This document shows, in pieces, positions 1 to 64,000 of a stretch of 64,000 bases of DNA. Position numbers and translations under genes: made by a program. The notes under the pieces were generated by a model. The model was not told the DNA's origin, did no database searches, and saw nothing but the letters and a program-made list of their open reading frames with translations. The first letter of the stretch is position 1, and each line of letters starts with the position of its first letter. This DNA comes from an uncultured candidatus Porisulfidus sp. (GTDB lineage: Bacteria; Pseudomonadota; Gammaproteobacteria; Poriferisulfidales; Poriferisulfidaceae): the NCBI GenBank assembly GCA_965204575.1, contig OZ241993.1, positions 1,241,674-1,305,673 of the forward strand, read 5' to 3'.

Positions 1-241
1 TCTTGCCCATATCCACCCGTATGCCAGACTCCATCTTCTGCATATCGGTCCGTATGCCGGATTCCATCTTCTTCATATCGGCCCGTATGCTGGACTCCAT
101 TTCCTCCATATCGGTCCGCAGGACATATTCCATTTTTTCCATGTCGCTTTTCGTGGCCAAGTGGCGCTGGGCGTCATCAATGGCCTCAACCATGGCTCCG
201 GCCTGATCTTCGCTGAAAGTAGCAGCTTGCAGAGACTTCAT
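1..241 (-). CDS. DUF1640-like coiled-coil protein, N-terminal 80 aa (gene runs off the window start)
   Basis: Reverse-strand ATG at 241..239 reads MKSLQAATFSEDQAGAMVEAIDDAQRHLATKSDMEKMEYVLRTDMEEMESSIRADMKKMESGIRTDMQKMESGIRVDMGK, open to position 1. Absent from the ORF track because it is truncated. The + strand ORF 3..206 is its shadow frame. Confidence 0.55.
   Translation of the reverse strand, partial: MKSLQAATFSEDQAGAMVEAIDDAQRHLATKSDMEKMEYVLRTDMEEMESSIRADMKKMESGIRTDMQKMESGIRVDMGK
17..115. repeat. Three tandem 33-bp units encoding 11-residue repeats inside the DUF1640-like CDS
   Basis: ccgtatgccagactccatcttctgcatatcggt / ccgtatgccggattccatcttcttcatatcggc / ccgtatgctggactccatttcctccatatcggt. 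Positions 1..16 look like the tail of a further unit. Confidence 0.7.
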
Positions 242-249
242 GACCCTGA

Positions 250-1655
250 GTGATGGGATGGTTCGCCCCACTTCCTAAATCAGCCTTGGGCGGACACAAT
301 GAGGTTACCACTAACCATTGCGAAAGCAGGACGAACCCTATGAAAGCTACTATACCTGACTCCCGGATCGCTTATTTGGGCATTGATCTGGCCAAGCATG
401 TCTTTTACGCGTGCGGCATGACCGAGGCGGGCCGGGTGGTGCTGGAGAAGCGATTTACGCGCGCCCGACTGGAAAGGTTTACGGAGCAGTTGCCGCCGTG
501 CCGGGTCGGGCTGGAGGCCTGCGGCAGCGCGCACCACTGGGCGCGCCGGCTGATCGGGCAAGGGCACGATGCCCGGCTGATCTCGCCGCACTTCGTCGCG
601 CCCTTCGTGAAGTCGAACAAGAATGATGCGCGGGACGCGGAGGCGATCTGCGAGGCGGTCAGCCGGCCGACGATGCGCTTCGTCCCGGTGCGGTCGGAGT
701 CGGAACAGGCGATCCAGCACTGGCACCGGGCGCGGCAGCGGGTGGTGCGGAGCCGCACCCGCCTGGTCAACCAGTTGCGGGCGTTCCTGTACGAATACGG
801 ACAGGTACTCCCGCAGGGCGTCAAGGCGTTCCGGCGTCGGGTTCCGGAGCTTCTGGAAGACGGCGAGAACGGCCTGCTGCCGGAGGTTCGCGAGATGTTG
901 GCGGACGGTTACGAGGAGTTGCTGGGGCTGGATGCGCGGGAGGAGCAATACCGCGCCCGGATCCAGGTGCATGCGGCTTCAGAGGAAGCCTGCGAGCGGC
1001 TGATGGCGATCCCGGGAGTCGGGGTGCTATGCGCCAGCGCTCTGGTCATGAAGTTCCGGGACGGGGGCGACTTCCGAAACGGTCGAGAGGCGGCGGCCAG
1101 TGTCGGCCTGGTGCCGCGGCAGCACAGTACGGGCGGACAGGTCCGGCTGGGCGGCATCAGCAAGCGGGGAGACCGGTATCTGCGCACTCTGATGATCCAA
1201 GGTGCCAGCTCGGTCGTGCGGCTGGCGGAACGGAAAGAGGACGGCCGCAGCCGTTGGGCCTCTGACGTGAAGCGGCGTCGCCATCGCAATATCGCGGTGG
1301 TGGCACTGGCCAACAAGAACATCCGCATCGCCTGGGCTCTGCTCAGGAGCGGCGAAGCTTATCGGGAGGAAGTCTCTATGGCCTGAGGCTTCCCCCTGAA
1401 TCCCGGCGGCCACTGGCTGCCGATCGGTTGCAGGGAAGAAGCAGAACATGGCGAAACAGGTCGGACCGACGCGTCGGGAACCTGGTTGATAAACAGGCCT
1501 TCGAGGTCATCTCAGTGATGAGGCCGGCGCGTGCGGAACCCATGGGGGCCCGGGAGCTACGTTCTCCCGTCAAGAGGCCGGATATATGTTCGCACCCGAT
1601 CGATCGTCAAGGATGCTTCCCACTTGCAGGGAGGGGGCGAACCATATATTTATCA
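250..1655 (+). mobile_element. IS110-family (IS1111-like) insertion sequence; ends approximate
   Basis: Contains the DEDD-type transposase gene. A 12-bp inverted repeat (atggttcgcccc at 258..269, ggggcgaaccat at 1634..1645) brackets it. Left non-coding arm is short (about 80 nt), right arm long (about 250 nt). Confidence 0.55.
340..1386 (+). CDS. IS110 family transposase (DEDD N-terminal domain plus Transposase_20-like C-terminal domain)
   Basis: YLGIDLAKHVF, GLEACGSAHHW, KNDARDAEAI, then IPGVGVLCASALV and GLVPRQHSTGGQVRLGGISKRGDRYLR. The ATG at 340 is preferred over the track start at 250. Confidence 0.9.
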   Translation: MKATIPDSRIAYLGIDLAKHVFYACGMTEAGRVVLEKRFTRARLERFTEQLPPCRVGLEACGSAHHWARRLIGQGHDARLISPHFVAPFVKSNKNDARDAEAICEAVSRPTMRFVPVRSESEQAIQHWHRARQRVVRSRTRLVNQLRAFLYEYGQVLPQGVKAFRRRVPELLEDGENGLLPEVREMLADGYEELLGLDAREEQYRARIQVHAASEEACERLMAIPGVGVLCASALVMKFRDGGDFRNGREAAASVGLVPRQHSTGGQVRLGGISKRGDRYLRTLMIQGASSVVRLAERKEDGRSRWASDVKRRRHRNIAVVALANKNIRIAWALLRSGEAYREEVSMA

Positions 1656-1830
1656 AAATGTGGGGTATGAGGCGCCTCCGGTCTGTTCGCGCCGGGGGTG
1701 GCAACGGGCTCTTGAGTGCTGGATTTCAAGGACGTCTCTCCTTGACGAATAGATAGTGGGAGGAATTGCCCTGTTGAGAACATTCCTCGGGTTGGGAGGG
1801 ATGGTCCAGAAGAAAGTTGGAAAGGCAAGG

Positions 1831-1860
1831 AAAAATGGTCTGAATTTTTAGACCATTTTT
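1831..1860. terminator. Perfect 11-bp hairpin with A/T-tract flanks (bidirectional terminator-like)
   Basis: aaaaatggtct-gaattttt-agaccattttt. Lies in the AT-rich gap between the IS and the next gene. Confidence 0.4.
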
Positions 1861-2037
1861 ACTTATTGAAAATCAATAGGTTATGGATCGTTCCGGATAC
1901 CGCTCTCGGTCAAATTTGTTCAAATTTTCAACATTGTCATGGATGCGGGCATGGAGGGAGTTCCGGCCTTTGGCACTGTCATGTTCGCTTCCGACAGTCG
2001 CGGGGTATGATGGGCGAAAGAGGAGAAATTACGTCAC

Positions 2038-2448
2038 GTGTTCCGTTCCGCAATCGAAGCCGAAGACGCTTTCTACGAAGCATTCGCCCAGCAGGACGTC
2101 GAGGCCATGATGCAGGTGTGGGCGGAGGGCCGCCCGGTTTTCTGCATTCACCCAGGAGGTGATCTGCTGACCGGCCGGGAGGAAGTGGAGGAGAGCTGGA
2201 AACAGATCTTTGGGGCAGAGGTGCCATTCCATTTCGAGCTGGAATACCACTATCGCGAGGAATTCGACGGGCAATTCGCCATCAGCCAGTTAACGGAAAC
2301 CCTGTACCTGCGCCACCATGTCGTCGGCATCGTGCTGGCGACCAACGTCTATTGCGGCACGGACGAAGGCTGGCGAATGATCATGCACCATGCTTCGCCG
2401 CCGCCCGGTCCGGACGCACCGGAGTCCGGGGTGCCCGTCCTGCACTAA
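2038..2448 (+). CDS. SnoaL-like / NTF2-fold (DUF4440-like) protein
   Basis: 136 aa with GTG start. N-terminus IEAEDAFYEAFAQQDVEAMMQVWAEG is typical of SnoaL/DUF4440 proteins. GAGGAG lies about 13 nt upstream. Confidence 0.6.
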   Translation: MFRSAIEAEDAFYEAFAQQDVEAMMQVWAEGRPVFCIHPGGDLLTGREEVEESWKQIFGAEVPFHFELEYHYREEFDGQFAISQLTETLYLRHHVVGIVLATNVYCGTDEGWRMIMHHASPPPGPDAPESGVPVLH

Positions 2449-3614
2449 GGAGTCCGGGTCAGGGACTGGAGCCCTTTGCGGTAGTACGCCTGCGCGGCTT
2501 CGCCTTGGCCCATCCGTTCCAGGGTTTCCGCCAACTCCCGATACAGCAGGGCATCCCCGCCCTGTTTCTCGAGGGCTTCCAATTGTGTCTGGGCTTCGCG
2601 GTGTTGCCCGAGGCGGCTGTGCAGCCGGGCCAGGGCCCGCCTCAGAGAGGCCCGTTCGGGATCCTGCTTCAGCCACTTTCGAATCCTCACGATCATGTCC
2701 GGGGTGGCTGGGCCTGGCAGTGTCCCGTACAGTTCGATTGCCGCATCGTCGAGACTGGCATCCAGCAGCTTGCACAGGTGTGGTTTCAGTTCCGGGTGTG
2801 TCTGCCCGTAGTACCGCAGCCGCTCGGCGTAGGAGCGCAGGACTTCCGGGTCATCGCGCGCATCCCCGAGTTTCGGCCATAGGGCCTTGAGTTCCATGTC
2901 TGTGGTGTTTTCGCATAGGCGATGGGCGGCATCACGCAGCCATTGACGGGTTTCGTCTTGCGGCAGGTTCGAATGGCGCGACTGGTCCCGGCCCAGTTCG
3001 AATAGCCGCTCCCAGCTGTTCAGCTCCCGGTAGCAACGGGCAAGCTGGCGGAGAATTCGGGGGTGGTTCGGATTGTCGCCAGCCAATACCTGCAGGACAG
3101 CCAAGGCTTCTTCCCATTCTTCCGCGGCAATCAGGCCATCCGCTTTGAGCCAGGTGGAGGCCGCCTGGTAGTCGGGGTCGTCGATCGCGCGCAGGTGCCC
3201 GCTCCAGGCATCCCGGTCGTTGGATTGGACGCAGGCCGAGGCGGCCAGCAGGCGAAACAACGACTGCTTGGGCTCCGTCTTTGCCGCCTGCTCCAGGTTC
3301 TGCCGCGCGGCGTCCAGTCGGTTTTCCAGCATGTTGCGTAGCCCCTTTGCGAGCAGGTTGTCTGCACGTTCGTGCCGGCGGCGCCGGTGTCGCTTCCGGA
3401 GGCGCTGCGGAGTTTCCAGTGTTCGGGCCAGCAGCCATACCAGCACGAAAAGCCCGAGCATAATCCCGGTGCCGATCAGCAGGGCCATCAGGAGAGAGGT
3501 GTGGACCGTGAGGTCGGCGATATACACGATGACCTCGCCACCCTGGGTCTGGGCGAGCCAGGCCGCTAGGCCGGTCACCAGCAGCGCGACGAAAATCAAC
3601 ACCAGGATTTTCAT
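2445..3614 (-). CDS. hemY: HemY-like protein (HemY_N plus TPR-like C-terminal region)
   Basis: Two N-terminal TM helices, basic linker RKRHRRRRHE, helical-repeat C-terminus. Last gene of the hemCDXY chain, with a 4-nt overlap with hemX. Confidence 0.8.
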   Translation of the reverse strand: MKILVLIFVALLVTGLAAWLAQTQGGEVIVYIADLTVHTSLLMALLIGTGIMLGLFVLVWLLARTLETPQRLRKRHRRRRHERADNLLAKGLRNMLENRLDAARQNLEQAAKTEPKQSLFRLLAASACVQSNDRDAWSGHLRAIDDPDYQAASTWLKADGLIAAEEWEEALAVLQVLAGDNPNHPRILRQLARCYRELNSWERLFELGRDQSRHSNLPQDETRQWLRDAAHRLCENTTDMELKALWPKLGDARDDPEVLRSYAERLRYYGQTHPELKPHLCKLLDASLDDAAIELYGTLPGPATPDMIVRIRKWLKQDPERASLRRALARLHSRLGQHREAQTQLEALEKQGGDALLYRELAETLERMGQGEAAQAYYRKGLQSLTRTP

Positions 3615-4588
3615 TGGGTGAGCGGCAGCGTCCGGGTCAGTTGATCAAAATCGATGGAGGGGGGGAACGGGTGCTGCTCCCGGAGCGCTTCCAGGTCATG
3701 TTTCAGTGCGGGGTAACTGTTTTCAAGTGCCGGTTGCGAGAGCAGGTCAAGGGTGTGATCGAGAGATTGTGTGTAGGCGTCAGCGCGGTGGGATTGAAGC
3801 GCGAGGCGAGCCAAGTACAGTTCGGTCTGGGCCGCGTACAGAATCAGGACATGCTGATAGGCCGAGATGGTCTGCACGGCCTGCGGGGCGCCCTTTTTGA
3901 CCTCGATGTGCTCGTCAAACTGCTCGACGATGGAATCCCAGATTTTCTCCCAATTGCCAGTGGGCAAGACCTCGTTCTGGTGTTCGACCTCCGCCTGCAA
4001 TTGCGCAATCTTCTCGCTGAGCACCAGCCAGCTGCCGGTCAGGATGCGGTGCGCATGCTCCGCTTCTTCACCGCGGTAGCCCTCCAGGGTCGAAATCGCC
4101 TGGTCCACTTGTTGGATCAGGGTGTGGTAGTGCACCGGATCCAGGGAGTCGAGGACTTGGCGAGCTTGGCGCAGGGCACTCAGCGTCCCGAGAGAGTCCT
4201 GGAGGTAGTTCTGCTTGTATTGCGCGATCTGCAGCAGGAAAGCGAGTTCTTCAACCGGGTACTGGCGAGGATCGGGTGCGATCGAAATCGGAGCCAGTTT
4301 CTGCTGCAGGAGAGTCTCGTAGGCCGTGTATCGGATCCGCAACTCCTCCAGGAATTGATCCACCAAGGCTTGGGTTCGATACTGCTCCTCGGACAGGCCC
4401 GTCAGGCGCCGGTCGACTTCCATCAGGGCTTGGTGCGCCGACTGGTGAGTTTCGAGCTGGCGGTCGCGCAGTTCGAGGAAACGGGTCTGCGTGTCGGTCC
4501 ACAGCATATACAGCATGACACCGACCGCGATCAGGCCCAGCCAACCAGCGACGGTCAACAGGACACCCAGTCGCGTCGCTCGGCTCAT
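3611..4588 (-). CDS. hemX: HemX family membrane protein (uroporphyrinogen-III C-methyltransferase-like annotation family)
   Basis: Single N-terminal TM followed by a long helical region. Sits between hemD and hemY with 4-nt overlaps on both sides. Confidence 0.75.
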   Translation of the reverse strand: MSRATRLGVLLTVAGWLGLIAVGVMLYMLWTDTQTRFLELRDRQLETHQSAHQALMEVDRRLTGLSEEQYRTQALVDQFLEELRIRYTAYETLLQQKLAPISIAPDPRQYPVEELAFLLQIAQYKQNYLQDSLGTLSALRQARQVLDSLDPVHYHTLIQQVDQAISTLEGYRGEEAEHAHRILTGSWLVLSEKIAQLQAEVEHQNEVLPTGNWEKIWDSIVEQFDEHIEVKKGAPQAVQTISAYQHVLILYAAQTELYLARLALQSHRADAYTQSLDHTLDLLSQPALENSYPALKHDLEALREQHPFPPSIDFDQLTRTLPLTQ

Positions 4589-5361
4589 GAGACTATCTCT
4601 TCAGGCGGGAAATATGTTTTTAAAGCTTTGAACATAGCATCGTCCCCGGGGTTGTCGGCTATCCCCGGAAGGGCAGTGTAGCCGAGTTTCTGGCAGGCGG
4701 CAGCGATCCGTGCGTTGCCGGCGATCAGGCCGCAACCCATCAGGTCGTTCTTTTCTTCCGGCACGATGCATTCCCGAAGATTCTCGGCAATTTCGACACT
4801 GGTGACGCAGATGGCATCCGGGGGGCCGCCGGATGTTTCCTTGAGGGACAGCGCGCCGTCCGGAGGATTACGGCGGTAGACTTCCAGATACTGCACTTCC
4901 GCACCGCGATTGCGCAGTTCCTCGGCTAGCTTTTCTCGCCCGCTCTGTCCCCGGACAATCACAACACGGTGATGCTTCAGGTCTTGCAAGAAAGAGGTGG
5001 AAAGCAATGCTTCGCTGTTGTACGGGGGAGGGGCCACGATGCCGGGCTCCAGGCCGGCCTGCTCCAGCGCCGCCTCCGTGGCCGGGCCGATGGCGGCAAT
5101 CATGGAAGCGCGCCGGACGGTCTGCACGAGTTGATCCGAACCCGCGATCAGGCCACGCACGGCGTTGGTGCTGACGAAGACGACGAACGTCGCCTGTTCG
5201 GCCAGGGCTTGAGCGGTCGAATCCAGGGGAGTCAAGGCGATCCGGATCGCGGGGAAGTGGCTGACTTGCGCGCCTTGTTCGCGCAGACGTGCGGCCAGGG
5301 GCTCAACCTGTCCCTCGGGTCGGGTCAGGAGAATTCGGCGACCCGAAAAAGTACGGCTCAT
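4585..5361 (-). CDS. hemD: Uroporphyrinogen-III synthase
   Basis: 258 aa with HEM4-like sequence (RILLTRPEGQ...). Immediately downstream of hemC with an ATGA overlap. Confidence 0.8.
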   Translation of the reverse strand: MSRTFSGRRILLTRPEGQVEPLAARLREQGAQVSHFPAIRIALTPLDSTAQALAEQATFVVFVSTNAVRGLIAGSDQLVQTVRRASMIAAIGPATEAALEQAGLEPGIVAPPPYNSEALLSTSFLQDLKHHRVVIVRGQSGREKLAEELRNRGAEVQYLEVYRRNPPDGALSLKETSGGPPDAICVTSVEIAENLRECIVPEEKNDLMGCGLIAGNARIAAACQKLGYTALPGIADNPGDDAMFKALKTYFPPEEIVS

Positions 5362-6287
5362 GCGTAGCCTGCGACGCCCAGTTCAGCCAGGATGTCCGCA
5401 CCGCCTTGTTCCAGCAACTGTTTTGCGGCCATTGCGCCGGCAATTCTGGGCTCTCCTTCGGTCGCCGCACGCAGGATCAGGCTGCCGTCCGGGCGGGCGA
5501 GGCAGGCCTGGAGCTGGACTTCCTGGTCGCCGGTGCAGGCCGCGTGAGCGGCTAAGGGGACCTGGCAGCTGCCGGAAAGTGCACGGCTGACCATGCGCTC
5601 CGCAGTTACGGCGGCGGCAGTGGCCGGGTCGTGCAGCGCGCCCACCCAAGCCTGCGCGTGCGGGTGATCTTCGGCAATCTCGATTCCGAGTGCACCTTGG
5701 CCGATGGCGGGCAGGCACACCTCAGGTTCCAGGACCTGCGTGATTTGCTCGTCCAGCCCGAGCCGTTGCAGCCCCGCGCAGGCCAGCACGATGGCGTCGA
5801 AATCCCCTTCCTGCACCCGCTTCAGGCGGGTTCCGACGTTGCCGCGCAGGTCCAAAAACTGAAGATCGGGGAATCGTGCTTGCAGTTGCGCCCTGCGTCG
5901 CAGGCTCGATGTCCCCACGCGGCTGCCCGCAGGGAGTGCTTCGATCGTTTTGTGGCGAGGGGCGATAACCCCGTCCCGGGGGTCGGCGCGAGTGCAGATC
6001 GCGGCCAGCGTGAGGCCGGATGGAAGGTCCGCCGGCACGTCTTTCATCGAATGGACGGCCAGGTCGGCATCGCCGGACAACAGGCGATGCTCCAGTTCCT
6101 TGACGAACAGGCCCTTGCCGCCGAGCGCAGCCAAGGGATGATCCAGCATCTGGTCGCCCTCGGTCTGCACGCGCAGCAGTTCCGTGTGCAGGCCCGCTTC
6201 CCGGCTCAGTGCGTCGGCGACCAATTCGGCCTGCCGGACAGCCAGCGGACTGCGGCGGGTGGCGATACGGCAGAGGGGCGGACTCAT
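5358..6287 (-). CDS. hemC: Hydroxymethylbilane synthase (porphobilinogen deaminase)
   Basis: CRIATRRSPLAVRQAELV N-terminus and cofactor-Cys region SGSCQVPLAAHA. Start placed at the ATG at 6287, which forms an ATGA overlap with the upstream ORF stop. The track start at 6326 is an alternative. Confidence 0.9.
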   Translation of the reverse strand: MSPPLCRIATRRSPLAVRQAELVADALSREAGLHTELLRVQTEGDQMLDHPLAALGGKGLFVKELEHRLLSGDADLAVHSMKDVPADLPSGLTLAAICTRADPRDGVIAPRHKTIEALPAGSRVGTSSLRRRAQLQARFPDLQFLDLRGNVGTRLKRVQEGDFDAIVLACAGLQRLGLDEQITQVLEPEVCLPAIGQGALGIEIAEDHPHAQAWVGALHDPATAAAVTAERMVSRALSGSCQVPLAAHAACTGDQEVQLQACLARPDGSLILRAATEGEPRIAGAMAAKQLLEQGGADILAELGVAGYA

Positions 6288-6679
6288 GGGGTGAATTGGA
6301 TGGGCTGTTCCTCGGGCGCGTAGCAACGGTCACTGACAAACGCAATGTCCCAGCTGTCGTCCTGCCTCTGGCGATACTGGATCTGTTTCAGGTCGGGCAG
6401 GGAGGTGCAGGCCAGCGCCAGTGCAGTGGCGGCCAGCGAGTCGTCGCCGCGCTGCAGCGCCTGAGGAATCAGGCTCGCGGCCAGTTGCGCACGCTTGAGC
6501 GAATCCGGGCGGTCGTAGCGCACGCCGTCCACTTTGAAGCCTTCCTGCAGCTTTTCCTCCAACTGGGAAACTGCTTCGCGCTGAGCCGGGTTCATGGCAA
6601 TGGTTCGGTCCCAATACAACTCAAGATTGCCGTCGATCAGCACGGCGACCTTTTCGTCGAAACTTTTAGGTGAATCCAT
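6284..6679 (-). CDS. Hypothetical protein (131 aa), translationally coupled to hemC
   Basis: Open frame with GC-typical codon usage and a TGA overlapping the hemC ATG. No family recognised. Confidence 0.5.
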   Translation of the reverse strand: MDSPKSFDEKVAVLIDGNLELYWDRTIAMNPAQREAVSQLEEKLQEGFKVDGVRYDRPDSLKRAQLAASLIPQALQRGDDSLAATALALACTSLPDLKQIQYRQRQDDSWDIAFVSDRCYAPEEQPIQFTP

Positions 6680-6754
6680 GTCGGGTCAAATTCAAGCTGA
6701 ATAAGGATTTTACTTGCACAATCAACCCCATCATAAAGTAGTCACAATGTAGTC

Positions 6755-6783
6755 TTGAATGTTGATGCGTGTTGGGGCATAAT
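6755..6783 (+). promoter_or_regulatory. Sigma70-like promoter candidate for the phd-vapC operon
   Basis: TTGAAT (6755..6760), 17-nt spacer, CATAAT (6778..6783), about 47 nt upstream of the antitoxin ATG. Confidence 0.35.
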
Positions 6784-6829
6784 GGGTTTGCCAGATGCCT
6801 GTAGGGGCTAAACCTAGAGATCGCCCAAA

Positions 6830-7093
6830 ATGGAACTTGCTATCCGCGAAGCGAAGGCACGCCTCTCCGAGCTTGTCAGTGCCGCCCAAAGTGGGGAGCG
6901 CGTCGTGATTATGAAGTACGGCGAGCCGGTTGTTGAGTTGGTTCGTTGCCGAGGACGTGGTGGCATTGACTTCGAAAAATTGGAGGCGGCCCGAAAACGT
7001 CTTGGAATTTCAGGAAGCAGGGAAGGATGGCCCCAGGAATTCAATGATCCGAAGTTCAGCCGCCAAGTGCTCGGGCTTGAAGAAGACGACTAG
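6830..7093 (+). CDS. Type II antitoxin, Phd/YefM family
   Basis: MELAIREAKARLSELVSAAQSGERVVIMKYGEPVVELV is a typical Phd/YefM N-terminus. 87 aa, located 8 nt upstream of a PIN-domain gene. Confidence 0.8.
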   Translation: MELAIREAKARLSELVSAAQSGERVVIMKYGEPVVELVRCRGRGGIDFEKLEAARKRLGISGSREGWPQEFNDPKFSRQVLGLEEDD

Positions 7094-7101
7094 GAGGGCT
7101 G

Positions 7102-7521
7102 GTGCCAGCGCGCATCCTTCTTGACACTTCCTACCTATATTGGTTGATGGAATCCCCCGGAAGGCTTTCCTCTGCTGAGCAGGGGTTTTTAGCCGGTCAG
7201 AACGTTCGGCTGTACGTCAGTGCGGTGTCAATCTGGGAAATGCGGCTTAAATATCACGCCCGTGCCCCGTCGGGAAAGCGGAAAAGCCCTTTTGACCCAG
7301 ATAATGTCATGGCGATGCTTGAGGAACAAGGCGTGATTTTTCTGCCCATGACGGGGGCTCACGCTGCACGGGAACTCAAACCCCCGATTAACCACCAAGA
7401 TCCGTTCGACGAACTCCTCTTGGTTCAGGCCCAGGAAGAAGGCCTCAAGTTGCTGACGGCTGACCGAGAATTAAGTAATCATCCGCTCGCTGTCACGGCG
7501 CAGGATTTGCCAGACCAATAA
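7102..7521 (+). CDS. vapC: Type II toxin, VapC family (PIN domain)
   Basis: GTG start. ILLDTSYLYWL (first acidic residue), SAVSIWEM, DPFDELLLVQA, LLTADRE. 139 aa. Confidence 0.8.
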   Translation: MPARILLDTSYLYWLMESPGRLSSAEQGFLAGQNVRLYVSAVSIWEMRLKYHARAPSGKRKSPFDPDNVMAMLEEQGVIFLPMTGAHAARELKPPINHQDPFDELLLVQAQEEGLKLLTADRELSNHPLAVTAQDLPDQ

Positions 7522-7648
7522 GCATTCTTTCCGGTAGAAAGCGCCAGATTCTGCCAGAAGGCTCTTTTGTGTCCTTCCCCGAAGTGGTGGCTATTGCCAC
7601 GGAAAGGGGTTCTGTGCCGTAAAATACCGCCAAACCCATGAGGGCCAC

Positions 7649-9064
7649 ATGCCTGGATCTACAGCGAAACCCTGGGCTGGACGGTTCGCTCGGGCGACCG
7701 ACAGCGAGGTGGAAGCGTTTACGGCGTCCGTTCATTTCGACGGTTGCCTGTACCCCTATGACATCCAGGGGTCGCAGGCGCATGCCCGCGGGTTGCAGCG
7801 GGCGGGGATCCTGACCGAAGAGGAATGCAAGACTCTCGTCGAGGGCCTGGCACAGGTGCGCGCGCGCATTGACGCGGGCGAGGCTGAATGGGATCCGGCC
7901 CTCGAAGACGTACACATGAATATCGAAGCGATGTTGGTCGCCGAGGTCGGCGAAGTCGGCAAGAAGCTTCACACCGGGCGCTCCCGGAACGACCAGGTGG
8001 CCACCGACCTGCGGCTGTACGCCCGGGCCGCGCAGGCGCAACTGGATGCCGAGGCGCATGCCCTGCAGTCGGTCCTGGTCGAGCGGGCGGGGGCGGAGGC
8101 GGAAACCCTGATGGCAGGCTTCACCCACTTGCAGCCGGCGCAGCCGGTCACTCTTGGCCATCATCTTCTGGCCTGGTACGAGATGCTGAAGCGCGATCGG
8201 CAGAGGTTGGCGGAGGCGTTCCGCCGGACCAATACGCTGCCGCTGGGAGCGGCAGCCCTGGCCGGGTCTGGCTACCCGGTGGACCGGCAGTACGTGGCGG
8301 AGCTCCTGGGCTTCGATGCGCTGTGCGACAACTCGCTGGATGCGGTCAGCGACCGAGATTTCGCGGTCGAGACCTGCGCGGCCCTCAGCCTCCTGATGGT
8401 GCACCTGTCGCGGATGGCGGAGGAGATCGTCCTGTGGGCCAGCCCGGCGTTCGGGTGGGTCGATCTGCCGGACGAATACTGCACGGGTTCCTCGCTCATG
8501 CCGCAGAAGAAGAACCCGGATGCCCTGGAGTTGGTCCGCGGGAAAAGTGCGCGTGTCTGCGGGCACCTGCAGGCGTTGCTGATGCTCATGAAGGCGCAGC
8601 CCATGGCGTACAACCGGGACAACCAGGAAGACAAGGAGCCGCTGTTCGACAGCGTGGACACCGCATTGGCCTGCCTGTCGATCATGCGGGCGATGGTGCA
8701 GGCGATGGAATTCGACCGGGAGAGTCTGAAGGCGGCAGCGGCGGGAGGCTACTCAACCGCAACGGATTTGGCGGATGCGCTGGTGGCGCGCGGGGTCGCG
8801 TTCCGGGACGCGCATCACATCACCGGGCAGGTCGTGGCTCACGCAGTCGAGCGTGGCCTGACGCTGGATGCGCTGGACCCCGAGGAAGCCCGGCAGTTCA
8901 GCCCGGTCATCGACGCCGAACTGCTTGAATCACTGACGCCGGAACGGTCGGTCGCGGCACGCGGCCTGCACGGTGGTACGGCTCCCGATGCGGTACGTGC
9001 CCGGGCGACACAGGCGCAGGAAGAACTTGCGGCCGGGCCGCTGGCAATGCCGGAACAGCCGTAA
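7649..9064 (+). CDS. argH: Argininosuccinate lyase
   Basis: Fumarate-lyase signature GSSLMPQKKNPDALE. 471 aa. Confidence 0.95.
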   Translation: MPGSTAKPWAGRFARATDSEVEAFTASVHFDGCLYPYDIQGSQAHARGLQRAGILTEEECKTLVEGLAQVRARIDAGEAEWDPALEDVHMNIEAMLVAEVGEVGKKLHTGRSRNDQVATDLRLYARAAQAQLDAEAHALQSVLVERAGAEAETLMAGFTHLQPAQPVTLGHHLLAWYEMLKRDRQRLAEAFRRTNTLPLGAAALAGSGYPVDRQYVAELLGFDALCDNSLDAVSDRDFAVETCAALSLLMVHLSRMAEEIVLWASPAFGWVDLPDEYCTGSSLMPQKKNPDALELVRGKSARVCGHLQALLMLMKAQPMAYNRDNQEDKEPLFDSVDTALACLSIMRAMVQAMEFDRESLKAAAAGGYSTATDLADALVARGVAFRDAHHITGQVVAHAVERGLTLDALDPEEARQFSPVIDAELLESLTPERSVAARGLHGGTAPDAVRARATQAQEELAAGPLAMPEQP

Positions 9065-9085
9065 CTAACTGAAAAATAGGTTCTT

Positions 9086-9742
9086 TCAGCCCAGGTGCGT
9101 ACGCAGGAACTCGCCCAGCGCGGCGAATTCCTCCGCGGTGACCGTATGGGCGAACACCTCGCTGTACCAATCAACCGAGGCTCCGTGCCCGCGTAGCCAG
9201 TCGCGGCTGACTTCCCCGTATTCGTGGAGGACCACATCGTCCTGTGAGCCGTGTGCCATGAATACGGGGGCCTGCAGCGTGAGGTGATCGACTTGCTGTG
9301 TCAGGTATTCGTCCTGAGGCAGGTAGCCGGACAGGCAGATAGCGGCAGTCAGGGGTTCGGGGTGAGTCAGTGCGGAGAACAGGGCCAGCGCACCCCCTTG
9401 GGAGAATCCCCCGATCGCGAAACGGTTCACGCCGGTTTCGCGTTGCTGCGCGAATTCAGCATGGATGCGGCGTGTGCTTTCCTTCAGGCCGCCAAGGTCG
9501 CTGGTGACGCCGCCGCCCGGCTTCGGCAGGATATCGAACCAGGACGGGACGACTTGTCCTCCGAAGATCGTGACGGCCTGCAGCGGGGCCTGAAGTGCGA
9601 TCACGCGCAGGCCCGGGCACTGCAACTGGACGTTCAGGCCCGCAAAATCACTGGCGGTGGCGCCTAGGCCATGTAGCCAGATTAGCGCGGAGCGTGCCGG
9701 GCCGTCATCGGGTTCCAGGATTAAGGCGTCGGAGCGGCTCAT
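9086..9742 (-). CDS. Alpha/beta hydrolase, phospholipase/carboxylesterase family
   Basis: LIWLHGLGA and nucleophile elbow GGFSQGGALA. 218 aa. Confidence 0.8.
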   Translation of the reverse strand: MSRSDALILEPDDGPARSALIWLHGLGATASDFAGLNVQLQCPGLRVIALQAPLQAVTIFGGQVVPSWFDILPKPGGGVTSDLGGLKESTRRIHAEFAQQRETGVNRFAIGGFSQGGALALFSALTHPEPLTAAICLSGYLPQDEYLTQQVDHLTLQAPVFMAHGSQDDVVLHEYGEVSRDWLRGHGASVDWYSEVFAHTVTAEEFAALGEFLRTHLG

Positions 9743-9826
9743 GGGGAAGGGCCTGATCTTCCAGTGTGCGGCGGGATCCGGGCTTGGCGCATAGTATATT
9801 AGGCGCGCATTGACGGGAGAGAATTC

Positions 9827-9937
9827 ATGAGCGTTCTGCGATGGTTGTTTCTGGGCTTCGTATTGATCGGGGCGCAGGCCGGGTGCGGGCAGATGGGGCC
9901 GCTTGAGCCGCCGCCGGAGGCTGCGGCCGACGGTTAA
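9827..9937 (+). CDS. Small lipoprotein, LptM(YifL)-like, preceding lysA
   Basis: 36 aa: MSVLRWLFLGFVLIGAQAGCGQMGPLEPPPEAAADG, with lipobox AQAGC. GGGAGAG SD. TAATG overlap with the lysA start. Below the ORF-track size cutoff. Confidence 0.6.
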   Translation: MSVLRWLFLGFVLIGAQAGCGQMGPLEPPPEAAADG

Positions 9938-11187
9938 TGGAAGATTTCATTTACCAGGACGATCGGCTGCACGCCGAGTCGGTTCCGCTGGAGTTGATTG
10001 CCGAGGAGCATGGCACGCCATGCTTCGTGTATTCGGCTGCCGTAATGCGCCGCCGCATCGAAGAATTGCGCGCCGCCTTCTCCGGACAGTCCTGCCGTAT
10101 CTGCTACGCGGTCAAGGCCAACGGGAATCTCGCGGTATTGCAGCACTTGGCTCAGTTAGGCTGTGCGTTCGACCTCGTGTCCGGGGGCGAATTGGCGCGC
10201 GTGAAGGCGACGGGCGGTGATGTGTCCGCTTCTGTCTTTTCAGGTGTCGGCAAGACCGCGGAAGAGATCCGGCAAGCTTTGGACGCGGGCATCGGAGCCT
10301 TTCACGTGGAATCACCGAGCGAACTCGAACGGATTTCCCGCATTGCCCGGGAAATGGGGAAGGTGGCCCCGGTTTCCCTGCGCGTCAATCCGGCGATTGA
10401 GGTGGACACGCACCCGCATATCGCGACCGGGTTTCGCGGCAGCAAGTTCGGCATCCCGTGGGAGGAGGCGCTGGAGACCTACCGAATGGCGAACCGCCTG
10501 GATGGGCTGGAAATCCGCGGCGTAGCCTGCCACATCGGCTCCCAGCTGATTGATGCCGAGCCAATCGTCATGGCGGCGCGGCAGTTGGTGGGCCTGGCGG
10601 ACCAGTTGCGCGAAGAAGGGGTCGAACTGGAATATGTGGATGTCGGCGGAGGCTTGGGGATCTGTTACCAAGACGAAGAGTCGCCATCTCTCGATCCCTA
10701 TGCCGAGGGCCTGCGCGAGGCAATCGGGGATCGGCCCTTGTCCCTGATCATCGAACCGGGACGGTACGTGATGGGTAACGCAGGAATCCTGCTGACCCGC
10801 GTGGAGTACATCAAGCGCACCACCGACGGACATTTTGTCGTGGTGGATGCGGCCATGACCGAACTGATGCGCCCGGCCCTGTACGGGGCTTGGCATGCCA
10901 TCATGCCGGTCACTAGGGCCGAAGGGCGTGAACGCCTGAACTGCGACGTCGTGGGACCGGTGTGTGAAACGGGAGACTACTTGGGTCGTTCAAGACGCCT
11001 TGCGGTGGATGAGGGCGAGTTGCTCGCGGTGTTCTCCTGCGGAGCTTACGCGGCTTCCATGGGCAGTTCCTACAATGCCCGCCCGCCAGTCGCCGAGGTG
11101 ATGGTCGATGGGGGCCGGCACGATCTGGTTCGCCGCCGGGGAGAGGTGGACGAGTTGTATGTCGGCGAGACCCTTCGGCAGGGCTGA
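9937..11187 (+). CDS. lysA: Diaminopimelate decarboxylase
   Basis: PLP-lysine motif CYAVKANGN. 416 aa. Confidence 0.95.
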   Translation: MEDFIYQDDRLHAESVPLELIAEEHGTPCFVYSAAVMRRRIEELRAAFSGQSCRICYAVKANGNLAVLQHLAQLGCAFDLVSGGELARVKATGGDVSASVFSGVGKTAEEIRQALDAGIGAFHVESPSELERISRIAREMGKVAPVSLRVNPAIEVDTHPHIATGFRGSKFGIPWEEALETYRMANRLDGLEIRGVACHIGSQLIDAEPIVMAARQLVGLADQLREEGVELEYVDVGGGLGICYQDEESPSLDPYAEGLREAIGDRPLSLIIEPGRYVMGNAGILLTRVEYIKRTTDGHFVVVDAAMTELMRPALYGAWHAIMPVTRAEGRERLNCDVVGPVCETGDYLGRSRRLAVDEGELLAVFSCGAYAASMGSSYNARPPVAEVMVDGGRHDLVRRRGEVDELYVGETLRQG

Positions 11188-11221
11188 GCCTGTAAAATAG
11201 GAATTTTGCGGTGAACGCCCC

Positions 11222-12064
11222 ATGTCGAAAATCCCCATGATCGTCCGTACGGCAGCTTTTCTGCTCCTGTTTTCCGTCCCCTTGGCGTGGGCGGAATGTT
11301 CCCGGGACGACATTCAGTTCTATCTGGACAAGGGCTTCACGACCAAGCAGGTTACGCTGCTGTGCTCGAAGCCGGCCGGCGAAGGGAAGAAGAAGTACCG
11401 CGCATACACCGAAGAGTACGTGGACCGGCAGGACCAGGAGTATCAGTCGCGGATGCGGGTGGAACGCGAGGCGGCCTTGCGCAACTCGATCGAAGCGATA
11501 GACATCCGGCTTGAAAGGGGCTACCTGTACTACGTCCGCCCGCAGTGCGTCAGCGAAGGGGTCGAGAAGGACCGCGCGTTCGGGCTCAAGTCTTGTCCGA
11601 ACATCCGCTACCGGATCAAGCTGGCGGGGCTGAAGGTCGACGAGAAAGAACATAAAAAGCGATTCCTGTTCGGGCAGAAGATGGTTCGGGTCACGGGGCA
11701 GATCAAGCGTCAGGAGATGCCGGGCGCCTTCGCCGACATTCCGGACGAGTACTGGCGGAATGTCCTGCGCAAGAGGCTGGAGAAAGGGAATTCGACCAAG
11801 ATCCCGCTGCGCAGCGGCGTGGACTTTCACTTCGCGCGTGGCGCGCTGAAAGACATCGCGGAGTTCGAGACCGAGCGCGACCAGCAATTGGCCGGGCATC
11901 GGAGCGAAGCCGCAGAAGATGGCGTCTTCGATGATTTGGGCGAGATGCTTGAAAGCGGGACCGGGAGGGAATCGGAGGGCGGATCCGACCAGCCTGCGGA
12001 TGAAGGCGAAAGCGCGGCCGAAGAAGAAGACTTGTTCGACGCCCTGGACGAGATGTTCAACTGA
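11222..12064 (+). CDS. Secreted hypothetical protein with acidic C-terminal tail
   Basis: Signal peptide MSKIPMIVRTAAFLLLFSVPLAWA. C-terminus EGESAAEEEDLFDALDEMFN. No family recognised. Confidence 0.6.
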   Translation: MSKIPMIVRTAAFLLLFSVPLAWAECSRDDIQFYLDKGFTTKQVTLLCSKPAGEGKKKYRAYTEEYVDRQDQEYQSRMRVEREAALRNSIEAIDIRLERGYLYYVRPQCVSEGVEKDRAFGLKSCPNIRYRIKLAGLKVDEKEHKKRFLFGQKMVRVTGQIKRQEMPGAFADIPDEYWRNVLRKRLEKGNSTKIPLRSGVDFHFARGALKDIAEFETERDQQLAGHRSEAAEDGVFDDLGEMLESGTGRESEGGSDQPADEGESAAEEEDLFDALDEMFN

Positions 12065-12162
12065 TCGTGAAGGGACTGAATTGGCCCGCGCAAAGATTTG
12101 TTGCGGGTGGAACAAGAACTGCAATCGCAAAACCTTGATTGATTTGACTCTTAGATTTTCAA

Positions 12163-12179
12163 GTTGACAGGACGTCAAC
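12163..12179. promoter_or_regulatory. Palindrome GTTGAC-N5-GTCAAC upstream of aprB
   Basis: gttgacaggacgtcaac, 23 nt upstream of the aprB ATG. Contains TTGACA. Confidence 0.25.
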
Positions 12180-12201
12180 GAAACAGACAGCCAAGGGGTA
12201 A

Positions 12202-12669
12202 TTGATGCCGACTTTCGTACGCACCGACAGATGCGATGGATGCCAGAGCCAGGAGAAGCCGGCCTGCATGTACATTTGCCCCCACGACCTGATGTACCTG
12301 GACAAGGACGGTTCCAAGACCGGCCATGCCATGAAGGCGTACAACCAGGAGCCCGAACAGTGCTGGGAGTGCTACGCCTGCGTCAAGATCTGCCCGCAAC
12401 AGGCGATCGAATGCCGCCACTACGCGGATGTCGTTCCGCTGGGCGCTTCGGTGCAGCCGTTGCGCGGGACCGATTCCATCCTGTGGACCATCAAGTTCCG
12501 CAATGGCACCACGAAGCGCTTCACGTTCCCGGTCCGCACGACACCGGAAGGCTCGGCCGACCCATACGGCGGCGAGAACGAGGCGGTGATATCGGAAGGC
12601 AAGGACCACAGCACGCTGTTCACCAAAAGGACGCACAGTTGCGACATGTCGCAGTTCGTGGCCGGCTGA
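12202..12669 (+). CDS. aprB: Adenylylsulfate (APS) reductase beta subunit
   Basis: Two ferredoxin-like Cys clusters (CDGCQSQEKPACMYICP, CWECYACVKICP) and the AprB-type C-terminal tail. 155 aa. Confidence 0.9.
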   Translation: MMPTFVRTDRCDGCQSQEKPACMYICPHDLMYLDKDGSKTGHAMKAYNQEPEQCWECYACVKICPQQAIECRHYADVVPLGASVQPLRGTDSILWTIKFRNGTTKRFTFPVRTTPEGSADPYGGENEAVISEGKDHSTLFTKRTHSCDMSQFVAG

Positions 12670-12684
12670 TCGGATTGCAGGATC

Positions 12685-14652
12685 ATGGGAGAGTTTGGAA
12701 ATCCTGAAATCGTAGAAGAAGAGGTCGACATTCTCATCATCGGCGGCGGCATGGCTTGCTGCGGCGCGGCATTCGAGATCTCGCGCTGGGTGGAAAAGGC
12801 CCGCGAGGAAGGGGCCGACCTCAAGGTCAAACTGGTCGACAAGGCGGCAATCAGTCGCTCTGGCGCCGTCGCGCAGGGCCTGTCCGCGATCAACACCTAC
12901 ATGGGCGAGAACGACCCGTCGGACTATGTCCGCTACGTTCGTGGCGACCTGATGGGCATCGTGCGCGAGGATCTCGTGTACGACGTCGGTCGGCACGTTG
13001 ACGACTCGGTTTACAACTTTGAGAAGTGGGGTCTTCCGATCTGGAAGCAGCGCGGGGACGAAGGCAAGCCGCTGGTCGACGGCGGCAGGCCGGTCCGCAC
13101 CGGACGCTGGCAGATCATGATCAACGGCGAATCCTACAAGTGGATCGTGGCCGAGGCCGCCAGGAAGGCTCTGGGCACCGAGAATATCGAGGAACACGTT
13201 TTCATCGTTCGCCTGGTGACTGACAGGAACGATCCGAACCGGGTGGCCGGCGCGGCGGGCTTCAGCGTGCGCGACAACCGTCTCGTCGTCTACCGCTTCA
13301 AGTGCTGCCTGCTGGCCTGCGGCGGCGCCGTCAACGTGTTCCGTCCGCGTTCCGTGGGCGAGGGTACCGGACGGGCCTGGTACCCGGTGTGGAACGCCGG
13401 CTCCACCTATTCGATCGCGGCCGAGTGTGGCGCGGAACTGACCATGATGGAGAACCGCTTCGTGCCTGCCCGCTTCAAGGACGGCTACGGCCCGGTGGGC
13501 GCCTGGTTCCTGTTGTTCAAGGCCAAGTCCATGAATGCGCTCGGCGAGAATTATCAGGCCAAGAATGTCGAGGATCTCAAGACTTACGGCTACGACGCCT
13601 ACGCCAAGGGCCCCAAAATCGGGACCTGCCTGCGCAATCACATGATGATGAAGGAGTTGAAGGAAGGCCGCGGCCCGATCTTCATTGATACTCCTTCCGC
13701 GATGGCGCAGTTGGCGGCGAACATGACGCCGGAGGAGATCAAGCATCTTGAGGCCGAGGCTTGGGAGGATTTCCTCGACATGACCATCGCCCAATGCGGC
13801 GTCTGGGCTGGCGAGAACATCGAGCCGGACAAGGAAATGTCCGAGATCATGCCGACCGAACCCTATTTGCTGGGCTCGCATGCCGGCTGTGCCGGTATCT
13901 GGGTGTCCGGTCCCGAGGATATCCCGGGAACCCCCGGCCATTACCACTGGGGCTACAACCGGATGACCACCGTGGCGGGTCTGTTCACTGCCGGAGATGG
14001 CGTGGGCGCTTCCGGGCACAAGTTCTCCAGCGGCTCGCATTCCGAGGGGCGAATCGCGGCCAAGGCCATGGTGCAGTACGTGCTTGACCACCCGGAGCTC
14101 AAGCCCGAACTGGGACGCCCGGTGGAGGACATCGTGGAAGAGGTCTACCGCCCGGTGCGCAACTTCCTTGAACACAAGGACGACACCACGGCGATCGACG
14201 TCAACCCGAACTACATCACGCCGAAGATGTTCCAGTTCCGCCTGCAGAAAATCATGGATGAGTACGTGGCTGGCGTCTCGACCCTGTACCAGACCAACAA
14301 GGTCATGCTGGATCTGGCCGAGAAGAAGCTGGAAATGTTGCGCGAGGATTCGCTGAAGATGCGGGCGAAGGACCTGCACGAACTTCTACGGGCCTGGGAG
14401 AACTACCACCGCCTGATCGCGGCGTTCGCGCACATGAAGCATATCCAGTTCCGCGAGGAAACCCGCTATCCGGGCTACTACTACCGGGCGGACTACATGG
14501 ACATCGACGACGAGAACTGGAAGTGTTTCGTCAACTCGAAGTTTGATCGGCACACCGGGGAATGGACTCTGCGGAAAGTCCCGTATGTGCAATTGATCCG
14601 AGTGTCTGAGGACGAGCCGGCCGGAATGTCCCGCCCTGGCAGCGACTGCTGA
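12685..14652 (+). CDS. aprA: Adenylylsulfate (APS) reductase alpha subunit (FAD)
   Basis: FAD-binding N-terminus DILIIGGGMACCGAAFE. 655 aa, directly after aprB. Confidence 0.9.
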   Translation: MGEFGNPEIVEEEVDILIIGGGMACCGAAFEISRWVEKAREEGADLKVKLVDKAAISRSGAVAQGLSAINTYMGENDPSDYVRYVRGDLMGIVREDLVYDVGRHVDDSVYNFEKWGLPIWKQRGDEGKPLVDGGRPVRTGRWQIMINGESYKWIVAEAARKALGTENIEEHVFIVRLVTDRNDPNRVAGAAGFSVRDNRLVVYRFKCCLLACGGAVNVFRPRSVGEGTGRAWYPVWNAGSTYSIAAECGAELTMMENRFVPARFKDGYGPVGAWFLLFKAKSMNALGENYQAKNVEDLKTYGYDAYAKGPKIGTCLRNHMMMKELKEGRGPIFIDTPSAMAQLAANMTPEEIKHLEAEAWEDFLDMTIAQCGVWAGENIEPDKEMSEIMPTEPYLLGSHAGCAGIWVSGPEDIPGTPGHYHWGYNRMTTVAGLFTAGDGVGASGHKFSSGSHSEGRIAAKAMVQYVLDHPELKPELGRPVEDIVEEVYRPVRNFLEHKDDTTAIDVNPNYITPKMFQFRLQKIMDEYVAGVSTLYQTNKVMLDLAEKKLEMLREDSLKMRAKDLHELLRAWENYHRLIAAFAHMKHIQFREETRYPGYYYRADYMDIDDENWKCFVNSKFDRHTGEWTLRKVPYVQLIRVSEDEPAGMSRPGSDC

Positions 14653-14664
14653 CGTTTTAAGCTA

Positions 14665-14700
14665 GGGCAGGCGCCCGGCTTCCTTCCCTTTTTCTTTTAA
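14665..14700 (+). terminator. Possible intrinsic terminator after aprA
   Basis: Imperfect stem gggcagg...ccttccc followed by tttttctttt. Confidence 0.3.
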
Positions 14701-14714
14701 GCGACAATCCCCCC

Positions 14715-15044
14715 ATGGACATGCGGCAGAACATCACGGGCAAGTTGCAGGCGCAACTGGCGCCGGCGTACCTGAATGTGGAGGATGAGAGCCACATGCA
14801 CAATGTTCCGCCAGGGGCGCAATCGCATTTCAAGGTGACGGTGGTCGCGGCGGAGTTCTCCGGGCAGTCGCTGGTGAACCGGCACCGGCGGGTAAACCGG
14901 ATCCTGGCCGAGGAGCTGGCGGGGTCGGTGCATGCGCTGGCCTTGCACACCCTGAGTGAAGAGGAATGGCAGGCCGACCCGGACGTGCCGGACAGCCCAC
15001 CGTGTCGCGGCGGCTCGAAGGTTCAGCCCAAGTCGCCGACCTGA
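14715..15044 (+). CDS. bolA: BolA family protein
   Basis: LNVEDESHMHNVPPGAQSHFKVTVVAAEFSGQSLVNRHRRVNRIL is typical BolA. 109 aa. Confidence 0.85.
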   Translation: MDMRQNITGKLQAQLAPAYLNVEDESHMHNVPPGAQSHFKVTVVAAEFSGQSLVNRHRRVNRILAEELAGSVHALALHTLSEEEWQADPDVPDSPPCRGGSKVQPKSPT

Positions 15045-15301
15045 CGGAACCCGTCGACCGGCTCCAGGACCTCAATCTCGCAGACTGCGCCCGGCTCCAG
15101 GGCGAACCAGTCGCCGCCGCGCAGTTCGACGGGAGCCTGGCCTTCCGCGTGGATCCGCAGGCGGCCGTCGAACAGGACGTATTCTTCGTGTGTGACCGCC
15201 TTGCGGGCGGTCCGCCCCACCGGCGCATTCCATTCCGGCCAGTCTTCCACCGCCCAGACTTCGAGTTTGCCGGGCGGCACCCGTTGCTCGTAACGGATCA
15301 C
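15023..15301 (-). CDS. Small cupin-domain protein (DUF861/EutQ-like)
   Basis: 92 aa. HEEYVLFDGRLRIHAEGQAPVELRGGDWFALEPG is a cupin-like beta-barrel pattern. 4-nt overlap with the upstream TPR gene. Confidence 0.55.
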   Translation of the reverse strand: MIRYEQRVPPGKLEVWAVEDWPEWNAPVGRTARKAVTHEEYVLFDGRLRIHAEGQAPVELRGGDWFALEPGAVCEIEVLEPVDGFRQVGDLG

Positions 15302-16080
15302 GGTTGGCCGAGTCTGGCAGGGTTTCGAGGCGGCTTTGGCGGATGAGCCTCGAGATCTTCCAGAAGTTCGACTGCCGACTCATGGGTGATGCGGTCGTAG
15401 GCATCCATTGACGGCACCTCGACCGCACGGGCGAGAAGGTCCCGCGCCTGCGCGTGGTTCGAGTTCCGGTCCAACAGCAGGAGCCCGTACGCATACTGGA
15501 AAAGCGCAAGCTTGTCGCGAGGCGCGAGTTCGAGGGCCCGTTCGAAGTGGGCGAGCGCCTCGTCCGGGCTGGCACCGTAGAGGATGCCTGCCATGATCCC
15601 TCCCCGGTGGCGGGCCTCCGCATGCCAGGAGCCAAGGCTGAAGTGGGCGGAGGCCATGTCCGGTTCAATCCGAAGCGCCTCCTCGAGCGCCTCGCGTACT
15701 TTTTCTGGATATCCTTGGTCGAGCGCTACCGTGAGGGCGACGGTTTGCGTGTGTCGCCCCAGGGCATGCGCCAGCTGGAGGTAAGCCTCCGGATTGCGGG
15801 GGTCCAGCCGCACCGCCTGTTCTGCCAATTGCGCCGCCTGCCTGAGCAGGACCTGCTTCTCGTCATCTTTTGCCAAGTGATAGCCATGGATCGCCAGGGA
15901 TTGTGCCGCAAAGGCATAACCTTCGGAGGTTTTGAGAGCTTCGGCAAGTTCAGCCGCCTCGACGAATCTCCCTTCGGCGAAAGCGGCGCGCGCCGCTTCG
16001 ATCGATTGAGCATTAGCGGCACTTGCCAGAAGAGCCGCGCACGCGATTGTCAGACAGGCCAGGGCCGGAGCCTTGTTCAT
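15298..16080 (-). CDS. Secreted TPR-repeat protein
   Basis: Signal peptide MNKAPALACLTIACAALLASAANA, followed by repeated A/L/Y-rich helical repeats. Confidence 0.65.
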   Translation of the reverse strand: MNKAPALACLTIACAALLASAANAQSIEAARAAFAEGRFVEAAELAEALKTSEGYAFAAQSLAIHGYHLAKDDEKQVLLRQAAQLAEQAVRLDPRNPEAYLQLAHALGRHTQTVALTVALDQGYPEKVREALEEALRIEPDMASAHFSLGSWHAEARHRGGIMAGILYGASPDEALAHFERALELAPRDKLALFQYAYGLLLLDRNSNHAQARDLLARAVEVPSMDAYDRITHESAVELLEDLEAHPPKPPRNPARLGQP

Positions 16081-16481
16081 CGGGTGTCCTCGTTCTGGGA
16101 GAAAGCTTCAGGCTTGGCGCTGAGCGCCCGCCTCATCTGGGCCTCAGTGACGGGCAGTTCCAGTGCCGCATGGAAGTCGTAACGCCCCTTGATCCGCCCG
16201 AATTGTTTTCGGTGCTCGGGTTCCATGATGACCAGGGTCTGGATTCCGGGGGTTCTTTGAACCAGCGCGATCATTGACTCCAGGCTGCTGGTGCGGTCGC
16301 GGAAGTCGGACTGGAAATTGAATTCGCAGACGATGACGTCGGGAGGCTGCCGCTTGATGCTGGCTAGTGCCTTGCGCATGGACGCGCAGACCTCGACCGA
16401 AAAATCCAGTTGCCGGTACAACGGCGTGAAATCGGGGTAGCCGCCCAGCTCGATGATGGCGAGCAGGCGGCGCGCACTCAT
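16077..16481 (-). CDS. Degenerate response-regulator receiver-like protein
   Basis: 134 aa with a CheY-like alternating pattern. The acidic pocket reads IIELGG and the phospho-acceptor position reads VIVCEFNF (Glu instead of Asp), by eye alignment. Confidence 0.45.
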   Translation of the reverse strand: MSARRLLAIIELGGYPDFTPLYRQLDFSVEVCASMRKALASIKRQPPDVIVCEFNFQSDFRDRTSSLESMIALVQRTPGIQTLVIMEPEHRKQFGRIKGRYDFHAALELPVTEAQMRRALSAKPEAFSQNEDTR

Positions 16482-17056
16482 GCGCTGTTCTCGGCCTGGG
16501 CTCCGGCCCCTGGATGGGGCGCGATGGTTCCGGTATGCACCCGGCCGTTGCCGGGCCCGTGTTCCAAGTACAGTTCAAGGTTCGCCCGGATGACGTCGAA
16601 GGCGATGGCGTCCCAGGGGATTTCGTCTGGTGCGACCAGTTCGGTCTGGGAGGATTCCGGGCCGGGCTCCGCCTTGCCGCCGACCAGCGTCCCGCAATAC
16701 ATGGAGTAGATCTGCGAAATATGCGGGAGGCTGTACATGGAGAACAGCTGGATGTCCTCGATTGCCGCATTGGCTTCCTCCATGCACTCGCGGCGGGCGC
16801 ATTCCTCGACCGTCTCATGGTTTTCCATGAAGCCGGCGGGGAGCGTCCACAATCCGAACTTGGGTTTAATGGCGCGCTTGCACAACAGGATTTTCCCCTC
16901 CCATTCCAGAATGGCACCGGCGACCATCAACGGATTTTGGTAGATGATGTAGCCGCAGCGCCCGCACACGTTCCGGCGTTTGGTGTCGCCGGGCGGAATC
17001 CGGTATTCGAGGCTGCCGGCGCCGCACTGCGGGCAGTAGAGGGGTTTGGCGTACAT
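16478..17056 (-). CDS. NUDIX hydrolase with N-terminal zinc ribbon
   Basis: CPQCG...CGRCG, then Nudix box GFMENHETVEECARRECMEEANA. Start moved to the ATG at 17056, because the track N-terminal extension overlaps the rhodanese gene. Confidence 0.8.
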   Translation of the reverse strand: MYAKPLYCPQCGAGSLEYRIPPGDTKRRNVCGRCGYIIYQNPLMVAGAILEWEGKILLCKRAIKPKFGLWTLPAGFMENHETVEECARRECMEEANAAIEDIQLFSMYSLPHISQIYSMYCGTLVGGKAEPGPESSQTELVAPDEIPWDAIAFDVIRANLELYLEHGPGNGRVHTGTIAPHPGAGAQAENSA

Positions 17057-17069
17057 GGGGTCTCCCGTA

Positions 17070-17912
17070 TCAGGTGTTTCCGGTGGCGATGGGACGTGCA
17101 GGGTCCCGAATCCATTCGCTCCACGAGCCGACGTATAGCCGGCCCGGTTCCAGCCCGGCATGCGCCATGGCCAGGAAGTTGTGACAGGCGGTGACGCCGG
17201 AACCGCATGAGTGACAGACGGGCCGGGGATCGTCGGCCAGCGGTTCAAACCGCTGGCGCAGGGCTTCCAGCGGTTTGAAACATCCGTTTTCGTCAAGATT
17301 TTCCTGGAACGGCAGGTTCCGGGAGCCGGGGATGTGCCCGCCTACGGCATCAAGTGGCTCGTACTGCCCGGAAAACCGCTCGGGTGCGCGTGCGTCGATG
17401 AGTTGAACCCGATCCTGGTCCAGGGAGTCCACCACGGCCTCGGTGGTCAGCCACAGGTCTTCCTGCGGTGAGGCAGCATAGGGAGTTTCCGACTCAGGCG
17501 GTATCTCGTCCGACACCGGACGGCCTTCACGCATCCACTTGGGCCAGCCGCCGTTGAGCAGGGCGGCGTTCGAATGCCCGGACCAGCGCAGCAGCCACCA
17601 CATTCGTCCGGCGATCGCCCCGCCCATGTCGTCGTAGACCACGACCTGTGAATCCGCCTGGATGCCCCAGGCTCCAAGCCGGGCTGCAAATGCGTCGATG
17701 GCGGGCAGCGGGTGCCGGCCGCTGTTTTCGTTAGCATGGGAAGCCATGTCGTCGTCAAGATGCGCATAGTGCGCGCCTGGGACGTGACTTTCCCGCCACG
17801 CCTCGCGGCCGGCCTCCGGACGCTTGAGGTTGAAGCGGCAATCCAGCACGACCAACTCGGGTGTCCCAAGCAGGTCCGCTAACTGCGCCGTCTCAATCAG
17901 GGTCGAATACAT
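17070..17912 (-). CDS. sseA: 3-mercaptopyruvate/thiosulfate sulfurtransferase (tandem rhodanese)
   Basis: Active-site loop CHSCGSGVTAC (CGSGVTA type). ATG at 17912 is preceded by GAGGG. The GTG at 17933 is an alternative. Confidence 0.8.
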   Translation of the reverse strand: MYSTLIETAQLADLLGTPELVVLDCRFNLKRPEAGREAWRESHVPGAHYAHLDDDMASHANENSGRHPLPAIDAFAARLGAWGIQADSQVVVYDDMGGAIAGRMWWLLRWSGHSNAALLNGGWPKWMREGRPVSDEIPPESETPYAASPQEDLWLTTEAVVDSLDQDRVQLIDARAPERFSGQYEPLDAVGGHIPGSRNLPFQENLDENGCFKPLEALRQRFEPLADDPRPVCHSCGSGVTACHNFLAMAHAGLEPGRLYVGSWSEWIRDPARPIATGNT

Positions 17913-18002
17913 AATGTTGTCCCTCGCGATCACCCGGAAGATTTACGCATCGAAAATCAGAGAATGACAAGTGCCAGCAATTATAGCGACTGTTCCTCGC
18001 GG

Positions 18003-18995
18003 CTACGTGAACGCGGTGAAAATCGCCCTCTCCGGGGCTGGAAACCCCTCGACGGTACGGGTCGAATCCTCCGGATTCAGAGAGTCCTGGAGTGAATGGA
18101 ACGGCATCCAGTCAGTCGTGCGTTGCTCTTCGACCGTGGTTGCGGCCCGGTTCGCGCAGCGGGGAGACTGGAAGCCGGCTTCGTCCAGCAGTCGAAGGAT
18201 GTGGTCGGGGTGCAGCAGGGCCCAGACGTTGCGCATATTGGCGTAGCGCCCCTCGATCGGGAGCATGCCGGACGCGGGCGTTTCCTCGCTGACCAGCGTC
18301 TCGAGCACCAGTTCGCCGCCCGGTTCCAGATACCGGCGGAGTTGCTGCAGGTGTTCCCGGGGATCCCGCCGGTGATGCAGCACGCCCATCGAGAAGATGC
18401 TGTCGAACGGGCCCTCGGGCAGGTCCTCGAACCGGGCCGGGATCATCCAGGCGGGAAGCTTAGGCGGCAAAAAGCGTGTCAACGCGGCGAACTGCCAGTT
18501 CGCGAGCCAGTTCGAATCCACGCCCAGGGCAAGGCGGGCACCGAGTCCGACCATACGCAGCAGGTAGTAGCCGTTGCCGCTCCCCACATCCAGGATCCGG
18601 CGTCCCTCCAGACCGGAAATATGGGGAAGGACGCGGTTCCATTTCATGAAACTCCGCCATTCCGCATCGACGGAGACGCCGAACACGGAAAAGGGGCCCT
18701 TGCGCCAGGGCACGAGTTCCCGAAGCCCGGAGGCCAGGCCGGCCTGCTGTTCGGCATCCATCTCTTCCGGCGCGCCGATCTCCGGCTGGTCGGCATTCAG
18801 TTCGACATGCCGGGCCTGGCACCGGGGCAGGGCGTGGACGGCCGCTTGCCAGCGCGGGAAATCCCCGTGTTCCGGATGTGCCCACCGCTGTGCGGAGAGA
18901 TCCAGCCATTCGCCCAGATCACACGACTGCAGGAGCTCGGTCAGTCCGGCGTCGCGTTCCGGCGTATGGCCAGCATGGAGGTGAAGTGAAGGCAT
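18003..18995 (-). CDS. cmoB: tRNA U34 carboxymethyltransferase
   Basis: WRKGPFSVFG, ILDVGSGNGYY, GGELVLETL. Start uncertain: the ATGs at 18995 and 19004 overlap the cmoA 3' end, and a CTG at 18941 abuts the cmoA stop. Confidence 0.8.
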   Translation of the reverse strand: MPSLHLHAGHTPERDAGLTELLQSCDLGEWLDLSAQRWAHPEHGDFPRWQAAVHALPRCQARHVELNADQPEIGAPEEMDAEQQAGLASGLRELVPWRKGPFSVFGVSVDAEWRSFMKWNRVLPHISGLEGRRILDVGSGNGYYLLRMVGLGARLALGVDSNWLANWQFAALTRFLPPKLPAWMIPARFEDLPEGPFDSIFSMGVLHHRRDPREHLQQLRRYLEPGGELVLETLVSEETPASGMLPIEGRYANMRNVWALLHPDHILRLLDEAGFQSPRCANRAATTVEEQRTTDWMPFHSLQDSLNPEDSTRTVEGFPAPERAIFTAFT

Positions 18996-19696
18996 TGGAA
19001 CCATACGGTAACGGGATCGAATCCGGCTGCCGCCAGGCGTTCGCGGTGGGCGGGCAGCGAGTCGCGCACCAGCACCCGCTCCAGGGCGGTGCGTTTCTGG
19101 CTGATTTCCAGTTCGCTGTAGCCCTGGGCGCGCTTGAAGTCCTCGTACCGCTTCTGGACGAGACTTTCCGCCGGTTCGTCGAACCGGATTTTTTCGGTCA
19201 GGATCAATGCCCCGCCCGGGCGCAGGGCTCGGGCGACCCGCTGCAGCAATGGCAAACGGTCTTCCGGCGGCAGGAATTGCAGGGTCAGGCTGAGGACGAC
19301 CACGTCGGCCGATTCCAGTTCGACTTTCCGGATATCTGCGCAGCGGTACCGCACGGGCAAGCCGGACACGTGGGGGCAACGCGCAATCATGTCCGGCGAT
19401 GAATCGATGGCCAGTATCGGATGCGTCGTACCCAGCCGCGTACTCAGCGCACGCGTTACGGTGCCAAGGGAACAACCCAGGTCGTAGCAGGTCGCGCCGG
19501 CCTGCGCGTACCTCCCGCCCAGCACGGCGGTGCCGTGGACGAGGCTGGCGTATCCCGGGACCGAGCGTTCGACCATGTCTTGGAAGACATCGGCAACCTC
19601 CGCATCGAAGCGGAATCGCTCCGCATCGCGGGGCGCGGCGTACAGCGAATCGGGAGCGAGGCCCGGGGATTCCGGCTCGGGCTCCTCCGGCGTCAT
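18941..19696 (-). CDS. cmoA: Carboxy-S-adenosyl-L-methionine synthase
   Basis: FDAEVADVFQDMVERSVPGY, CYDLGCSLG, LILTEKI. ATGA overlap with the upstream kinase gene. Confidence 0.85.
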   Translation of the reverse strand: MTPEEPEPESPGLAPDSLYAAPRDAERFRFDAEVADVFQDMVERSVPGYASLVHGTAVLGGRYAQAGATCYDLGCSLGTVTRALSTRLGTTHPILAIDSSPDMIARCPHVSGLPVRYRCADIRKVELESADVVVLSLTLQFLPPEDRLPLLQRVARALRPGGALILTEKIRFDEPAESLVQKRYEDFKRAQGYSELEISQKRTALERVLVRDSLPAHRERLAAAGFDPVTVWFQCLHFTSMLAIRRNATPD

Positions 19697-20955
19697 ACGG
19701 AGAAAGGCAGCAGTTTCTTCGGTACCGCGATGTTTTTCAGGGTCGCATATTCCGGCAATCCGCCCTTGAACGGGGGAGGGCTCTCGCCCCGGACCAGTGG
19801 CGCCAGGTAGGTCCGGCATCGGCCGGTGATGCGGAAACCGTTGCGGCTGATGTAGCTGCGCGGCATCTTCCGTTCGCGGTTGGCCACCCGGGACAGGGCG
19901 ACCTGCCCGATCTTCCAGCGGTACGGCCTGTTGGAGGTGCGCACGATGGTGGGCATGATCGCGGTTTGTCCGGCCAAGGCGAATCGGACCGCGGCGCGGC
20001 CGACCGCATAGGCCTGCCTCAGGTCGGTCTTCGAGGCGATGTGACGGGCTGAGCGCTGCAGGTAATCGGCCACGGCCCAGTGGTACTTGTAGCCCAGTTT
20101 CTCCTTGACCATCTGCGCGAGGATCACGGCGTTCCCGCCGAGCTGCGCATGGCCGAACACGTCCCGGGTGCCGGCTTCGGCCAGGAACTTCCCGTCCTTG
20201 GTGCGCACGCCTTCGGAGGCGACGATGGCGCAATACCCGAAACGCTTGACGCAATGGTCGACCCGGGCCAGAAAGACTTCGGGGTTGAACGGGATCTCCG
20301 GAAACAGGATCAGGTGCGGAGGCTCGGAGGGAGATCGCGAGGCCAGGCCGCCGGCCGCGGCGATCCAACCCGCGTGACGCCCCATCACCTCCAGGATGAA
20401 GACCTTGGTCGACGTAGCCGCCATGCAGGCGACGTCCAGTCCTGCTTCACGGATCGAAGTGGCCACGTACTTCGCGACCGAGCCGAACCCCGGGCAGTTG
20501 TCGGTGACCGGCAGGTCGTTGTCGACGGTCTTCGGGATGCCGATGCAGCGGATGGGGTAGCCGAGCCGGTCGGCGAGCTGGGAGACCTTCCACGCGGTGT
20601 CCTGCGAGTCCCCGCCGCCGTTGTAGAAGAAGTAGCCGATGTCGTGCGCGCTGAACACCTCGATCAGGCGTTCGTACTGGGCCTGGTTCTCCTCCAGTCC
20701 CTTGAGCTTGTAGCGGCAGGAGCCGAATGCGGCGCCGGGGGTGTGGCGCAGTGCGGCGATGGTGCGGGCGGTTTCGCGGTGGGTGTCGATCAGATCCTCG
20801 GTCAGTGCGCCGAGGATGCCGTTGCGCCCGGCATAGACCCGGCCGATGCGCGAGCGGTTCGCCCGGGCCGTCTCGATCACGCCGCAGGCCGAGGCGTTGA
20901 TGACCGAGGTCGGCCCGCCGGACTGGGCATAGAAGGCGTTGCGGCGCGTGGTCAC
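19693..20955 (-). CDS. 6-phosphofructokinase, PfkA family (long form, possibly PPi-dependent)
   Basis: NAFYAQSGGPTSVINAS, NGGGDS, IGIPKTVDNDL, EVMGRHAGW. GTG start at 20955 chosen so the gene does not overlap the antiporter gene. Phosphoryl donor cannot be decided by eye. Confidence 0.8.
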   Translation of the reverse strand: MTTRRNAFYAQSGGPTSVINASACGVIETARANRSRIGRVYAGRNGILGALTEDLIDTHRETARTIAALRHTPGAAFGSCRYKLKGLEENQAQYERLIEVFSAHDIGYFFYNGGGDSQDTAWKVSQLADRLGYPIRCIGIPKTVDNDLPVTDNCPGFGSVAKYVATSIREAGLDVACMAATSTKVFILEVMGRHAGWIAAAGGLASRSPSEPPHLILFPEIPFNPEVFLARVDHCVKRFGYCAIVASEGVRTKDGKFLAEAGTRDVFGHAQLGGNAVILAQMVKEKLGYKYHWAVADYLQRSARHIASKTDLRQAYAVGRAAVRFALAGQTAIMPTIVRTSNRPYRWKIGQVALSRVANRERKMPRSYISRNGFRITGRCRTYLAPLVRGESPPPFKGGLPEYATLKNIAVPKKLLPFSV

Positions 20956-20971
20956 GATGGGGCGGGATGCG

Positions 20972-22150
20972 CTACAACTGGCGCAGTTCGTCCGACACGG
21001 CCATCGGCGACGGATAGAACATGACAATCCAGTAGGAAGAGATGATGAACGTGAACAGGGTGGTGGTCTGGATGACGTAGGAGGCGTTCTCGCTGATGAC
21101 GCCGCCGGCCAGCGCCAGCACCGCGATCAGCAGGGAGAACTCGCTGACGTTCGCCAGTCGCACGCCGACCGCGTGGGCGCGCTTCGTCTTCTCCCCTGCC
21201 CGGACCAGCAGGGCGCGGAACATCCAAGGCTTGCTGGCCATCACGAACGCGGTCAACAGCACCGCCGGGATCAGCACGTCCATCAGGATGTGCCAGTTGT
21301 ATCCGGCGCCGACGGCGAAGAAGAAAATGACCAGGAAGAAGTCGCGCAGGGGCTTGAGCACTTCCGCCACGAATTTCGCGATCGGGCTCGAGGCCACCGC
21401 GACCCCGGCGATGAACGCGCCGGTTTCCGCCGACAGGCCGAGCACGGCGGCGAGTTCCGCCACGCCCAGGCACCAGCCGATGACCAGTAGGAAAATATAT
21501 TCCTGGATCTGGTCGAAACGGGCGAACAGCGGAGTGAGCACGTAGCGCTGGAACAGCAGTGCGAATGCGGCGAGCAGGGGCAGGCTCAGGAGTACAAAGA
21601 GGATTTCCCATGCGCCGGTGCCGGCTCCTCCACCGCCGGAGGACATCAGCTCGATCAGGATCAGGATGATGATGGCGAGCAGGTCCTGCAGGAGCAGGAT
21701 GCTGATCATCAGTTCGCCCGTGATCTGGTGGTGCAGGACTGTGGTCGGCAGGAGTTTCAGTCCGATGATGGTGCTGGAGAACATCATGGCGGCGCCGATG
21801 AAGGCGCAGTCGAGCAGGGAGAAGCCGAGCGCGTAGCAGATCGCGCCGCCGCCCACCGCGAAGAACCCGGAGGTGGCGCCGGTGATGACGGCGGTCTTGC
21901 GGAACAGGTGCAGCAGTTTCTGCGGTTCCAGGTTGAGGCCCAGCAGGAACAGCAGGAACATGATGCCGATGTGCGCCACGTTCTCGACCATTTGCGTGTC
22001 CGCCACCAGCCCTGCGCCGAACGGCCCCACAATCAGGCCGAGCAGGATGTACGCGATCAGCATCGTCTGACGCGCAAACAGGGAGAGGGTGGCCAGAACG
22101 GCCGCGCCCGTGAAAATCAAGAAGATCGTAAAGACGACGTCGGTAGTCAC
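20972..22150 (-). CDS. Cation:proton antiporter (CPA2 / Na_H_Exchanger family)
   Basis: 392 aa, hydrophobic throughout with about 11-13 predicted TM helices. Kef-type membrane domain pattern without a KTN domain. Confidence 0.75.
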   Translation of the reverse strand: MTTDVVFTIFLIFTGAAVLATLSLFARQTMLIAYILLGLIVGPFGAGLVADTQMVENVAHIGIMFLLFLLGLNLEPQKLLHLFRKTAVITGATSGFFAVGGGAICYALGFSLLDCAFIGAAMMFSSTIIGLKLLPTTVLHHQITGELMISILLLQDLLAIIILILIELMSSGGGGAGTGAWEILFVLLSLPLLAAFALLFQRYVLTPLFARFDQIQEYIFLLVIGWCLGVAELAAVLGLSAETGAFIAGVAVASSPIAKFVAEVLKPLRDFFLVIFFFAVGAGYNWHILMDVLIPAVLLTAFVMASKPWMFRALLVRAGEKTKRAHAVGVRLANVSEFSLLIAVLALAGGVISENASYVIQTTTLFTFIISSYWIVMFYPSPMAVSDELRQL

Positions 22151-22264
22151 GGATTTGTTTTTATATTGCCGGGCGACCGCATTTTAGCAGTAGGGGGGCA
22201 TGAGATGAATGTCGGAGTATGATTATCTGACGCTTAGGAATGATTTGCTTGGCTTGTCACGATA

Positions 22265-23452
22265 ATGCCGCCCAAACGAAGGTTCTATTCTGGCAAGAAT
22301 TACAGGCGAGCCTGTTCAGTCGAGGAACTGCGAGAGATTGCGTACCGACGCACGCCGTACTTCGCGATGGAGTATGTCGAGGGTGGCGCGGAAGACGAAA
22401 GGTCTCTCACGCGCAACCGGGAAGTCTTGCGCGACATCCATTTCGTGCCGAACGTGCTGGTCGACACCAGCGGTCGACACCAGCGAATCAATTTGTTCGG
22501 GAGGGAATCCGACTCCCCCCTCGCCATTTGCCCCACCGGCCTCAACGGCATGCTGTGTCGCGATGCGGACGTGGCTTTGGCGCGGGCGGCGGAGAAACAC
22601 GGCATCCCGTTCTGCCTGGGGACGCTCTCGACGACCCGCCTGGAACGAGTTGCGCAGGAAGCCCATGGACGGCTGTGGATGCAGTTGTACGCCATGACCC
22701 AGCGCGAGATCACGCAGGATATCCTGAACCGCGCGGAAGAGGCCGGATATGAGGCACTGGTGTTCACCGTGGATTCCAACGTCTTCGGGAACCGGGAATG
22801 GGACCGCCGCAGTTACCGTGCCCCGGCGAAACTGACCTTGCGTAACATGCTGGATGTGGCGCGGCACCCCCGGTGGGTGTGGGACGTCTTGGTCCCGCAC
22901 GGCATCCCTCGCTTCGAGAACATCGTGGATTTCATGCCGCCGGAGGCGAAAAGCGCGGATGCAGGGGTGGCAATCGTGACCAAGCTGTTTGCACCCGACA
23001 TCACCTGGAAGGACGTGGAGTGGCTGCGCAGGAAATGGCCGCGGAAACTCATCGTCAAGGGCATCTTGTCCCCTGCAGATGCAGTCCGGGCCGTCGAGGC
23101 CGGCTGCGATGGCCTCGTCGTCAGCAATCATGGGGGGCGGCAACTGGACAGCAGTATCTCGTCCATCGAGGCGCTTCCCGGCATTGCAGCGCAAGTGGGT
23201 GGGAAGGCGGCGATTCTCGTGGACAGCGGCTTCCGGCGTGGCACGGATATCGTGAAGGCGCTGGCGTTGGGCGCGGACACGGTCATGGTCGGGCGCGCCA
23301 CGCTGTTCGGCTTGGCGGCCGGCGGGGAGACTGGAGCCGGCTACGCGCTTTCGATCTTGGCCGAGGAAATCGACCGCACGCTGGGCCAACTGGGATGCCG
23401 CTCGGTCTCCGAACTCGGCCCGCATCTTCTGAAGTGTCCATTCGAGGTCTGA
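22265..23452 (+). CDS. FMN-dependent alpha-hydroxy acid dehydrogenase/oxidase (LldD/glycolate oxidase family)
   Basis: Active-site region VVSNHGGRQLD and DSGFRRGTDIVKALALGA. 395 aa. Confidence 0.85.
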   Translation: MPPKRRFYSGKNYRRACSVEELREIAYRRTPYFAMEYVEGGAEDERSLTRNREVLRDIHFVPNVLVDTSGRHQRINLFGRESDSPLAICPTGLNGMLCRDADVALARAAEKHGIPFCLGTLSTTRLERVAQEAHGRLWMQLYAMTQREITQDILNRAEEAGYEALVFTVDSNVFGNREWDRRSYRAPAKLTLRNMLDVARHPRWVWDVLVPHGIPRFENIVDFMPPEAKSADAGVAIVTKLFAPDITWKDVEWLRRKWPRKLIVKGILSPADAVRAVEAGCDGLVVSNHGGRQLDSSISSIEALPGIAAQVGGKAAILVDSGFRRGTDIVKALALGADTVMVGRATLFGLAAGGETGAGYALSILAEEIDRTLGQLGCRSVSELGPHLLKCPFEV

Positions 23453-23459
23453 GAGCGGC

Positions 23460-24020
23460 ATGCATATCGATACCGGGAGCGGACGTCTTCGCGAGGCACG
23501 GCAAGTGGAATCGCCGAACCGTGACGGTCGGCCGGAGGGTTGCGGCATCGACTTGGTGGTCATTCACGGCATCAGCCTCCCGCCGGGGGAGTTCGGCTCG
23601 GACGACATCGAGCGCCTGTTCACGAACACGCTGGACCCGGATGCCCATCCATTCTTCCGGGAAATTAAGGATCTGCGCGTGTCGGCGCACCTGCTGGTCC
23701 GCCGCGACGGGGAACTGGTGCAGTTCGTGCCGTTCCATGAACGCGCCTGGCATGCCGGGGAATCTCGCTTCGAGGGGCGGGAGCAGTGCAACGACTTTTC
23801 AATCGGCATCGAATTGGAAGGCACGGACGAGCAGCCGTACGAAACGGTGCAGGTCGAAACACTGGCCGAAGTGATCCGGGCTTTATGCGAGGCGTATCCC
23901 GGGCTGACCCCGGAGAGGGTGGTGGGGCACAGCGACGTTTCACCAGAACGCAAGACCGACCCGGGGCCGTATTTCGACTGGGACGGTCTTCGGGCCTTGC
24001 TAGCCGGCTCTGGGCTTTAA
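23460..24020 (+). CDS. ampD: 1,6-anhydro-N-acetylmuramyl-L-alanine amidase
   Basis: Amidase_2 pattern: [56 protein letters not shown]. Confidence 0.9.
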
Positions 24021-24398
24021 CCGTAGCGAGACGGAGTTGATGCAGTAGCGCAGGCCGCCGGGCGCCGGGCCGTCCGGAAAGACATGGCCCAGATGCGCGT
24101 CGCAACGCGCGCACAGGATTTCGGTGCGGATCATGCCGTAGCTCGAGTCCGTCTGCTCATCCAGGCATTGTGTATCGACAGGCCGGGTGAAGCTTGGCCA
24201 GCCCGTCCCGGAGTCGAACTTGTCCTGCGAGTCGAACAGGGGCTGCCCGCAGCAGGCGCAGAGATACACGCCGTCTTCCTTGCAGTTCCAGTAGTCTCCC
24301 TGGAAGGGGCGCTCGGTGCCCTTGCGGCGGCATACGGCGAACTGCTCGGTGCTTAATTCCGCTCGCCATTCGGCCTCGCTGCGTTGCAGTTTCTCCAT
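24000..24398 (-). CDS. msrB: Peptide-methionine (R)-S-oxide reductase
   Basis: Zn CxxC pairs ([21 protein letters not shown]) and catalytic RYCINS. Convergent 21-nt overlap with ampD. Confidence 0.9.
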
Positions 24399-24502
24399 TT
24401 CGCCACTATACCGGATGCGAAAGCGACCGGGGAGTCACGGACACCTCTTGCGGTACAATGTCGCCTGTTCCGACCTACGCACCAATAGATGAGGAGAACG
24501 CT

Positions 24503-24583
24503 ATGAGTGGATGGGCTTGGATGGCGATCGGCGCCACCGTCCTTGCCGTGGTGATCATGCAGATCGCCATGCGTATCAAGTAA
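24503..24583 (+). CDS. Candidate 26-aa single-TM micropeptide
   Basis: MSGWAWMAIGATVLAVVIMQIAMRIK. GAGGAG lies 6 nt upstream of the ATG. Below the ORF-track cutoff as an independent ORF. Confidence 0.35.
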   Translation: MSGWAWMAIGATVLAVVIMQIAMRIK

Positions 24584-24667
24584 CCCGGCTGAGATTCAGC
24601 CGCCTCCACGAAAGGACGTGGTCATGCGTCCTTTCCATATGGGTCCCGCGAAAACCCCAAGGCTGTC

Positions 24668-26242
24668 ATGCCTTTGAACGCTTCCCTTTTTCAGCAACGC
24701 CTAGAAGCATGGCGCCGGTCGTCCGACCGCCACATTTTCCGCGACATCCGGATCGGGCTCGAACGGGAAGCCCTGCGCGTGGACGCGGAGGCGGGCCTGA
24801 GCCACGCATCTCACCCCGCAGCCTTGGGGTCGCCGCTGACTCACCCGCACATCACCACGGACTACTCGGAGGTGATGATCGAACTGGTCACGCCACCGGA
24901 CACCCTGGAGGCATCCTATGCGTTCCTGGAGGATCTGCATCGCTACGTTCACGAACACCTGGGGGAAGAGCGGCTGTGGTGCGGAAGCATGCCCTGCGTC
25001 ATCGCCGGGGATCCAGACATCCCGCTGGCGTACTACGGGGAATCCAACCCCGGCCGCATGAAGACCATCTACCGGCGCGGGTTGGGCTATCGGTACACCC
25101 GCTCGATGCAGGTGATTTCGGGCGTGCACTTCAACTGTTCGATGCCGGCGGAATTCTGGCGTCAGGAACTCGGCGGACAACCCGACCCGGGCGGGATTTC
25201 CGAGCGTTACTTCGACGCCTTGCGCAACCTGCTGCGGTTCGGCTGGCTCATCGCGTACTTGTTCGGCGCATCGCCCGCGATCTGCCGATCCTTCGTCCTC
25301 CAGAAACATGAAAGCCTCGACCTGTTCACTCCCGGCACCTACTACGGCCCTGACGCGACTTCACTGCGCCAAGGCAGCATCGGCTACCAGAACAGCCAGG
25401 AGGCCAGCACCGGCGTGCATGCCGACTACAACAGCCGGGCCGGCTATACCGAATCCCTGCGGGAGGCAACGGCCACGCCGTGTCCCCAGTACCAGGAGAT
25501 CGGCGTCCGGCGCGATGGGGAGTACCTGCAGTTGAACGCCAACCAGTTGCAGATCGAAAACGAATACTACAGTCCGGTCCGCCCCAAATGCGTCCCGCAG
25601 GGCAATGAAAAACCGAGCCGGGGCCTGCGGCAGAGGGGCGTGGAATACCTGGAGCTCCGGTCGCTAGACATCGATCCGTTCGAGCCCTGCGGCATCGGGC
25701 CGGACGCGATGCGTTTCCTCACCGCCCTGGTGGTGTATTGTTTGCTGGACGACAGCCCCAAAATGTCCATGTCCGAACAGGCCGACGCCGACTACAACAT
25801 GCAGCAGGTCGCGCACCTCGGGCGGGATCTGGAAGTGACCCTGCGGCGCGGGAAGGCGGTCTCCTTGCGGGACTGGGCGGACGATCTGCTGGCAGACATC
25901 CGGCCGGTCTGCGAACTTTTGGACGAAGCGCACGGACAGACGATATTCCGGCAGGCTTGGGAGGTACAGGAAGCCAAGTTGCGGGACCCGGCACGGACGC
26001 CTTCGGGGCGCATGGTGTCGCAAATGGGCGAATCCGGGGACGCTTACGTGGAATGGGTGCTGAAACGTTCGCAGGAACACCGGGAATTCTTCGGGAACCG
26101 GCCGCCCGACCCGGAACTTCGCGCCCGCTTCGACCGGGTTGCCGAACAGTCCCGGCAGCAGCAGCAGGCCATCGAGGAAGCGGAGCGGGAATTCCCCCTG
26201 TCCTTCGAGGATTATCTGGCCGCTTACGAGGCCCAGGCGTGA
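24668..26242 (+). CDS. gshA: Glutamate-cysteine ligase (proteobacterial type)
   Basis: 524 aa. RIGLEREALRV, ELVTPP, GVHFN pattern typical of GshA. Confidence 0.9.
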   Translation: MPLNASLFQQRLEAWRRSSDRHIFRDIRIGLEREALRVDAEAGLSHASHPAALGSPLTHPHITTDYSEVMIELVTPPDTLEASYAFLEDLHRYVHEHLGEERLWCGSMPCVIAGDPDIPLAYYGESNPGRMKTIYRRGLGYRYTRSMQVISGVHFNCSMPAEFWRQELGGQPDPGGISERYFDALRNLLRFGWLIAYLFGASPAICRSFVLQKHESLDLFTPGTYYGPDATSLRQGSIGYQNSQEASTGVHADYNSRAGYTESLREATATPCPQYQEIGVRRDGEYLQLNANQLQIENEYYSPVRPKCVPQGNEKPSRGLRQRGVEYLELRSLDIDPFEPCGIGPDAMRFLTALVVYCLLDDSPKMSMSEQADADYNMQQVAHLGRDLEVTLRRGKAVSLRDWADDLLADIRPVCELLDEAHGQTIFRQAWEVQEAKLRDPARTPSGRMVSQMGESGDAYVEWVLKRSQEHREFFGNRPPDPELRARFDRVAEQSRQQQQAIEEAEREFPLSFEDYLAAYEAQA

Positions 26243-26631
26243 GTTATCGCATCCTGGATCCGCGAAACCTGCAGATCGACCGGGTCGACCAGGATGCGCA
26301 GCGGCTGGCACTTCGTTTCCTTGAGGCGAACATCGAGAAGATCATGGACAACGCCGAGCAACGTACCTTGTGGACGCAAGCGGGGTCTATTGAGATGTGG
26401 GATCCGAAGCTTTCGGCCGAGCTCCCGGCCGCGCCGTTCCAGGTCGTGCATGCGGACTTGGAAGACGGCCTGTATACCCAGCGTGACATGATCCGCATCC
26501 CGTCGGATGTGTCGGGAGAGATCATCCTGTCCCTGTGGCTTGAAGACCGGGACGAGCCGCTGCGCCTGCAAGGCTCGCGGATGTGCCTGTCCCTGGACGG
26601 CAACCCCCGCTACGTGCGGCATTTGGACTAG
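26239..26631 (+). CDS. Hypothetical protein (130 aa) translationally coupled to gshA
   Basis: GTG at 26239 overlaps the gshA TGA (GTGA). Acidic soluble protein. No family recognised. Confidence 0.45.
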   Translation: MSYRILDPRNLQIDRVDQDAQRLALRFLEANIEKIMDNAEQRTLWTQAGSIEMWDPKLSAELPAAPFQVVHADLEDGLYTQRDMIRIPSDVSGEIILSLWLEDRDEPLRLQGSRMCLSLDGNPRYVRHLD

Positions 26632-26639
26632 GGGCGGCC

Positions 26640-27467
26640 ATGCAGTTCTTCGGTTGCCTGTTCGCTCTGTTCTGGGGGGCGTCCTGCATGATGATCGGCG
26701 GCTGGCTGTTCGGCGGCTGGGGCATCATCCTGGGCGCGGCGGTCGCGGTGTTCACGATGGGCCGGACGACATGGGGCACGTTCGGCAGCGCGGGCGAAGG
26801 CGGCGTGTGGGACAACGACGACGAACTGATCCAGAGGCGGCAAGTCTTCTCGCGCATCGTGTTTCTGGTCAGCGGCCACATCGCCCAGGCGGACGGCCGG
26901 GTGACAGAACAGGAGATCCGGTGTGCCGAAGAACTCATCGAGGAGTTCGGCCTGAACCCGGAGCAACGCGGGCATGCCATGCATTACTTCAACCTTGGCA
27001 CCCGGCCGGGCTTCGACCTGGGCGGCAGCTTGCAGGAACTGGCAGGAGCCTGCCGGAGCGAGCCCTCGCTGATCGCGACCTTCATCGGGATCCAGGTCGC
27101 GATGGCGTGCGCGGATGGGGAACTTTCTCCATCGGAAGAGCAGATCATCTACACCTGCTGTACGGCGCTGGGATACCCGGAGAGCCGGGTACGGGCAATC
27201 ATCGACCAGTATCTCGGGCACGCCCGGCGCGCCGGTTCCGTGCCGGATGCCGCCGTGAACCTGGACTGGGCCTATGACGTGCTGGAGGTCGAGCCGTCCA
27301 TGCCGATGGAAGAGGTGCAGCGCGCTTACGCCCGGAAAATGAAAGACTTCCACCCGGACAAGCTGGCATCCAAGGGGCTGCCGAAGGAATTCATGGAATT
27401 CGCCACGGAACGGACCAAGCAGTTCACCAAGGCGTACCAGGCGATCAAGAAAGCGAAGGGGAAATGA
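26640..27467 (+). CDS. djlA: Co-chaperone DjlA (TM, TerB-like domain and J domain)
   Basis: N-terminal TM, then C-terminal J domain DWAYDVLEVEPSMPMEEVQRAYARKMKDFHPDK. Confidence 0.85.
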   Translation: MQFFGCLFALFWGASCMMIGGWLFGGWGIILGAAVAVFTMGRTTWGTFGSAGEGGVWDNDDELIQRRQVFSRIVFLVSGHIAQADGRVTEQEIRCAEELIEEFGLNPEQRGHAMHYFNLGTRPGFDLGGSLQELAGACRSEPSLIATFIGIQVAMACADGELSPSEEQIIYTCCTALGYPESRVRAIIDQYLGHARRAGSVPDAAVNLDWAYDVLEVEPSMPMEEVQRAYARKMKDFHPDKLASKGLPKEFMEFATERTKQFTKAYQAIKKAKGK

Positions 27468-27468
27468 C

Positions 27469-28368
27469 ATGAGGCTGGTCACCGTCGAATACGAAGGCCG
27501 GACCTGGCTCGGCGTGCAGCAGGAGGACCTGGTCTTCCTGCCGGTTCTGCACGATGCCTCGCTGCCGTCGTCCATGTTGGACTTGATCGAGGGCGGAGAG
27601 GCGGCACTGCAATCCGTACGCGCGGCATTTGAATCCGGGCCGGCCGACGCGTTCGTCCCGGCCGACCAGACCGAACTGCTGGCCCCGATCCCGCGCCCGC
27701 GGCAGAACATCATGTGCATGGGCCTGAACTACGCGGACCATATCGAGGAGGCGGCCGCCTCGCTCGGTCGCGACCAGAGCCTGCCGAAATACCCGATCGT
27801 GTTCACCAAGGCGGTGAACAGCGTCAACGCGCCGTTCGGAGAGATTCCCTACGACTCCCAGGTGTCGGACAAGCTGGACTGGGAGGTCGAACTGGGCGTG
27901 GTCATCGGCCGCGCCGGCCGCGGCATCCCGGAAGCGGAAGCCTACGGCCACGTGTTCGGGTACACCGTGATCAACGACGTCTCGGCGCGCGAATTGCAGC
28001 GCCGCCACAAGCAGTTCTTCATCGGCAAGAGCCTCACCGGTTTCTGCCCGATGGGCCCGTGCATCGTGACGGCCGACGAGATCGAGGATCCGCACGATCT
28101 GGAATTGTGGTGCCGGGTCAACGGCGTGGAGAAACAGCACTCCAACACCCGCTACCAGATCTTCAGCGTCGCGCAGCAGATCGCGGCCTTGTCGCGCGGC
28201 ATGTGGCTGGAGCCGGGAGACATTCTGGCGACGGGGACGCCGAGCGGCGTCGGCTTCGCGCGCACGCCGCCGGAATACCTGCAGCCGGGCGACGTGGTGG
28301 AGTGCGAGGTGGAAGGAATCGGGACGATTCGCAACCGAGTGGTTGGGGCGACCACTGAGAAGGCTTAA
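27469..28368 (+). CDS. Fumarylacetoacetate hydrolase (FAH) family protein
   Basis: NYADHIEE, DWEVELGVVIG, GTPSGVG motifs. 299 aa. Confidence 0.85.
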   Translation: MRLVTVEYEGRTWLGVQQEDLVFLPVLHDASLPSSMLDLIEGGEAALQSVRAAFESGPADAFVPADQTELLAPIPRPRQNIMCMGLNYADHIEEAAASLGRDQSLPKYPIVFTKAVNSVNAPFGEIPYDSQVSDKLDWEVELGVVIGRAGRGIPEAEAYGHVFGYTVINDVSARELQRRHKQFFIGKSLTGFCPMGPCIVTADEIEDPHDLELWCRVNGVEKQHSNTRYQIFSVAQQIAALSRGMWLEPGDILATGTPSGVGFARTPPEYLQPGDVVECEVEGIGTIRNRVVGATTEKA

Positions 28369-28554
28369 TGCCAACGAGTCAAACAGCCCTAAAGTCTTTT
28401 CGGCCCTCCTTGCATAAAAAACCATATATTCCTTGTTTTTCATATGTTTATGATGAGGTGTAATAGCGTATTTGTCGAATAAAATGTTCATTTTTCTGTA
28501 CCGTTGTAGTATAGTTAAAAGACGAATTAATCTTGCAAAAAAACGGGCGGAATC

Positions 28555-29028
28555 GTGGAATATTTGCTGGAAAACCCCTTGATGATTCTTGCGGTTTTAG
28601 CTGTTGGAACCGTTCTTTATAAGACCATAACGTGGATTGCAAACGTTAATTCTGACAGGGAGAAATTCCATGAATTCATGCAAGAAGTTCGTGATGATAT
28701 TAAGAAAATTTTAGGACGTTTACCTTCTGCTTCGATCTCCAATGGCAGCCCCATTCAATTGACGGATTTGGGGAAAGAGATATCAACAAAACTTGGGGCT
28801 CGCGAATGGGCAGAAAAAGCTGCCGCCAAACTCAGTGAGCGCGTCAAGAGCAAGCAACCATATGAAGTTCAGGAAATCAGCTTCAACTACGTCAAAGAAG
28901 AATTCTCTCCGACCAATGAACTAGAAACAAAAATCGGAATGTGTGCCTACGAGAATGGGATTGACAGAGACGGAGTGCTCGATGTTCTGGCGGTCGAATT
29001 ACGGGACATTTTGTTAGGGAAAACTTGA
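28555..29028 (+). CDS. Orphan membrane-anchored hypothetical protein in an AT-rich islet
   Basis: 157 aa (GTG at 28555, or ATG at 28582). One N-terminal TM (LMILAVLAVGTVLYKTITWIA), then a charged soluble domain. Hand count gives about 37% GC inside the ORF versus about 72% in the flanking FAH gene. Confidence 0.5.
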   Translation: MEYLLENPLMILAVLAVGTVLYKTITWIANVNSDREKFHEFMQEVRDDIKKILGRLPSASISNGSPIQLTDLGKEISTKLGAREWAEKAAAKLSERVKSKQPYEVQEISFNYVKEEFSPTNELETKIGMCAYENGIDRDGVLDVLAVELRDILLGKT

Positions 29029-29142
29029 CAACTTTTAGGCTCCGTCAAGTCACCCGCGTTAGGGGATTGTGCTGGAGGATTAGCACCGAGTTTGCTTTAT
29101 GTCCACAATGTGAAGTGCCAAAACCCGTAACAAACTTACAAA

Positions 29143-29889
29143 CTACCAGTAACTTTCGGTCGTAATTTGCCCCGGCGCGCTGCGCCGGTTGCGGGCCATT
29201 CCCATTGTCTTCAGCAGGGCCGAGGTGTCCTGGACCATCTGCGGGTTGCCGCACAGCATGACCTGGGCATGCGCCGGATCGAAATCCATGCCGGCGCGTT
29301 CCGCCAGCCGCCCGTCCTCGATGGCGGCGGGGATGCGCCCGCGCAGGGCGCCGGGGTCGTCTTCCCGACTGACGAACGGCACATAGACAAGCTGTTCCGG
29401 GTGCCGGTCCAGGTACTGCCGGATCGTGTCCCGGTAGGTGAGCTCGCGGGTGTAGCGAACCGCGTGCACCAATGCGACCTTGCGGTGGCGGGCCCAGGGG
29501 CCGGGCGTGCCGAGGATGGACAGGTAGGGGCCCAGGCCGGTCCCGGTGGCCAGCAGCCACAGGTATTCGCTTTCGGGAACCTCGTCCAGCACGAAAAAGC
29601 CGACGCCTTGCGAAGCAACCCAGATCCGGTCGCCGGCCGCCAGGGATTCCAGTCGCGCGGACAGCGGGCCTTCCGGCACGATGATGGAATAGAACTCGAG
29701 GTGCTCGGCGTCCGGGGGATTGACGAAAGAGTAGGGGCGGGCGATCCGCTCCCCGTCGATGTCGAGCGCGAGGCGGCCGAACTGCCCGGCCGTGAACCGG
29801 ACCTCCGGCGCCTTGATGTGCAAGGAGTAAAGCTGGTCGGTCCAGTGCTGGTTCTCGACGACCGTGCCTTCGAGCCACTCGGTTGCCAT
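29143..29889 (-). CDS. fpr: Ferredoxin-NADP+ reductase (bacterial Fpr type)
   Basis: RPYSF FAD motif, LLATGTGLGP, C-terminal ...ESYW. 248 aa. Confidence 0.9.
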   Translation of the reverse strand: MATEWLEGTVVENQHWTDQLYSLHIKAPEVRFTAGQFGRLALDIDGERIARPYSFVNPPDAEHLEFYSIIVPEGPLSARLESLAAGDRIWVASQGVGFFVLDEVPESEYLWLLATGTGLGPYLSILGTPGPWARHRKVALVHAVRYTRELTYRDTIRQYLDRHPEQLVYVPFVSREDDPGALRGRIPAAIEDGRLAERAGMDFDPAHAQVMLCGNPQMVQDTSALLKTMGMARNRRSAPGQITTESYW

Positions 29890-29902
29890 GTCAGCCCCCG
29901 GA

Positions 29903-30214
29903 TCAGCGGCAGATCAGCACGCGGTCCCCGTCCACTCGGACCGGGTAGGTGCGCAAGGGTTCTTCAGCTGGCTCCTCGACGGGTTGCCCGGTGCGGACAT
30001 TGAAGCGGCTGCCGTGCAGGGTGCACTTGACCAGTTCCCCGTCCAGGCAGCCGAGCGACAGGGAGGAGTCTTCATGGGTGCAGGTGTCGTCGCAGGCGTA
30101 CAGGGTCCCGCCGACATTGGCCAGCAGGATGTCGTGTCGTTCATGCTGGATGCGGAGGGTTTGTCCTGGCGGGATTTCCGATACGGTGGCGACCTGTACG
30201 AAGGGGTTTGGCAT
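29903..30214 (-). CDS. Rieske [2Fe-2S] ferredoxin
   Basis: 103 aa from the ATG at 30214. CTHEDSSL ... CTLHGSRF (CxH...CxxH). The rest of the 436-aa track ORF is antisense to ilvA. Confidence 0.8.
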   Translation of the reverse strand: MPNPFVQVATVSEIPPGQTLRIQHERHDILLANVGGTLYACDDTCTHEDSSLSLGCLDGELVKCTLHGSRFNVRTGQPVEEPAEEPLRTYPVRVDGDRVLICR

Positions 30215-30271
30215 AAAATGCTCGTTTGACCCCATAATTATAGCCTTTTCGCCGGGGCAGGGCAGCGTGTC

Positions 30272-31798
30272 ATGGACTATCTGGAACGGATTCAATGGGC
30301 CCGGGTCTACGATGTCGCGGAGCGCACGCCCCTGCAGCGGGCACCGCAGTTGTCGGAACGGCTGGGCTGCGAAGTTTGGCTCAAGCGCGAGGACCAGCAG
30401 CGCACGTTTTCGTTCAAGCTGCGCGGCGCCTACAACAAGATTTCCGGGTTGGACGAACAACAGCGTGCACGCGGCGTGATCGCCGTTTCGGCGGGCAACC
30501 ATGCCCAGGGTGTGGCGCTGGCGGCCTCCAAGCTGAACCTGGATGCCGTGATTGTGATGCCGCGGACCACGCCGCCGATCAAAGTCAATGCCGTGCGTGC
30601 CCTGGGAGGCAACATCGTACTGGAAGGGGATGATTACGATGCGGCGAGCCGGTATGCCCTGGACAAGGCAGAAGCCGAACAGCGGATCTTCGTGCATCCA
30701 TACGACGACCCGGACGTCATCGCGGGGCAGGGGACTATCGCGGTCGAAATCTGCGAGCAATGCGCGACCCTGCCGGACGCGGTGTTCATCCCGGTCGGCG
30801 GCGGTGGATTGCTGGCCGGAATGGGAATTTGGCTGCGCCATGCGGCACCGGACACGCGCGTGGTCGGGGTGGAGCCGGAGGACGCGCCGTCCATGGCGCG
30901 GGCGCTGGAAGCCGATGAACGCGTGTGCCTGAAGCAGGTCGGCCTGTTTGCGGACGGTGCGGCCGTGCGCCAGGTCGGCGAGGAGACGTTCCGGCTGGCG
31001 CGCGGATGCGTGGACGAGGTGATTCTGGTGAGCATCGACGAGATCTGCGCGGCAATCAAGGACATCTTCGAAGAAACCCGGGTCCTGGTGGAGCCGGCGG
31101 GCGCGCTGGCGGTGGCCGGAATCAAGCGCTACGTGCAGTCCCGTGCGACCGCGGGCCAGACGCTGGTCGCGATCAACAGCGGCGCCAACATCAACTTTGA
31201 TCGCCTGCGGCATGTTTCGGAGCGGTCAGAACTCGGCGAAGGCCACGAGGGCATCTTCGCGGTCACGATTCCGGAGCAGCCCGGCAGTTTCCGCAGGTTC
31301 TGCGAGGCTGTGGGCGACCACAGCATCAGCGAATTCAACTACCGCTATGCGGATTCCCGCGACGCTCAGATTTTCGTCGGGATCAAGTTTCGTGACGCGG
31401 GAGCCGAGAAGCCGGACTGGGTGGCGCACCTGCAGGAATGCGGCTACAGCGTGCAGGACCTGAGCGACAACGAAACGGCCAAGTTGCACCTGCGCTACTT
31501 GGTGGGTGGACACACCAGCAGCGACCAGCGCGAGATTCTGTACCGGTTCGAGTTCCCGGAACGGCCCGGAGCGCTGTTGGACTTTTTGTCCAGCATGGGG
31601 CAAAACTGGAACATCAGCCTGTTCCACTACCGGAATCACGGTTCCGCTTACGGCCGGGTGCTGGTGGGCATGCAGGTTCCGGAGGACGAGATGGATGCCT
31701 TGCGTTCATTCCTCGAGACACTGGGGTACCAGTACTACGAGGAGACGGGAAATGCCGCCTGCCGGACTTTTCTGGGACAGATGGAACACGGCGCCTGA
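30272..31798 (+). CDS. ilvA: Threonine ammonia-lyase, biosynthetic
   Basis: PLP-lysine motif FSFKLRGAYN. 508 aa with a duplicated C-terminal regulatory domain. Confidence 0.95.
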   Translation: MDYLERIQWARVYDVAERTPLQRAPQLSERLGCEVWLKREDQQRTFSFKLRGAYNKISGLDEQQRARGVIAVSAGNHAQGVALAASKLNLDAVIVMPRTTPPIKVNAVRALGGNIVLEGDDYDAASRYALDKAEAEQRIFVHPYDDPDVIAGQGTIAVEICEQCATLPDAVFIPVGGGGLLAGMGIWLRHAAPDTRVVGVEPEDAPSMARALEADERVCLKQVGLFADGAAVRQVGEETFRLARGCVDEVILVSIDEICAAIKDIFEETRVLVEPAGALAVAGIKRYVQSRATAGQTLVAINSGANINFDRLRHVSERSELGEGHEGIFAVTIPEQPGSFRRFCEAVGDHSISEFNYRYADSRDAQIFVGIKFRDAGAEKPDWVAHLQECGYSVQDLSDNETAKLHLRYLVGGHTSSDQREILYRFEFPERPGALLDFLSSMGQNWNISLFHYRNHGSAYGRVLVGMQVPEDEMDALRSFLETLGYQYYEETGNAACRTFLGQMEHGA

Positions 31799-31846
31799 GA
31801 AGACGCACGACAAGGAGATGGGTGGACTAAGCCCGTAGGAGTGAGG

Positions 31847-31870
31847 GCCGAACCACCGAAGCGGTTCGGC
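31847..31870. terminator. Hairpin between convergent ilvA and the H1-like gene
   Basis: gccgaacc-accgaagc-ggttcggc: 8-bp perfect stem with an 8-nt loop. Confidence 0.4.
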
Positions 31871-31879
31871 TCACCCTGC

Positions 31880-32401
31880 TTATCTTTTCCTTCTTGCCGT
31901 CTTCCGCTTGGCAACCTTCTTTTTTGCTGCCTTGCGTTTCACGGCTTTCTTCTTCGCCGTCCTGCGCGGTGCCGCTTTCTTCTTGGCGGCCTTTTTCCTT
32001 GCCGTCTTCCGCTTCACGGCCTTTTTCTTGGCAACTTTTTTCTTTGCCGTCTTACGCTTGGCCACTTTCTTTTTTGCCGCCTTGCGTTTCACGGCTTTCT
32101 TCTTTGCCGTCCTGCGCGGTGCCGCCTTCTTCTTGGCGGCCTTGCGCTTGACGACCTTTTTCTTCGCGGTCTTCCGCTTCACGGCCTTTTTCTTGGCAAC
32201 TTTTTTCTTCACTGTCTTACGCTTGGCTATTTTCTTTTTTGCCGCCTTGCGTTTCACGACTTTCTTCTTCGCGGTTTTCTTTTTCGCTGTCTTCGCTGGT
32301 GCTTTCTTCTTTGCTACTTTCCGTTTGGGAGCAGGTTTCGCCGCACGGGCCTTTTTCTTGGCCGTGCTGCGTTTTTTACTCGTTCTTCGTTTGACAGCCA
32401 C
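31880..32401 (-). CDS. Histone H1-like Lys/Ala-rich nucleoid-associated protein
   Basis: 173 aa, almost entirely K/A/R/V: ...AAPRRTAKKKAVKRKAAKKKVAKRKTAKKKVAKKKAVKRKTA... Internally repeated at protein and DNA level. Confidence 0.75.
   Translation of the reverse strand: MAVKRRTSKKRSTAKKKARAAKPAPKRKVAKKKAPAKTAKKKTAKKKVVKRKAAKKKIAKRKTVKKKVAKKKAVKRKTAKKKVVKRKAAKKKAAPRRTAKKKAVKRKAAKKKVAKRKTAKKKVAKKKAVKRKTARKKAAKKKAAPRRTAKKKAVKRKAAKKKVAKRKTARRKR
31930..32330. repeat. Coding tandem repeat (period about 144 bp) within the H1-like gene
   Basis: The block gccgtcctgcgcggtgccgc(t/c)ttcttcttggcggcc...cttcacggcctttttcttggcaactttttt recurs nearly verbatim about 144 nt apart. Limits approximate. Confidence 0.6.
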
Positions 32402-32571
32402 GTGGTCCTCCAGGTTGTTTTATGACAGGTACAAAGGAAACGCTGAAGTGCCGGCTGTCACAGAGGACAACATCGGTTTGCCGCTCCAGCGCGTTTCGTG
32501 ACACAAACCGGCTTTTGGGCTCAATCGCCGTTTTGCGCAAAACGGTGCTTACGCACCGAGAAGAATGTTCG

Positions 32572-32776
32572 GAAGGAAAGGCAGTGCACTCCGCCTGCCG
32601 TGAACCAGGACGTGACCCTGAACCGAAAGTTCAAGTGGGTCCCTGGGAAATGCCGCAGGCTTCCCGGACGAAAACGCCGGTAGTGCACAAAAGCATTTGC
32701 GCGCCGGGTCCCGGTCAGTTGGAATAGGTTCACGGGTGTGCCTGGTGAAGCAGGCGGAGGCACCGACTTCCAAAGA
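32572..32776 (-). ncRNA. ssrS: 6S RNA
   Basis: Immediately downstream of zapA, as in E. coli and Pseudomonas. Long-range closing stem: minus-strand GGUGCCUCCGCCUGCUUCACCAGG pairs with CCUGGUUCACGGCAGGCGGAGUGCAC about 150 nt away. Internal CGUCCGGGAAGCCUG and CACUUGAACUUUCGGUUCAGGGU resemble E. coli GUCCGAGAAGCCUU and CACCUUGAACCAAGGGUUCAAGGGU. Ends approximate. Confidence 0.65.
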
Positions 32777-32795
32777 TTCGTGAGGGTTGTCGCCG

Positions 32796-33104
32796 TCATG
32801 TCAGGTTCGCCTCTTCGACCTGGTCCAGCGCTGCCTGGACCCGTGCCGACAGCGCATCGATGCGTTCGAGCAGGTGATCCGGCGTTTCCTTTGACAGCCG
32901 CAGGTATTCATGGCTCAGGTTCAGCGCTGTGACGACCGCCACGCGATCTATGCCGGCGGTGGCATCGACGTCGTGGACTTTCCGCACCTGGGCCTTCAGG
33001 AACCTGATGGCCTCGTCGAGGGATTTGCGCTGGTCGGGCGGACAGCCGACTTCGTAGGTCTTCCTGAGAAGACGGAAGCCGACCTGTTCGGATTCTGCGC
33101 TCAT
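32796..33104 (-). CDS. zapA: Cell division protein ZapA
   Basis: 102 aa from the ATG at 33104. RLLRKTYEVGCPPDQRKSLDEAIRFLKAQV...VVTALNLSHEYL. Confidence 0.8.
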   Translation of the reverse strand: MSAESEQVGFRLLRKTYEVGCPPDQRKSLDEAIRFLKAQVRKVHDVDATAGIDRVAVVTALNLSHEYLRLSKETPDHLLERIDALSARVQAALDQVEEANLT

Positions 33105-33328
33105 TGGAGTCTGCTGTACGGCTTGAGTTGCGCCAGCACCTGCTCGACGGCGGTATGGGCCTGGCGGTTCTTGCGGCGCCAGTCGCGCTGCTGTTCCTGC
33201 ATCTGGTCGCAACGTTTGACCAGAACCTGATTGGCGTTGACCAGACGCTCGCACAGCGTGGTCAATGTGTCGACCTGTTGCTCAAGCGTGGTGAGCGCGG
33301 CTTCGACCGAAGGCTTGTTCAAGTCCAC
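33101..33328 (-). CDS. Small coiled-coil protein upstream of zapA (ZapB-like / TIGR02449-like)
   Basis: 75 aa with heptad-rich sequence. ATGA overlap with zapA. Confidence 0.6.
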   Translation of the reverse strand: MDLNKPSVEAALTTLEQQVDTLTTLCERLVNANQVLVKRCDQMQEQQRDWRRKNRQAHTAVEQVLAQLKPYSRLQ

Positions 33329-33475
33329 AATTTAAGCGGGTTCTCTTCGACTTTTACGAGTATATCAAAAATCCGGCACGCCTTCCCCGCATGCTTGTGG
33401 GGGTCTTGCAACAGGGGGAAAGGCCTTGCGATGGCCGGTGCGCCCGGCCCGAAGGTCAGGCGTGGGACGGTCGTC

Positions 33476-33982
33476 TTACCCTTGCAATGCAGCCAGCGCT
33501 TCCGCGTAATCCGGTTCGTCTCCGATTTCGGGTACCAGTTCGGTGTACAGGACCTTGTTGTTGCTGTCCAGCACCACGACGGCGCGGGCGGTAATCCCGG
33601 CCAGGGGACCGTCGGCAATCAGCACGCCGTAGTCGCGTGCGAAGTCCCGGTTGCGCATCATCGACAGGGAGATCAGGCGGTCGGCGCCCTGATCGGCGCA
33701 GAAGCGGGTCATGGCGAAAGGCAGGTCGGACGAAACCACCAAGACCACCGACTTGTCGTCGAGTTTCTGGGCCTCTTGGTTGAACTGGACGGAAGACTTT
33801 GCACAGACCGGGGTGTCGATACTGGGCAGGATTGAGATCAGTTTGCGGGCATCGCCGAACGTGCCGAGGGTGGCGACGTTGAGGTCTCGGTCGACCAACT
33901 CGAAATCCGGCGCGGTGCTGCCGATCTCCGGCAGGGTTCCTTCCAGGTTGATTTCGTTGCCGTGCAGGGTGACGGTCACCAT
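33476..33982 (-). CDS. tpx: Thiol peroxidase
   Basis: 168 aa from the ATG at 33982. Peroxidatic Cys motif PSIDTPVCA, resolving Cys in FAMTRFCADQG. Confidence 0.9.
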   Translation of the reverse strand: MVTVTLHGNEINLEGTLPEIGSTAPDFELVDRDLNVATLGTFGDARKLISILPSIDTPVCAKSSVQFNQEAQKLDDKSVVLVVSSDLPFAMTRFCADQGADRLISLSMMRNRDFARDYGVLIADGPLAGITARAVVVLDSNNKVLYTELVPEIGDEPDYAEALAALQG

Positions 33983-34073
33983 GAATTTCTCCTTGGGGGG
34001 TTTTGAGCCGCTGATTCTACCCGTTTTTGGGCTCATTGTAGAATGAGGCGCAAATTCATGCGGGACGAATCGG

Positions 34074-35273
34074 TTGAGCCGACACAGCCTTTTTACCTCC
34101 GAAGCCGTTTCCCGGGGACACCCGGACAAAGTGTGCGATCAGATCTCGGATGCGGTGCTGGATGAGGCGCTGGCGCGGGATATCCATGCACGGGTTGCCG
34201 TGGAAACCCTGGTCAAGGATCAACACGTAATCCTGGCCGGCGAGCTGTCGCTGGCCCCGGGCAAAGAGCTTAAAAAGCCCGACTACGAGCAGATTGCCCG
34301 ATCCGTCATCAAGGACATTGGTTACACCAAGGCGCTGGGGGTCGGGTTTGATTCGACCGATTGCCAGGTGACCAACCACATCGGCATGCAGTCCCTGGAT
34401 ATCGGCAGGGGGGTCAGCAAAAAAAGGCAGGGCGCTGGAGACCAGGGCATCATCTTCGGTTTCGCGTGCGATGAAACCAGGACCCGGATGCCGGCCCCGA
34501 TCCACTACGCGCATGAACTGATGCGCAAGCATGAGCGGGTCCGCAAGACGAAAGAGGGAAAAGACATATTGCGCCCGGACGCGAAAAGCCAGGTCACGTT
34601 CCGCTACGATGAAGAGGGGCACCCGGTCGCGGTCAGGACGGTGGTGCTGTCCACCCAGCACAGCAAAGACATCTCGCAAAAGAACCTGCGGGAATTCGTG
34701 CGCGAGACGATCATCCATCCGGTCATTCCGGAAAAAATGCGCGCGGGGAGATTCAAGGTCCTGATCAACCCGACCGGACGGTTCGTCACCGGGGGGCCGG
34801 TCGGCGACTGCGGCGTCACCGGACGCAAGATCATCGTCGACACCTATGGCGGCATGGCTCGCCACGGCGGCGGGGCATTCTCCGGCAAGGACCCGTCCAA
34901 GGTGGACCGCTCGGCCGCTTACGCGGCGCGCTACGTGGCCCGGCATGTGGTCGGCAGCGGGCTCGCCCGGCGCTGCGAGGTGCAACTGGCTTATGCGATC
35001 GGATGGCCCGAGCCGGTGTCGGTCCGGGCCGACACGTTCGGCACGGGCACGGTTTCCGAACGGCGGCTGGATGAAGTCTTGATGGAGGGCAAGATCTTCG
35101 ACCTGTCGCCGGGCGGCATTATCAAAATGCTCGGTCTGCTGGACAAGGGGCGCGGTTTTCGTTATCGGGATACGGCGAAGCACGGACACTTCGGGGACCC
35201 GAGAAAGGCATTTCCGTGGGAAAATGAGGAGCCGAAACGGCTGGATCAGCTGCGAAACGCGCTGGGAGTATAG
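34074..35273 (+). CDS. metK: S-adenosylmethionine synthase
   Basis: [35 protein letters not shown]. Apparent TTG start, with no in-frame ATG upstream. Confidence 0.95.
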
Positions 35274-35280
35274 TTAAATC

Positions 35281-36591
35281 ATGACCGAGCCCGCCACTCA
35301 GCTCCGCCCGGATCACCAGGTCGCCGACTTGGGGTTGGCCGCCTGGGGCCACAAGGAGATCACGATCGCCCGCACCGAAATGCCCGGGTTGACCGCGCTG
35401 TGCGACAAACACAAGGGCAAGCAGCCGCTGGCGGGCGCCCGTATTGCGGGCTGCCTGCACATGACGATCCAGACCGCCGTGCTGATCGAGACCCTCGTGG
35501 CGCTCGGCGCCGAAGTGCGCTGGTCGTCCTGCAACATCTACTCGACCCAGGATCATGCCGCGGCCGCGGTCGCCGACCGGGGCATTCCGGTGTTCGCCTG
35601 GAAGGGGGAGACCGAGGAAGAATACGAGGAATGCATCCGCCGGACCATCGAGGGCCCGGACGGCTGGACCCCGAACCTGCTGCTGGACGACGGGGGCGAC
35701 CTGACGCGCATGATGCACGACGAATACCCGCAACTGCTCGAACAGGTGCGCGGGATCTCCGAAGAGACGACCACCGGCGTCAACCGCTTGTACACCATGT
35801 ACGAGAAAGGGGAACTGAAGGTGCCGGCGATCAACGTGAACGACTCGGTCACCAAATCCAAGTTCGACAACACCTACGGTTGCCGCGAGTCCCTCCTCGA
35901 CGGCCTCAAGCGGGCGACCGACGTGATGATCGCGGGCAAGGTCTGCGTGGTCGCGGGGTACGGCGGGGTCGGAAAGGGCTGCGCCCAATCGCTGCGGGCG
36001 CAGGGCGCGATCGTATGGATCACGGAAGTGGACCCGATCTGTGCGCTGCAGGCGGCGATGGAAGGCCTGCCGGTGGTGACCATGGAGGAGGCTGCGCCGA
36101 AGGCCGACATCTTCGTCACCGCGACCGGCTGTCACCATGTGATCACCTTCGAGCACATGTGGCAGATGAAGAACGAGGCGATCGTCTGCAACATCGGGCA
36201 CTTCGACAACGAGATCGATATCGCATCGCTGGACAATTACGCCTGGGAAGAGATCAAGCCGCAGGTCGACCACGTGACGTTCCCCGACGGCAAGCGCCTG
36301 ATCGTGCTGGCCAAGGGGCGGCTGGTCAACCTGGGTTGCGCCACCGGGCATCCCAGTTTCGTGATGTCCTGCTCGTTCGCCAACCAGATACTGGCCCAGA
36401 TCGAACTGTGGCAGCGTCCGGACGACTACGAACTCGGCGTGCATACCCTGCCGAAGGACAAGGACGAAGAGGTGGCGCGCCTGCACCTGGACAAGCTGGG
36501 CGCCCGGCTGACCGCCCTGACGCCGGAACAGGCGGAATACCTGGGCGTCGGCGTGGACGGGCCCTACAAGCCGGAGCACTACCGCTACTGA
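35281..36591 (+). CDS. ahcY: Adenosylhomocysteinase
   Basis: NAD-binding [14 protein letters not shown]-terminal ...PYKPEHYRY. 436 aa. Confidence 0.95.
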
Positions 36592-36618
36592 TGGCACGCA
36601 AGGCGTCGGGCCCGGTTC

Positions 36619-37575
36619 GTGGGTGAACTGCGCCGCGTCGCCGTTGTCATGGATCCGCCGCAGCGGATCCAACCCGCCAAGGATTCGACCGTCGCCCTGA
36701 TGCTGGCGGCGCAGGCGCGGGGCGCCGAAATCCACATCACGACCCCTTCCGACCTCTGCGGCGGCCCGGCCGGCGTGGATGCGCATGCCCGCAGGGTCCA
36801 GGTTGCCGACCAGGCCGACTGGTGGCAGGTCCGGGAGGAGGCCTCGGTCGCACTGACGGAGTTCGACGTGGTGCTGATGCGCAAGGACCCGCCGGTCGAT
36901 ATGGCGTACATCGCCGCCACCTGGTTGCTGGACCAGGTTCGCGCCGCAGGCGTCTGCGTGCTCAATGCCCCGGAGACGCTGCGCAACATGAACGAAAAAC
37001 TCTCCATCGTGCAGTTCGCCGACTTGGCGCCGCCGTTGCTGGTGAGCGCGCGCCGGGACGACCTGGAGGGGTTCCTCGCGGAGTACAATGAGATGGTCAT
37101 CAAGCCACTCGACCGTATGGGAGGAGCTTTGGTGTACCGCTTGCGCCGTGATGATGCCGACCTGGCTTCCATCATCGAGTCCGTCACGCACCAGGGGACC
37201 GTGCCGGTGATGGCGCAGCGCTTTCTTCCCGAAGTCACGGAAGGGGACCGCCGCCTGCTGCTGATCGACGGCGAGTTGATCCCGGACGTCGCCGTGCGCA
37301 TTCCCAAGGCCGGTGAATTCCGCGCCAACCTCGCCCAGGGCGGGACCCTGCGGGTCGAGCCCGCCAATGACCGCGACCGCGAGATCGCCGACCGCCTCGG
37401 GGCGCCCCTGCGGGACGCCGGGGTCTGCTTTGCCGGCGCGGACGTGGTCGGGGGATGGCTGACCGAAATCAACATCACGTCGCCGACCTGCATCCGGGAG
37501 GTGGAGGCGCACACCGGGCAGGCGGTGGCGATGCGCTTCTGGGATGCCGTGGCCGACCACTGGCTGGAGACCTGA
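36619..37575 (+). CDS. gshB: Glutathione synthase (ATP-grasp)
   Basis: VAVVMDPPQRIQPAKDSTVALMLAAQARG aligns with the E. coli GshB N-terminus. GTG start. Confidence 0.9.
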   Translation: MGELRRVAVVMDPPQRIQPAKDSTVALMLAAQARGAEIHITTPSDLCGGPAGVDAHARRVQVADQADWWQVREEASVALTEFDVVLMRKDPPVDMAYIAATWLLDQVRAAGVCVLNAPETLRNMNEKLSIVQFADLAPPLLVSARRDDLEGFLAEYNEMVIKPLDRMGGALVYRLRRDDADLASIIESVTHQGTVPVMAQRFLPEVTEGDRRLLLIDGELIPDVAVRIPKAGEFRANLAQGGTLRVEPANDRDREIADRLGAPLRDAGVCFAGADVVGGWLTEINITSPTCIREVEAHTGQAVAMRFWDAVADHWLET

Positions 37576-37580
37576 CCCCC

Positions 37581-38162
37581 ATGCCGCCGCTGTTGCCCGC
37601 GGTTCCCGATTCCGAACGTTTGGCATTCTGCCTGTTCCTGGCGCTGGCGTTCCACGGCATGCTGGTATTGGGCGTGACGTTTTCGTCCGCACAGCCGGGA
37701 GCGAAACTGGATTTCGAGGTGTTCTGGGTCGAAGGCACGGGCCGGTCGGCCTCCGTGGCGGAGGCTGGAGAGGGATCACCGTGGCCTTCTTCCCCGACAC
37801 CCGTCCCGACTTCGGCGAGAGGTCTGGATGGAAAGATGCCGGAGGCGTATACTCTCGAACAGGAATATGTGCGCCAGTGGGTGGAACGCACGGAACACTT
37901 GGGGGGCGGCATGGTGCAGGGTCTTGATGGAGAGGTCGTCGTGCATGTGGTGGTGAATGCGCAGGGCGGGGTTCGGCAGTTCGAAGCCGAACCGGGACCG
38001 AAGCCTCTGGCCGATGCCGCCCGCAGGATCGTGATGAAATCGCAGCCGCACGCGCCGTTTTCCGAGGAACTTCGCCGGCACCGCGACCAGTTGCAGATCA
38101 GCCGCCGCTGGTTGTTCGGGGAGTCGGTCGGGCTGTACGCCGCGGAGCCGCCCCGCCCATGA
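37581..38162 (+). CDS. TonB-family C-terminal domain protein
   Basis: N-terminal TM, Pro-rich linker, C-terminal GEVVVHVVVNAQGGV...LADAARRIV pattern. Occupies the same position as the tonB-like gene after gshB in Pseudomonas. Confidence 0.65.
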   Translation: MPPLLPAVPDSERLAFCLFLALAFHGMLVLGVTFSSAQPGAKLDFEVFWVEGTGRSASVAEAGEGSPWPSSPTPVPTSARGLDGKMPEAYTLEQEYVRQWVERTEHLGGGMVQGLDGEVVVHVVVNAQGGVRQFEAEPGPKPLADAARRIVMKSQPHAPFSEELRRHRDQLQISRRWLFGESVGLYAAEPPRP

Positions 38163-38716
38163 AGACCTTGCGCGGCCGGATGCTGGTGGCGGCCCCGGAT
38201 CTGCAGGATTCGATGTTCCAGCGTTCCCTGATCCTGGTTTGCGAGCACGAGGAAGAGAAGGGCGCGATGGGTTTCATCGTGAACCATCCCTCGGAAATGA
38301 CGCTGCACGATCTGCTCGTCGATATGAAGATTACGCCGGAGTCGAAGCAGGACCTCGCCCGGCCGGTCTTCCTCGGCGGCCCGGTGCAGCCGAACCTGGG
38401 TTTCGGGCTGTACTCGGGAACCTACGAAATGTTGGACAGCGCGGAGATCGACGACCGGGTCCGGGTCACGGCGTCCCGTTCCCTGCTGGAGCACTGCGCG
38501 GTCGGCAAGGGACCGGAGAACCTGCTGGTGACGATGGGCTATTCCGGTTGGTCCCCCGGGCAGCTGGAGCAGGAAGTGGATACCGGCTCGTGGTGGCTGA
38601 CCTCGCCGTCGCCGGAGTTGCTGTTCGACCTGCCCCCGGAGCGCCGCTGGGGCAAGGCGCTCGAGCAGTTGGGCCTGGAGGAGTCGTCCCTGTATTTCGG
38701 AAGCGGGCATGCCTGA
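38159..38716 (+). CDS. yqgE: YqgE/AlgH family protein
   Basis: LVAAPDLQDSMFQRSLILVCEHEEEKGAMGFIVN, GYSGWSPGQLEQE. Confidence 0.9.
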   Translation: MKTLRGRMLVAAPDLQDSMFQRSLILVCEHEEEKGAMGFIVNHPSEMTLHDLLVDMKITPESKQDLARPVFLGGPVQPNLGFGLYSGTYEMLDSAEIDDRVRVTASRSLLEHCAVGKGPENLLVTMGYSGWSPGQLEQEVDTGSWWLTSPSPELLFDLPPERRWGKALEQLGLEESSLYFGSGHA

Positions 38717-39161
38717 CGCGTATAAGGTGGCCTTGGGATTTGATTTTGGATTGGCCCGGATTGGCGTGGCGGTGGGCTCCCTGGAGGTCGCGACCGCCCG
38801 CGGGCTGGACGTGGTCGCCAACCGCGACGGTGCCGTCGACTGGCCGGAGATCGACCGCTTGATCCAGACCTGGCGCCCGAGCGTGCTGGTGGTGGGCGAG
38901 CCGGAGGCGCAGACCGGGTCCGGCGACCGCTTGCCCCGCGCGCTGCGCCGGTTCTGCACCGAATTGGGGTCCCGCTACGAATTGCCGGTGGCCCGGGTCA
39001 ACGAGGATTACTCTTCCGAGTGCGCCCGCGCCGAGTTGCGCGCACAGCGCCAGGAGGGGGCCCGGAAAAAGCTCGCGCGGGGTGAAACTGATAAGATGGC
39101 CGCCGCCTATATCCTGAATGCCTGGCTGTCGGAGCAGCATGTCATCGCACGAGAGGGTTGA
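38709..39161 (+). CDS. ruvX: Holliday junction resolvase-like RuvX (YqgF)
   Basis: ALGFDFGLARIGVAVG N-terminus. 150 aa. Confidence 0.9.
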   Translation: MPDAYKVALGFDFGLARIGVAVGSLEVATARGLDVVANRDGAVDWPEIDRLIQTWRPSVLVVGEPEAQTGSGDRLPRALRRFCTELGSRYELPVARVNEDYSSECARAELRAQRQEGARKKLARGETDKMAAAYILNAWLSEQHVIAREG

Positions 39162-39675
39162 CGTCGGTGCCGTACTCGCCCATCTCGGCGATTCTGTTAA
39201 ATCCTTTCTGACCACCCGCGGAATCGGTTTGCCGGTTTTCGTCGGCATCCACACCGGCGGCGTGTGGGTGGCCGAGGCGCTGCACGCGCACTGTGCGGTC
39301 GCCGAGCCGCTGGGCATGCTGGACGTCAGTTACCACCGCGACGATGTCGCCCGCACCGGGGTGCGGCCGCTGAAGCCGGTCCGCATGCCGGCGTCGCTGG
39401 ACGACCGGCATGTCCTGTTGATCGACGACGTGCTGTTCACCGGCCGGACGACCCGCGCGGCACTCAACGAACTGTTCGAATACGGCCGTCCGGCCTCGGT
39501 TTCGCTGGCGGTGCTGGTGGAGCGGCCGGGGCGGGAGATTCCGGTGGCGCCGGACCTGGCTGGAATGCGCTTGGAACTGGGCCCGGAAGACCGGGTCAAG
39601 CTTCAGGGCCCGGAGCCCATGGAACTGGTGATTACGCGGCCCAACGACTCGTTGCTGGAAGAGCCCGGCCGGTGA
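39139..39675 (+). CDS. pyrR: Bifunctional pyr operon regulator / uracil phosphoribosyltransferase
   Basis: PRPP motif [13 protein letters not shown]. The ATG at 39139 is preferred; the ATG at 39118 is an alternative. Confidence 0.9.
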
Positions 39676-40667
39676 GTTCGACCCAGCCGACACTGTTTCG
39701 GTTGCCGCCTGCGGCGCAGTATCAGTTGGACGGGGAAGGGCGCTTGCGCCACTTCCTGACCATCGAGGGATTGCCGGTGGCGCTCCTGGAAGAGATCCTG
39801 AGTACCGCAGAGTCGTTCCATACGGCTTCGGACCAGACGGCGCGGAAGGTTCCGCTGCTCCGCGGCAAGACCATCGTCAACCTGTTCTTCGAGGCGAGCA
39901 CCCGCACCCGCACCACGTTCGAACTCGCGGCCAAACGCCTGTCCGCCGACGTGCTCAACCTGGACATGGCCACCGCCGCCACGACCAAGGGCGAGAGCCT
40001 GCTGGACACCCTGCGCAACCTCGAGGCGATGCACTGCGACATGTTCGTGGTCCGCCATCACCAGAGCGGCGCGGCGCATTTCATCGTCCGCCACGTCGCC
40101 GAGCACATCAGCGTCATCAATGCGGGTGACGGCCGGCATGCGCACCCGACCCAGGCCATGCTCGACATGTTTACCTTGCGCCAGCATTTCCCGGATTTCA
40201 GCGCCATCGCGGTCGTGATCGTCGGCGACATCCTGCATTCGCGGGTGGCGCGCTCCGAGATTCAGGCCTTGCGCACCTTGGGGGTCGGCGAGATCCGGGT
40301 GATCGCGCCGCGGACCCTGCTGCCGCGCGAGGCGACCAGCTTGGGTGTGATTCCGTTCAAGTCCATGGAGGAAGGCTTGGCCGGGGCGCAGGCGGTGATC
40401 ATGCTGCGCCTGCAGAAGGAGCGGATGCACGGCAGTTTCGTGCCGAGCGAGGCTGAATATTACCGGTTTTACGGCTTGACCCGGGCACGGGTGGAGTTGC
40501 TGGCGGAGGACGGGATCGTGATGCATCCGGGTCCCGTCAACCGCGGGGTGGAAATCGAGTCGGCCGTGGTGGATGGGCCTCGCTCGGTAATCCTGAAACA
40601 GGTCCGGAACGGGATTGCGGTGCGCATGGCGATCCTGTCCATGGCGATGCGGAGGCATGCCTGGTAA
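39672..40667 (+). CDS. pyrB: Aspartate carbamoyltransferase catalytic subunit
   Basis: [25 protein letters not shown] at 39672 overlaps the pyrR TGA (GTGA). Confidence 0.9.
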
Positions 40668-41950
40668 TGCGCCTGGCGGTACGCGGAGGATACGTTCTCG
40701 ACCCGGCCGGCGGGACGGATGCGGTGCGCGACGTGTTCTGTGCCCGCGGGAAGATCGTCGGGCTGGGGACGGCGACGGAAGAGTTCGAGGCGGAACAGGT
40801 CGTGGATGCCCAAGGCTGCCTGGTGATGCCGGGCGCGGTGGATCTTGCGGTCTGCCTCAACCCGATGGGCGAGCAGCGCGCCAGCGTGGAAAGCGAGACC
40901 CGGGCCGCGGTGGCGGGCGGCGTGACCACGGTCTGCTCGGTGGCCGAGACGCAGCCGATCCCGGACTCGCCGGCAGCAGTGCGGCTGCTGATGGAGCAGG
41001 CGCAACAGGCCGGTTTCGCTCGGCTGGAAACCTTGGGCGCGGCCATGCACGGGCTGGGAGACACCCAGCTGGCCAGTCTGGGTGCGCTGCGCGAAGCGGG
41101 CTGTGTCGGGGTCAGCAACGGGACGCGGCCCTACGCCAACCTGCTGGTGCTGTGCCGGGCCATGGAGTATGCGGCGAGCCAGGACCTGACCCTGTTCTAC
41201 CACCCTCTGGATCATGCCTTGGCGGGCCAGGGCTGCGCGCATGAAGGCACTTTTGCGGCCCGGCTGGGTCTGCCGGGGATCCTGCCGGCGGCGGAAACCG
41301 CCGCCCTGGCACAGATGACGGCCTTGGTGCAGGATACCGGCGCGCGGGTCCACTTCTGCCGCCTTTCCTGTGCGCAGGCGGTGGACATGCTGGAAATCGG
41401 GCGGCAGGCGGGATTGCCGGTGACGGCGGATGTGGCGGTGCATCAGTTGTTCCTGACGGAAGAGGCCGTGGAAGGGTTCGAGGTCAATGCGCTGGTCAGC
41501 CCGCCCCTGCGCACCGAACATGACCGGCAGCGTCTGCGCGAAGGCGTACGGGATGGAGTGATCCAGGCGATTTGCTCGGATCACCAGCCGCTGGACCCGG
41601 ATTCGAAGATGGCGCCGTTTCCCGAGGCCCGGCCCGGCATCTCGGGGATTGAGACGTTGTTGCCGCTGACCATGGAGTTGGTGACCGAGGAGATCCTCAC
41701 GCGGGCGACCGCGGTGGAACGGCTGACGGCAGGCCCGGCCGAGATCCTGGGGCGCAACACGGGGACGTTGGCTGTCGGAGCACCGGCGGATCTTTGCGTG
41801 GTGCGGCTGGACAACCCTTGGACTTTTGACGTGGAAGCAATGCTGAGTGCGGGACGGAACACGCCGTTCGACGGCTGGCAGTTCCATGACCGGGTGCAGG
41901 CGACCATTTGCGGCGGCCGCATCGTCTACGAGCGGGAAGGAGAGGCGTAA
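40667..41950 (+). CDS. Dihydroorotase-like protein, probably the non-catalytic PyrC' type
   Basis: Amidohydrolase fold, but the position of the PG-D-HxH metal motif reads PGAVDLAVCLNPMG, so no HxH. TAATG overlap with pyrB. Confidence 0.8.
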   Translation: MRLAVRGGYVLDPAGGTDAVRDVFCARGKIVGLGTATEEFEAEQVVDAQGCLVMPGAVDLAVCLNPMGEQRASVESETRAAVAGGVTTVCSVAETQPIPDSPAAVRLLMEQAQQAGFARLETLGAAMHGLGDTQLASLGALREAGCVGVSNGTRPYANLLVLCRAMEYAASQDLTLFYHPLDHALAGQGCAHEGTFAARLGLPGILPAAETAALAQMTALVQDTGARVHFCRLSCAQAVDMLEIGRQAGLPVTADVAVHQLFLTEEAVEGFEVNALVSPPLRTEHDRQRLREGVRDGVIQAICSDHQPLDPDSKMAPFPEARPGISGIETLLPLTMELVTEEILTRATAVERLTAGPAEILGRNTGTLAVGAPADLCVVRLDNPWTFDVEAMLSAGRNTPFDGWQFHDRVQATICGGRIVYEREGEA

Positions 41951-42834
41951 TGGAGGAATTCCGCAACGTCATCCACAGCCTTGACGCCCAGGTCGTCCAG
42001 GTGCGCCATCTGGAAGCGGATCAGCACGCGCTGGTGATTAATGCGCCGGCGATCGCCGAATCCGCCACGCCGGGCAGTTTTGTTCACTTGGGTGTGCATG
42101 CCGAGCCACTCATGATGCGCCGCCCGCTTTCCATCCTGTGGAGCGACCCGGAGCGCGGGACGCTCGAGGTGCTGTACAAGGTGGTCGGAAAAGGGACGGA
42201 GGGACTGGCGCGTGTTCAGGAAGGCGAGACGCTGCCGGCGCTCGGTCCGATCGGGCGGGGGTTCCAGGTCGAACCGGACCGGGATCACCCCCTGTTGATC
42301 GGAGGCGGGGTTGGAATCCCGCCGATCCTGTTCCTGGCTCGCGAAATCAAGGAGCACACCGTGCCGCTGGTGGTGATGGGGTCGGAAATTCCCTTTCCAT
42401 TTGCAAGCCGCCCCTCGACCATCCGGGTCCCGGGAATGCCGGACGGTGCCATCGCGGGCATGAGCCTGCTGGAGGACTGGGGAGTCGCTTCCCGCTTGTG
42501 TTCCACCCAGGGTTACGCCGGTTGCTATGACGGCTATGTCGATGCGGCCGCCCGGATGTGGCTTGAGACCCAGACCCCGGAACAACGTGCGCGGGTCGCT
42601 GTCTATACCTGCGGGCCGGTGCCGATGCTGGAAGCGGTGGCCCGGCTGATGCAGGAGTTCGATGTGCCGTGCCAGGTCTGCATGGAGGAATACATGGCGT
42701 GCGCGGTGGGAGGGTGCGCGGGTTGCACGGTTCCGGTGTTGGGTGAAAACGGTTGGGCCATGAAGCGGGTGTGCGTGGACGGTCCGGTGTTCGATGCGCA
42801 GGCGGTGTTTCCGGAGGAAGGTTGCCGCCTATAA
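41950..42834 (+). CDS. PyrK-like FAD/NAD(P)-binding oxidoreductase with C-terminal [2Fe-2S] motif
   Basis: RRPLSI (FAD), LLIGGGVGIPP (NAD), CAVGGCAGC...RVCVDGPVF (Cx4Cx2C...C). TAATG overlap with pyrC'. Confidence 0.7.
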   Translation: MEEFRNVIHSLDAQVVQVRHLEADQHALVINAPAIAESATPGSFVHLGVHAEPLMMRRPLSILWSDPERGTLEVLYKVVGKGTEGLARVQEGETLPALGPIGRGFQVEPDRDHPLLIGGGVGIPPILFLAREIKEHTVPLVVMGSEIPFPFASRPSTIRVPGMPDGAIAGMSLLEDWGVASRLCSTQGYAGCYDGYVDAAARMWLETQTPEQRARVAVYTCGPVPMLEAVARLMQEFDVPCQVCMEEYMACAVGGCAGCTVPVLGENGWAMKRVCVDGPVFDAQAVFPEEGCRL

Positions 42835-42877
42835 TGCGAGGTTTAGAGGTTTTGCCGCCATCGCGAGCGGAGAACAC

Positions 42878-43717
42878 ATGCCTGAAAGTGCACGAATCCT
42901 TCTGATCGGGGGCGGCAACATGGGCCGCTCGCTGGTGGGCGGCTTGATCCGTTCCGGCTGGGAAGCCGGCGACATCACGGTCTCCGATCCCGATCCGCAG
43001 TCCCACCAGGCGCTGGCCGCCAATTTCGGCCTGATGCAGCTGTACTACGAGAATTCGCTGGCCTACTCCCGGGCTTCCGCGGATATCGTGCTGTTCGCGA
43101 CCAAGCCCGACAAGTTGCCGACGACCGCCACTGAACTGGCGCCCTGGATGGTGACGGATAATCCATTGCTAATCACCATTGCGGCCGGTGTGCGCGCGGA
43201 CGACCTGGCACGTTGGACAGGGGGGCATTGCCCGGTGGTGCGCGTCATGCCGAACACGCCGGCATTGGTCGGTGCCGGGATGAGCGCCTTGTATGCGCGG
43301 GAGGATGTTTCCGATGCCCAGCGTGCGCTTGCGGGCAGAATCATGGAGAGCGTCGGGAAGGTTCTCTGGGTGCAGGACGAGGCCCTGATGGATGCTGCGA
43401 CTGCGGTTTCGGGTAGCGGGCCCGCCTATTTCTTCCTGTTCATGCAGGCGATGATCGAGGGGGCATGCCGTATGGGGCTCGACGAAGTGCAGGCTCGCCT
43501 GCTGGTGCTGGAGACGGCTCGTGGAGCCCAGGAACTGGCGAGTGCCTCGGAGGACTCCCTGCAGGAGCTTTGCCGAAAGGTGACGTCCAAGGGCGGGACA
43601 ACCGCAGCCGCCCTGAACGTGCTGGAAGGGGCAGGTTTTGAGGCCTTGATTCTCGATGCGCTTGAGGCCGCGCGCCGACGGGCCGAGGAACTGGGCGACG
43701 AAAACGGCCGGGCCTGA
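42878..43717 (+). CDS. proC: Pyrroline-5-carboxylate reductase
   Basis: ILLIGGGNMGRSL, KVTSKGGTTAAAL. Confidence 0.9.
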   Translation: MPESARILLIGGGNMGRSLVGGLIRSGWEAGDITVSDPDPQSHQALAANFGLMQLYYENSLAYSRASADIVLFATKPDKLPTTATELAPWMVTDNPLLITIAAGVRADDLARWTGGHCPVVRVMPNTPALVGAGMSALYAREDVSDAQRALAGRIMESVGKVLWVQDEALMDAATAVSGSGPAYFFLFMQAMIEGACRMGLDEVQARLLVLETARGAQELASASEDSLQELCRKVTSKGGTTAAALNVLEGAGFEALILDALEAARRRAEELGDENGRA

Positions 43718-44259
43718 TGGAAGACCTGATCCAATTCCTGTTGACTCTGTATCTGTACGGGATCCTAATTCGGTTGCTGCTCACGTTTCACCAAGCGGAC
43801 TTTTACAACCCGATCTCGCAGGTGCTGGCGCGGGTGACCGATCCGGTGTACCAGCCGGTTCGACGCGTCGTGCCGTCGGCCCGGGGTTGGGACCTCGCCT
43901 TGCTTGCGATCGCATTGGTTCTGAAATTAATCAGCCTCTACATCGGTGGGGCCATGGAAATAGGGGTTTCGGTCCTGGGCCTGGTGCTGTTCGCGTTGAC
44001 CCAGATCGTCGGGATGATGCTGAACATCTACCTGATCTCCCTGATCGTGGTGGTCATTGCCAGCTGGGTGCGGCTGTCGGCTGGCGCGGATCAGTTCCTA
44101 AGCTTGGTGCGCAGCCTGACGACCCCGATGCTCATGCGGATTCGCGGGGTGCTGCCGGATACGGGAATACTGGACTTGTCCCCCATGGTGGCCTTGTTCG
44201 GGCTGTATTTCCTGCAGAGCGGGCTGCATCAGATTGGCCGATGGGGGCTCGGGATCTGA
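43717..44259 (+). CDS. yggT: YggT family membrane protein
   Basis: Duplicated YGGT pattern (NPISQVLARVTDPVYQPVRRVVP). TGATG overlap with proC. Confidence 0.85.
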   Translation: MEDLIQFLLTLYLYGILIRLLLTFHQADFYNPISQVLARVTDPVYQPVRRVVPSARGWDLALLAIALVLKLISLYIGGAMEIGVSVLGLVLFALTQIVGMMLNIYLISLIVVVIASWVRLSAGADQFLSLVRSLTTPMLMRIRGVLPDTGILDLSPMVALFGLYFLQSGLHQIGRWGLGI

Positions 44260-44284
44260 CCGGAAGGCTTGTGCTCTAAATGCG

Positions 44285-45265
44285 TTACCCGATGGAGCCC
44301 AACCAGTTGTAAAACAGTTGCCGGGAGACATCCTTCCATGAGTGGCGCATCTCACATGCAAGCGCTTCCTCCGGAAATTCCTCGATCAACCCCGCATCTC
44401 CGCTTCTCGGCAGGGCATCCTCACGAAAGGCTCCCGCAAGGTCGGCTGCAGGATCGCTGAACGTGTTGTCTGGCAGGGGCGGGTAGCCCTCGCGCTCTTT
44501 GTTCAAGTAGCGCAGAACCTCGCGCTTGTACTCCTTCAGTAGGCTGACGGCTTCGTACTCGGGGTGCCCCTGGAAATAGAGCCGGCGACCGTCCGGCTCC
44601 ACGGCCATCTGTACGCCGGGCACGGGTCCCGTAACCAGAACCTGCACGCCGCGTTCCCGAAGGTTCTCTTCCGGGACATCATTGAAGCGTGAATGCGGCA
44701 TCTCGAAATGGCCCGGAAGATTGGCGACCAGGGGGTGGTCGGGTTCGCAGACCGAATGATCGAAAATGCCCCAACGCTTGTGCGGCAGGTGGCGGCGGGC
44801 GACGCCATGAAAGATCAAGGCGGAAGCATGTGCGGCAAGGCAGGAGCAGACCACCGGCAGGCGGCGATCGTCGGCCTGTTTCAGCACGGTGGCCAGACCG
44901 TCCCAAAAGGGCTCGCTCGTCAGGTCGGGCTTGGTGACGTTGGCTCCGGTAATAATCAAAGCGTCTAGGCCCGTGTTGCCGATCTCCGCGCAGTCCCGGT
45001 AGTACTGCTGGAGATGCTCGCGGCCTCCTTCCTCGCGGGGGATACCCTCGATCGTGAAGGGATGCACGGCGCAGAAACGTTCATCGTGGCTGTCCAGAAG
45101 TCGCAGAAACTGTCGCTCGGTCGCGGCCAGCGCGCGGTCCGGCATCATGTTGAGCAGGCCGACATTCAAACGGGTGGCATGTTCCGGGGTCTGCTCGGCA
45201 ACCCGGGCGCCTTGTTCAGCAATCCGGTCCAGGCTGGGCAGGTCCTGCAGGCGAAGCAGGGGCAT
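44285..45265 (-). CDS. metA: Homoserine O-acyltransferase, MetA family
   Basis: LNVGLLNMMP, CSCLAAHA (Cys nucleophile region), MPHSRFN, GHPEYE. Confidence 0.85.
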   Translation of the reverse strand: MPLLRLQDLPSLDRIAEQGARVAEQTPEHATRLNVGLLNMMPDRALAATERQFLRLLDSHDERFCAVHPFTIEGIPREEGGREHLQQYYRDCAEIGNTGLDALIITGANVTKPDLTSEPFWDGLATVLKQADDRRLPVVCSCLAAHASALIFHGVARRHLPHKRWGIFDHSVCEPDHPLVANLPGHFEMPHSRFNDVPEENLRERGVQVLVTGPVPGVQMAVEPDGRRLYFQGHPEYEAVSLLKEYKREVLRYLNKEREGYPPLPDNTFSDPAADLAGAFREDALPRSGDAGLIEEFPEEALACEMRHSWKDVSRQLFYNWLGSIG

Positions 45266-45270
45266 GGGGG

Positions 45271-46116
45271 CTAGCCCGCGCGTTCGATGGCTTGGGCGAT
45301 CAGGTCGACGAAATCATTGGCGTTCCGCACGCGGCTGACTTCGTCCATGCTGACGGTGTACCCGTATTCGGCGGCAATGCTCTGGTAACGCTCCAGGCGG
45401 TCCCGCGACAGCCTCGGGAAGGCCCAGCGGGTGAAATCGTCGGGGTTGATGTCTTGGAAATCGCCCAGGCTATGCTCGGCCATGAAATCCTCGATCGCCT
45501 GATCCAGGAAGGCCTCCGGATAGTAGAGGGGTTTGGGGCTTTTCGCCTGGCGCTTGCAGAGTTCCTCGATGTGCGGGTCGTCGGCATGGATGTACAGAAT
45601 CAGGGTGTGTTCGGCCAGCAGGTCGAACACGTCCGGCCTTTGCAGTTCGCACAGGCTGCCGCCGGCATCGTTCACGAGGTGCGGATAGCCGTAGATCTCC
45701 TGCCCTTTGCGGATGAAATCCGGGACATCCTGCATGGCCTTGATTTCGGCTTCGTGATGGAGCCGCAGGCGGTTCTTGAATTCCTCCAGCGACAGCCCGC
45801 CGAGCCCGGAATTTCCGGGTTTGCCGAGAAAGGTCGAGACCGGCTCCAGGTTGCTGACGGTGAGATTGTTGGAGATGTAGATGGAGTCCGAGCGCAGCAG
45901 GTCCGCCAGGAACGGCACCTCCATCATCTTCGACTTGAGGTTGTCGAGGATGTTCTCGCTGAGGTAGCGGGTGCCGATCCGGTAGTCCCCGGAGTAGTGG
46001 AACCACTGCGTCTTGTCCAGCCGCTCGGAAAGCCGGGTCTTGCCCACGCCGGACATGCCGAGCAAGGTGACGGCCTTGTGCGGGAGGGCGCGGAATTCGG
46101 CGGCGGTCAGGCGCAT
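45271..46116 (-). CDS. P-loop NTPase / kinase-like protein of unknown function
   Basis: Walker A LLGMSGVGKT near the N-terminus. 281 aa, 5 nt upstream of metA. Confidence 0.55.
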   Translation of the reverse strand: MRLTAAEFRALPHKAVTLLGMSGVGKTRLSERLDKTQWFHYSGDYRIGTRYLSENILDNLKSKMMEVPFLADLLRSDSIYISNNLTVSNLEPVSTFLGKPGNSGLGGLSLEEFKNRLRLHHEAEIKAMQDVPDFIRKGQEIYGYPHLVNDAGGSLCELQRPDVFDLLAEHTLILYIHADDPHIEELCKRQAKSPKPLYYPEAFLDQAIEDFMAEHSLGDFQDINPDDFTRWAFPRLSRDRLERYQSIAAEYGYTVSMDEVSRVRNANDFVDLIAQAIERAG

Positions 46117-46144
46117 GGCAATAGGGGAACTGGCGGTTCCAGGC

Positions 46145-47581
46145 TCAGAGGGACGGCGAGCGGACGACCATCAGTTTGTCGACCTGCATGTCCTCGTAAG
46201 TGTAAGGGATACCGCCCACGCCGTGGCCGGACTGCTTGAGGCCGGCAAAAGGCATCCAGTCGACCCGGAACGCGGTGTGGTTGTTGATCATCACCGCGGC
46301 GGCTTCCAACTGGTGGTAGCAGTGCAGGGCGGTGTCGATGTTCTGGCTGAATACGGCGGCCTGGAACGAATACGGTCCGTCGTTCGCCTGCGCGATGGCG
46401 GCGTCGATGTCGTCGAAGCCGTACACGCAGATCACCGGTCCAAACACCTCGTGGGCGCTGACCTTGGCATCGGCCGGAGGGTTCAGCAGCACGGTCGGCT
46501 GGTAGGCGGTGTCCGACAGTCGCTGGCCTCCGCTGACGAGTTGCGCTCCCGCGTCCACGGCTTCCTGGACCCAGGCTTCGACCCGGTCCACTTCCGCCGG
46601 CCGGATCAGGGGGCCGATTTCCGTGTCGGCTTCGGTCGGATCGCCCACTTTCATGTTGTTGCCCAGTTCGGCCAGCCCTTCGGCAATGCGCTGGGCGATG
46701 CTCTGGTCGGCGTAGACTCGCTGGACCGATACGCAGACCTGTCCGGCATGGTAGAACCCGCCCTTGGCCATCAGGGGCAGGGCGTCGTCGATATCGGCAT
46801 CCGCCGCCACGATGACCGGGGCGATGCCGCCGTGCTCCAGCGCGCAGCGCGCGCCGGGCGCCAGCTTCGAGCGCAACATCCAGCCGACGTCGCCGCTTCC
46901 GATGAAACTGAAAAACGCCACCCGGGGATCTCCGACCATTTGCCCGGCGACCGCGTGATCGCCCAGGTTGATGGCCTGCACGTAGCCTTCGGGAAGCCCG
47001 GCCTGATGCAGCATTTCGACGAAGCGCATGCACGACAGGGGCGTATCGAGTGCCGGCTTGATGATGGCGGGGCATCCGGAAGCGAGGGCGGGGCCGACCT
47101 GGTGCACGATCAAATTGAGCGGGTGGTTGAATGCGGAGAATGCCAGCACCACGCCGATCGGATACTTGCGGGTCAGTGCCATGTGGTGGGCCGACGCGGC
47201 ATTCAGGTTCATCGGGATTTCCTGGCCTGCCTCGGTGCGCATGATTTCCACGCAACTGTGCATGCCGTCGATTGCCCGGGCCACTTCGACCTTGGAATCC
47301 GGCAAGGGCTTGCCGCCTTCGCGGGCTGCTTCCACGGCCAGTTCTTCGCTGCGCGCAGCCATCAACTGCGCGGTTTTCTCCAGCACCTCGATGCGTTTCG
47401 CGGGCGGCAGCCAGCGCGACTTGTCCTGGTAGATCGCAAAGGCAGTCGCTAGAACCTGGTCGGCCTGCTGGCTGTTGACGATGTCGACGGTGCCAATGGG
47501 CGAGCGGTCCCAAGGAGCGTAGACGGTCGCCTGCTCGGCGCAGGCCCCGATGCCGGGAGCAAAAGCGGAGTAGTGTTCCAT
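46145..47581 (-). CDS. NAD(P)-dependent aldehyde dehydrogenase family protein
   Basis: ALEHGGIAP (ELGG-type region) and catalytic Cys FYHAGQVCVS. 478 aa. Confidence 0.85.
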   Translation of the reverse strand: MEHYSAFAPGIGACAEQATVYAPWDRSPIGTVDIVNSQQADQVLATAFAIYQDKSRWLPPAKRIEVLEKTAQLMAARSEELAVEAAREGGKPLPDSKVEVARAIDGMHSCVEIMRTEAGQEIPMNLNAASAHHMALTRKYPIGVVLAFSAFNHPLNLIVHQVGPALASGCPAIIKPALDTPLSCMRFVEMLHQAGLPEGYVQAINLGDHAVAGQMVGDPRVAFFSFIGSGDVGWMLRSKLAPGARCALEHGGIAPVIVAADADIDDALPLMAKGGFYHAGQVCVSVQRVYADQSIAQRIAEGLAELGNNMKVGDPTEADTEIGPLIRPAEVDRVEAWVQEAVDAGAQLVSGGQRLSDTAYQPTVLLNPPADAKVSAHEVFGPVICVYGFDDIDAAIAQANDGPYSFQAAVFSQNIDTALHCYHQLEAAAVMINNHTAFRVDWMPFAGLKQSGHGVGGIPYTYEDMQVDKLMVVRSPSL

Positions 47582-47665
47582 GAGGCTAGGAGCAATGGAA
47601 AAAGCCCATTTTAAACCAAGTATTCCCGCGTCTTGCAGTGCGAGGCGGCTTGTAGGGCAGCCCAG

Positions 47666-48454
47666 TCAGCCCGAAAAAGAAAAGAATTCCTGTGCGCACG
47701 CCTGCGTATGGCGGGCGAATTCGTCCAGGCTCAGGCCCCGGGCCTCAGCGATCTGTTCGGCGATATGGGGCAGCCACATGGGCTCATTGCGGCGAGTTCG
47801 GGGGCGCGGGCGCAGCGTGCGGGGCAATAGATAGGGCGCATCCGTTTCAATCATCAGGCGGTCCAATGGAATCTCTCCGATCAGGTCTCTGAGCGACTGT
47901 CCTCGGCGCTCGTCGCAGAACCAGCCGGTGACGCCGATGTATATGCCGCGCTCAAGACAGGCGTGCAGCAAAGACCGTTCTCCAGTGAAGCAATGCAGGA
48001 CGGCGCGCGGTGGGCGGCTGGCCACGTTATCGAAAACCTGCAGGAAATCCTCGTCCGCATCGCGGTTGTGCATGAGCACGGGCAGACCCAATTCGCCTGC
48101 CAGTTCCAGTTGTTCCGAGAAAACGGCAATCTGTGTTTTGCGAGGCGACAGGTCCCGGTAGTAGTCCAGCCCGCACTCGCCGATGGCGATGACTTTGGGG
48201 TCTTGCTGGAGGCCACGCAGGATTTCGGCGCTGTCGGAGCCCCATTCACGCGCCTGATGCGGATGTACGCCGACTGCCGCCCAGCAGTCGGGGTAGCGCT
48301 GCGCGGTCGAAACGCACGCCCGGCTCTCGGCAAGGTCCGCGCCGGCCAGAAGAAACCGGGTGACGCCAGCTTCCCGGGCCCGCTGCAGGACCTCTTCCTG
48401 ATCGTTTGCGAACGACTCGTGGGTCAGGTTGCAGCAGATGTCAGTGAGCATCAA
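47666..48454 (-). CDS. tatD: TatD family metal-dependent hydrolase
   Basis: N-terminus LTDICCNLTHESF resembles E. coli TatD FDIGVNLT. ECGLDY, HCFTG, ETDAPYL. Confidence 0.85.
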   Translation of the reverse strand: MMLTDICCNLTHESFANDQEEVLQRAREAGVTRFLLAGADLAESRACVSTAQRYPDCWAAVGVHPHQAREWGSDSAEILRGLQQDPKVIAIGECGLDYYRDLSPRKTQIAVFSEQLELAGELGLPVLMHNRDADEDFLQVFDNVASRPPRAVLHCFTGERSLLHACLERGIYIGVTGWFCDERRGQSLRDLIGEIPLDRLMIETDAPYLLPRTLRPRPRTRRNEPMWLPHIAEQIAEARGLSLDEFARHTQACAQEFFSFSG

Positions 48455-49247
48455 GCCTGGGATCTCCGCATTCCGCGCAGCGGCCGAGCCTCATTTCCGA
48501 AAGGGGCTTCTGGCAGGTGCGGCATAGCTGGGGGTAGGTGGCGTGCAGCTGGGGATCCACGGCCAGACGGTCGTCAAAGACAAAGCATTCCCCTTGCCAG
48601 TGGCGGCCGCCGCATTGCTCGAAATAGTTCAGGATGCCTCCGGACAACTGCCAGACTTCCGGATGCCCCTGCTCGCGCAGCCAGGCGCTGGCCAGTTCAC
48701 AGCGGATGCCGCCCGTGCAGTAGGTCACGATGGGTCTCGTGTCTGGCTCCAAGCCGCGAGCTGCTTCCTGGAAATCACGGAACTGATGCAAGGGCAGGGT
48801 TTCGGCGGCGGCAAACTGCCCCAGGTGCGTCTCGTAGACGTTGCGCACGTCCAGCAGTCGAAGTGGGCGACCCTCGTCCAGCCATTGGCATAACTGTTGC
48901 GGCGGCAGGTGAGCGCCCGGCCGGCGGCGGGCGACTGGAGTGTCCACCTGGAGAGGCAGGAGGGAAGGGCGGGAACGGACGATCAGCTTGGAGAAAGGTG
49001 AGACGGTGATGCGGCTGCGCCGGAACTGGAGTTGCTTGAACGGGCTTTCGTCCAAGAGAAGCCGTTCGACTTGGCCGATGCCGTCTTCCGGACCCGACAG
49101 GCTCAGGTTGATTCCCTCGGGGGCCAGGGTGATGTTGCCGGCCAGCTGCAGGCGTTCGCAGGTCTTGAGCAGGTGGCGGCGCAGCGTCTCGTCTTCGTCG
49201 AAGTCCAGGAACTGGTAGGCCGTGGTATGAACCAGAAGAGGCGCCAT
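48441..49247 (-). CDS. trhO: Rhodanese-domain tRNA U34 hydroxylase TrhO (YceA/UPF0176)
   Basis: EGINLSLSG, LLDVRNVYE, active-site loop YCTGGIRCE, C-terminal Cys-rich tail. Confidence 0.8.
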   Translation of the reverse strand: MAPLLVHTTAYQFLDFDEDETLRRHLLKTCERLQLAGNITLAPEGINLSLSGPEDGIGQVERLLLDESPFKQLQFRRSRITVSPFSKLIVRSRPSLLPLQVDTPVARRRPGAHLPPQQLCQWLDEGRPLRLLDVRNVYETHLGQFAAAETLPLHQFRDFQEAARGLEPDTRPIVTYCTGGIRCELASAWLREQGHPEVWQLSGGILNYFEQCGGRHWQGECFVFDDRLAVDPQLHATYPQLCRTCQKPLSEMRLGRCAECGDPRLDAH

Positions 49248-49249
49248 GG

Positions 49250-49765
49250 TCAGAACTGTTCCAAGGTGGTGAACAGGCCGACCCGGAGATCCTTCGCCGT
49301 GTAGATGTCACGGCCATCCACCTGCACCAGGCCGTCGGCAATCCCCATCACCAGTGAACGGGTGATCAGGCGTTTGAGATGGATGTGGTAGTGCACGACG
49401 CGGTTTTCCGGGGTCACCTGGCCGGAGAACTTGACCCGGCCGACGCCCAGCGCCCGGCCTCGTCCCGGGTGACCTTGCCATCCCAGGAAGAACCCCACCA
49501 ACTGCCACAGGGCATCAAGCCCCAGGCAGCCCGGCATCACCGGATCGCCGGGGAAATGGCATTGAAAGAACCAGAGGTCGGGGCGAATGTCCAATTCCGC
49601 CCGTAGTTCTCCCTTCCCGTAGGTTCCGCCTTGTTCGCTGATATGCGTGATGCGGTCCAGCATCAGCATGTTCGGGCTCGGCAACTGGGCGTTGCCTTCG
49701 CCGAACATCTCACCGCGCGCGCAACGCAGGAGCTCCTCGTAGGAGAAACTTTGAGGTGAACCCAT
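49250..49765 (-). CDS. fabA: 3-hydroxydecanoyl-ACP dehydratase/isomerase
   Basis: [21 protein letters not shown]. 171 aa. Confidence 0.9.
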
Positions 49766-49824
49766 GGGATGGAAACCGGGTAATAAGCCTGCAGACTATT
49801 CTATAGAGTGCGGATGAGGGGAAA

Positions 49825-50781
49825 TCAGGCCGGTTCGGCGTCGGCCTGGGCATCGAGCCGCATCCGCCCCAGGGCGAGACGCAATTCACCGAACGTCTGT
49901 GTCGGGATGATTCGGGTATCGTCGATCACCGCCTCGAAAAGATTCAGGTTGGAGCCGTGCAGGAGGATCGGGTGGCCTTCCGGCACGGCACGGCGAAGTT
50001 TGCGTAACTCATTCGGAAGCAAAGGATCATCGATCGGGTAGGCAGCGATGGCGGTGCACAGGGCCCGGCTGCGTTCCGCTGCGTACGCGATCTCGTCAGC
50101 AGACAGCCCCGCTCCAAGGAAGATCGGCCGCCACCCGTAGGCTCGGGTCGCCACGGCCAAGCGAAGCAGCGGCAGTTCATCGGGTCCGGACAATCCGCCG
50201 GCCACGACCACGCGGAAGGCGGAACCGGTTCCCGGGCGGGTGGCATAGTTCAGCAAGTGGCTGCGGATTACGCCTTCGGCCATGTGCTTCTGCGCCATGC
50301 GCAAGGTTCCATTGCGGCATTCGTCTTGCATGTGCTGGATCAGCGGCGCGATCAGGTCTTCTTGCATGAACAACTCGACCAGGTTCTTCTCGGCGTCACT
50401 CAGGGTTTCGGCCAGCTGTTCCGGATTCATCCTGTCGATTGCCTCGAGGCACCGGTCGAAATATTCCATGACCGCGTCCGTGCGCGGGCGCGAGGAACCG
50501 AGGGAAGGCACCAGAACGGCCGCCTGCTCATCTCCTTCCACCATGGCCTGGAGTTCGGCAGTGGACGCTCGCGCGATGTCGCCGATACGCCGCCCGGCAT
50601 CGGTGGCACGGGCCAGCAGGCGCAGGCGCTCGATGTCCTCGTCTCGGTACAATCGGCGCTGATTTCGGGTGCGCGCCGGTTCGACTGCGTGGTAACGGCG
50701 CTCCCAGGCGCGGATCAACTCGACGCTCAGGCCCGAGCGGCGCGCGGCGACCTGGATGGGATGGAGCGGCGATTCGGCCAT
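49825..50781 (-). CDS. MerR-family regulator with C-terminal B12-binding-domain-like region
   Basis: HTH: IQVAARRSGLSVELIRAWERRY. C-terminal helical bundle plus Rossmann-like FRVVVAGGLSGPDELPLLRLAVATRAYGWRPIFLGAGL. Domain assignment is by eye. Confidence 0.6.
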   Translation of the reverse strand: MAESPLHPIQVAARRSGLSVELIRAWERRYHAVEPARTRNQRRLYRDEDIERLRLLARATDAGRRIGDIARASTAELQAMVEGDEQAAVLVPSLGSSRPRTDAVMEYFDRCLEAIDRMNPEQLAETLSDAEKNLVELFMQEDLIAPLIQHMQDECRNGTLRMAQKHMAEGVIRSHLLNYATRPGTGSAFRVVVAGGLSGPDELPLLRLAVATRAYGWRPIFLGAGLSADEIAYAAERSRALCTAIAAYPIDDPLLPNELRKLRRAVPEGHPILLHGSNLNLFEAVIDDTRIIPTQTFGELRLALGRMRLDAQADAEPA

Positions 50782-50949
50782 GTCAAGTTATCCACCTTTT
50801 GTACAGGAAAATCCGGGGCAATCCGGTGTTTCGTACAGCCATTGTACTGGATGCCCTCCTGTCGGCCAACCGGAGGTTGGGATATTTGTGATAGATTAGC
50901 CTCAAAAGAATCGTGTCCCCACGATTGTCAGAATTACTTAGGAGGAGTC

Positions 50950-52092
50950 GTGAAAAAACTGTTTATCAATCTACGCTATTTCCTCGCGCCGCTGCTGATC
51001 CTGTCGGCACTGTTCGGGGTTTTGGCAGGCGGACCGTGGGTCTGGGTCGGAGTCGCCCTGATGGGCGTCGGCATCCTGGTCGATACCACTACGCCACAAC
51101 GCACCATGGGCGCGGGATTTGACGAAGAGGGTAACACCTATGGCGTCCCCGCTCTTCAGAACGGTGTCATGTACAGCATGCTGGGCGTTTTTGTCCTGTT
51201 GCAGCTGGCCATCTGCTGGCGCATCTACCAGTACGTGAATGGCGTCCCGATGGGGACCGGCACTTTCCTGGGCCTGTCCTACCAGGAAGGAATCACCGGG
51301 ATGGAGTTGGTCGGGGCAGTCGTTTCGACCGGCATCTTCGCCGGCATCGGCATCATCTACGGGCACGAGCTGGCGCACACCAAGGGTTTCAGTTTCGTGA
51401 TCGCCCGCTGGATGATGGGACTGTCTGGTTCGTCCCATTTCTGCTACGCGCATGTGTACAACCACCATCTGGAATTGGGTTGCGAGGACGATCCCGCAAC
51501 TTCGCCGCGCGGGCGCAGCCTGTATGCTCATTTCCCGAAATCCTATTTCGGCCAGAGCAAATTCCTGTATTCGATGGAGAAGCATCGCCTGGAACGTCTG
51601 GGCGTGCCGTTCCTGTCTTGGCAGAACCGCTGGATTCGTGGCTATGCCATGAGCTTGCCGACGCTCTTCCTGTTCTGGATGGCGGGCGGCTGGCTCGGCA
51701 TCTGCGCCATGCTGCTGATCTGGATGATCTCGAACTTCGAGCTGGAAGCGCTCAACTATCTGGAGCACTATGGGCTGATTCGCGAGAAAGGCCAGCCCAT
51801 CGACTATCGCCATAGCTGGGACAACAGCACGGCGTTCACCAGCTGGTTCTTCATTGAGATCGGCCGTCAGGCGGATCACCACGACCGCGGTGAAACCCAC
51901 TTCTGGGAGCTCGACGAGGTCGGGGCGCCGAATACGGGAATGGGGTATTTCACCCTGTTCGCATTGGCGTTGGTTCCGCCGGTGTTCCACAAACTCATGG
52001 AAATAGAGTTGAAGAAGTGGGACGACAACGAAGCCTCCGAAGGCGAGTTGGAAGTCTCCCGCGCGATCAACAAGGTTGCAGGCTACGCATAA
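50950..52092 (+). CDS. AlkB/XylM-like integral-membrane di-iron hydroxylase (fatty acid desaturase superfamily)
   Basis: His boxes HELAHTK, AHVYNHH, NYLEHYGL, RQADHHD. GTG at 50950 is preceded by AGGAGG. The track ORF from 50257 is an upstream extension antisense to the MerR gene. Confidence 0.75.
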   Translation: MKKLFINLRYFLAPLLILSALFGVLAGGPWVWVGVALMGVGILVDTTTPQRTMGAGFDEEGNTYGVPALQNGVMYSMLGVFVLLQLAICWRIYQYVNGVPMGTGTFLGLSYQEGITGMELVGAVVSTGIFAGIGIIYGHELAHTKGFSFVIARWMMGLSGSSHFCYAHVYNHHLELGCEDDPATSPRGRSLYAHFPKSYFGQSKFLYSMEKHRLERLGVPFLSWQNRWIRGYAMSLPTLFLFWMAGGWLGICAMLLIWMISNFELEALNYLEHYGLIREKGQPIDYRHSWDNSTAFTSWFFIEIGRQADHHDRGETHFWELDEVGAPNTGMGYFTLFALALVPPVFHKLMEIELKKWDDNEASEGELEVSRAINKVAGYA

Positions 52093-52122
52093 GAGGTCTG
52101 AAAACCCCAACCCTATAAAGGA

Positions 52123-52154
52123 GCGCCCCCTTTCGAGGGGGCGTTTCTTTTTTT
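52123..52154 (+). terminator. Rho-independent terminator after the AlkB-like gene
   Basis: gcgccccc-tttcga-gggggcg followed by tttcttttttt. Confidence 0.8.
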
Positions 52155-52180
52155 GGGCAGGCCCTCCGTACAATAGGATC

Positions 52181-52879
52181 ATGAGTGAATTCGGGCAAAC
52201 CCGCCGGCTGGAAGACCGATTGATCGACGATGTCGCGGCCGCAGGGCAGTCGGCACAGCAGCAGCGTCGGTTGACGCTGGAGAAAGAGTTGCGCCGCCCG
52301 GACCTCAAGGATTCGGAACGTCTTGACGCACAACTGGAACTCTCTGGGATTCTGCTTGATCTCGGCGAGTCCGGGACGGCTTTCGCGATGGCCCGGGAGG
52401 TACTGGACGCGGGGATTCGGGCGGAACGCTACGAAAGGGCGGCCTCGGCCTGCCGGGTCATGTACCTGAGCGAGCAGCCGGAGTCCACGTCGGCCCTGGG
52501 ACACGGCCTTTGGCTCGCGCTGGCTTGCCCGATGGATCTGGATCTGACTTGGCAACTGTTCCGCCATTTGGTAGAGGAGACTCCGGCTCATTCCGATGGC
52601 GCGGCCGTGGCTGCGATGCTGGCTTATTTCTTGATGGACAAGCGGGCAGCCGGCGCGGAACGCGATCGTCTAATCTTCCTGGCCCAGCAGCAAGTTGCGG
52701 AAGTGGCTGAACGCCACCGCGGCATTACCAACGATGAGACAATCGGAGTCTGGGTGCAGATGCACGACCTGGACGACGTGGATGTGTTGCTGGAACGGAT
52801 GGGACGCATCCTCGACGCAATCACGCCGGACTGGTGGTTCGACCGGGAGGCGGTGCGCGCCCGGTTCGCTTCCGACTGA
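52181..52879 (+). CDS. Hypothetical protein (232 aa)
   Basis: ATG at 52181 lies just after the terminator. Helical, acidic. No family recognised. Confidence 0.5.
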   Translation: MSEFGQTRRLEDRLIDDVAAAGQSAQQQRRLTLEKELRRPDLKDSERLDAQLELSGILLDLGESGTAFAMAREVLDAGIRAERYERAASACRVMYLSEQPESTSALGHGLWLALACPMDLDLTWQLFRHLVEETPAHSDGAAVAAMLAYFLMDKRAAGAERDRLIFLAQQQVAEVAERHRGITNDETIGVWVQMHDLDDVDVLLERMGRILDAITPDWWFDREAVRARFASD

Positions 52880-52898
52880 TTCCAACCGGTACGGGGTC

Positions 52899-53990
52899 AT
52901 GGCATCCGCTGACGATCCTTATGCACGCCGTATCATCCATATCGACATGGATGCGTTCTATGCGGCGGTCGAGATGCGCGAGGACCCTTCGCTACGAGGT
53001 CGCCCCCTGGTCGTCGGCGGTGATCCGGAACGGCGGGGCACGGTGGCGACATGCAATTACGAGGCCCGAGCCTATGGCATTCACTCGGCAATGGCGAGCC
53101 GGACCGCCAAGAAACGATGCCCGGAAGTCATCTTCATCCGCCCGCGGTTCGACCTGTACCGTGCAGTGTCGGCCGAAATACGTGAAATCTTCCTCCATTA
53201 CACTCCCAAGGTCGAGCCCTTGTCCCTGGACGAAGCCTACCTTGACGTGACCGGTTGCCGCCTGTTCGGTGGAATTGCTACTGACATTGCACGCGATATC
53301 AAGCGTCGCATCCTGGAGAAAACCCGGTTGACCGGTTCGGCCGGCGTCTCCTACAACAAGTTCCTGGCCAAAATCGCTTCGGACATGAACAAGCCGGACG
53401 GTTTGACCGTGGTGCGCCCGGAGGGTGGCCCAAAGCTGGTGGCCCGCCTGCCGATCCGAAAGTTCTTCGGGATCGGGCCGGTCACGGCAGCGCGAATGAA
53501 GGAATTGGGAATCGAAACCGGAACCGATCTCAGGCAGTGGCCGCTGGAACGACTCCAGCCTTTGTTCGGGAAGCATGCCGAGTACTACTACCAGGCGGCG
53601 AGGGGGTTGGATTTTCGCGAAGTGGAACCGGGTCGTCCTCGAAAGTCGGTAGGCTCGGAGACGACGTTCGTGCAGGATATTCAGGATTTGGAGGAAATGC
53701 TGAAGGCGCTCAAGTTGCGGGCGCGCGAGGTGGCGCTGGATCTGCAGGAAAAGCGGTTAACCGGGAAGACAGTTACGGTGAAAGTCAAGTTCAGCAATTT
53801 TACGCAGGTCACCCGGAGCCATTCGTTCGATCGGCCATTGACTTCGTATCGACAGATGGCAGATGTCCTGCCGGATTTGTTGCGCCGGGCCGCACAACCG
53901 GGTCACGCAGTGCGCCTGCTCGGGGTGACGGTTTCGAACTTGGTTCCGCATTCCGATGAAGAAGGGCCGGTGCAGCGTAGCCTTTTGTAG
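52899..53990 (+). CDS. dinB: DNA polymerase IV
   Basis: IIHIDMDAFYAAVEMREDP, SLDEAYLDVT, GIGPVTAARM. Confidence 0.9.
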   Translation: MASADDPYARRIIHIDMDAFYAAVEMREDPSLRGRPLVVGGDPERRGTVATCNYEARAYGIHSAMASRTAKKRCPEVIFIRPRFDLYRAVSAEIREIFLHYTPKVEPLSLDEAYLDVTGCRLFGGIATDIARDIKRRILEKTRLTGSAGVSYNKFLAKIASDMNKPDGLTVVRPEGGPKLVARLPIRKFFGIGPVTAARMKELGIETGTDLRQWPLERLQPLFGKHAEYYYQAARGLDFREVEPGRPRKSVGSETTFVQDIQDLEEMLKALKLRAREVALDLQEKRLTGKTVTVKVKFSNFTQVTRSHSFDRPLTSYRQMADVLPDLLRRAAQPGHAVRLLGVTVSNLVPHSDEEGPVQRSLL

Positions 53991-54063
53991 GGGCGTATAT
54001 GGAAGTTGAGAGTTGAGGGTTTTCACGGCTCTGTTGTGGAAATCCGTGCTAGAGTAAATCACC

Positions 54064-56487
54064 ATGCACCGAGCCTTCCGCTTGAGTCAAGTCAGGCCAG
54101 GCTTGGCAGGGTCATGCGCGATCGCAGAATTTAAAAGCAAGCGGACAAGAAAGGACGCGAGCAACAGAATGCCACCACGCGAAACCCCACGGCCTGGAAT
54201 ACTGAAAAAAGTCACAGCGGCTGATCTTGGTTTTGTCGAACTCCCGGCACTAACGCCGCATCTTGAATTCCGCCTCATTGAAGAAGGGCAGGTGCTGTTG
54301 GTTTCCGAAACCTTCAATACATTGCTCCGCGAAAAGGTTCACACGGACCTCTTGCCGCTCCTCGACGGACACCATTCGCATCATGACATTGCCGAGACCC
54401 TGGCCGGAGCGTATTCGGAATCCGAAATTCAAACCGCCATTGCTTCTTTGGTCGCGAGAGGGTATGTCGTTTCCGGCAACCACCTCATGGAACGAGGGCA
54501 AGCAGCATTCTGGTCCTCGCTGGGTGTCTCTCCCCGATGGGCCGAGGGGCGTTTGGCGGCGGCGAAAGTGGAAGTTGCCGGCGATGATGACCAGCTCGCT
54601 CGCAGGCTAGATGCTCTGGGCATAGCCGTGGGCACCGACCATCCGGCTCTTTCGGTCATTGTTTGCGAGGATTATCTCGACGATCAGCATGCCGGGATCA
54701 ATCAACGCCACCTTGCGTCCGGCGAGCCGTGGATGTTGGCGCAACCGAAAGGCATTCGGCCTTTATTCGGCCCGGTATTCCGGCCCTCGGAGCAAGGCCC
54801 ATGCTGGGCCTGCCTGACCTATCGCATGCGCGGCCATCAAGAGGTCCATAATTTCCTGCGCAACCTTGCTGGAGAGGATGCGGCTTTTTCGCCTTTTGCC
54901 GCTGAATCCTCCGTCCTGGATTCGGTGTATGGACTGATTGCTGTCGAGATCGCCAAGTGGGTGGTGCTTGAGGAAATGGCTCCCCTCCATGAACAGGCGA
55001 TTTCGTTCGACACTGCTCGCCTGAGCAGCGAATACCATCCGGTCATGCGCCGGCCTCAGTGTTTCGCATGCGGGGAGGAGGCGCTCTATCGCGCGGACCG
55101 GCCGCCCGTTCCGGTGCAGCTGCGATCAAGCCCGAAAAACATATGTAACAGTGGAGGGGCGCGTTCGGTTTCTCCAGAAGAGACTCTTGCCCGATATCGC
55201 CATCTGGTCAGTCCGGTCAGTGGGGTCGTTTCATGGGTCACGCGAATCACGGATGAAACAGACCCTTGGTTGCATGTACATTGGGCGGGGAGCAATTTCG
55301 CGCTGCAAAGCATGAAATTGAGTTCATTGCGGCGCAGTTTGCGGAGCAAGAGCGCGGGCAAGGGCAGCACGCCGAAGCAATCCGAGGCAAGCGCTCTCTG
55401 TGAGGCGGTCGAACGCTACTGCGGTGCCTTTCACGGAGATGAGATTTGCTGTCAAAGGCGGTTCTCGGAGTTTTCTCAGGCTGGGGAATCAGAAGCGGTC
55501 CACCCGAACGATGTCCAGTTGTTCAGCGATTGGCAACTGGATCATGCTGAGGAAATTGATGCCGAGGGTCACCCCTGCAATGTTGTTCCATCGCGTTTCG
55601 ACCCCGGTGCGAAGCTTGGTTGGTCGCCGGTATGGTCGCTGACCGAGGGCCGGCACCGATACCTGCCGACATCAATGCTCTACAGCATGCCCAGTGAACA
55701 TCAAGAGCGTTCGGGGCTTAAAGCGGATTCGAACGGGTGCGCCGCCGGGAACACCCTGGAAGAAGCCATCTTGCAGGGATTTTTCGAACTGGTTGAACGC
55801 GATGCTTTTGCCATTTGGTGGTACAACCGGCTGCATTTGCCTGGAGTAAACCTGGAGAGTTTCAATGATGACTACTTGGCGTGCGCGTGTGACCGCTATC
55901 GAGACTTTCATCGCGAGTTGTGGGTGCTGGACGTGACCAACGATCTTGGCATTCCCGTCTTCGTCGCCGTCTCCCGCAGAATCGACAAGGATGAGGAAGA
56001 TATCATCTATGCGGCCGGGGCGCATACAGACCCGCACATTGCTGCTCTACGCGCGGTGTGTGAGTTGAATCAATTTCTGAACTTGATCCAGGGAAGGAGA
56101 CAGGCCTCCGCAAGTGTGGCAGTCAATGACCCGACATGCCGCTGGTGGTGGAAGAATGCAAGGCTGGCGGACCATTCCTACCTCGCGCCAGCTTCCGCCG
56201 TCAAGCCAAAGGGGAAGGCGGATTATTCCGTTCCCGACACCACGGACATAAAAGAGGATGTGGAGCAATGCCGTGCGGTGGTCGAATCCAAAGGCATGGA
56301 GTTCTTGGTGCTCGATCAGACACGACCCGATATCGGGATGTCCGTGGTGCGGGTCATTGTGCCTGGCCTGCGCCACTTTTGGCCACGTTATGCCCCAGGG
56401 CGCTTGTTCGAAGTGCCGGTTGGGATGAAATGGCGTGAGAACCCGATTACGGAAGCGGAAGTCAACCCCGCCCCGGTCATTGTCTGA
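54064..56487 (+). CDS. Fused E1-like/YcaO azoline-forming cyclodehydratase (PatD/TruD/LynD-like heterocyclase)
   Basis: N-terminus resembles PatD (LTPHLEFRLIEEGQVLLVSE..., wHTH LLPLLDGHHSHHDIAETL...LVARGYVV). Two CxxC pairs (GPCWACL, PQCFACG). YcaO half carries SALCEAVERYCG, NGCAAGNTLEEAILQGFFELVERDAF and a Pro-rich C-terminus NPAPVIV. An alternative ATG at 54169 gives 772 aa. Confidence 0.8.
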   Translation: MHRAFRLSQVRPGLAGSCAIAEFKSKRTRKDASNRMPPRETPRPGILKKVTAADLGFVELPALTPHLEFRLIEEGQVLLVSETFNTLLREKVHTDLLPLLDGHHSHHDIAETLAGAYSESEIQTAIASLVARGYVVSGNHLMERGQAAFWSSLGVSPRWAEGRLAAAKVEVAGDDDQLARRLDALGIAVGTDHPALSVIVCEDYLDDQHAGINQRHLASGEPWMLAQPKGIRPLFGPVFRPSEQGPCWACLTYRMRGHQEVHNFLRNLAGEDAAFSPFAAESSVLDSVYGLIAVEIAKWVVLEEMAPLHEQAISFDTARLSSEYHPVMRRPQCFACGEEALYRADRPPVPVQLRSSPKNICNSGGARSVSPEETLARYRHLVSPVSGVVSWVTRITDETDPWLHVHWAGSNFALQSMKLSSLRRSLRSKSAGKGSTPKQSEASALCEAVERYCGAFHGDEICCQRRFSEFSQAGESEAVHPNDVQLFSDWQLDHAEEIDAEGHPCNVVPSRFDPGAKLGWSPVWSLTEGRHRYLPTSMLYSMPSEHQERSGLKADSNGCAAGNTLEEAILQGFFELVERDAFAIWWYNRLHLPGVNLESFNDDYLACACDRYRDFHRELWVLDVTNDLGIPVFVAVSRRIDKDEEDIIYAAGAHTDPHIAALRAVCELNQFLNLIQGRRQASASVAVNDPTCRWWWKNARLADHSYLAPASAVKPKGKADYSVPDTTDIKEDVEQCRAVVESKGMEFLVLDQTRPDIGMSVVRVIVPGLRHFWPRYAPGRLFEVPVGMKWRENPITEAEVNPAPVIV

Positions 56488-56853
56488 TCTGTCGATATTG
56501 ACGTCATAAAAACAATACCGGGCTACCGAAGGGGACCTTCATCAAGAGCAGGCTCCACGGGATGATTTCCTGAGCGGCTTCAGAAGCCGTTCGCTACCCC
56601 AGTTGATTGGTGATCCGGGTCGGGAAGGAATCCTGAGGCGCGTTAGCGGGCTTCCCATCACCATGGCGGCACGGTTTAGCTGGGCGGAATCCCCGGCACC
56701 AGCAATGTCCTGCTGGGGTCAAACCACTCACAAAGACAGAGGCTCGGGCGCCAGTGGCCGACTTCCAGAACGGGAAGCGCATCTGGATATTGATTTATTT
56801 TTCGGGGTGATTTTTTTATGCGAAAGCCTGAAGTGCCACCACATTAACCATAG

Positions 56854-56883
56854 ATGGCGCAGAGAGATTACTTTCTGCGCCAT
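56854..56883. other. 10-bp perfect hairpin downstream of the precursor gene
   Basis: atggcgcaga-gagattactt-tctgcgccat, 63 nt past the precursor stop on the minus strand. No U-tract. Confidence 0.3.
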
Positions 56884-56945
56884 TAAGTATGTGTTCCACC
56901 GAAGAGCTTGAAACTAACTGAACACCCCTAAGCAGTCGAGTTTAA

Positions 56946-57221
56946 TTACGTGCAGAAAAGAACCCCTGCAGCAATCATCTCCAACTGTTCCTCGCTCAGT
57001 TCGGGACCGGCTGGCAATGACAGATGAAATGTGTTTGCATCGTTTTGATGCACCACGATTGTCAAACTTTCTGGCAATTCCACACCGAACTCGTCAGCAA
57101 TCACAGTTTTCGGGTCGGAGATGAGTTGCTGGCGAAAGCCAGCATCCTCTATTGCGCGATCTGTTAAATGCTGACGCATTTGATCAGCCCTTTCGGCTAT
57201 TGCTTCGTACAACTCTTCCAT
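56946..57221 (-). CDS. NHLP (nitrile hydratase leader peptide)-type RiPP precursor, predicted core VLFCT
   Basis: 91 aa: MEELYEAIAERADQMRQHLTDRAIEDAGFRQQLISDPKTVIADEFGVELPESLTIVVHQNDANTFHLSLPAGPELSEEQLEMIAAG-VLFCT. GAGGG SD about 8 nt upstream of the ATG at 57221. The track ORF starts further upstream at 57320. Confidence 0.7.
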   Translation of the reverse strand: MEELYEAIAERADQMRQHLTDRAIEDAGFRQQLISDPKTVIADEFGVELPESLTIVVHQNDANTFHLSLPAGPELSEEQLEMIAAGVLFCT

Positions 57222-57245
57222 ATTGATTCCCTCGCTAGTTGTAAT

Positions 57246-57259
57246 CCACATGCATGTGG
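57246..57259. promoter_or_regulatory. Perfect 14-bp palindrome in the precursor / TraB-like divergent control region
   Basis: CCACATGCATGTGG. Lies between a candidate extended -10 (minus-strand TGCTATACT, 57269..57277) and the precursor SD. Confidence 0.3.
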
Positions 57260-57398
57260 GTTGATTCAAGTATAGCAAGACTTGTAGGGAACTCGTTCGA
57301 ATGTGCGGGTTCATGTGCACGTGCTAGACCCGTCCCGATATGCGTCTCTATGTTAGACTTGCGGCAATCATTTTCCAGAGGTTTTTCCTTTCCTCAAG

Positions 57399-58325
57399 AT
57401 GCCTGATCGCCTGACCCTAGCTGCGCTCATCGCGTTGTTGCTCGTCCTGTTGGCGGGCTCCATTTCCGTCTCCCAAAGACCGGCACCGTTTTCGGAAGGT
57501 GTCTTTTGGCAGGTGAGCAAGGACGGCGAGATCGTCGGGCACATTCTCGGCACCATCCACAGCAATGACGAACGCGTCACGCGGATTCCGGAACGGGTCA
57601 TGGACGTGTTTACGAAATCATCAGCCTATGCCATTGAGGCGTTTCCCGGGAGTGAACTGTGGAACCCCTACCATGGGCTTCAGAATATTCGTGGCCGCAT
57701 GATGCTGCCGGGCAAGCAGACACTTGCGGAGGTCGCCGGTGAGGAACTGGCGAAGAAGGTGTATACGATTCTCAAGAGCAATTACGTCGATGAGGAATTT
57801 GCACGCCGCGTAAAACCGTGGGCCGCGATCCACAGTCTCGCCATTAAGTCAGAGCACCAAGGACCGATCGTGGATCAGAAGCTCCTGGACCTGGCGGTGC
57901 TGCAGGACAAGGAGTTGTATCAAATCGAGAGTCCGGAAGAGTTGCTGGCTGCGTTCTATGCAATGCCGATGGATTCGCAGGTCTCGTTGCTGAAAGACAA
58001 GTTGCGGGCCTTTCCAGAGATGCGCAATACCATGGAAGACATCGTTCTGGCCTACGGGCGCGAAGACCTGCAGGCCATGATGGACCTGTCGACGGACTTT
58101 ATTGACAAGGACCCGGACAAACGGAAACATTATGAGATGTATGTCAAGCATGCCATCGATATTCGAAGCATTGTGATGACGCACTACATGGGCGCAGCGT
58201 TTCGCGAGGGCAATGCGTTCATTGCCGTCGGGGCCTTGCATTTGTATGGAAAGAACGGAGTGCTGGCGTTGCTTGGCCAAGAATTCTACGGCCAATACGA
58301 AGTGGAACGAATCCTGATCAAGTAA
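57399..58325 (+). CDS. Secreted TraB/GumN (TIKI-fold) family protein
   Basis: Signal/anchor MPDRLTLAALIALLLVLLAGSIS. Family motifs GHILGTIHSND and AVGALHLYG. 308 aa. Confidence 0.7.
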   Translation: MPDRLTLAALIALLLVLLAGSISVSQRPAPFSEGVFWQVSKDGEIVGHILGTIHSNDERVTRIPERVMDVFTKSSAYAIEAFPGSELWNPYHGLQNIRGRMMLPGKQTLAEVAGEELAKKVYTILKSNYVDEEFARRVKPWAAIHSLAIKSEHQGPIVDQKLLDLAVLQDKELYQIESPEELLAAFYAMPMDSQVSLLKDKLRAFPEMRNTMEDIVLAYGREDLQAMMDLSTDFIDKDPDKRKHYEMYVKHAIDIRSIVMTHYMGAAFREGNAFIAVGALHLYGKNGVLALLGQEFYGQYEVERILIK

Positions 58326-58392
58326 CCCGCCTGGCCCCGCTGCCGCGGAACAAGCCGGTCTCCATTACACGTTCGGTGACGGGGTGCTTCCC

Positions 58393-59085
58393 TCAACTGC
58401 GTCCGTAAACCGGCACGACGGCGCCGTTGATGGATTTGCTGGATGGATTGGCGAGATGGATGATGGCTGCGGCGAGGTCCTCGGGTGGCACCCACTTTGA
58501 ATGATCCGCATTGGGCATGTCGGAGCGATTTCGAGGAGTGTCAATGGTGCCGGGCAGGATGCAGTTGGCCGTGATTCCGGTTTCGGCGCATTCCAGGGCA
58601 ATCACTTCCGTCAGGGTGACCACGGCCGCTTTCGAGACACAGTAGGGAGCCATTCGCGCCCCCGGCTTGCGCACGGCGCGGGCCCCCACGTTGATGATGC
58701 GACCGAAATCCGCCTCCCGCATGATCGGCAGGGCGTACTTGCAGGCCAGCCAGGCGGTGACGGCATTAATCCGAAACATGTCGGCCCAATCGTCCAGGGT
58801 GGTTTCTTCGACTTTCGGTCCCATCGCGAAGCCGCCCGCAATGTTGGCGAGGATATCGATGCGGCCATGTTGCTGGTGGATTGCACTGAAAGTTTCACGC
58901 ACGGAGGACTCGTCGGTCAGGTCGCAGGCATGAGCTGCGGAACTTGGCACGTCTTCCAATCGCTTGGCATCGCGGTCCACGGCAACGGTGGTGGCGCCAC
59001 ATTCTCCGAAACGACGGACTGTAGCTTGGCCCAACACCCCAGCGGCTCCGGTGACGACAGCGATGTGGTCGGTAAAGAGGTTCAT
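58393..59085 (-). CDS. Short-chain dehydrogenase/reductase (SDR)
   Basis: VVTGAAGVLG (TGxxxGxG), NIAG, YCVSKAA (YxxxK). ATG at 59085. Confidence 0.85.
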   Translation of the reverse strand: MNLFTDHIAVVTGAAGVLGQATVRRFGECGATTVAVDRDAKRLEDVPSSAAHACDLTDESSVRETFSAIHQQHGRIDILANIAGGFAMGPKVEETTLDDWADMFRINAVTAWLACKYALPIMREADFGRIINVGARAVRKPGARMAPYCVSKAAVVTLTEVIALECAETGITANCILPGTIDTPRNRSDMPNADHSKWVPPEDLAAAIIHLANPSSKSINGAVVPVYGRS

Positions 59086-59110
59086 GGACAGACCGTACGT
59101 AGCGGCAGGT

Positions 59111-60799
59111 TCATTGTAGGGCCCAGCCGGGGATTTCGCCCAACAGGCCGAAGACCCAATGGCCAAGGCTAAAGACCAGTGTAGTCAGTATGACGACCGA
59201 CAGGATGTCGAGCCAGACTCCGGCGATGACCATCTTGATGATCGGAACTCGTCGCGAACCGTAGACGATGGCATTGGGCGGGGTGGAAATCGGCAGCATG
59301 AATGCGCAAGAGGCAGCCAAGGCCGTTGGGATCAGCAACAACAGGGGATGCACCTCGATGCCTTGCGCGAGGCTGGCCATGATCGGGATGGCCGTGGAGG
59401 TGGTGGCCGTGTTGGAGGTCAGTTCGGTCAGGCTGGTGATGAAGCCAATCGTGCTCATCACAACCACAAGAGAACTACTGTCGTGCAGCAGGATCTCAAA
59501 CTGTTGGGCCGCCCAAGCAGACAGGCCGGATACGCCGAACCCCTTGGCCAAGGCCAAGCCCCCTCCGAACAGGATCAGCACGCCCCAGGGGACCTTGTTC
59601 AGGTCATCTGTGTCCAGCAATCGGCCATGGGTCGATTTGGCGGGAAGCGCGAACAGGAGAAGAGCCATGGCGATGGCGACCGTGCTGTCGTCGACCATCG
59701 GGCCAACGGCGGCAATGTCGAACCGGGCCAGAAACAGATCCAGGTAATGGCTCCAGCCGAAGATATCGACATCGCTGCCGAACAGGTATTTCTTGCGGGT
59801 GAACCAGAGAGCGATCAGGGTGGCAAAGACCGCTAAAACTCTTTTCTCCTCGGGGCTCATCGGTCCGAGCTCCCGGTGCTGCCGGGCAATCAGGTCGCCG
59901 CCGCTGAACTGGCCGGTGGGGGGCAGGGGGAAGACCAAGCGGGTCAGCAGGAACCATGCGCACCCCAGAAACAAGAGTGAGAAAGGCATGGCCATCATTG
60001 ACCAGGAAGCGAACGAAATGGAAGGCGCCTGGGGGTATAGCTGTTCGAACTGGGCGACCAGAATGGCGTTGGGCGGCGTGCCCGTCAGGGTGGCCATGCC
60101 GCCGATGGAGGCGGCATACGCAAGCCCCAGCAGCAGGGCAAAGGAAAAGTTCCTTTCGCGGGGATGCGGAGAGGTGTCGGCGGCTCCCTGGGTGGCATGG
60201 AACTCCTCGCGGAACAGAACGACAGACAACGCGATCGGAAGCAACATCATGGTGGTGGCAGTATTGGAAAGCCACATCGAGAGAAGGGCGGCTGCCAGCA
60301 TGAATCCAAGCACGAGTGCGTCGAGCCGGTCGCCCATGATGCGCAGGATGTTCAGCGCAATTCGCTTGTGCAGATTCCATTTCTGCACGGAGATCGCAAC
60401 CAGGAACCCGCCCAGCAGAAGAAAAGTGACCCAGCTCATGTACTGGGTGACCACGTTATGGAGACTGATACTCAGGTCGCCGGGGACCAGGCCGCCGCCC
60501 AGCGCGGCATCTCCGAAATCAACCTTCCCCGAGACATCGGTGTAGCGGCCCCGCATGATGCCCATGGCCGGGAACAGCACCAGCGGCATCAGGGCGGTCG
60601 CGGCGATCGGGATGGCTTCGCTGACCCACCAGATGGCCATCCAGGCGGTGATGGCCACCATGCGGGTGACCATCGGATTTCCGGGATCGAGGTCCGTGAA
60701 GGCGAGAATCAGGACGAATGCCAGCGGTCCGAGCCATAGCCCGATCCGGTTGCGCAGGGTGACCGGCCCGTCGTCATGCCATGTGGGGCGAGCGAACAT
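59111..60799 (-). CDS. SLC13/DASS family anion:Na+ symporter-like permease
   Basis: 562 aa polytopic membrane protein. SNTATT-type motifs occur twice (WLSNTATTMMLLPI and ELTSNTATTSTAIPI), typical of the DASS inverted repeat. Confidence 0.75.
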   Translation of the reverse strand: MFARPTWHDDGPVTLRNRIGLWLGPLAFVLILAFTDLDPGNPMVTRMVAITAWMAIWWVSEAIPIAATALMPLVLFPAMGIMRGRYTDVSGKVDFGDAALGGGLVPGDLSISLHNVVTQYMSWVTFLLLGGFLVAISVQKWNLHKRIALNILRIMGDRLDALVLGFMLAAALLSMWLSNTATTMMLLPIALSVVLFREEFHATQGAADTSPHPRERNFSFALLLGLAYAASIGGMATLTGTPPNAILVAQFEQLYPQAPSISFASWSMMAMPFSLLFLGCAWFLLTRLVFPLPPTGQFSGGDLIARQHRELGPMSPEEKRVLAVFATLIALWFTRKKYLFGSDVDIFGWSHYLDLFLARFDIAAVGPMVDDSTVAIAMALLLFALPAKSTHGRLLDTDDLNKVPWGVLILFGGGLALAKGFGVSGLSAWAAQQFEILLHDSSSLVVVMSTIGFITSLTELTSNTATTSTAIPIMASLAQGIEVHPLLLLIPTALAASCAFMLPISTPPNAIVYGSRRVPIIKMVIAGVWLDILSVVILTTLVFSLGHWVFGLLGEIPGWALQ

Positions 60800-60814
60800 A
60801 GGGTAGGTTCCGAC

Positions 60815-60843
60815 AAAAAGCGCACGCGGGAATGGCGTGCGCT
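60815..60843 (-). terminator. Rho-independent terminator after nrdB
   Basis: Minus strand: agcgcacgc-cattccc-gcgtgcgct followed by ttttt. Confidence 0.75.
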
Positions 60844-60864
60844 AGGATGAGACTCAACTGTTGG

Positions 60865-62058
60865 TCAGTCCCAACTGAGTGCCCCCCCGGTCTGGTATTC
60901 GGTCACCCGGGTTTCGAAAAAGTTCTTTTCCTTCTTCAGATCCAGGGTTTCCGACATCCACTGAAACGGGTTCTGCGCGCCGGGGAATTGCGCGGGCAGG
61001 CCGACTTGGGCGAGCCTGCGATTGGCAATGAACTTGACGTAGTCCTCGAATACAGGAGCGTTCATCCCCAGGATGCCGCGCGGCATGGTGTCGTAGGCGT
61101 AGGCGATTTCCAATTCCACGCCTTCCATGATCAGGTCGATCATCTGTTGCTGGAATTCTCCGGACCACAACTGCGGATTTTCGATCTTGATCTGGTTGAT
61201 GACGTCGATCCCGAAATTCATATGCATGGACTCGTCACGCAGGATGTATTGGAACTGTTCGGCAACGCCGGTCAACTTGTTTCGGCGGCCCATCGACAGG
61301 ATCTGCGAGAACCCCACGTAGAAGAAAATTCCCTCGAAGACCACGTAGAACGCGATCAGGTCGCGCAACAGGCGCTGGTCGTTCTCAAAAGTCCCGGTCT
61401 GGAAGTTCGGGTCGCCCAGGCTCTGGGTGAAGGGAAGCGCCCACTCCGCCTTGCGTGCCACGGACGGCAGTTCGCGGTACATGTTGAAGACTTCGCCTTG
61501 GTCCAGGCCCAGCGATTCGACGCAGTATTGGTAGGCATGGGTGTGAATGGCCTCTTCGAATGCCTGGCGAAGCAGGTATTGCCGGCATTCCGGGTTGGTG
61601 ATGTGGCGGTATACGGCCAGCACCAGGTTGTTGGCGACCAGCGAATCGGCGGTGGAGAAGAATCCGAGGTTGCGCATGACGATCATGCGTTCGTCCTCGG
61701 TCAGGCCGTCCGGGTTCTTCCACAACTCGATGTCCGCGGTCATGTTGATTTCCTGCGGCATCCAGTGATTGTTGCAGGCGGCCAGGTATTTCTCCCAGGC
61801 CCAGGTGTACTTGAAGGGAACCAGTTGATTCAGGTCGGCACGGCAGTTGATGATCTGTTTGTCATCGACCTGGATACGGGCCGCGCCCATCTCCAGGGTT
61901 TCCAGGCCAGTGGCCCCGGCGCCGGTTTCGGCAGGGGGTGTTTCCGTGACGGCCGGAGCCTCGGGCAGGCGGGGTTCCAGGGCGAGGTCGGCGGCTGGCG
62001 GTGGGGAGCTCGACGGGGAGAGCGGATCGTCCCAGGCGGTAGGAGTCATGGATGTCAT
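60865..62058 (-). CDS. nrdB: Ribonucleoside-diphosphate reductase beta subunit (class Ia)
   Basis: Iron ligand motifs [10 protein letters not shown] and [15 protein letters not shown] at 62058 is preceded by AAGGAGG. Pro/Ala-rich N-terminal extension. Confidence 0.9.
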
Positions 62059-62084
62059 AGTGATCCTCCTTGTCGGTTCGGGGA

Positions 62085-64000
62085 CTACTGGCAAGCCTCG
62101 CAGTCTTCGTCCATGGAGCAGAACGGAGTCGCGTTTTCGCCGGTGTCCGGGGCGGTCGCATTCGCGGCGACCGCGTTGAGTTGACTGCGCTCGTCGCCGG
62201 TGCTTTTCTCGACGTGCGTGGCACCGAGCGAGCGCAGGTAGTAAGTGGTCTTCAGGCCGCGTACCCAAGCCAACTTGTACAGGTTGTCAAGGTCGCGCCC
62301 GGAAGGCGTGGCCATGTAGAGGTTCAGCGATTGCGCTTGGTCAATCCATTTCTGTCGGCGCGAAGCGGCCTCCACCAGCCAGCGCGGATCCAGCTCGAAT
62401 GCCGTGATGTACAGCTGCTTGATCTCGTCCGGGATGCGGGCGATGTCCTGGATGCCGCCGTTGTAATGCTTGAGATCGTTGATCATCACGTCGTCCCACA
62501 GGTCTTCCTTCTTGAGGTCGCGCACCAGGTACAGGTTGATGACCGTGAATTCGCCGGACAGGTTGGACTTCACGAACAGGTTCTGGTAAGTGGGTTCGAT
62601 GCTTTGCGTCACGCCGGTGATATTGGAGATGGTGGCGGTCGGCGCGATGGCCATCGTGTTGGAGTTGCGGATGCCGAGGCGCACTTTTTCGCGCAGGGCG
62701 TCCCAGTCCATCGTAGTATCGGCATTGACCTGGTAGAACCGTTCGCCGCCGCGCGTCCGGCGGACCCGCTCAATTGAATCGATGGGCAGGATTCCTTCGG
62801 ACCATAGCGAGCCTTGGAAGCTCGGATAAGCGCCGCGTTCCTGAGCCAAGTCGGCAGACGCGTCAATGGCGAAGTAGCTGACCGCTTCCATGGATCGATC
62901 AGCAAAATCGATCGCCTCATCGCTGGCGTAGGGGATACGCAACTGGTACAGCGCGTCCTGGAACCCCATCAGGCCCAAGCCGACCGGGCGGTGGAGCAGG
63001 TTGGAACGGCGCGCCTTGGCGACGCTGTAGTAGTTGTAGTCGATCACGTTGTCCAGCATGCGCATGGCGGTCCGCACGGTGCGCTCGAGTTTTTCCATCA
63101 TCAGGCCGTTTTCGTCGACGTGGGCCGCGAGATTGATGGAACCGAGGTTGCACACGGCGATCTCGTCGTCGGAGGTGTTGAGCGTGATTTCGGTGCACAG
63201 GTTGGACGAATGGATGACGCCATGGTGCTGCTGCGGGGAGCGTAGGTTGCAGACGTCCTTGAAGGTGATCCAGGGATGGCCGGTCTCGTAGAGCATGCCC
63301 AGCATCTTGCGCCACAGGTCCCCGGCGCGGACTGTCTTGAAGTTCGAGATCTGTCCGTTTGCCGCCATCGCTTCGTATTGGGCGTAGCGGGTTTCGAACT
63401 CTTCGCCGATCAAGTCATGCAGGTCGGCTGTGTCACTTGGGCTGAAGAGGGTCCAGTCTCCATCGTCGGCGACGCGTTTCATGAACAGGTCCGGAACCCA
63501 GTTGGCCGTGTTCATGTCGTGCGTGCGCCGCCGGTCGTCGCCGGTGTTCTTGCGCAGTTCTAGGAATTCCTCGATGTCCAGGTGCCAGGTTTCGAGATAC
63601 GCGCACATGGCGCCCTTGCGCTTGCCGCCCTGGTTGACGGCGACGGCCGTGTCATTGGCCACCTTGAGGAACGGCACCACGCCTTGGGAGCGGCCGTTGG
63701 TGCCCTTGATGTGCGAGCCCATGGCGCGGATCCGGGTCCAGTCGTTGCCAAGGCCGCCAGCGAATTTGGACAGCATGGCGTCGTCCTTGATGGAACTGAA
63801 GATGCCGTCCAGATCGTCTGGCACGGTGGTCAGGTAGCACGAGGACAGTTGCGGGCGCAGGGTGCCGGAGTTGAACAAGGTCGGAGTCGAACTCATGAAG
63901 TCGAAGGTCGACAGCAGGTTGTAGAACTCGATGGTCCGGGCCTCCCGGTCCACTTCGGGGCCGGCAAGGCCCATGGCCACGCGCATAAAAAAGGCCTGAG
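62085..64000 (-). CDS. nrdA: Ribonucleoside-diphosphate reductase alpha subunit (C-terminal part; N-terminus beyond the window end)
   Basis: Active-site [10 protein letters not shown] and C-terminal redox pair DEDCEACQ. Frame is open to position 64000. Confidence 0.9.

Follow-up and report, generated by a model that had tools for sequence, protein, structure and literature searches.

A likely reduced srp-type RiPP cluster with a single-cysteine core between dinB and traB/gumN of a sponge symbiont

A YcaO gene and an NHLP precursor gene of srp type

We found that an inserted, lower-GC cassette at 53991..57398 of the window (the whole 64-kb stretch of DNA analysed), made up of a YcaO gene, a pseudogene remnant and a precursor gene between dinB and traB/gumN, is likely to be a reduced srp cluster, with an SrpC-type YcaO, an SrpE-type precursor and a 54-codon stump. 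In the accounts of Nguyen et al. (JACS 2021, doi 10.1021/jacs.1c03474) given in PMC10286304, PMC10858898 and bioRxiv 10.1101/2023.06.09.544420, srp clusters are sponge-derived RiPP proteusin clusters with the precursor SrpE, the YcaO protein SrpC and the Trp-6-brominase SrpI; according to PMC10286304 and PMC10858898, which both refer to Nguyen et al. for this, SrpC installs thiazolines in the SrpE core, LCCCW. An earlier note on this DNA had proposed an azoline-type RiPP locus, which is borne out by the heterocyclase and NHLP precursor profile matches and by the srp homology. It had also proposed an undescribed RiPP class, which does not hold, since the srp clusters of sponge microbiomes are already defined by this combination, a fused YcaO with an NHLP precursor whose five-residue Cys core comes directly after A(A/S)G. 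The locus lies in the chromosome of a Ca. Porisulfidus-type sponge symbiont, a sulfur-oxidising gammaproteobacterium; a Pfam scan found AprB/AprA encoded at 12202-14652, supporting the chemolithotroph-type context suggested earlier, and the close relatives of the locus all come from sponge metagenomes or MAGs.

The YcaO gene (54169..56487, plus strand) encodes an SrpC-like fused E1-like/RRE-YcaO cyclodehydratase of 772 aa, identified by PF02624, PF21084, TIGR03604, TIGR03882 and LynD alignment. A longer version of 807 aa (54064-56487, plus strand) begins at an alternative ATG at 54064; both starts named earlier exist, and we chose the one at 54169 (MPPRETP) because it is conserved in the closest relatives, whose frame is broken upstream of it. 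In the numbering of the 807-aa form, the protein comprises a wHTH/RRE (PF21084, aa 64-135, 54253-54468), an E1-like leader-binding domain (TIGR03882, aa 222-389, 54727-55230; 134.8 bits, cutoff 36.9) and a YcaO domain (PF02624, E 6.5e-97, 55354-56373), and it scores 266.5 bits against TIGR03604 (cutoff 219), so that the searches agree with a PatD/LynD-like E1-YcaO fusion, both TIGR scores lying above their cutoffs. It aligns over its full length with LynD (4v1t, E 4e-162) and TruD, keeps the CxxC...CxxC, CEAVERY and ELVERD motifs of LynD, and ends in NPAPVIV, which fits the clade-typical NPxPVI[AGV]. YcaOs that adjoin SrpI brominase genes and LCCCW precursors share 53-67% identity with it along the whole protein, and it nests among them; the label 'SrpC-like' rests on these neighbours of SrpI/LCCCW genes and not on the SrpC sequence itself. 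Identity to the YcaOs of full srp-type clusters spans 53-83%, and to those of halogenase-less full clusters 72-84%, or 60-84% over the set of halogenase-less loci listed at the end of this text; in an NJ tree the window's YcaO is sister to the LSCC[LV] full-cluster clade.

The precursor gene (56946..57221, minus strand) encodes a 91-aa SrpE-like NHLP (proteusin) precursor, in agreement with the NHLP leader and 5-residue core proposed previously (TIGR03793, 65.3 bits, cutoff 50.9). On the minus strand, a Shine-Dalgarno GAGGGA (57228..57233) precedes the ATG by 7 nt, the leader (aa 1-86, 56964-57221, from the family alignment) contains the L(X)4L motif LSEEQL (56982-56999) and ends in EEQLEMIAAG, and the core VLFCT (56949-56963) is followed by the stop codon (56946-56948). 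The leader/core boundary is thus AAG|VLFCT, with one Cys (Cys90) and no Trp. The precursor is 53% identical to SrpE (E 1e-32; SrpE sequence from the supplement of PMC10286304), with the core in the same register, and 51-78% identical to the precursors of halogenase-less full clusters. Where the family typically has L[S/C]CC[x], the core is now VLFCT; it has lost the contiguous-Cys motif and is Trp-less and single-Cys in a locus that, relative to srp, is halogenase-less.

The locus is a cut-down copy of a full srp-type cluster

In sponge-symbiont relatives, the full cluster comprises the YcaO, a 369-aa protein, HlyD, a C39-ABC exporter, a second ABC, MMPL, an 810-aa desaturase fusion and methyltransferases. 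We found this gene set repeatedly, at 25 genome loci and at 23 SrpI loci, and its exporter matches TIGR03796, TIGR03797 and TIGR03794. The 369-aa gene, of unknown function, comes after the YcaO gene, and codons 5-58 of it persist in the window as a 54-codon pseudogene remnant (56510..56671, plus strand; 59% identity by tblastn, E 1e-11 when the whole window is searched and 7e-15 for the intergenic region by itself), without a start codon and with homology stopping after codon 58. L006 and L007 contain this stretch as well, and the reduced layout is repeated in L006, L007 and L060. By tblastn, the C39-ABC, second ABC, HlyD and SrpI halogenase were found nowhere in the 64-kb window, and Pfam scans of ~55 of its ORFs (housekeeping only, with a few small ORFs matchless) found no nitroreductase/SagB-McbC, subtilisin, C39 peptidase or TfuA, both in line with the absences of dehydrogenase, subtilisin, C39-ABC exporter and TfuA reported before. 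Hence, the locus described as 'compact' is in fact reduced, and has lost the HlyD/C39-peptidase-ABC/ABC export and cleavage system, MMPL, the 810-aa desaturase fusion and the methyltransferases.

The cassette occupies an insertion site next to a TraB/GumN bystander

The insertion site is flanked on the left by dinB (DNA polymerase IV; 52899..53990, plus strand; NF002677, 464 bits), outside the system and with synteny conserved in L005, L006, L012, L059 and L063, and on the right by a TraB/PrgY/GumN-family gene (57399..58325, plus strand; PF01963, E 8.8e-41). The precursor gene is convergent to the YcaO gene and the TraB/GumN gene divergent from the precursor gene; the coordinates and orientations of these three neighbouring ORFs were confirmed, with strong profile matches for all. 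GC is 0.47-0.60 over 54000-58250 vs 0.60-0.65 outside, and profile searches identify an SDR gene on the far side, bearing out the islet of lower GC proposed between dinB and this SDR gene. The YcaO gene has a GC3 of 0.63 and the precursor gene one of 0.52, against 0.70-0.89 for neighbouring genes.

L063 represents the empty site, in which dinB, 36 bp, traB, SDR and RNR follow one another with no RiPP genes, and is collinear with the window over 44456-53859 and 57478-63998. Porisulfidus full clusters sit in the same chromosomal neighbourhood (TraB-SDR side) as the window's cassette. Between the window and L006, 53600-57200 is 94-98% identical vs 77-92% in the flanks. Cassette dS is 0.07-0.09, and flank dS 0.40-1.07. 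This low cassette dS, together with the atypical GC3, points to a recent exchange of the cassette.

It could be argued that the three genes form a self-contained, undescribed system, in which a secreted TIKI-fold TraB/GumN protein acts in the periplasm, either by removing the NHLP leader or by conferring immunity. The TraB/GumN gene adjoins the precursor gene divergently, its product has a hydrophobic, signal-like N-terminus (read from sequence), the window encodes no other protease, and in full-cluster Porisulfidus genomes TraB immediately follows the ABC genes, in the same orientation. However, L063 holds dinB-traB-SDR-RNR without any RiPP gene, and the free-living marine relatives L061 and L062 hold a TraB 55% identical in the same FAdes/MerR...RNR synteny, again RiPP-free. 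Within fetched flanks of up to 10 kb, TraB was absent from 11 srp-like loci (Arenicellales, Paracoccaceae and other Gammaproteobacteria) and from all 23 SrpI loci. An autotransporter gene parts TraB from the precursor in L006, L012 has lost the YcaO but still has TraB beside the SDR gene, and TraB's dS of 0.40 (omega 0.08) is like that of other flanking genes and unlike that of the cassette (0.08). Moreover, no window-encoded route would bring the leader-bearing 91-aa peptide to the periplasm, and searching the literature turned up nothing that connects TraB/GumN with RiPP leaders. We therefore regard a three-gene system as highly improbable: given the empty site, the RiPP-free synteny, the absence from non-Porisulfidus srp loci and the flank-like dS, TraB/GumN is a conserved core-genome gene and a bystander outside the RiPP system. 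Thus, the signal-peptide-bearing TraB/GumN protein of the earlier note stands as to family, divergent orientation and signal-like N-terminus, but not as to membership in the system, and of the three genes whose co-occurrence was to be surveyed, YcaO and precursor recur together in srp-type loci, while TraB was absent from the fetched flanks of the non-Porisulfidus ones.

The YcaO-precursor pair is under purifying selection

Among reduced-clade genomes, all sharing the deletion, the YcaO has a pN/pS of 0.28-0.39 (P <= 1e-4 against neutrality), and across the FC-core clade the precursor has a pN/pS of 0.20-0.29 (P <= 1e-3), although in the three closest genomes only, where substitutions are too few, the precursor value is indistinguishable from neutrality. 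In four independent assemblies that share the deletion, both reading frames have stayed intact. The YcaO-precursor pair is under purifying selection. At the same time, YcaO omega is ~0.3 in the reduced clade vs 0.11 between the window and full-cluster orthologues and 0.04-0.08 in flanking genes, which suggests that constraint on the YcaO is relaxed in the reduced clade.

This relaxation could also mean that the pair is a dead or dying relic of a deleted srp cluster, giving no useful product. Such a reading would fit the pseudogene stump and the loss of all export, cleavage and accessory genes, as well as the changes at 5 of 219 clade-invariant YcaO positions in the window (0 in the nearest full-cluster relatives); substitutions at such positions include two independent hits at Tyr470. 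Core and cleavage motif have also drifted (VLFCT, ASR-AIFCT, IYFCI, VLFCCT and VFFCM, against the conserved LSCC[LVI]), with AAG changed to ASR in the sister genome L006; L005, L059 and L012 have lost the YcaO altogether and decayed to an orphan precursor, and orphan srpE genes are common (see also bioRxiv 10.1101/2023.06.09.544420). However, YcaO pN/pS is significantly below 1 after the deletion, both ORFs and the catalytic motifs of the YcaO are intact, purifying selection extends to FC-type precursors including orphaned ones, and the Phe-Cys pair is present in 7/7 FC-clade cores. Furthermore, the cassette is more alike between genomes than its flanks are, implying that it is still exchanged and not merely decaying. 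We thus hold a relic to be rather unlikely.

Alternatively, the FC-type precursor may mainly serve a complete srp cluster elsewhere in the genome, beyond the 64-kb window analysed here, with the local YcaO redundant. Several contigs carry at least two srp-like loci or precursors (L017/L018, L015/L023, L019/L022, L020/L021 and L013), and the YcaO-less FC-type precursor of L005 and L059 adjoins a second, RCCC-type cluster, with purifying selection persisting. Nevertheless, purifying selection also acts on the local YcaO, and SrpC reportedly shows strict substrate selectivity (PMC10286304); we consider service in trans quite unlikely. A reduced srp cluster remains our preferred reading, and the purifying selection on both genes suggests that this two-gene remnant probably still makes one thiazoline at Cys90.

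Proposed working of the two-gene remnant

By analogy with SrpC/SrpE, MprC/MprE and LynD/PatE, the leader motif LSEEQL would dock on the RRE of the YcaO enzyme, whose YcaO domain, with ATP, would phosphorylate the Phe89-Cys90 amide. The Cys90 thiol would then cyclise to give one thiazoline (-18 Da), and a methyloxazoline from Thr91 is possible but uncertain. As no azoline oxidase is present, the ring would be expected to remain an azoline. Exporter, protease and oxidase are all missing from the 64-kb window, where the pathway is incomplete, so that factors encoded elsewhere would be needed; cleavage after AAG and export may depend on the NHLM exporter of another srp locus in the same genome. 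Alternatively, the product may keep its leader and stay inside the cell.

Comparison with known systems

NHLP/NHLM bacteriocin systems, reportedly described by Haft, Basu and Mitchell in 2010, are said to combine a TIGR03793 precursor with a TIGR03794/03796/03797 exporter. The window's precursor matches TIGR03793, and the three NHLM exporter genes are found in the parental clusters but not in the window. With the cyanobactin heterocyclases LynD, TruD and PatD, the window's YcaO shares the domain architecture, full-length alignment, Zn-Cys4 and the CEAVERY and ELVERD motifs, whereas it ends in NPAPVIV, not in a PxPxP-type terminus; the precursor has an NHLP leader instead of a PatE-type one and no recognition-sequence cassettes, and the window lacks PatA/PatG proteases and macrocyclisation.

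The Mpr proteusins of Methylovulum psychrotolerans (MprC YcaO, MprD oxidase, MprE1-10; PMC12455567) likewise have a fused RRE-YcaO that recognises an NHLP leader through L(X)4L and installs azolines on Cys. However, their leader is just 36% identical to that of the window, and they have an FMN oxidase that produces azoles, as well as ten precursors, with cores that are longer and bear 2-6 heterocycles (PMC12455567).

Like srp, the window's locus has an NHLP leader of ~80-86 aa with L(S/T)EEQL, an A(A/S)G boundary, a C-terminal core of ~5 residues and a fused E1-like/RRE-YcaO of the same clade, and it shares sponge-symbiont hosts, a patchy distribution and frequent orphan precursors. It differs in its core (VLFCT, with one Cys and no Trp, vs LCCCW), in lacking SrpI, HlyD/C39-ABC/ABC, MMPL, the 810-aa desaturase fusion and methyltransferases, with the 369-aa protein only as a stump, and in its expected product (at most one thiazoline and possibly one oxazoline, vs three thiazolines and bromo-Trp). 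The closest relatives are the halogenase-less srp-type clusters of Ca. Porisulfidus, Chromatiales, Arenicellales and Paracoccaceae MAGs (L001, L004, L009-L011 and L013-L023; cores LSCC[LVI], LCCC[TLI] and RCCC), which keep all the accessory and export genes and 2-3 contiguous Cys, whereas the window retains the YcaO, the precursor and the stump.

A fused YcaO heterocyclase and an NHLP precursor

The earlier note had placed three genes in a stretch of lower GC flanked by dinB and an SDR gene, and the three ORFs were indeed found there in the claimed orientations. The first, on the forward strand (54064–56487, 807 aa; conserved start at 54169, 772 aa), encodes a fused E1-like/RRE-YcaO heterocyclase, as identified by profiles and by alignment with LynD and TruD. 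The anticipated YcaO and E1 profile matches were obtained, with PF02624 (E 6.5e-97, 325 bits), TIGR03604 (266.5 bits, cutoff 219) and the TOMM leader-binding domain TIGR03882 (134.8 bits, cutoff 36.9) all passing their cutoffs, and an N-terminal winged-helix domain (PF21084) was also found. Both LynD (E 4e-162) and TruD align with the protein over the full length. The CxxC...CxxC zinc site, CEAVERY and ELVERD are kept, and CEAVERY, LEEAILQGFFELVERD and CWAC...CFAC are identical or conservative compared to LynD. The residues that we take to bind ATP/Mg were assigned from published YcaO and LynD structures. Judged from its sequence, the protein has the features of an azoline-forming fused cyclodehydratase (TOMM) of the LynD/PatD type. 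The 807-aa reading, with its extension at 54064–54168, occurs only in the window, where a 1-nt indel relative to L006 and L060, two reduced relatives of the locus, opens the frame upstream of Met36. This frame is broken in the closest relatives, hence our choice of the shorter protein. The YcaO orthologues of full clusters have a Thr at the Met36 position and start about 30 codons further upstream.

The second gene, convergent to the first (56946–57221, reverse strand), encodes a 91-aa NHLP precursor. It is served by a GAGGGA ribosome-binding site, and its product ends in EEQLEMIAAG followed by VLFCT. The NHLP profile TIGR03793 recognizes it, as had been expected (65.3 bits, cutoff 50.9), and a Gly-containing cleavage motif precedes the core. 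A precursor search gave 19 close homologues, all of about 91 aa, with cores of 4–6 residues after an invariant EEQLEMIAAG. The cores in the window's own subclade are VLFCT, AIFCT, VLFCCT, IYFCI and VFFCM, and those outside it are LSCC[LVI], LCCCV and RCCC.

Relationship to the srp proteusins

SrpE, the precursor of the sponge-derived srp system, is made up of an NHLP leader followed by the five-residue core LCCCW, whose three Cys are converted to thiazolines by the YcaO SrpC and whose terminal Trp is brominated by SrpI (PMC10286304; PMC10858898; bioRxiv 10.1101/2023.06.09.544420). The srp clusters occur widely and are transcribed at high levels (bioRxiv 10.1101/2023.06.09.544420); a review of sponge peptides makes no mention of srp (PMC12426817). 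We took the SrpE and SrpI sequences and the srp chemistry from later papers of the laboratory that described srp. SrpE is 53% identical to the window precursor (79 aa, E 1e-32), in register at the boundary of leader and core and over the first positions of the core, and L-T-E-E-Q-L, its reported YcaO/SrpI-binding motif, reads L-S-E-E-Q-L in the window. The Mpr leader is only 36% identical. At 90% identity, the SrpE-like proteins fall into more than 660 clusters, nearly all ending in LCCCW. The window core has five residues after AAG, as in SrpE, but a single Cys, compared to LSCCL, LCCCx and RCCC in the relatives, and it ends in Thr, with no Trp such as the one that is brominated in srp.

The window YcaO is 53–67% identical over the full length to YcaOs adjoining SrpI and LCCCW precursors (loci L037, L042, L047, L049 and L052), and the clade-specific C-terminus NPxPVI[AGV] is common to the window and the SrpI-linked enzymes. 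An NJ tree with 23 YcaOs groups the window's enzyme and its three closest relatives as the sister clade to the Porisulfidus enzymes from full clusters with LSCC[LV] cores, and both clades lie inside a radiation with the SrpI-linked enzymes. By this comparison, made via the YcaOs linked to SrpI and LCCCW and not with SrpC itself, the window enzyme appears to be of the SrpC type. The proposal of an undescribed RiPP class does not survive the likeness of the precursor to SrpE and the place of the YcaO in this radiation; it arose because srp went unrecognized and a neighbouring core-genome gene was counted in.

The relatives compared were contigs with precursor homologues and 25 loci from a GTDB genome scan, and they stem from metagenomes of sponges and MAGs of sponge symbionts (Ca. 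Porisulfidus, Chromatiales, Arenicellales and Paracoccaceae/Boseongicola). Tabulated by tblastn, the surroundings of the precursor show a set of genes that recurs: a YcaO (60–84% identical to the window's), nearly always adjoined by a 369–386-aa protein of no detectable family; an HlyD-like adaptor, a C39-peptidase ABC transporter and a second, 973-aa ABC protein as the exporter part; and MMPL, an approximately 810-aa fusion of a fatty-acid desaturase to a GlnE-like half at the C-terminus, and SAM methyltransferases. Some loci add an MPAB/Lcp-like protein, a 379-aa protein or an amine oxidase. The exporter corresponds to the NHLM system for bacteriocin export (TIGR03796, above cutoff at 872.7 bits; TIGR03797; TIGR03794), and searches of Pfam, NCBIfam and PDB sequences left the 369-, 379- and 386-aa proteins without a match. 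When metagenomes were scanned with SrpI, 23 loci were obtained that have the same gene set, SrpI and precursors ending in LCCCW; SrpI was not found in loci L001–L023. 

Loci with or without SrpI (L001, L004, L009–L011, L013–L023 and L037–L056; e.g., L001:9528–10637, L002:8626–11058 and L002:6619–7758) have in common several conserved genes without an assigned role: those for the 369–386-aa, 379-aa and MPAB/Lcp-like proteins, the MMPL transporter and the desaturase fused to a GlnE-like nucleotidyltransferase half. This lipid-flavoured set suggests that a thiazoline pentapeptide is not the whole of the mature srp product. Several SrpI loci (L037, ~5131; L042, ~11330; L047, ~3316; L048, L049, L050, L055 and L056) also encode a second, longer NHLP-domain protein, the N-terminal part of which matches the precursor profile (34–39% identity) and which ends ...GHGSEAVTSAFCIEALERL..., not in a short Cys core. 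In Flavobacteriia, the genome scan also gave loci of another kind (L025–L032; Chryseobacterium and Flavobacterium), with arrays of 5–8 NHLP-like precursors in tandem whose cleavage sites are GG and whose cores have 20–30 aa. This multi-precursor system is distinct from the short-core srp family and not related to it.

TraB/GumN and the insertion site

Divergent from the precursor lies a TraB/PrgY/GumN gene (57399–58325, forward strand; PF01963, E 8.8e-41), which the earlier note had counted as part of the system. The empty-site genome L063 is collinear with window positions 44456–53859 and 57478–63998; there traB lies 36 bp behind dinB, the SDR and RNR genes come next, and the YcaO and precursor genes are both missing. 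This places the insertion at window 53991–57398, referred to here as the cassette. The TraB of L063 is 69% identical to the window's, and TraB occurs without RiPP genes in all three of the contigs L061–L063. In free-living marine gammaproteobacteria, a 55% identical TraB lies between RNR and the small desaturase/MerR/FabA block, and RiPP genes are likewise missing; in L006 an autotransporter gene parts TraB from the precursor. No TraB was found within the fetched flanks, up to 10 kb, of 11 non-Porisulfidus srp-like loci or of the 23 SrpI loci, and a literature search did not connect TraB/GumN with RiPP processing. Co-occurrence of TraB with the YcaO and precursor across genomes was not borne out, and TraB was rejected as a component of the RiPP system. 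On this comparative evidence, TraB/GumN is a bystander gene of the core genome; adjacency in one genome had misled, and the empty-site comparison settled the question.

Between the window and L006, dS is 0.07–0.09 for the YcaO and precursor genes and 0.40–1.07 for TraB, DinB and SDR (omega 0.04–0.08 for the latter three), so that the synonymous divergence of the cassette is five- to ten-fold below that of its flanks. Sliding identity is 94–98% over 53600–57200 and 77–92% outside. This lower dS and higher identity imply that the history of the cassette differs from, and is more recent than, that of TraB. The cassette probably passed between symbiont lineages by recent recombination, a history that its atypical GC3 fits; its GC is also lowered. 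Only short, chance-level repeat matches were found at the boundaries of the insertion, and a promoter/terminator scan of the cassette gave fewer sites than shuffled controls.

The autotransporter gene of L006, the closest relative (7096–9699, 867 aa), is itself an insertion between traB and the precursor, and in the comparison locus L012 the same gap is filled by ORFs of 1279 and 1142 aa. The dinB–traB interval looks like an insertion hot spot. A Na+/sulfate (CitMHS-type) symporter gene between SDR and RNR (59111–60799, reverse strand) is missing from the otherwise collinear L063, a second indel near the cassette.

Reduction of the cluster and probable retained function

Directly after the YcaO stop lies a pseudogene stump of 54 codons (56510–56671), 59% identical by tblastn to residues 5–58 of the 369-aa protein, with neither a start codon nor a continuation of the homology. 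Tblastn of the whole window found no HlyD, C39-ABC, ABC, MMPL, 810-aa desaturase fusion or methyltransferase gene and no match to SrpI at E <= 1e-3; a low-stringency tblastn of three intergenic regions recovered the 369-aa stump as the only remnant. The layout of dinB, 772-aa YcaO, stump and precursor recurs in L006, L060 and a third reduced relative, L007, which implies that the deletion predates the divergence of these lineages. In contigs L005 and L059 the YcaO is gone and an FC-type precursor, i.e., one with an x-x-Phe-Cys-x-like core, adjoins dinB beside a second cluster of RCCC type; in L012 an orphan LCCCL precursor adjoins dinB. The precursor at the P0027 srpE locus is likewise an orphan: neither YcaO nor halogenase was found up to 10 kb away. 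We would best call the window locus a reduced, Trp-less, halogenase-less, single-Cys version of srp, a known kind.

Orphan srp precursors exist outside the window's lineage too: L033–L035 carry a solitary, canonical LCCCW srpE that is flanked by split AhpC/TSA genes and by a sulfatase gene, and neither a YcaO nor a halogenase gene lies within 10 kb of it.

In favour of retained function, the YcaO gene among the three genomes sharing the deletion has a pN/pS of 0.28–0.39 (P <= 1e-4 vs neutrality), and in the FC-core clade, orphan copies included, the precursor has a pN/pS of 0.20–0.29 (P <= 1e-3; the L010 precursor pair, two codons shorter and misaligned, was left out). For the precursor among the three closest genomes, substitutions are too few to separate pN/pS from neutrality. 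The Phe-Cys pair is present in all seven FC-type cores, and the catalytic motifs of the window YcaO are intact in the LynD alignment. Against retained function, omega for the YcaO is higher among the deletion-sharing genomes than the 0.11 measured between the window's enzyme and its full-cluster orthologues. The window YcaO has changed at 5 of 219 clade-invariant columns, compared to none in the nearest full-cluster relatives, and Tyr470 was hit independently in two genomes. The Cys-Cys motif is lost from the window core, and the AAG cleavage motif has become ASR in the L006 precursor. We consider it rather probable that the remnant still functions, under relaxed constraint. It is unlikely, in our judgement, that the two-gene module is no leftover at all and represents a distinct minimal srp subclass, formed by an SrpC-like YcaO and an NHLP precursor with a hydrophobic x-x-Phe-Cys-x core, kept by selection and exchanged between lineages; its product would be a single-thiazoline pentapeptide freed by a non-cluster protease, conceivably the adjacent periplasmic TraB/GumN after co-option, or an uncleaved, thiazoline-capped 91-aa protein.

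For a functional remnant, each step can be proposed by analogy with SrpC/SrpE, MprC/MprE (PMC12455567) and LynD/PatE. The LSEEQL L(X)4L leader motif would bind the RRE, and the YcaO domain would activate the Phe89-Cys90 amide with ATP. Cys90 would then become a thiazoline (-18 Da), and Thr91 may or may not become a methyloxazoline; with no oxidase present, no azole would form. Leader removal after AAG and export would require a C39-ABC system, which is absent from the window and might be supplied by another srp locus of the same genome; otherwise the product would stay leader-attached. Multiple srp loci per genome are common among the relatives.

Comparison with known systems

Scans of about 55 further window ORFs found no SagB/McbC dehydrogenase, subtilisin, C39 peptidase, TfuA or halogenase, which bears out the absences claimed for the window. 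These ORFs are housekeeping genes together with an IS110-family transposase (250–1386, forward strand; PF01548/PF02371), a PIN-domain protein among the housekeeping genes (7102–7521, forward strand), and AprB (PF12139) followed by a 655-aa FAD protein, presumably AprA (12202–14652, forward strand). The APS reductase pair agrees with sulfur oxidation as a way of life, in the manner of SUP05/Porisulfidus. Filing the locus under the cyanobactins was rejected, since no PatA/PatG-type subtilisin was found in the scanned ORFs and the precursor is of NHLP and not of PatE-type multi-cassette architecture; a McbBCD/SagBCD-type LAP was rejected, since no nitroreductase/SagB-like match was found among the same ORFs.

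The locus reveals no new RiPP class and no new role of a TIKI-fold protein. The series at one chromosomal site, from full cluster through YcaO and precursor to orphan precursor, shows which parts are dispensable in nature and, as both retained genes are still under selection, can usefully guide work on the still-cryptic srp peptides; the single modifiable Cys makes the window YcaO/NHLP pair very simple material for enzymology. Compared to srp, the window locus is homologous and would work alike, as inferred by analogy, but it is without the C-terminal Trp, SrpI and contiguous Cys that were features of the first description of srp, and without the export and accessory genes.
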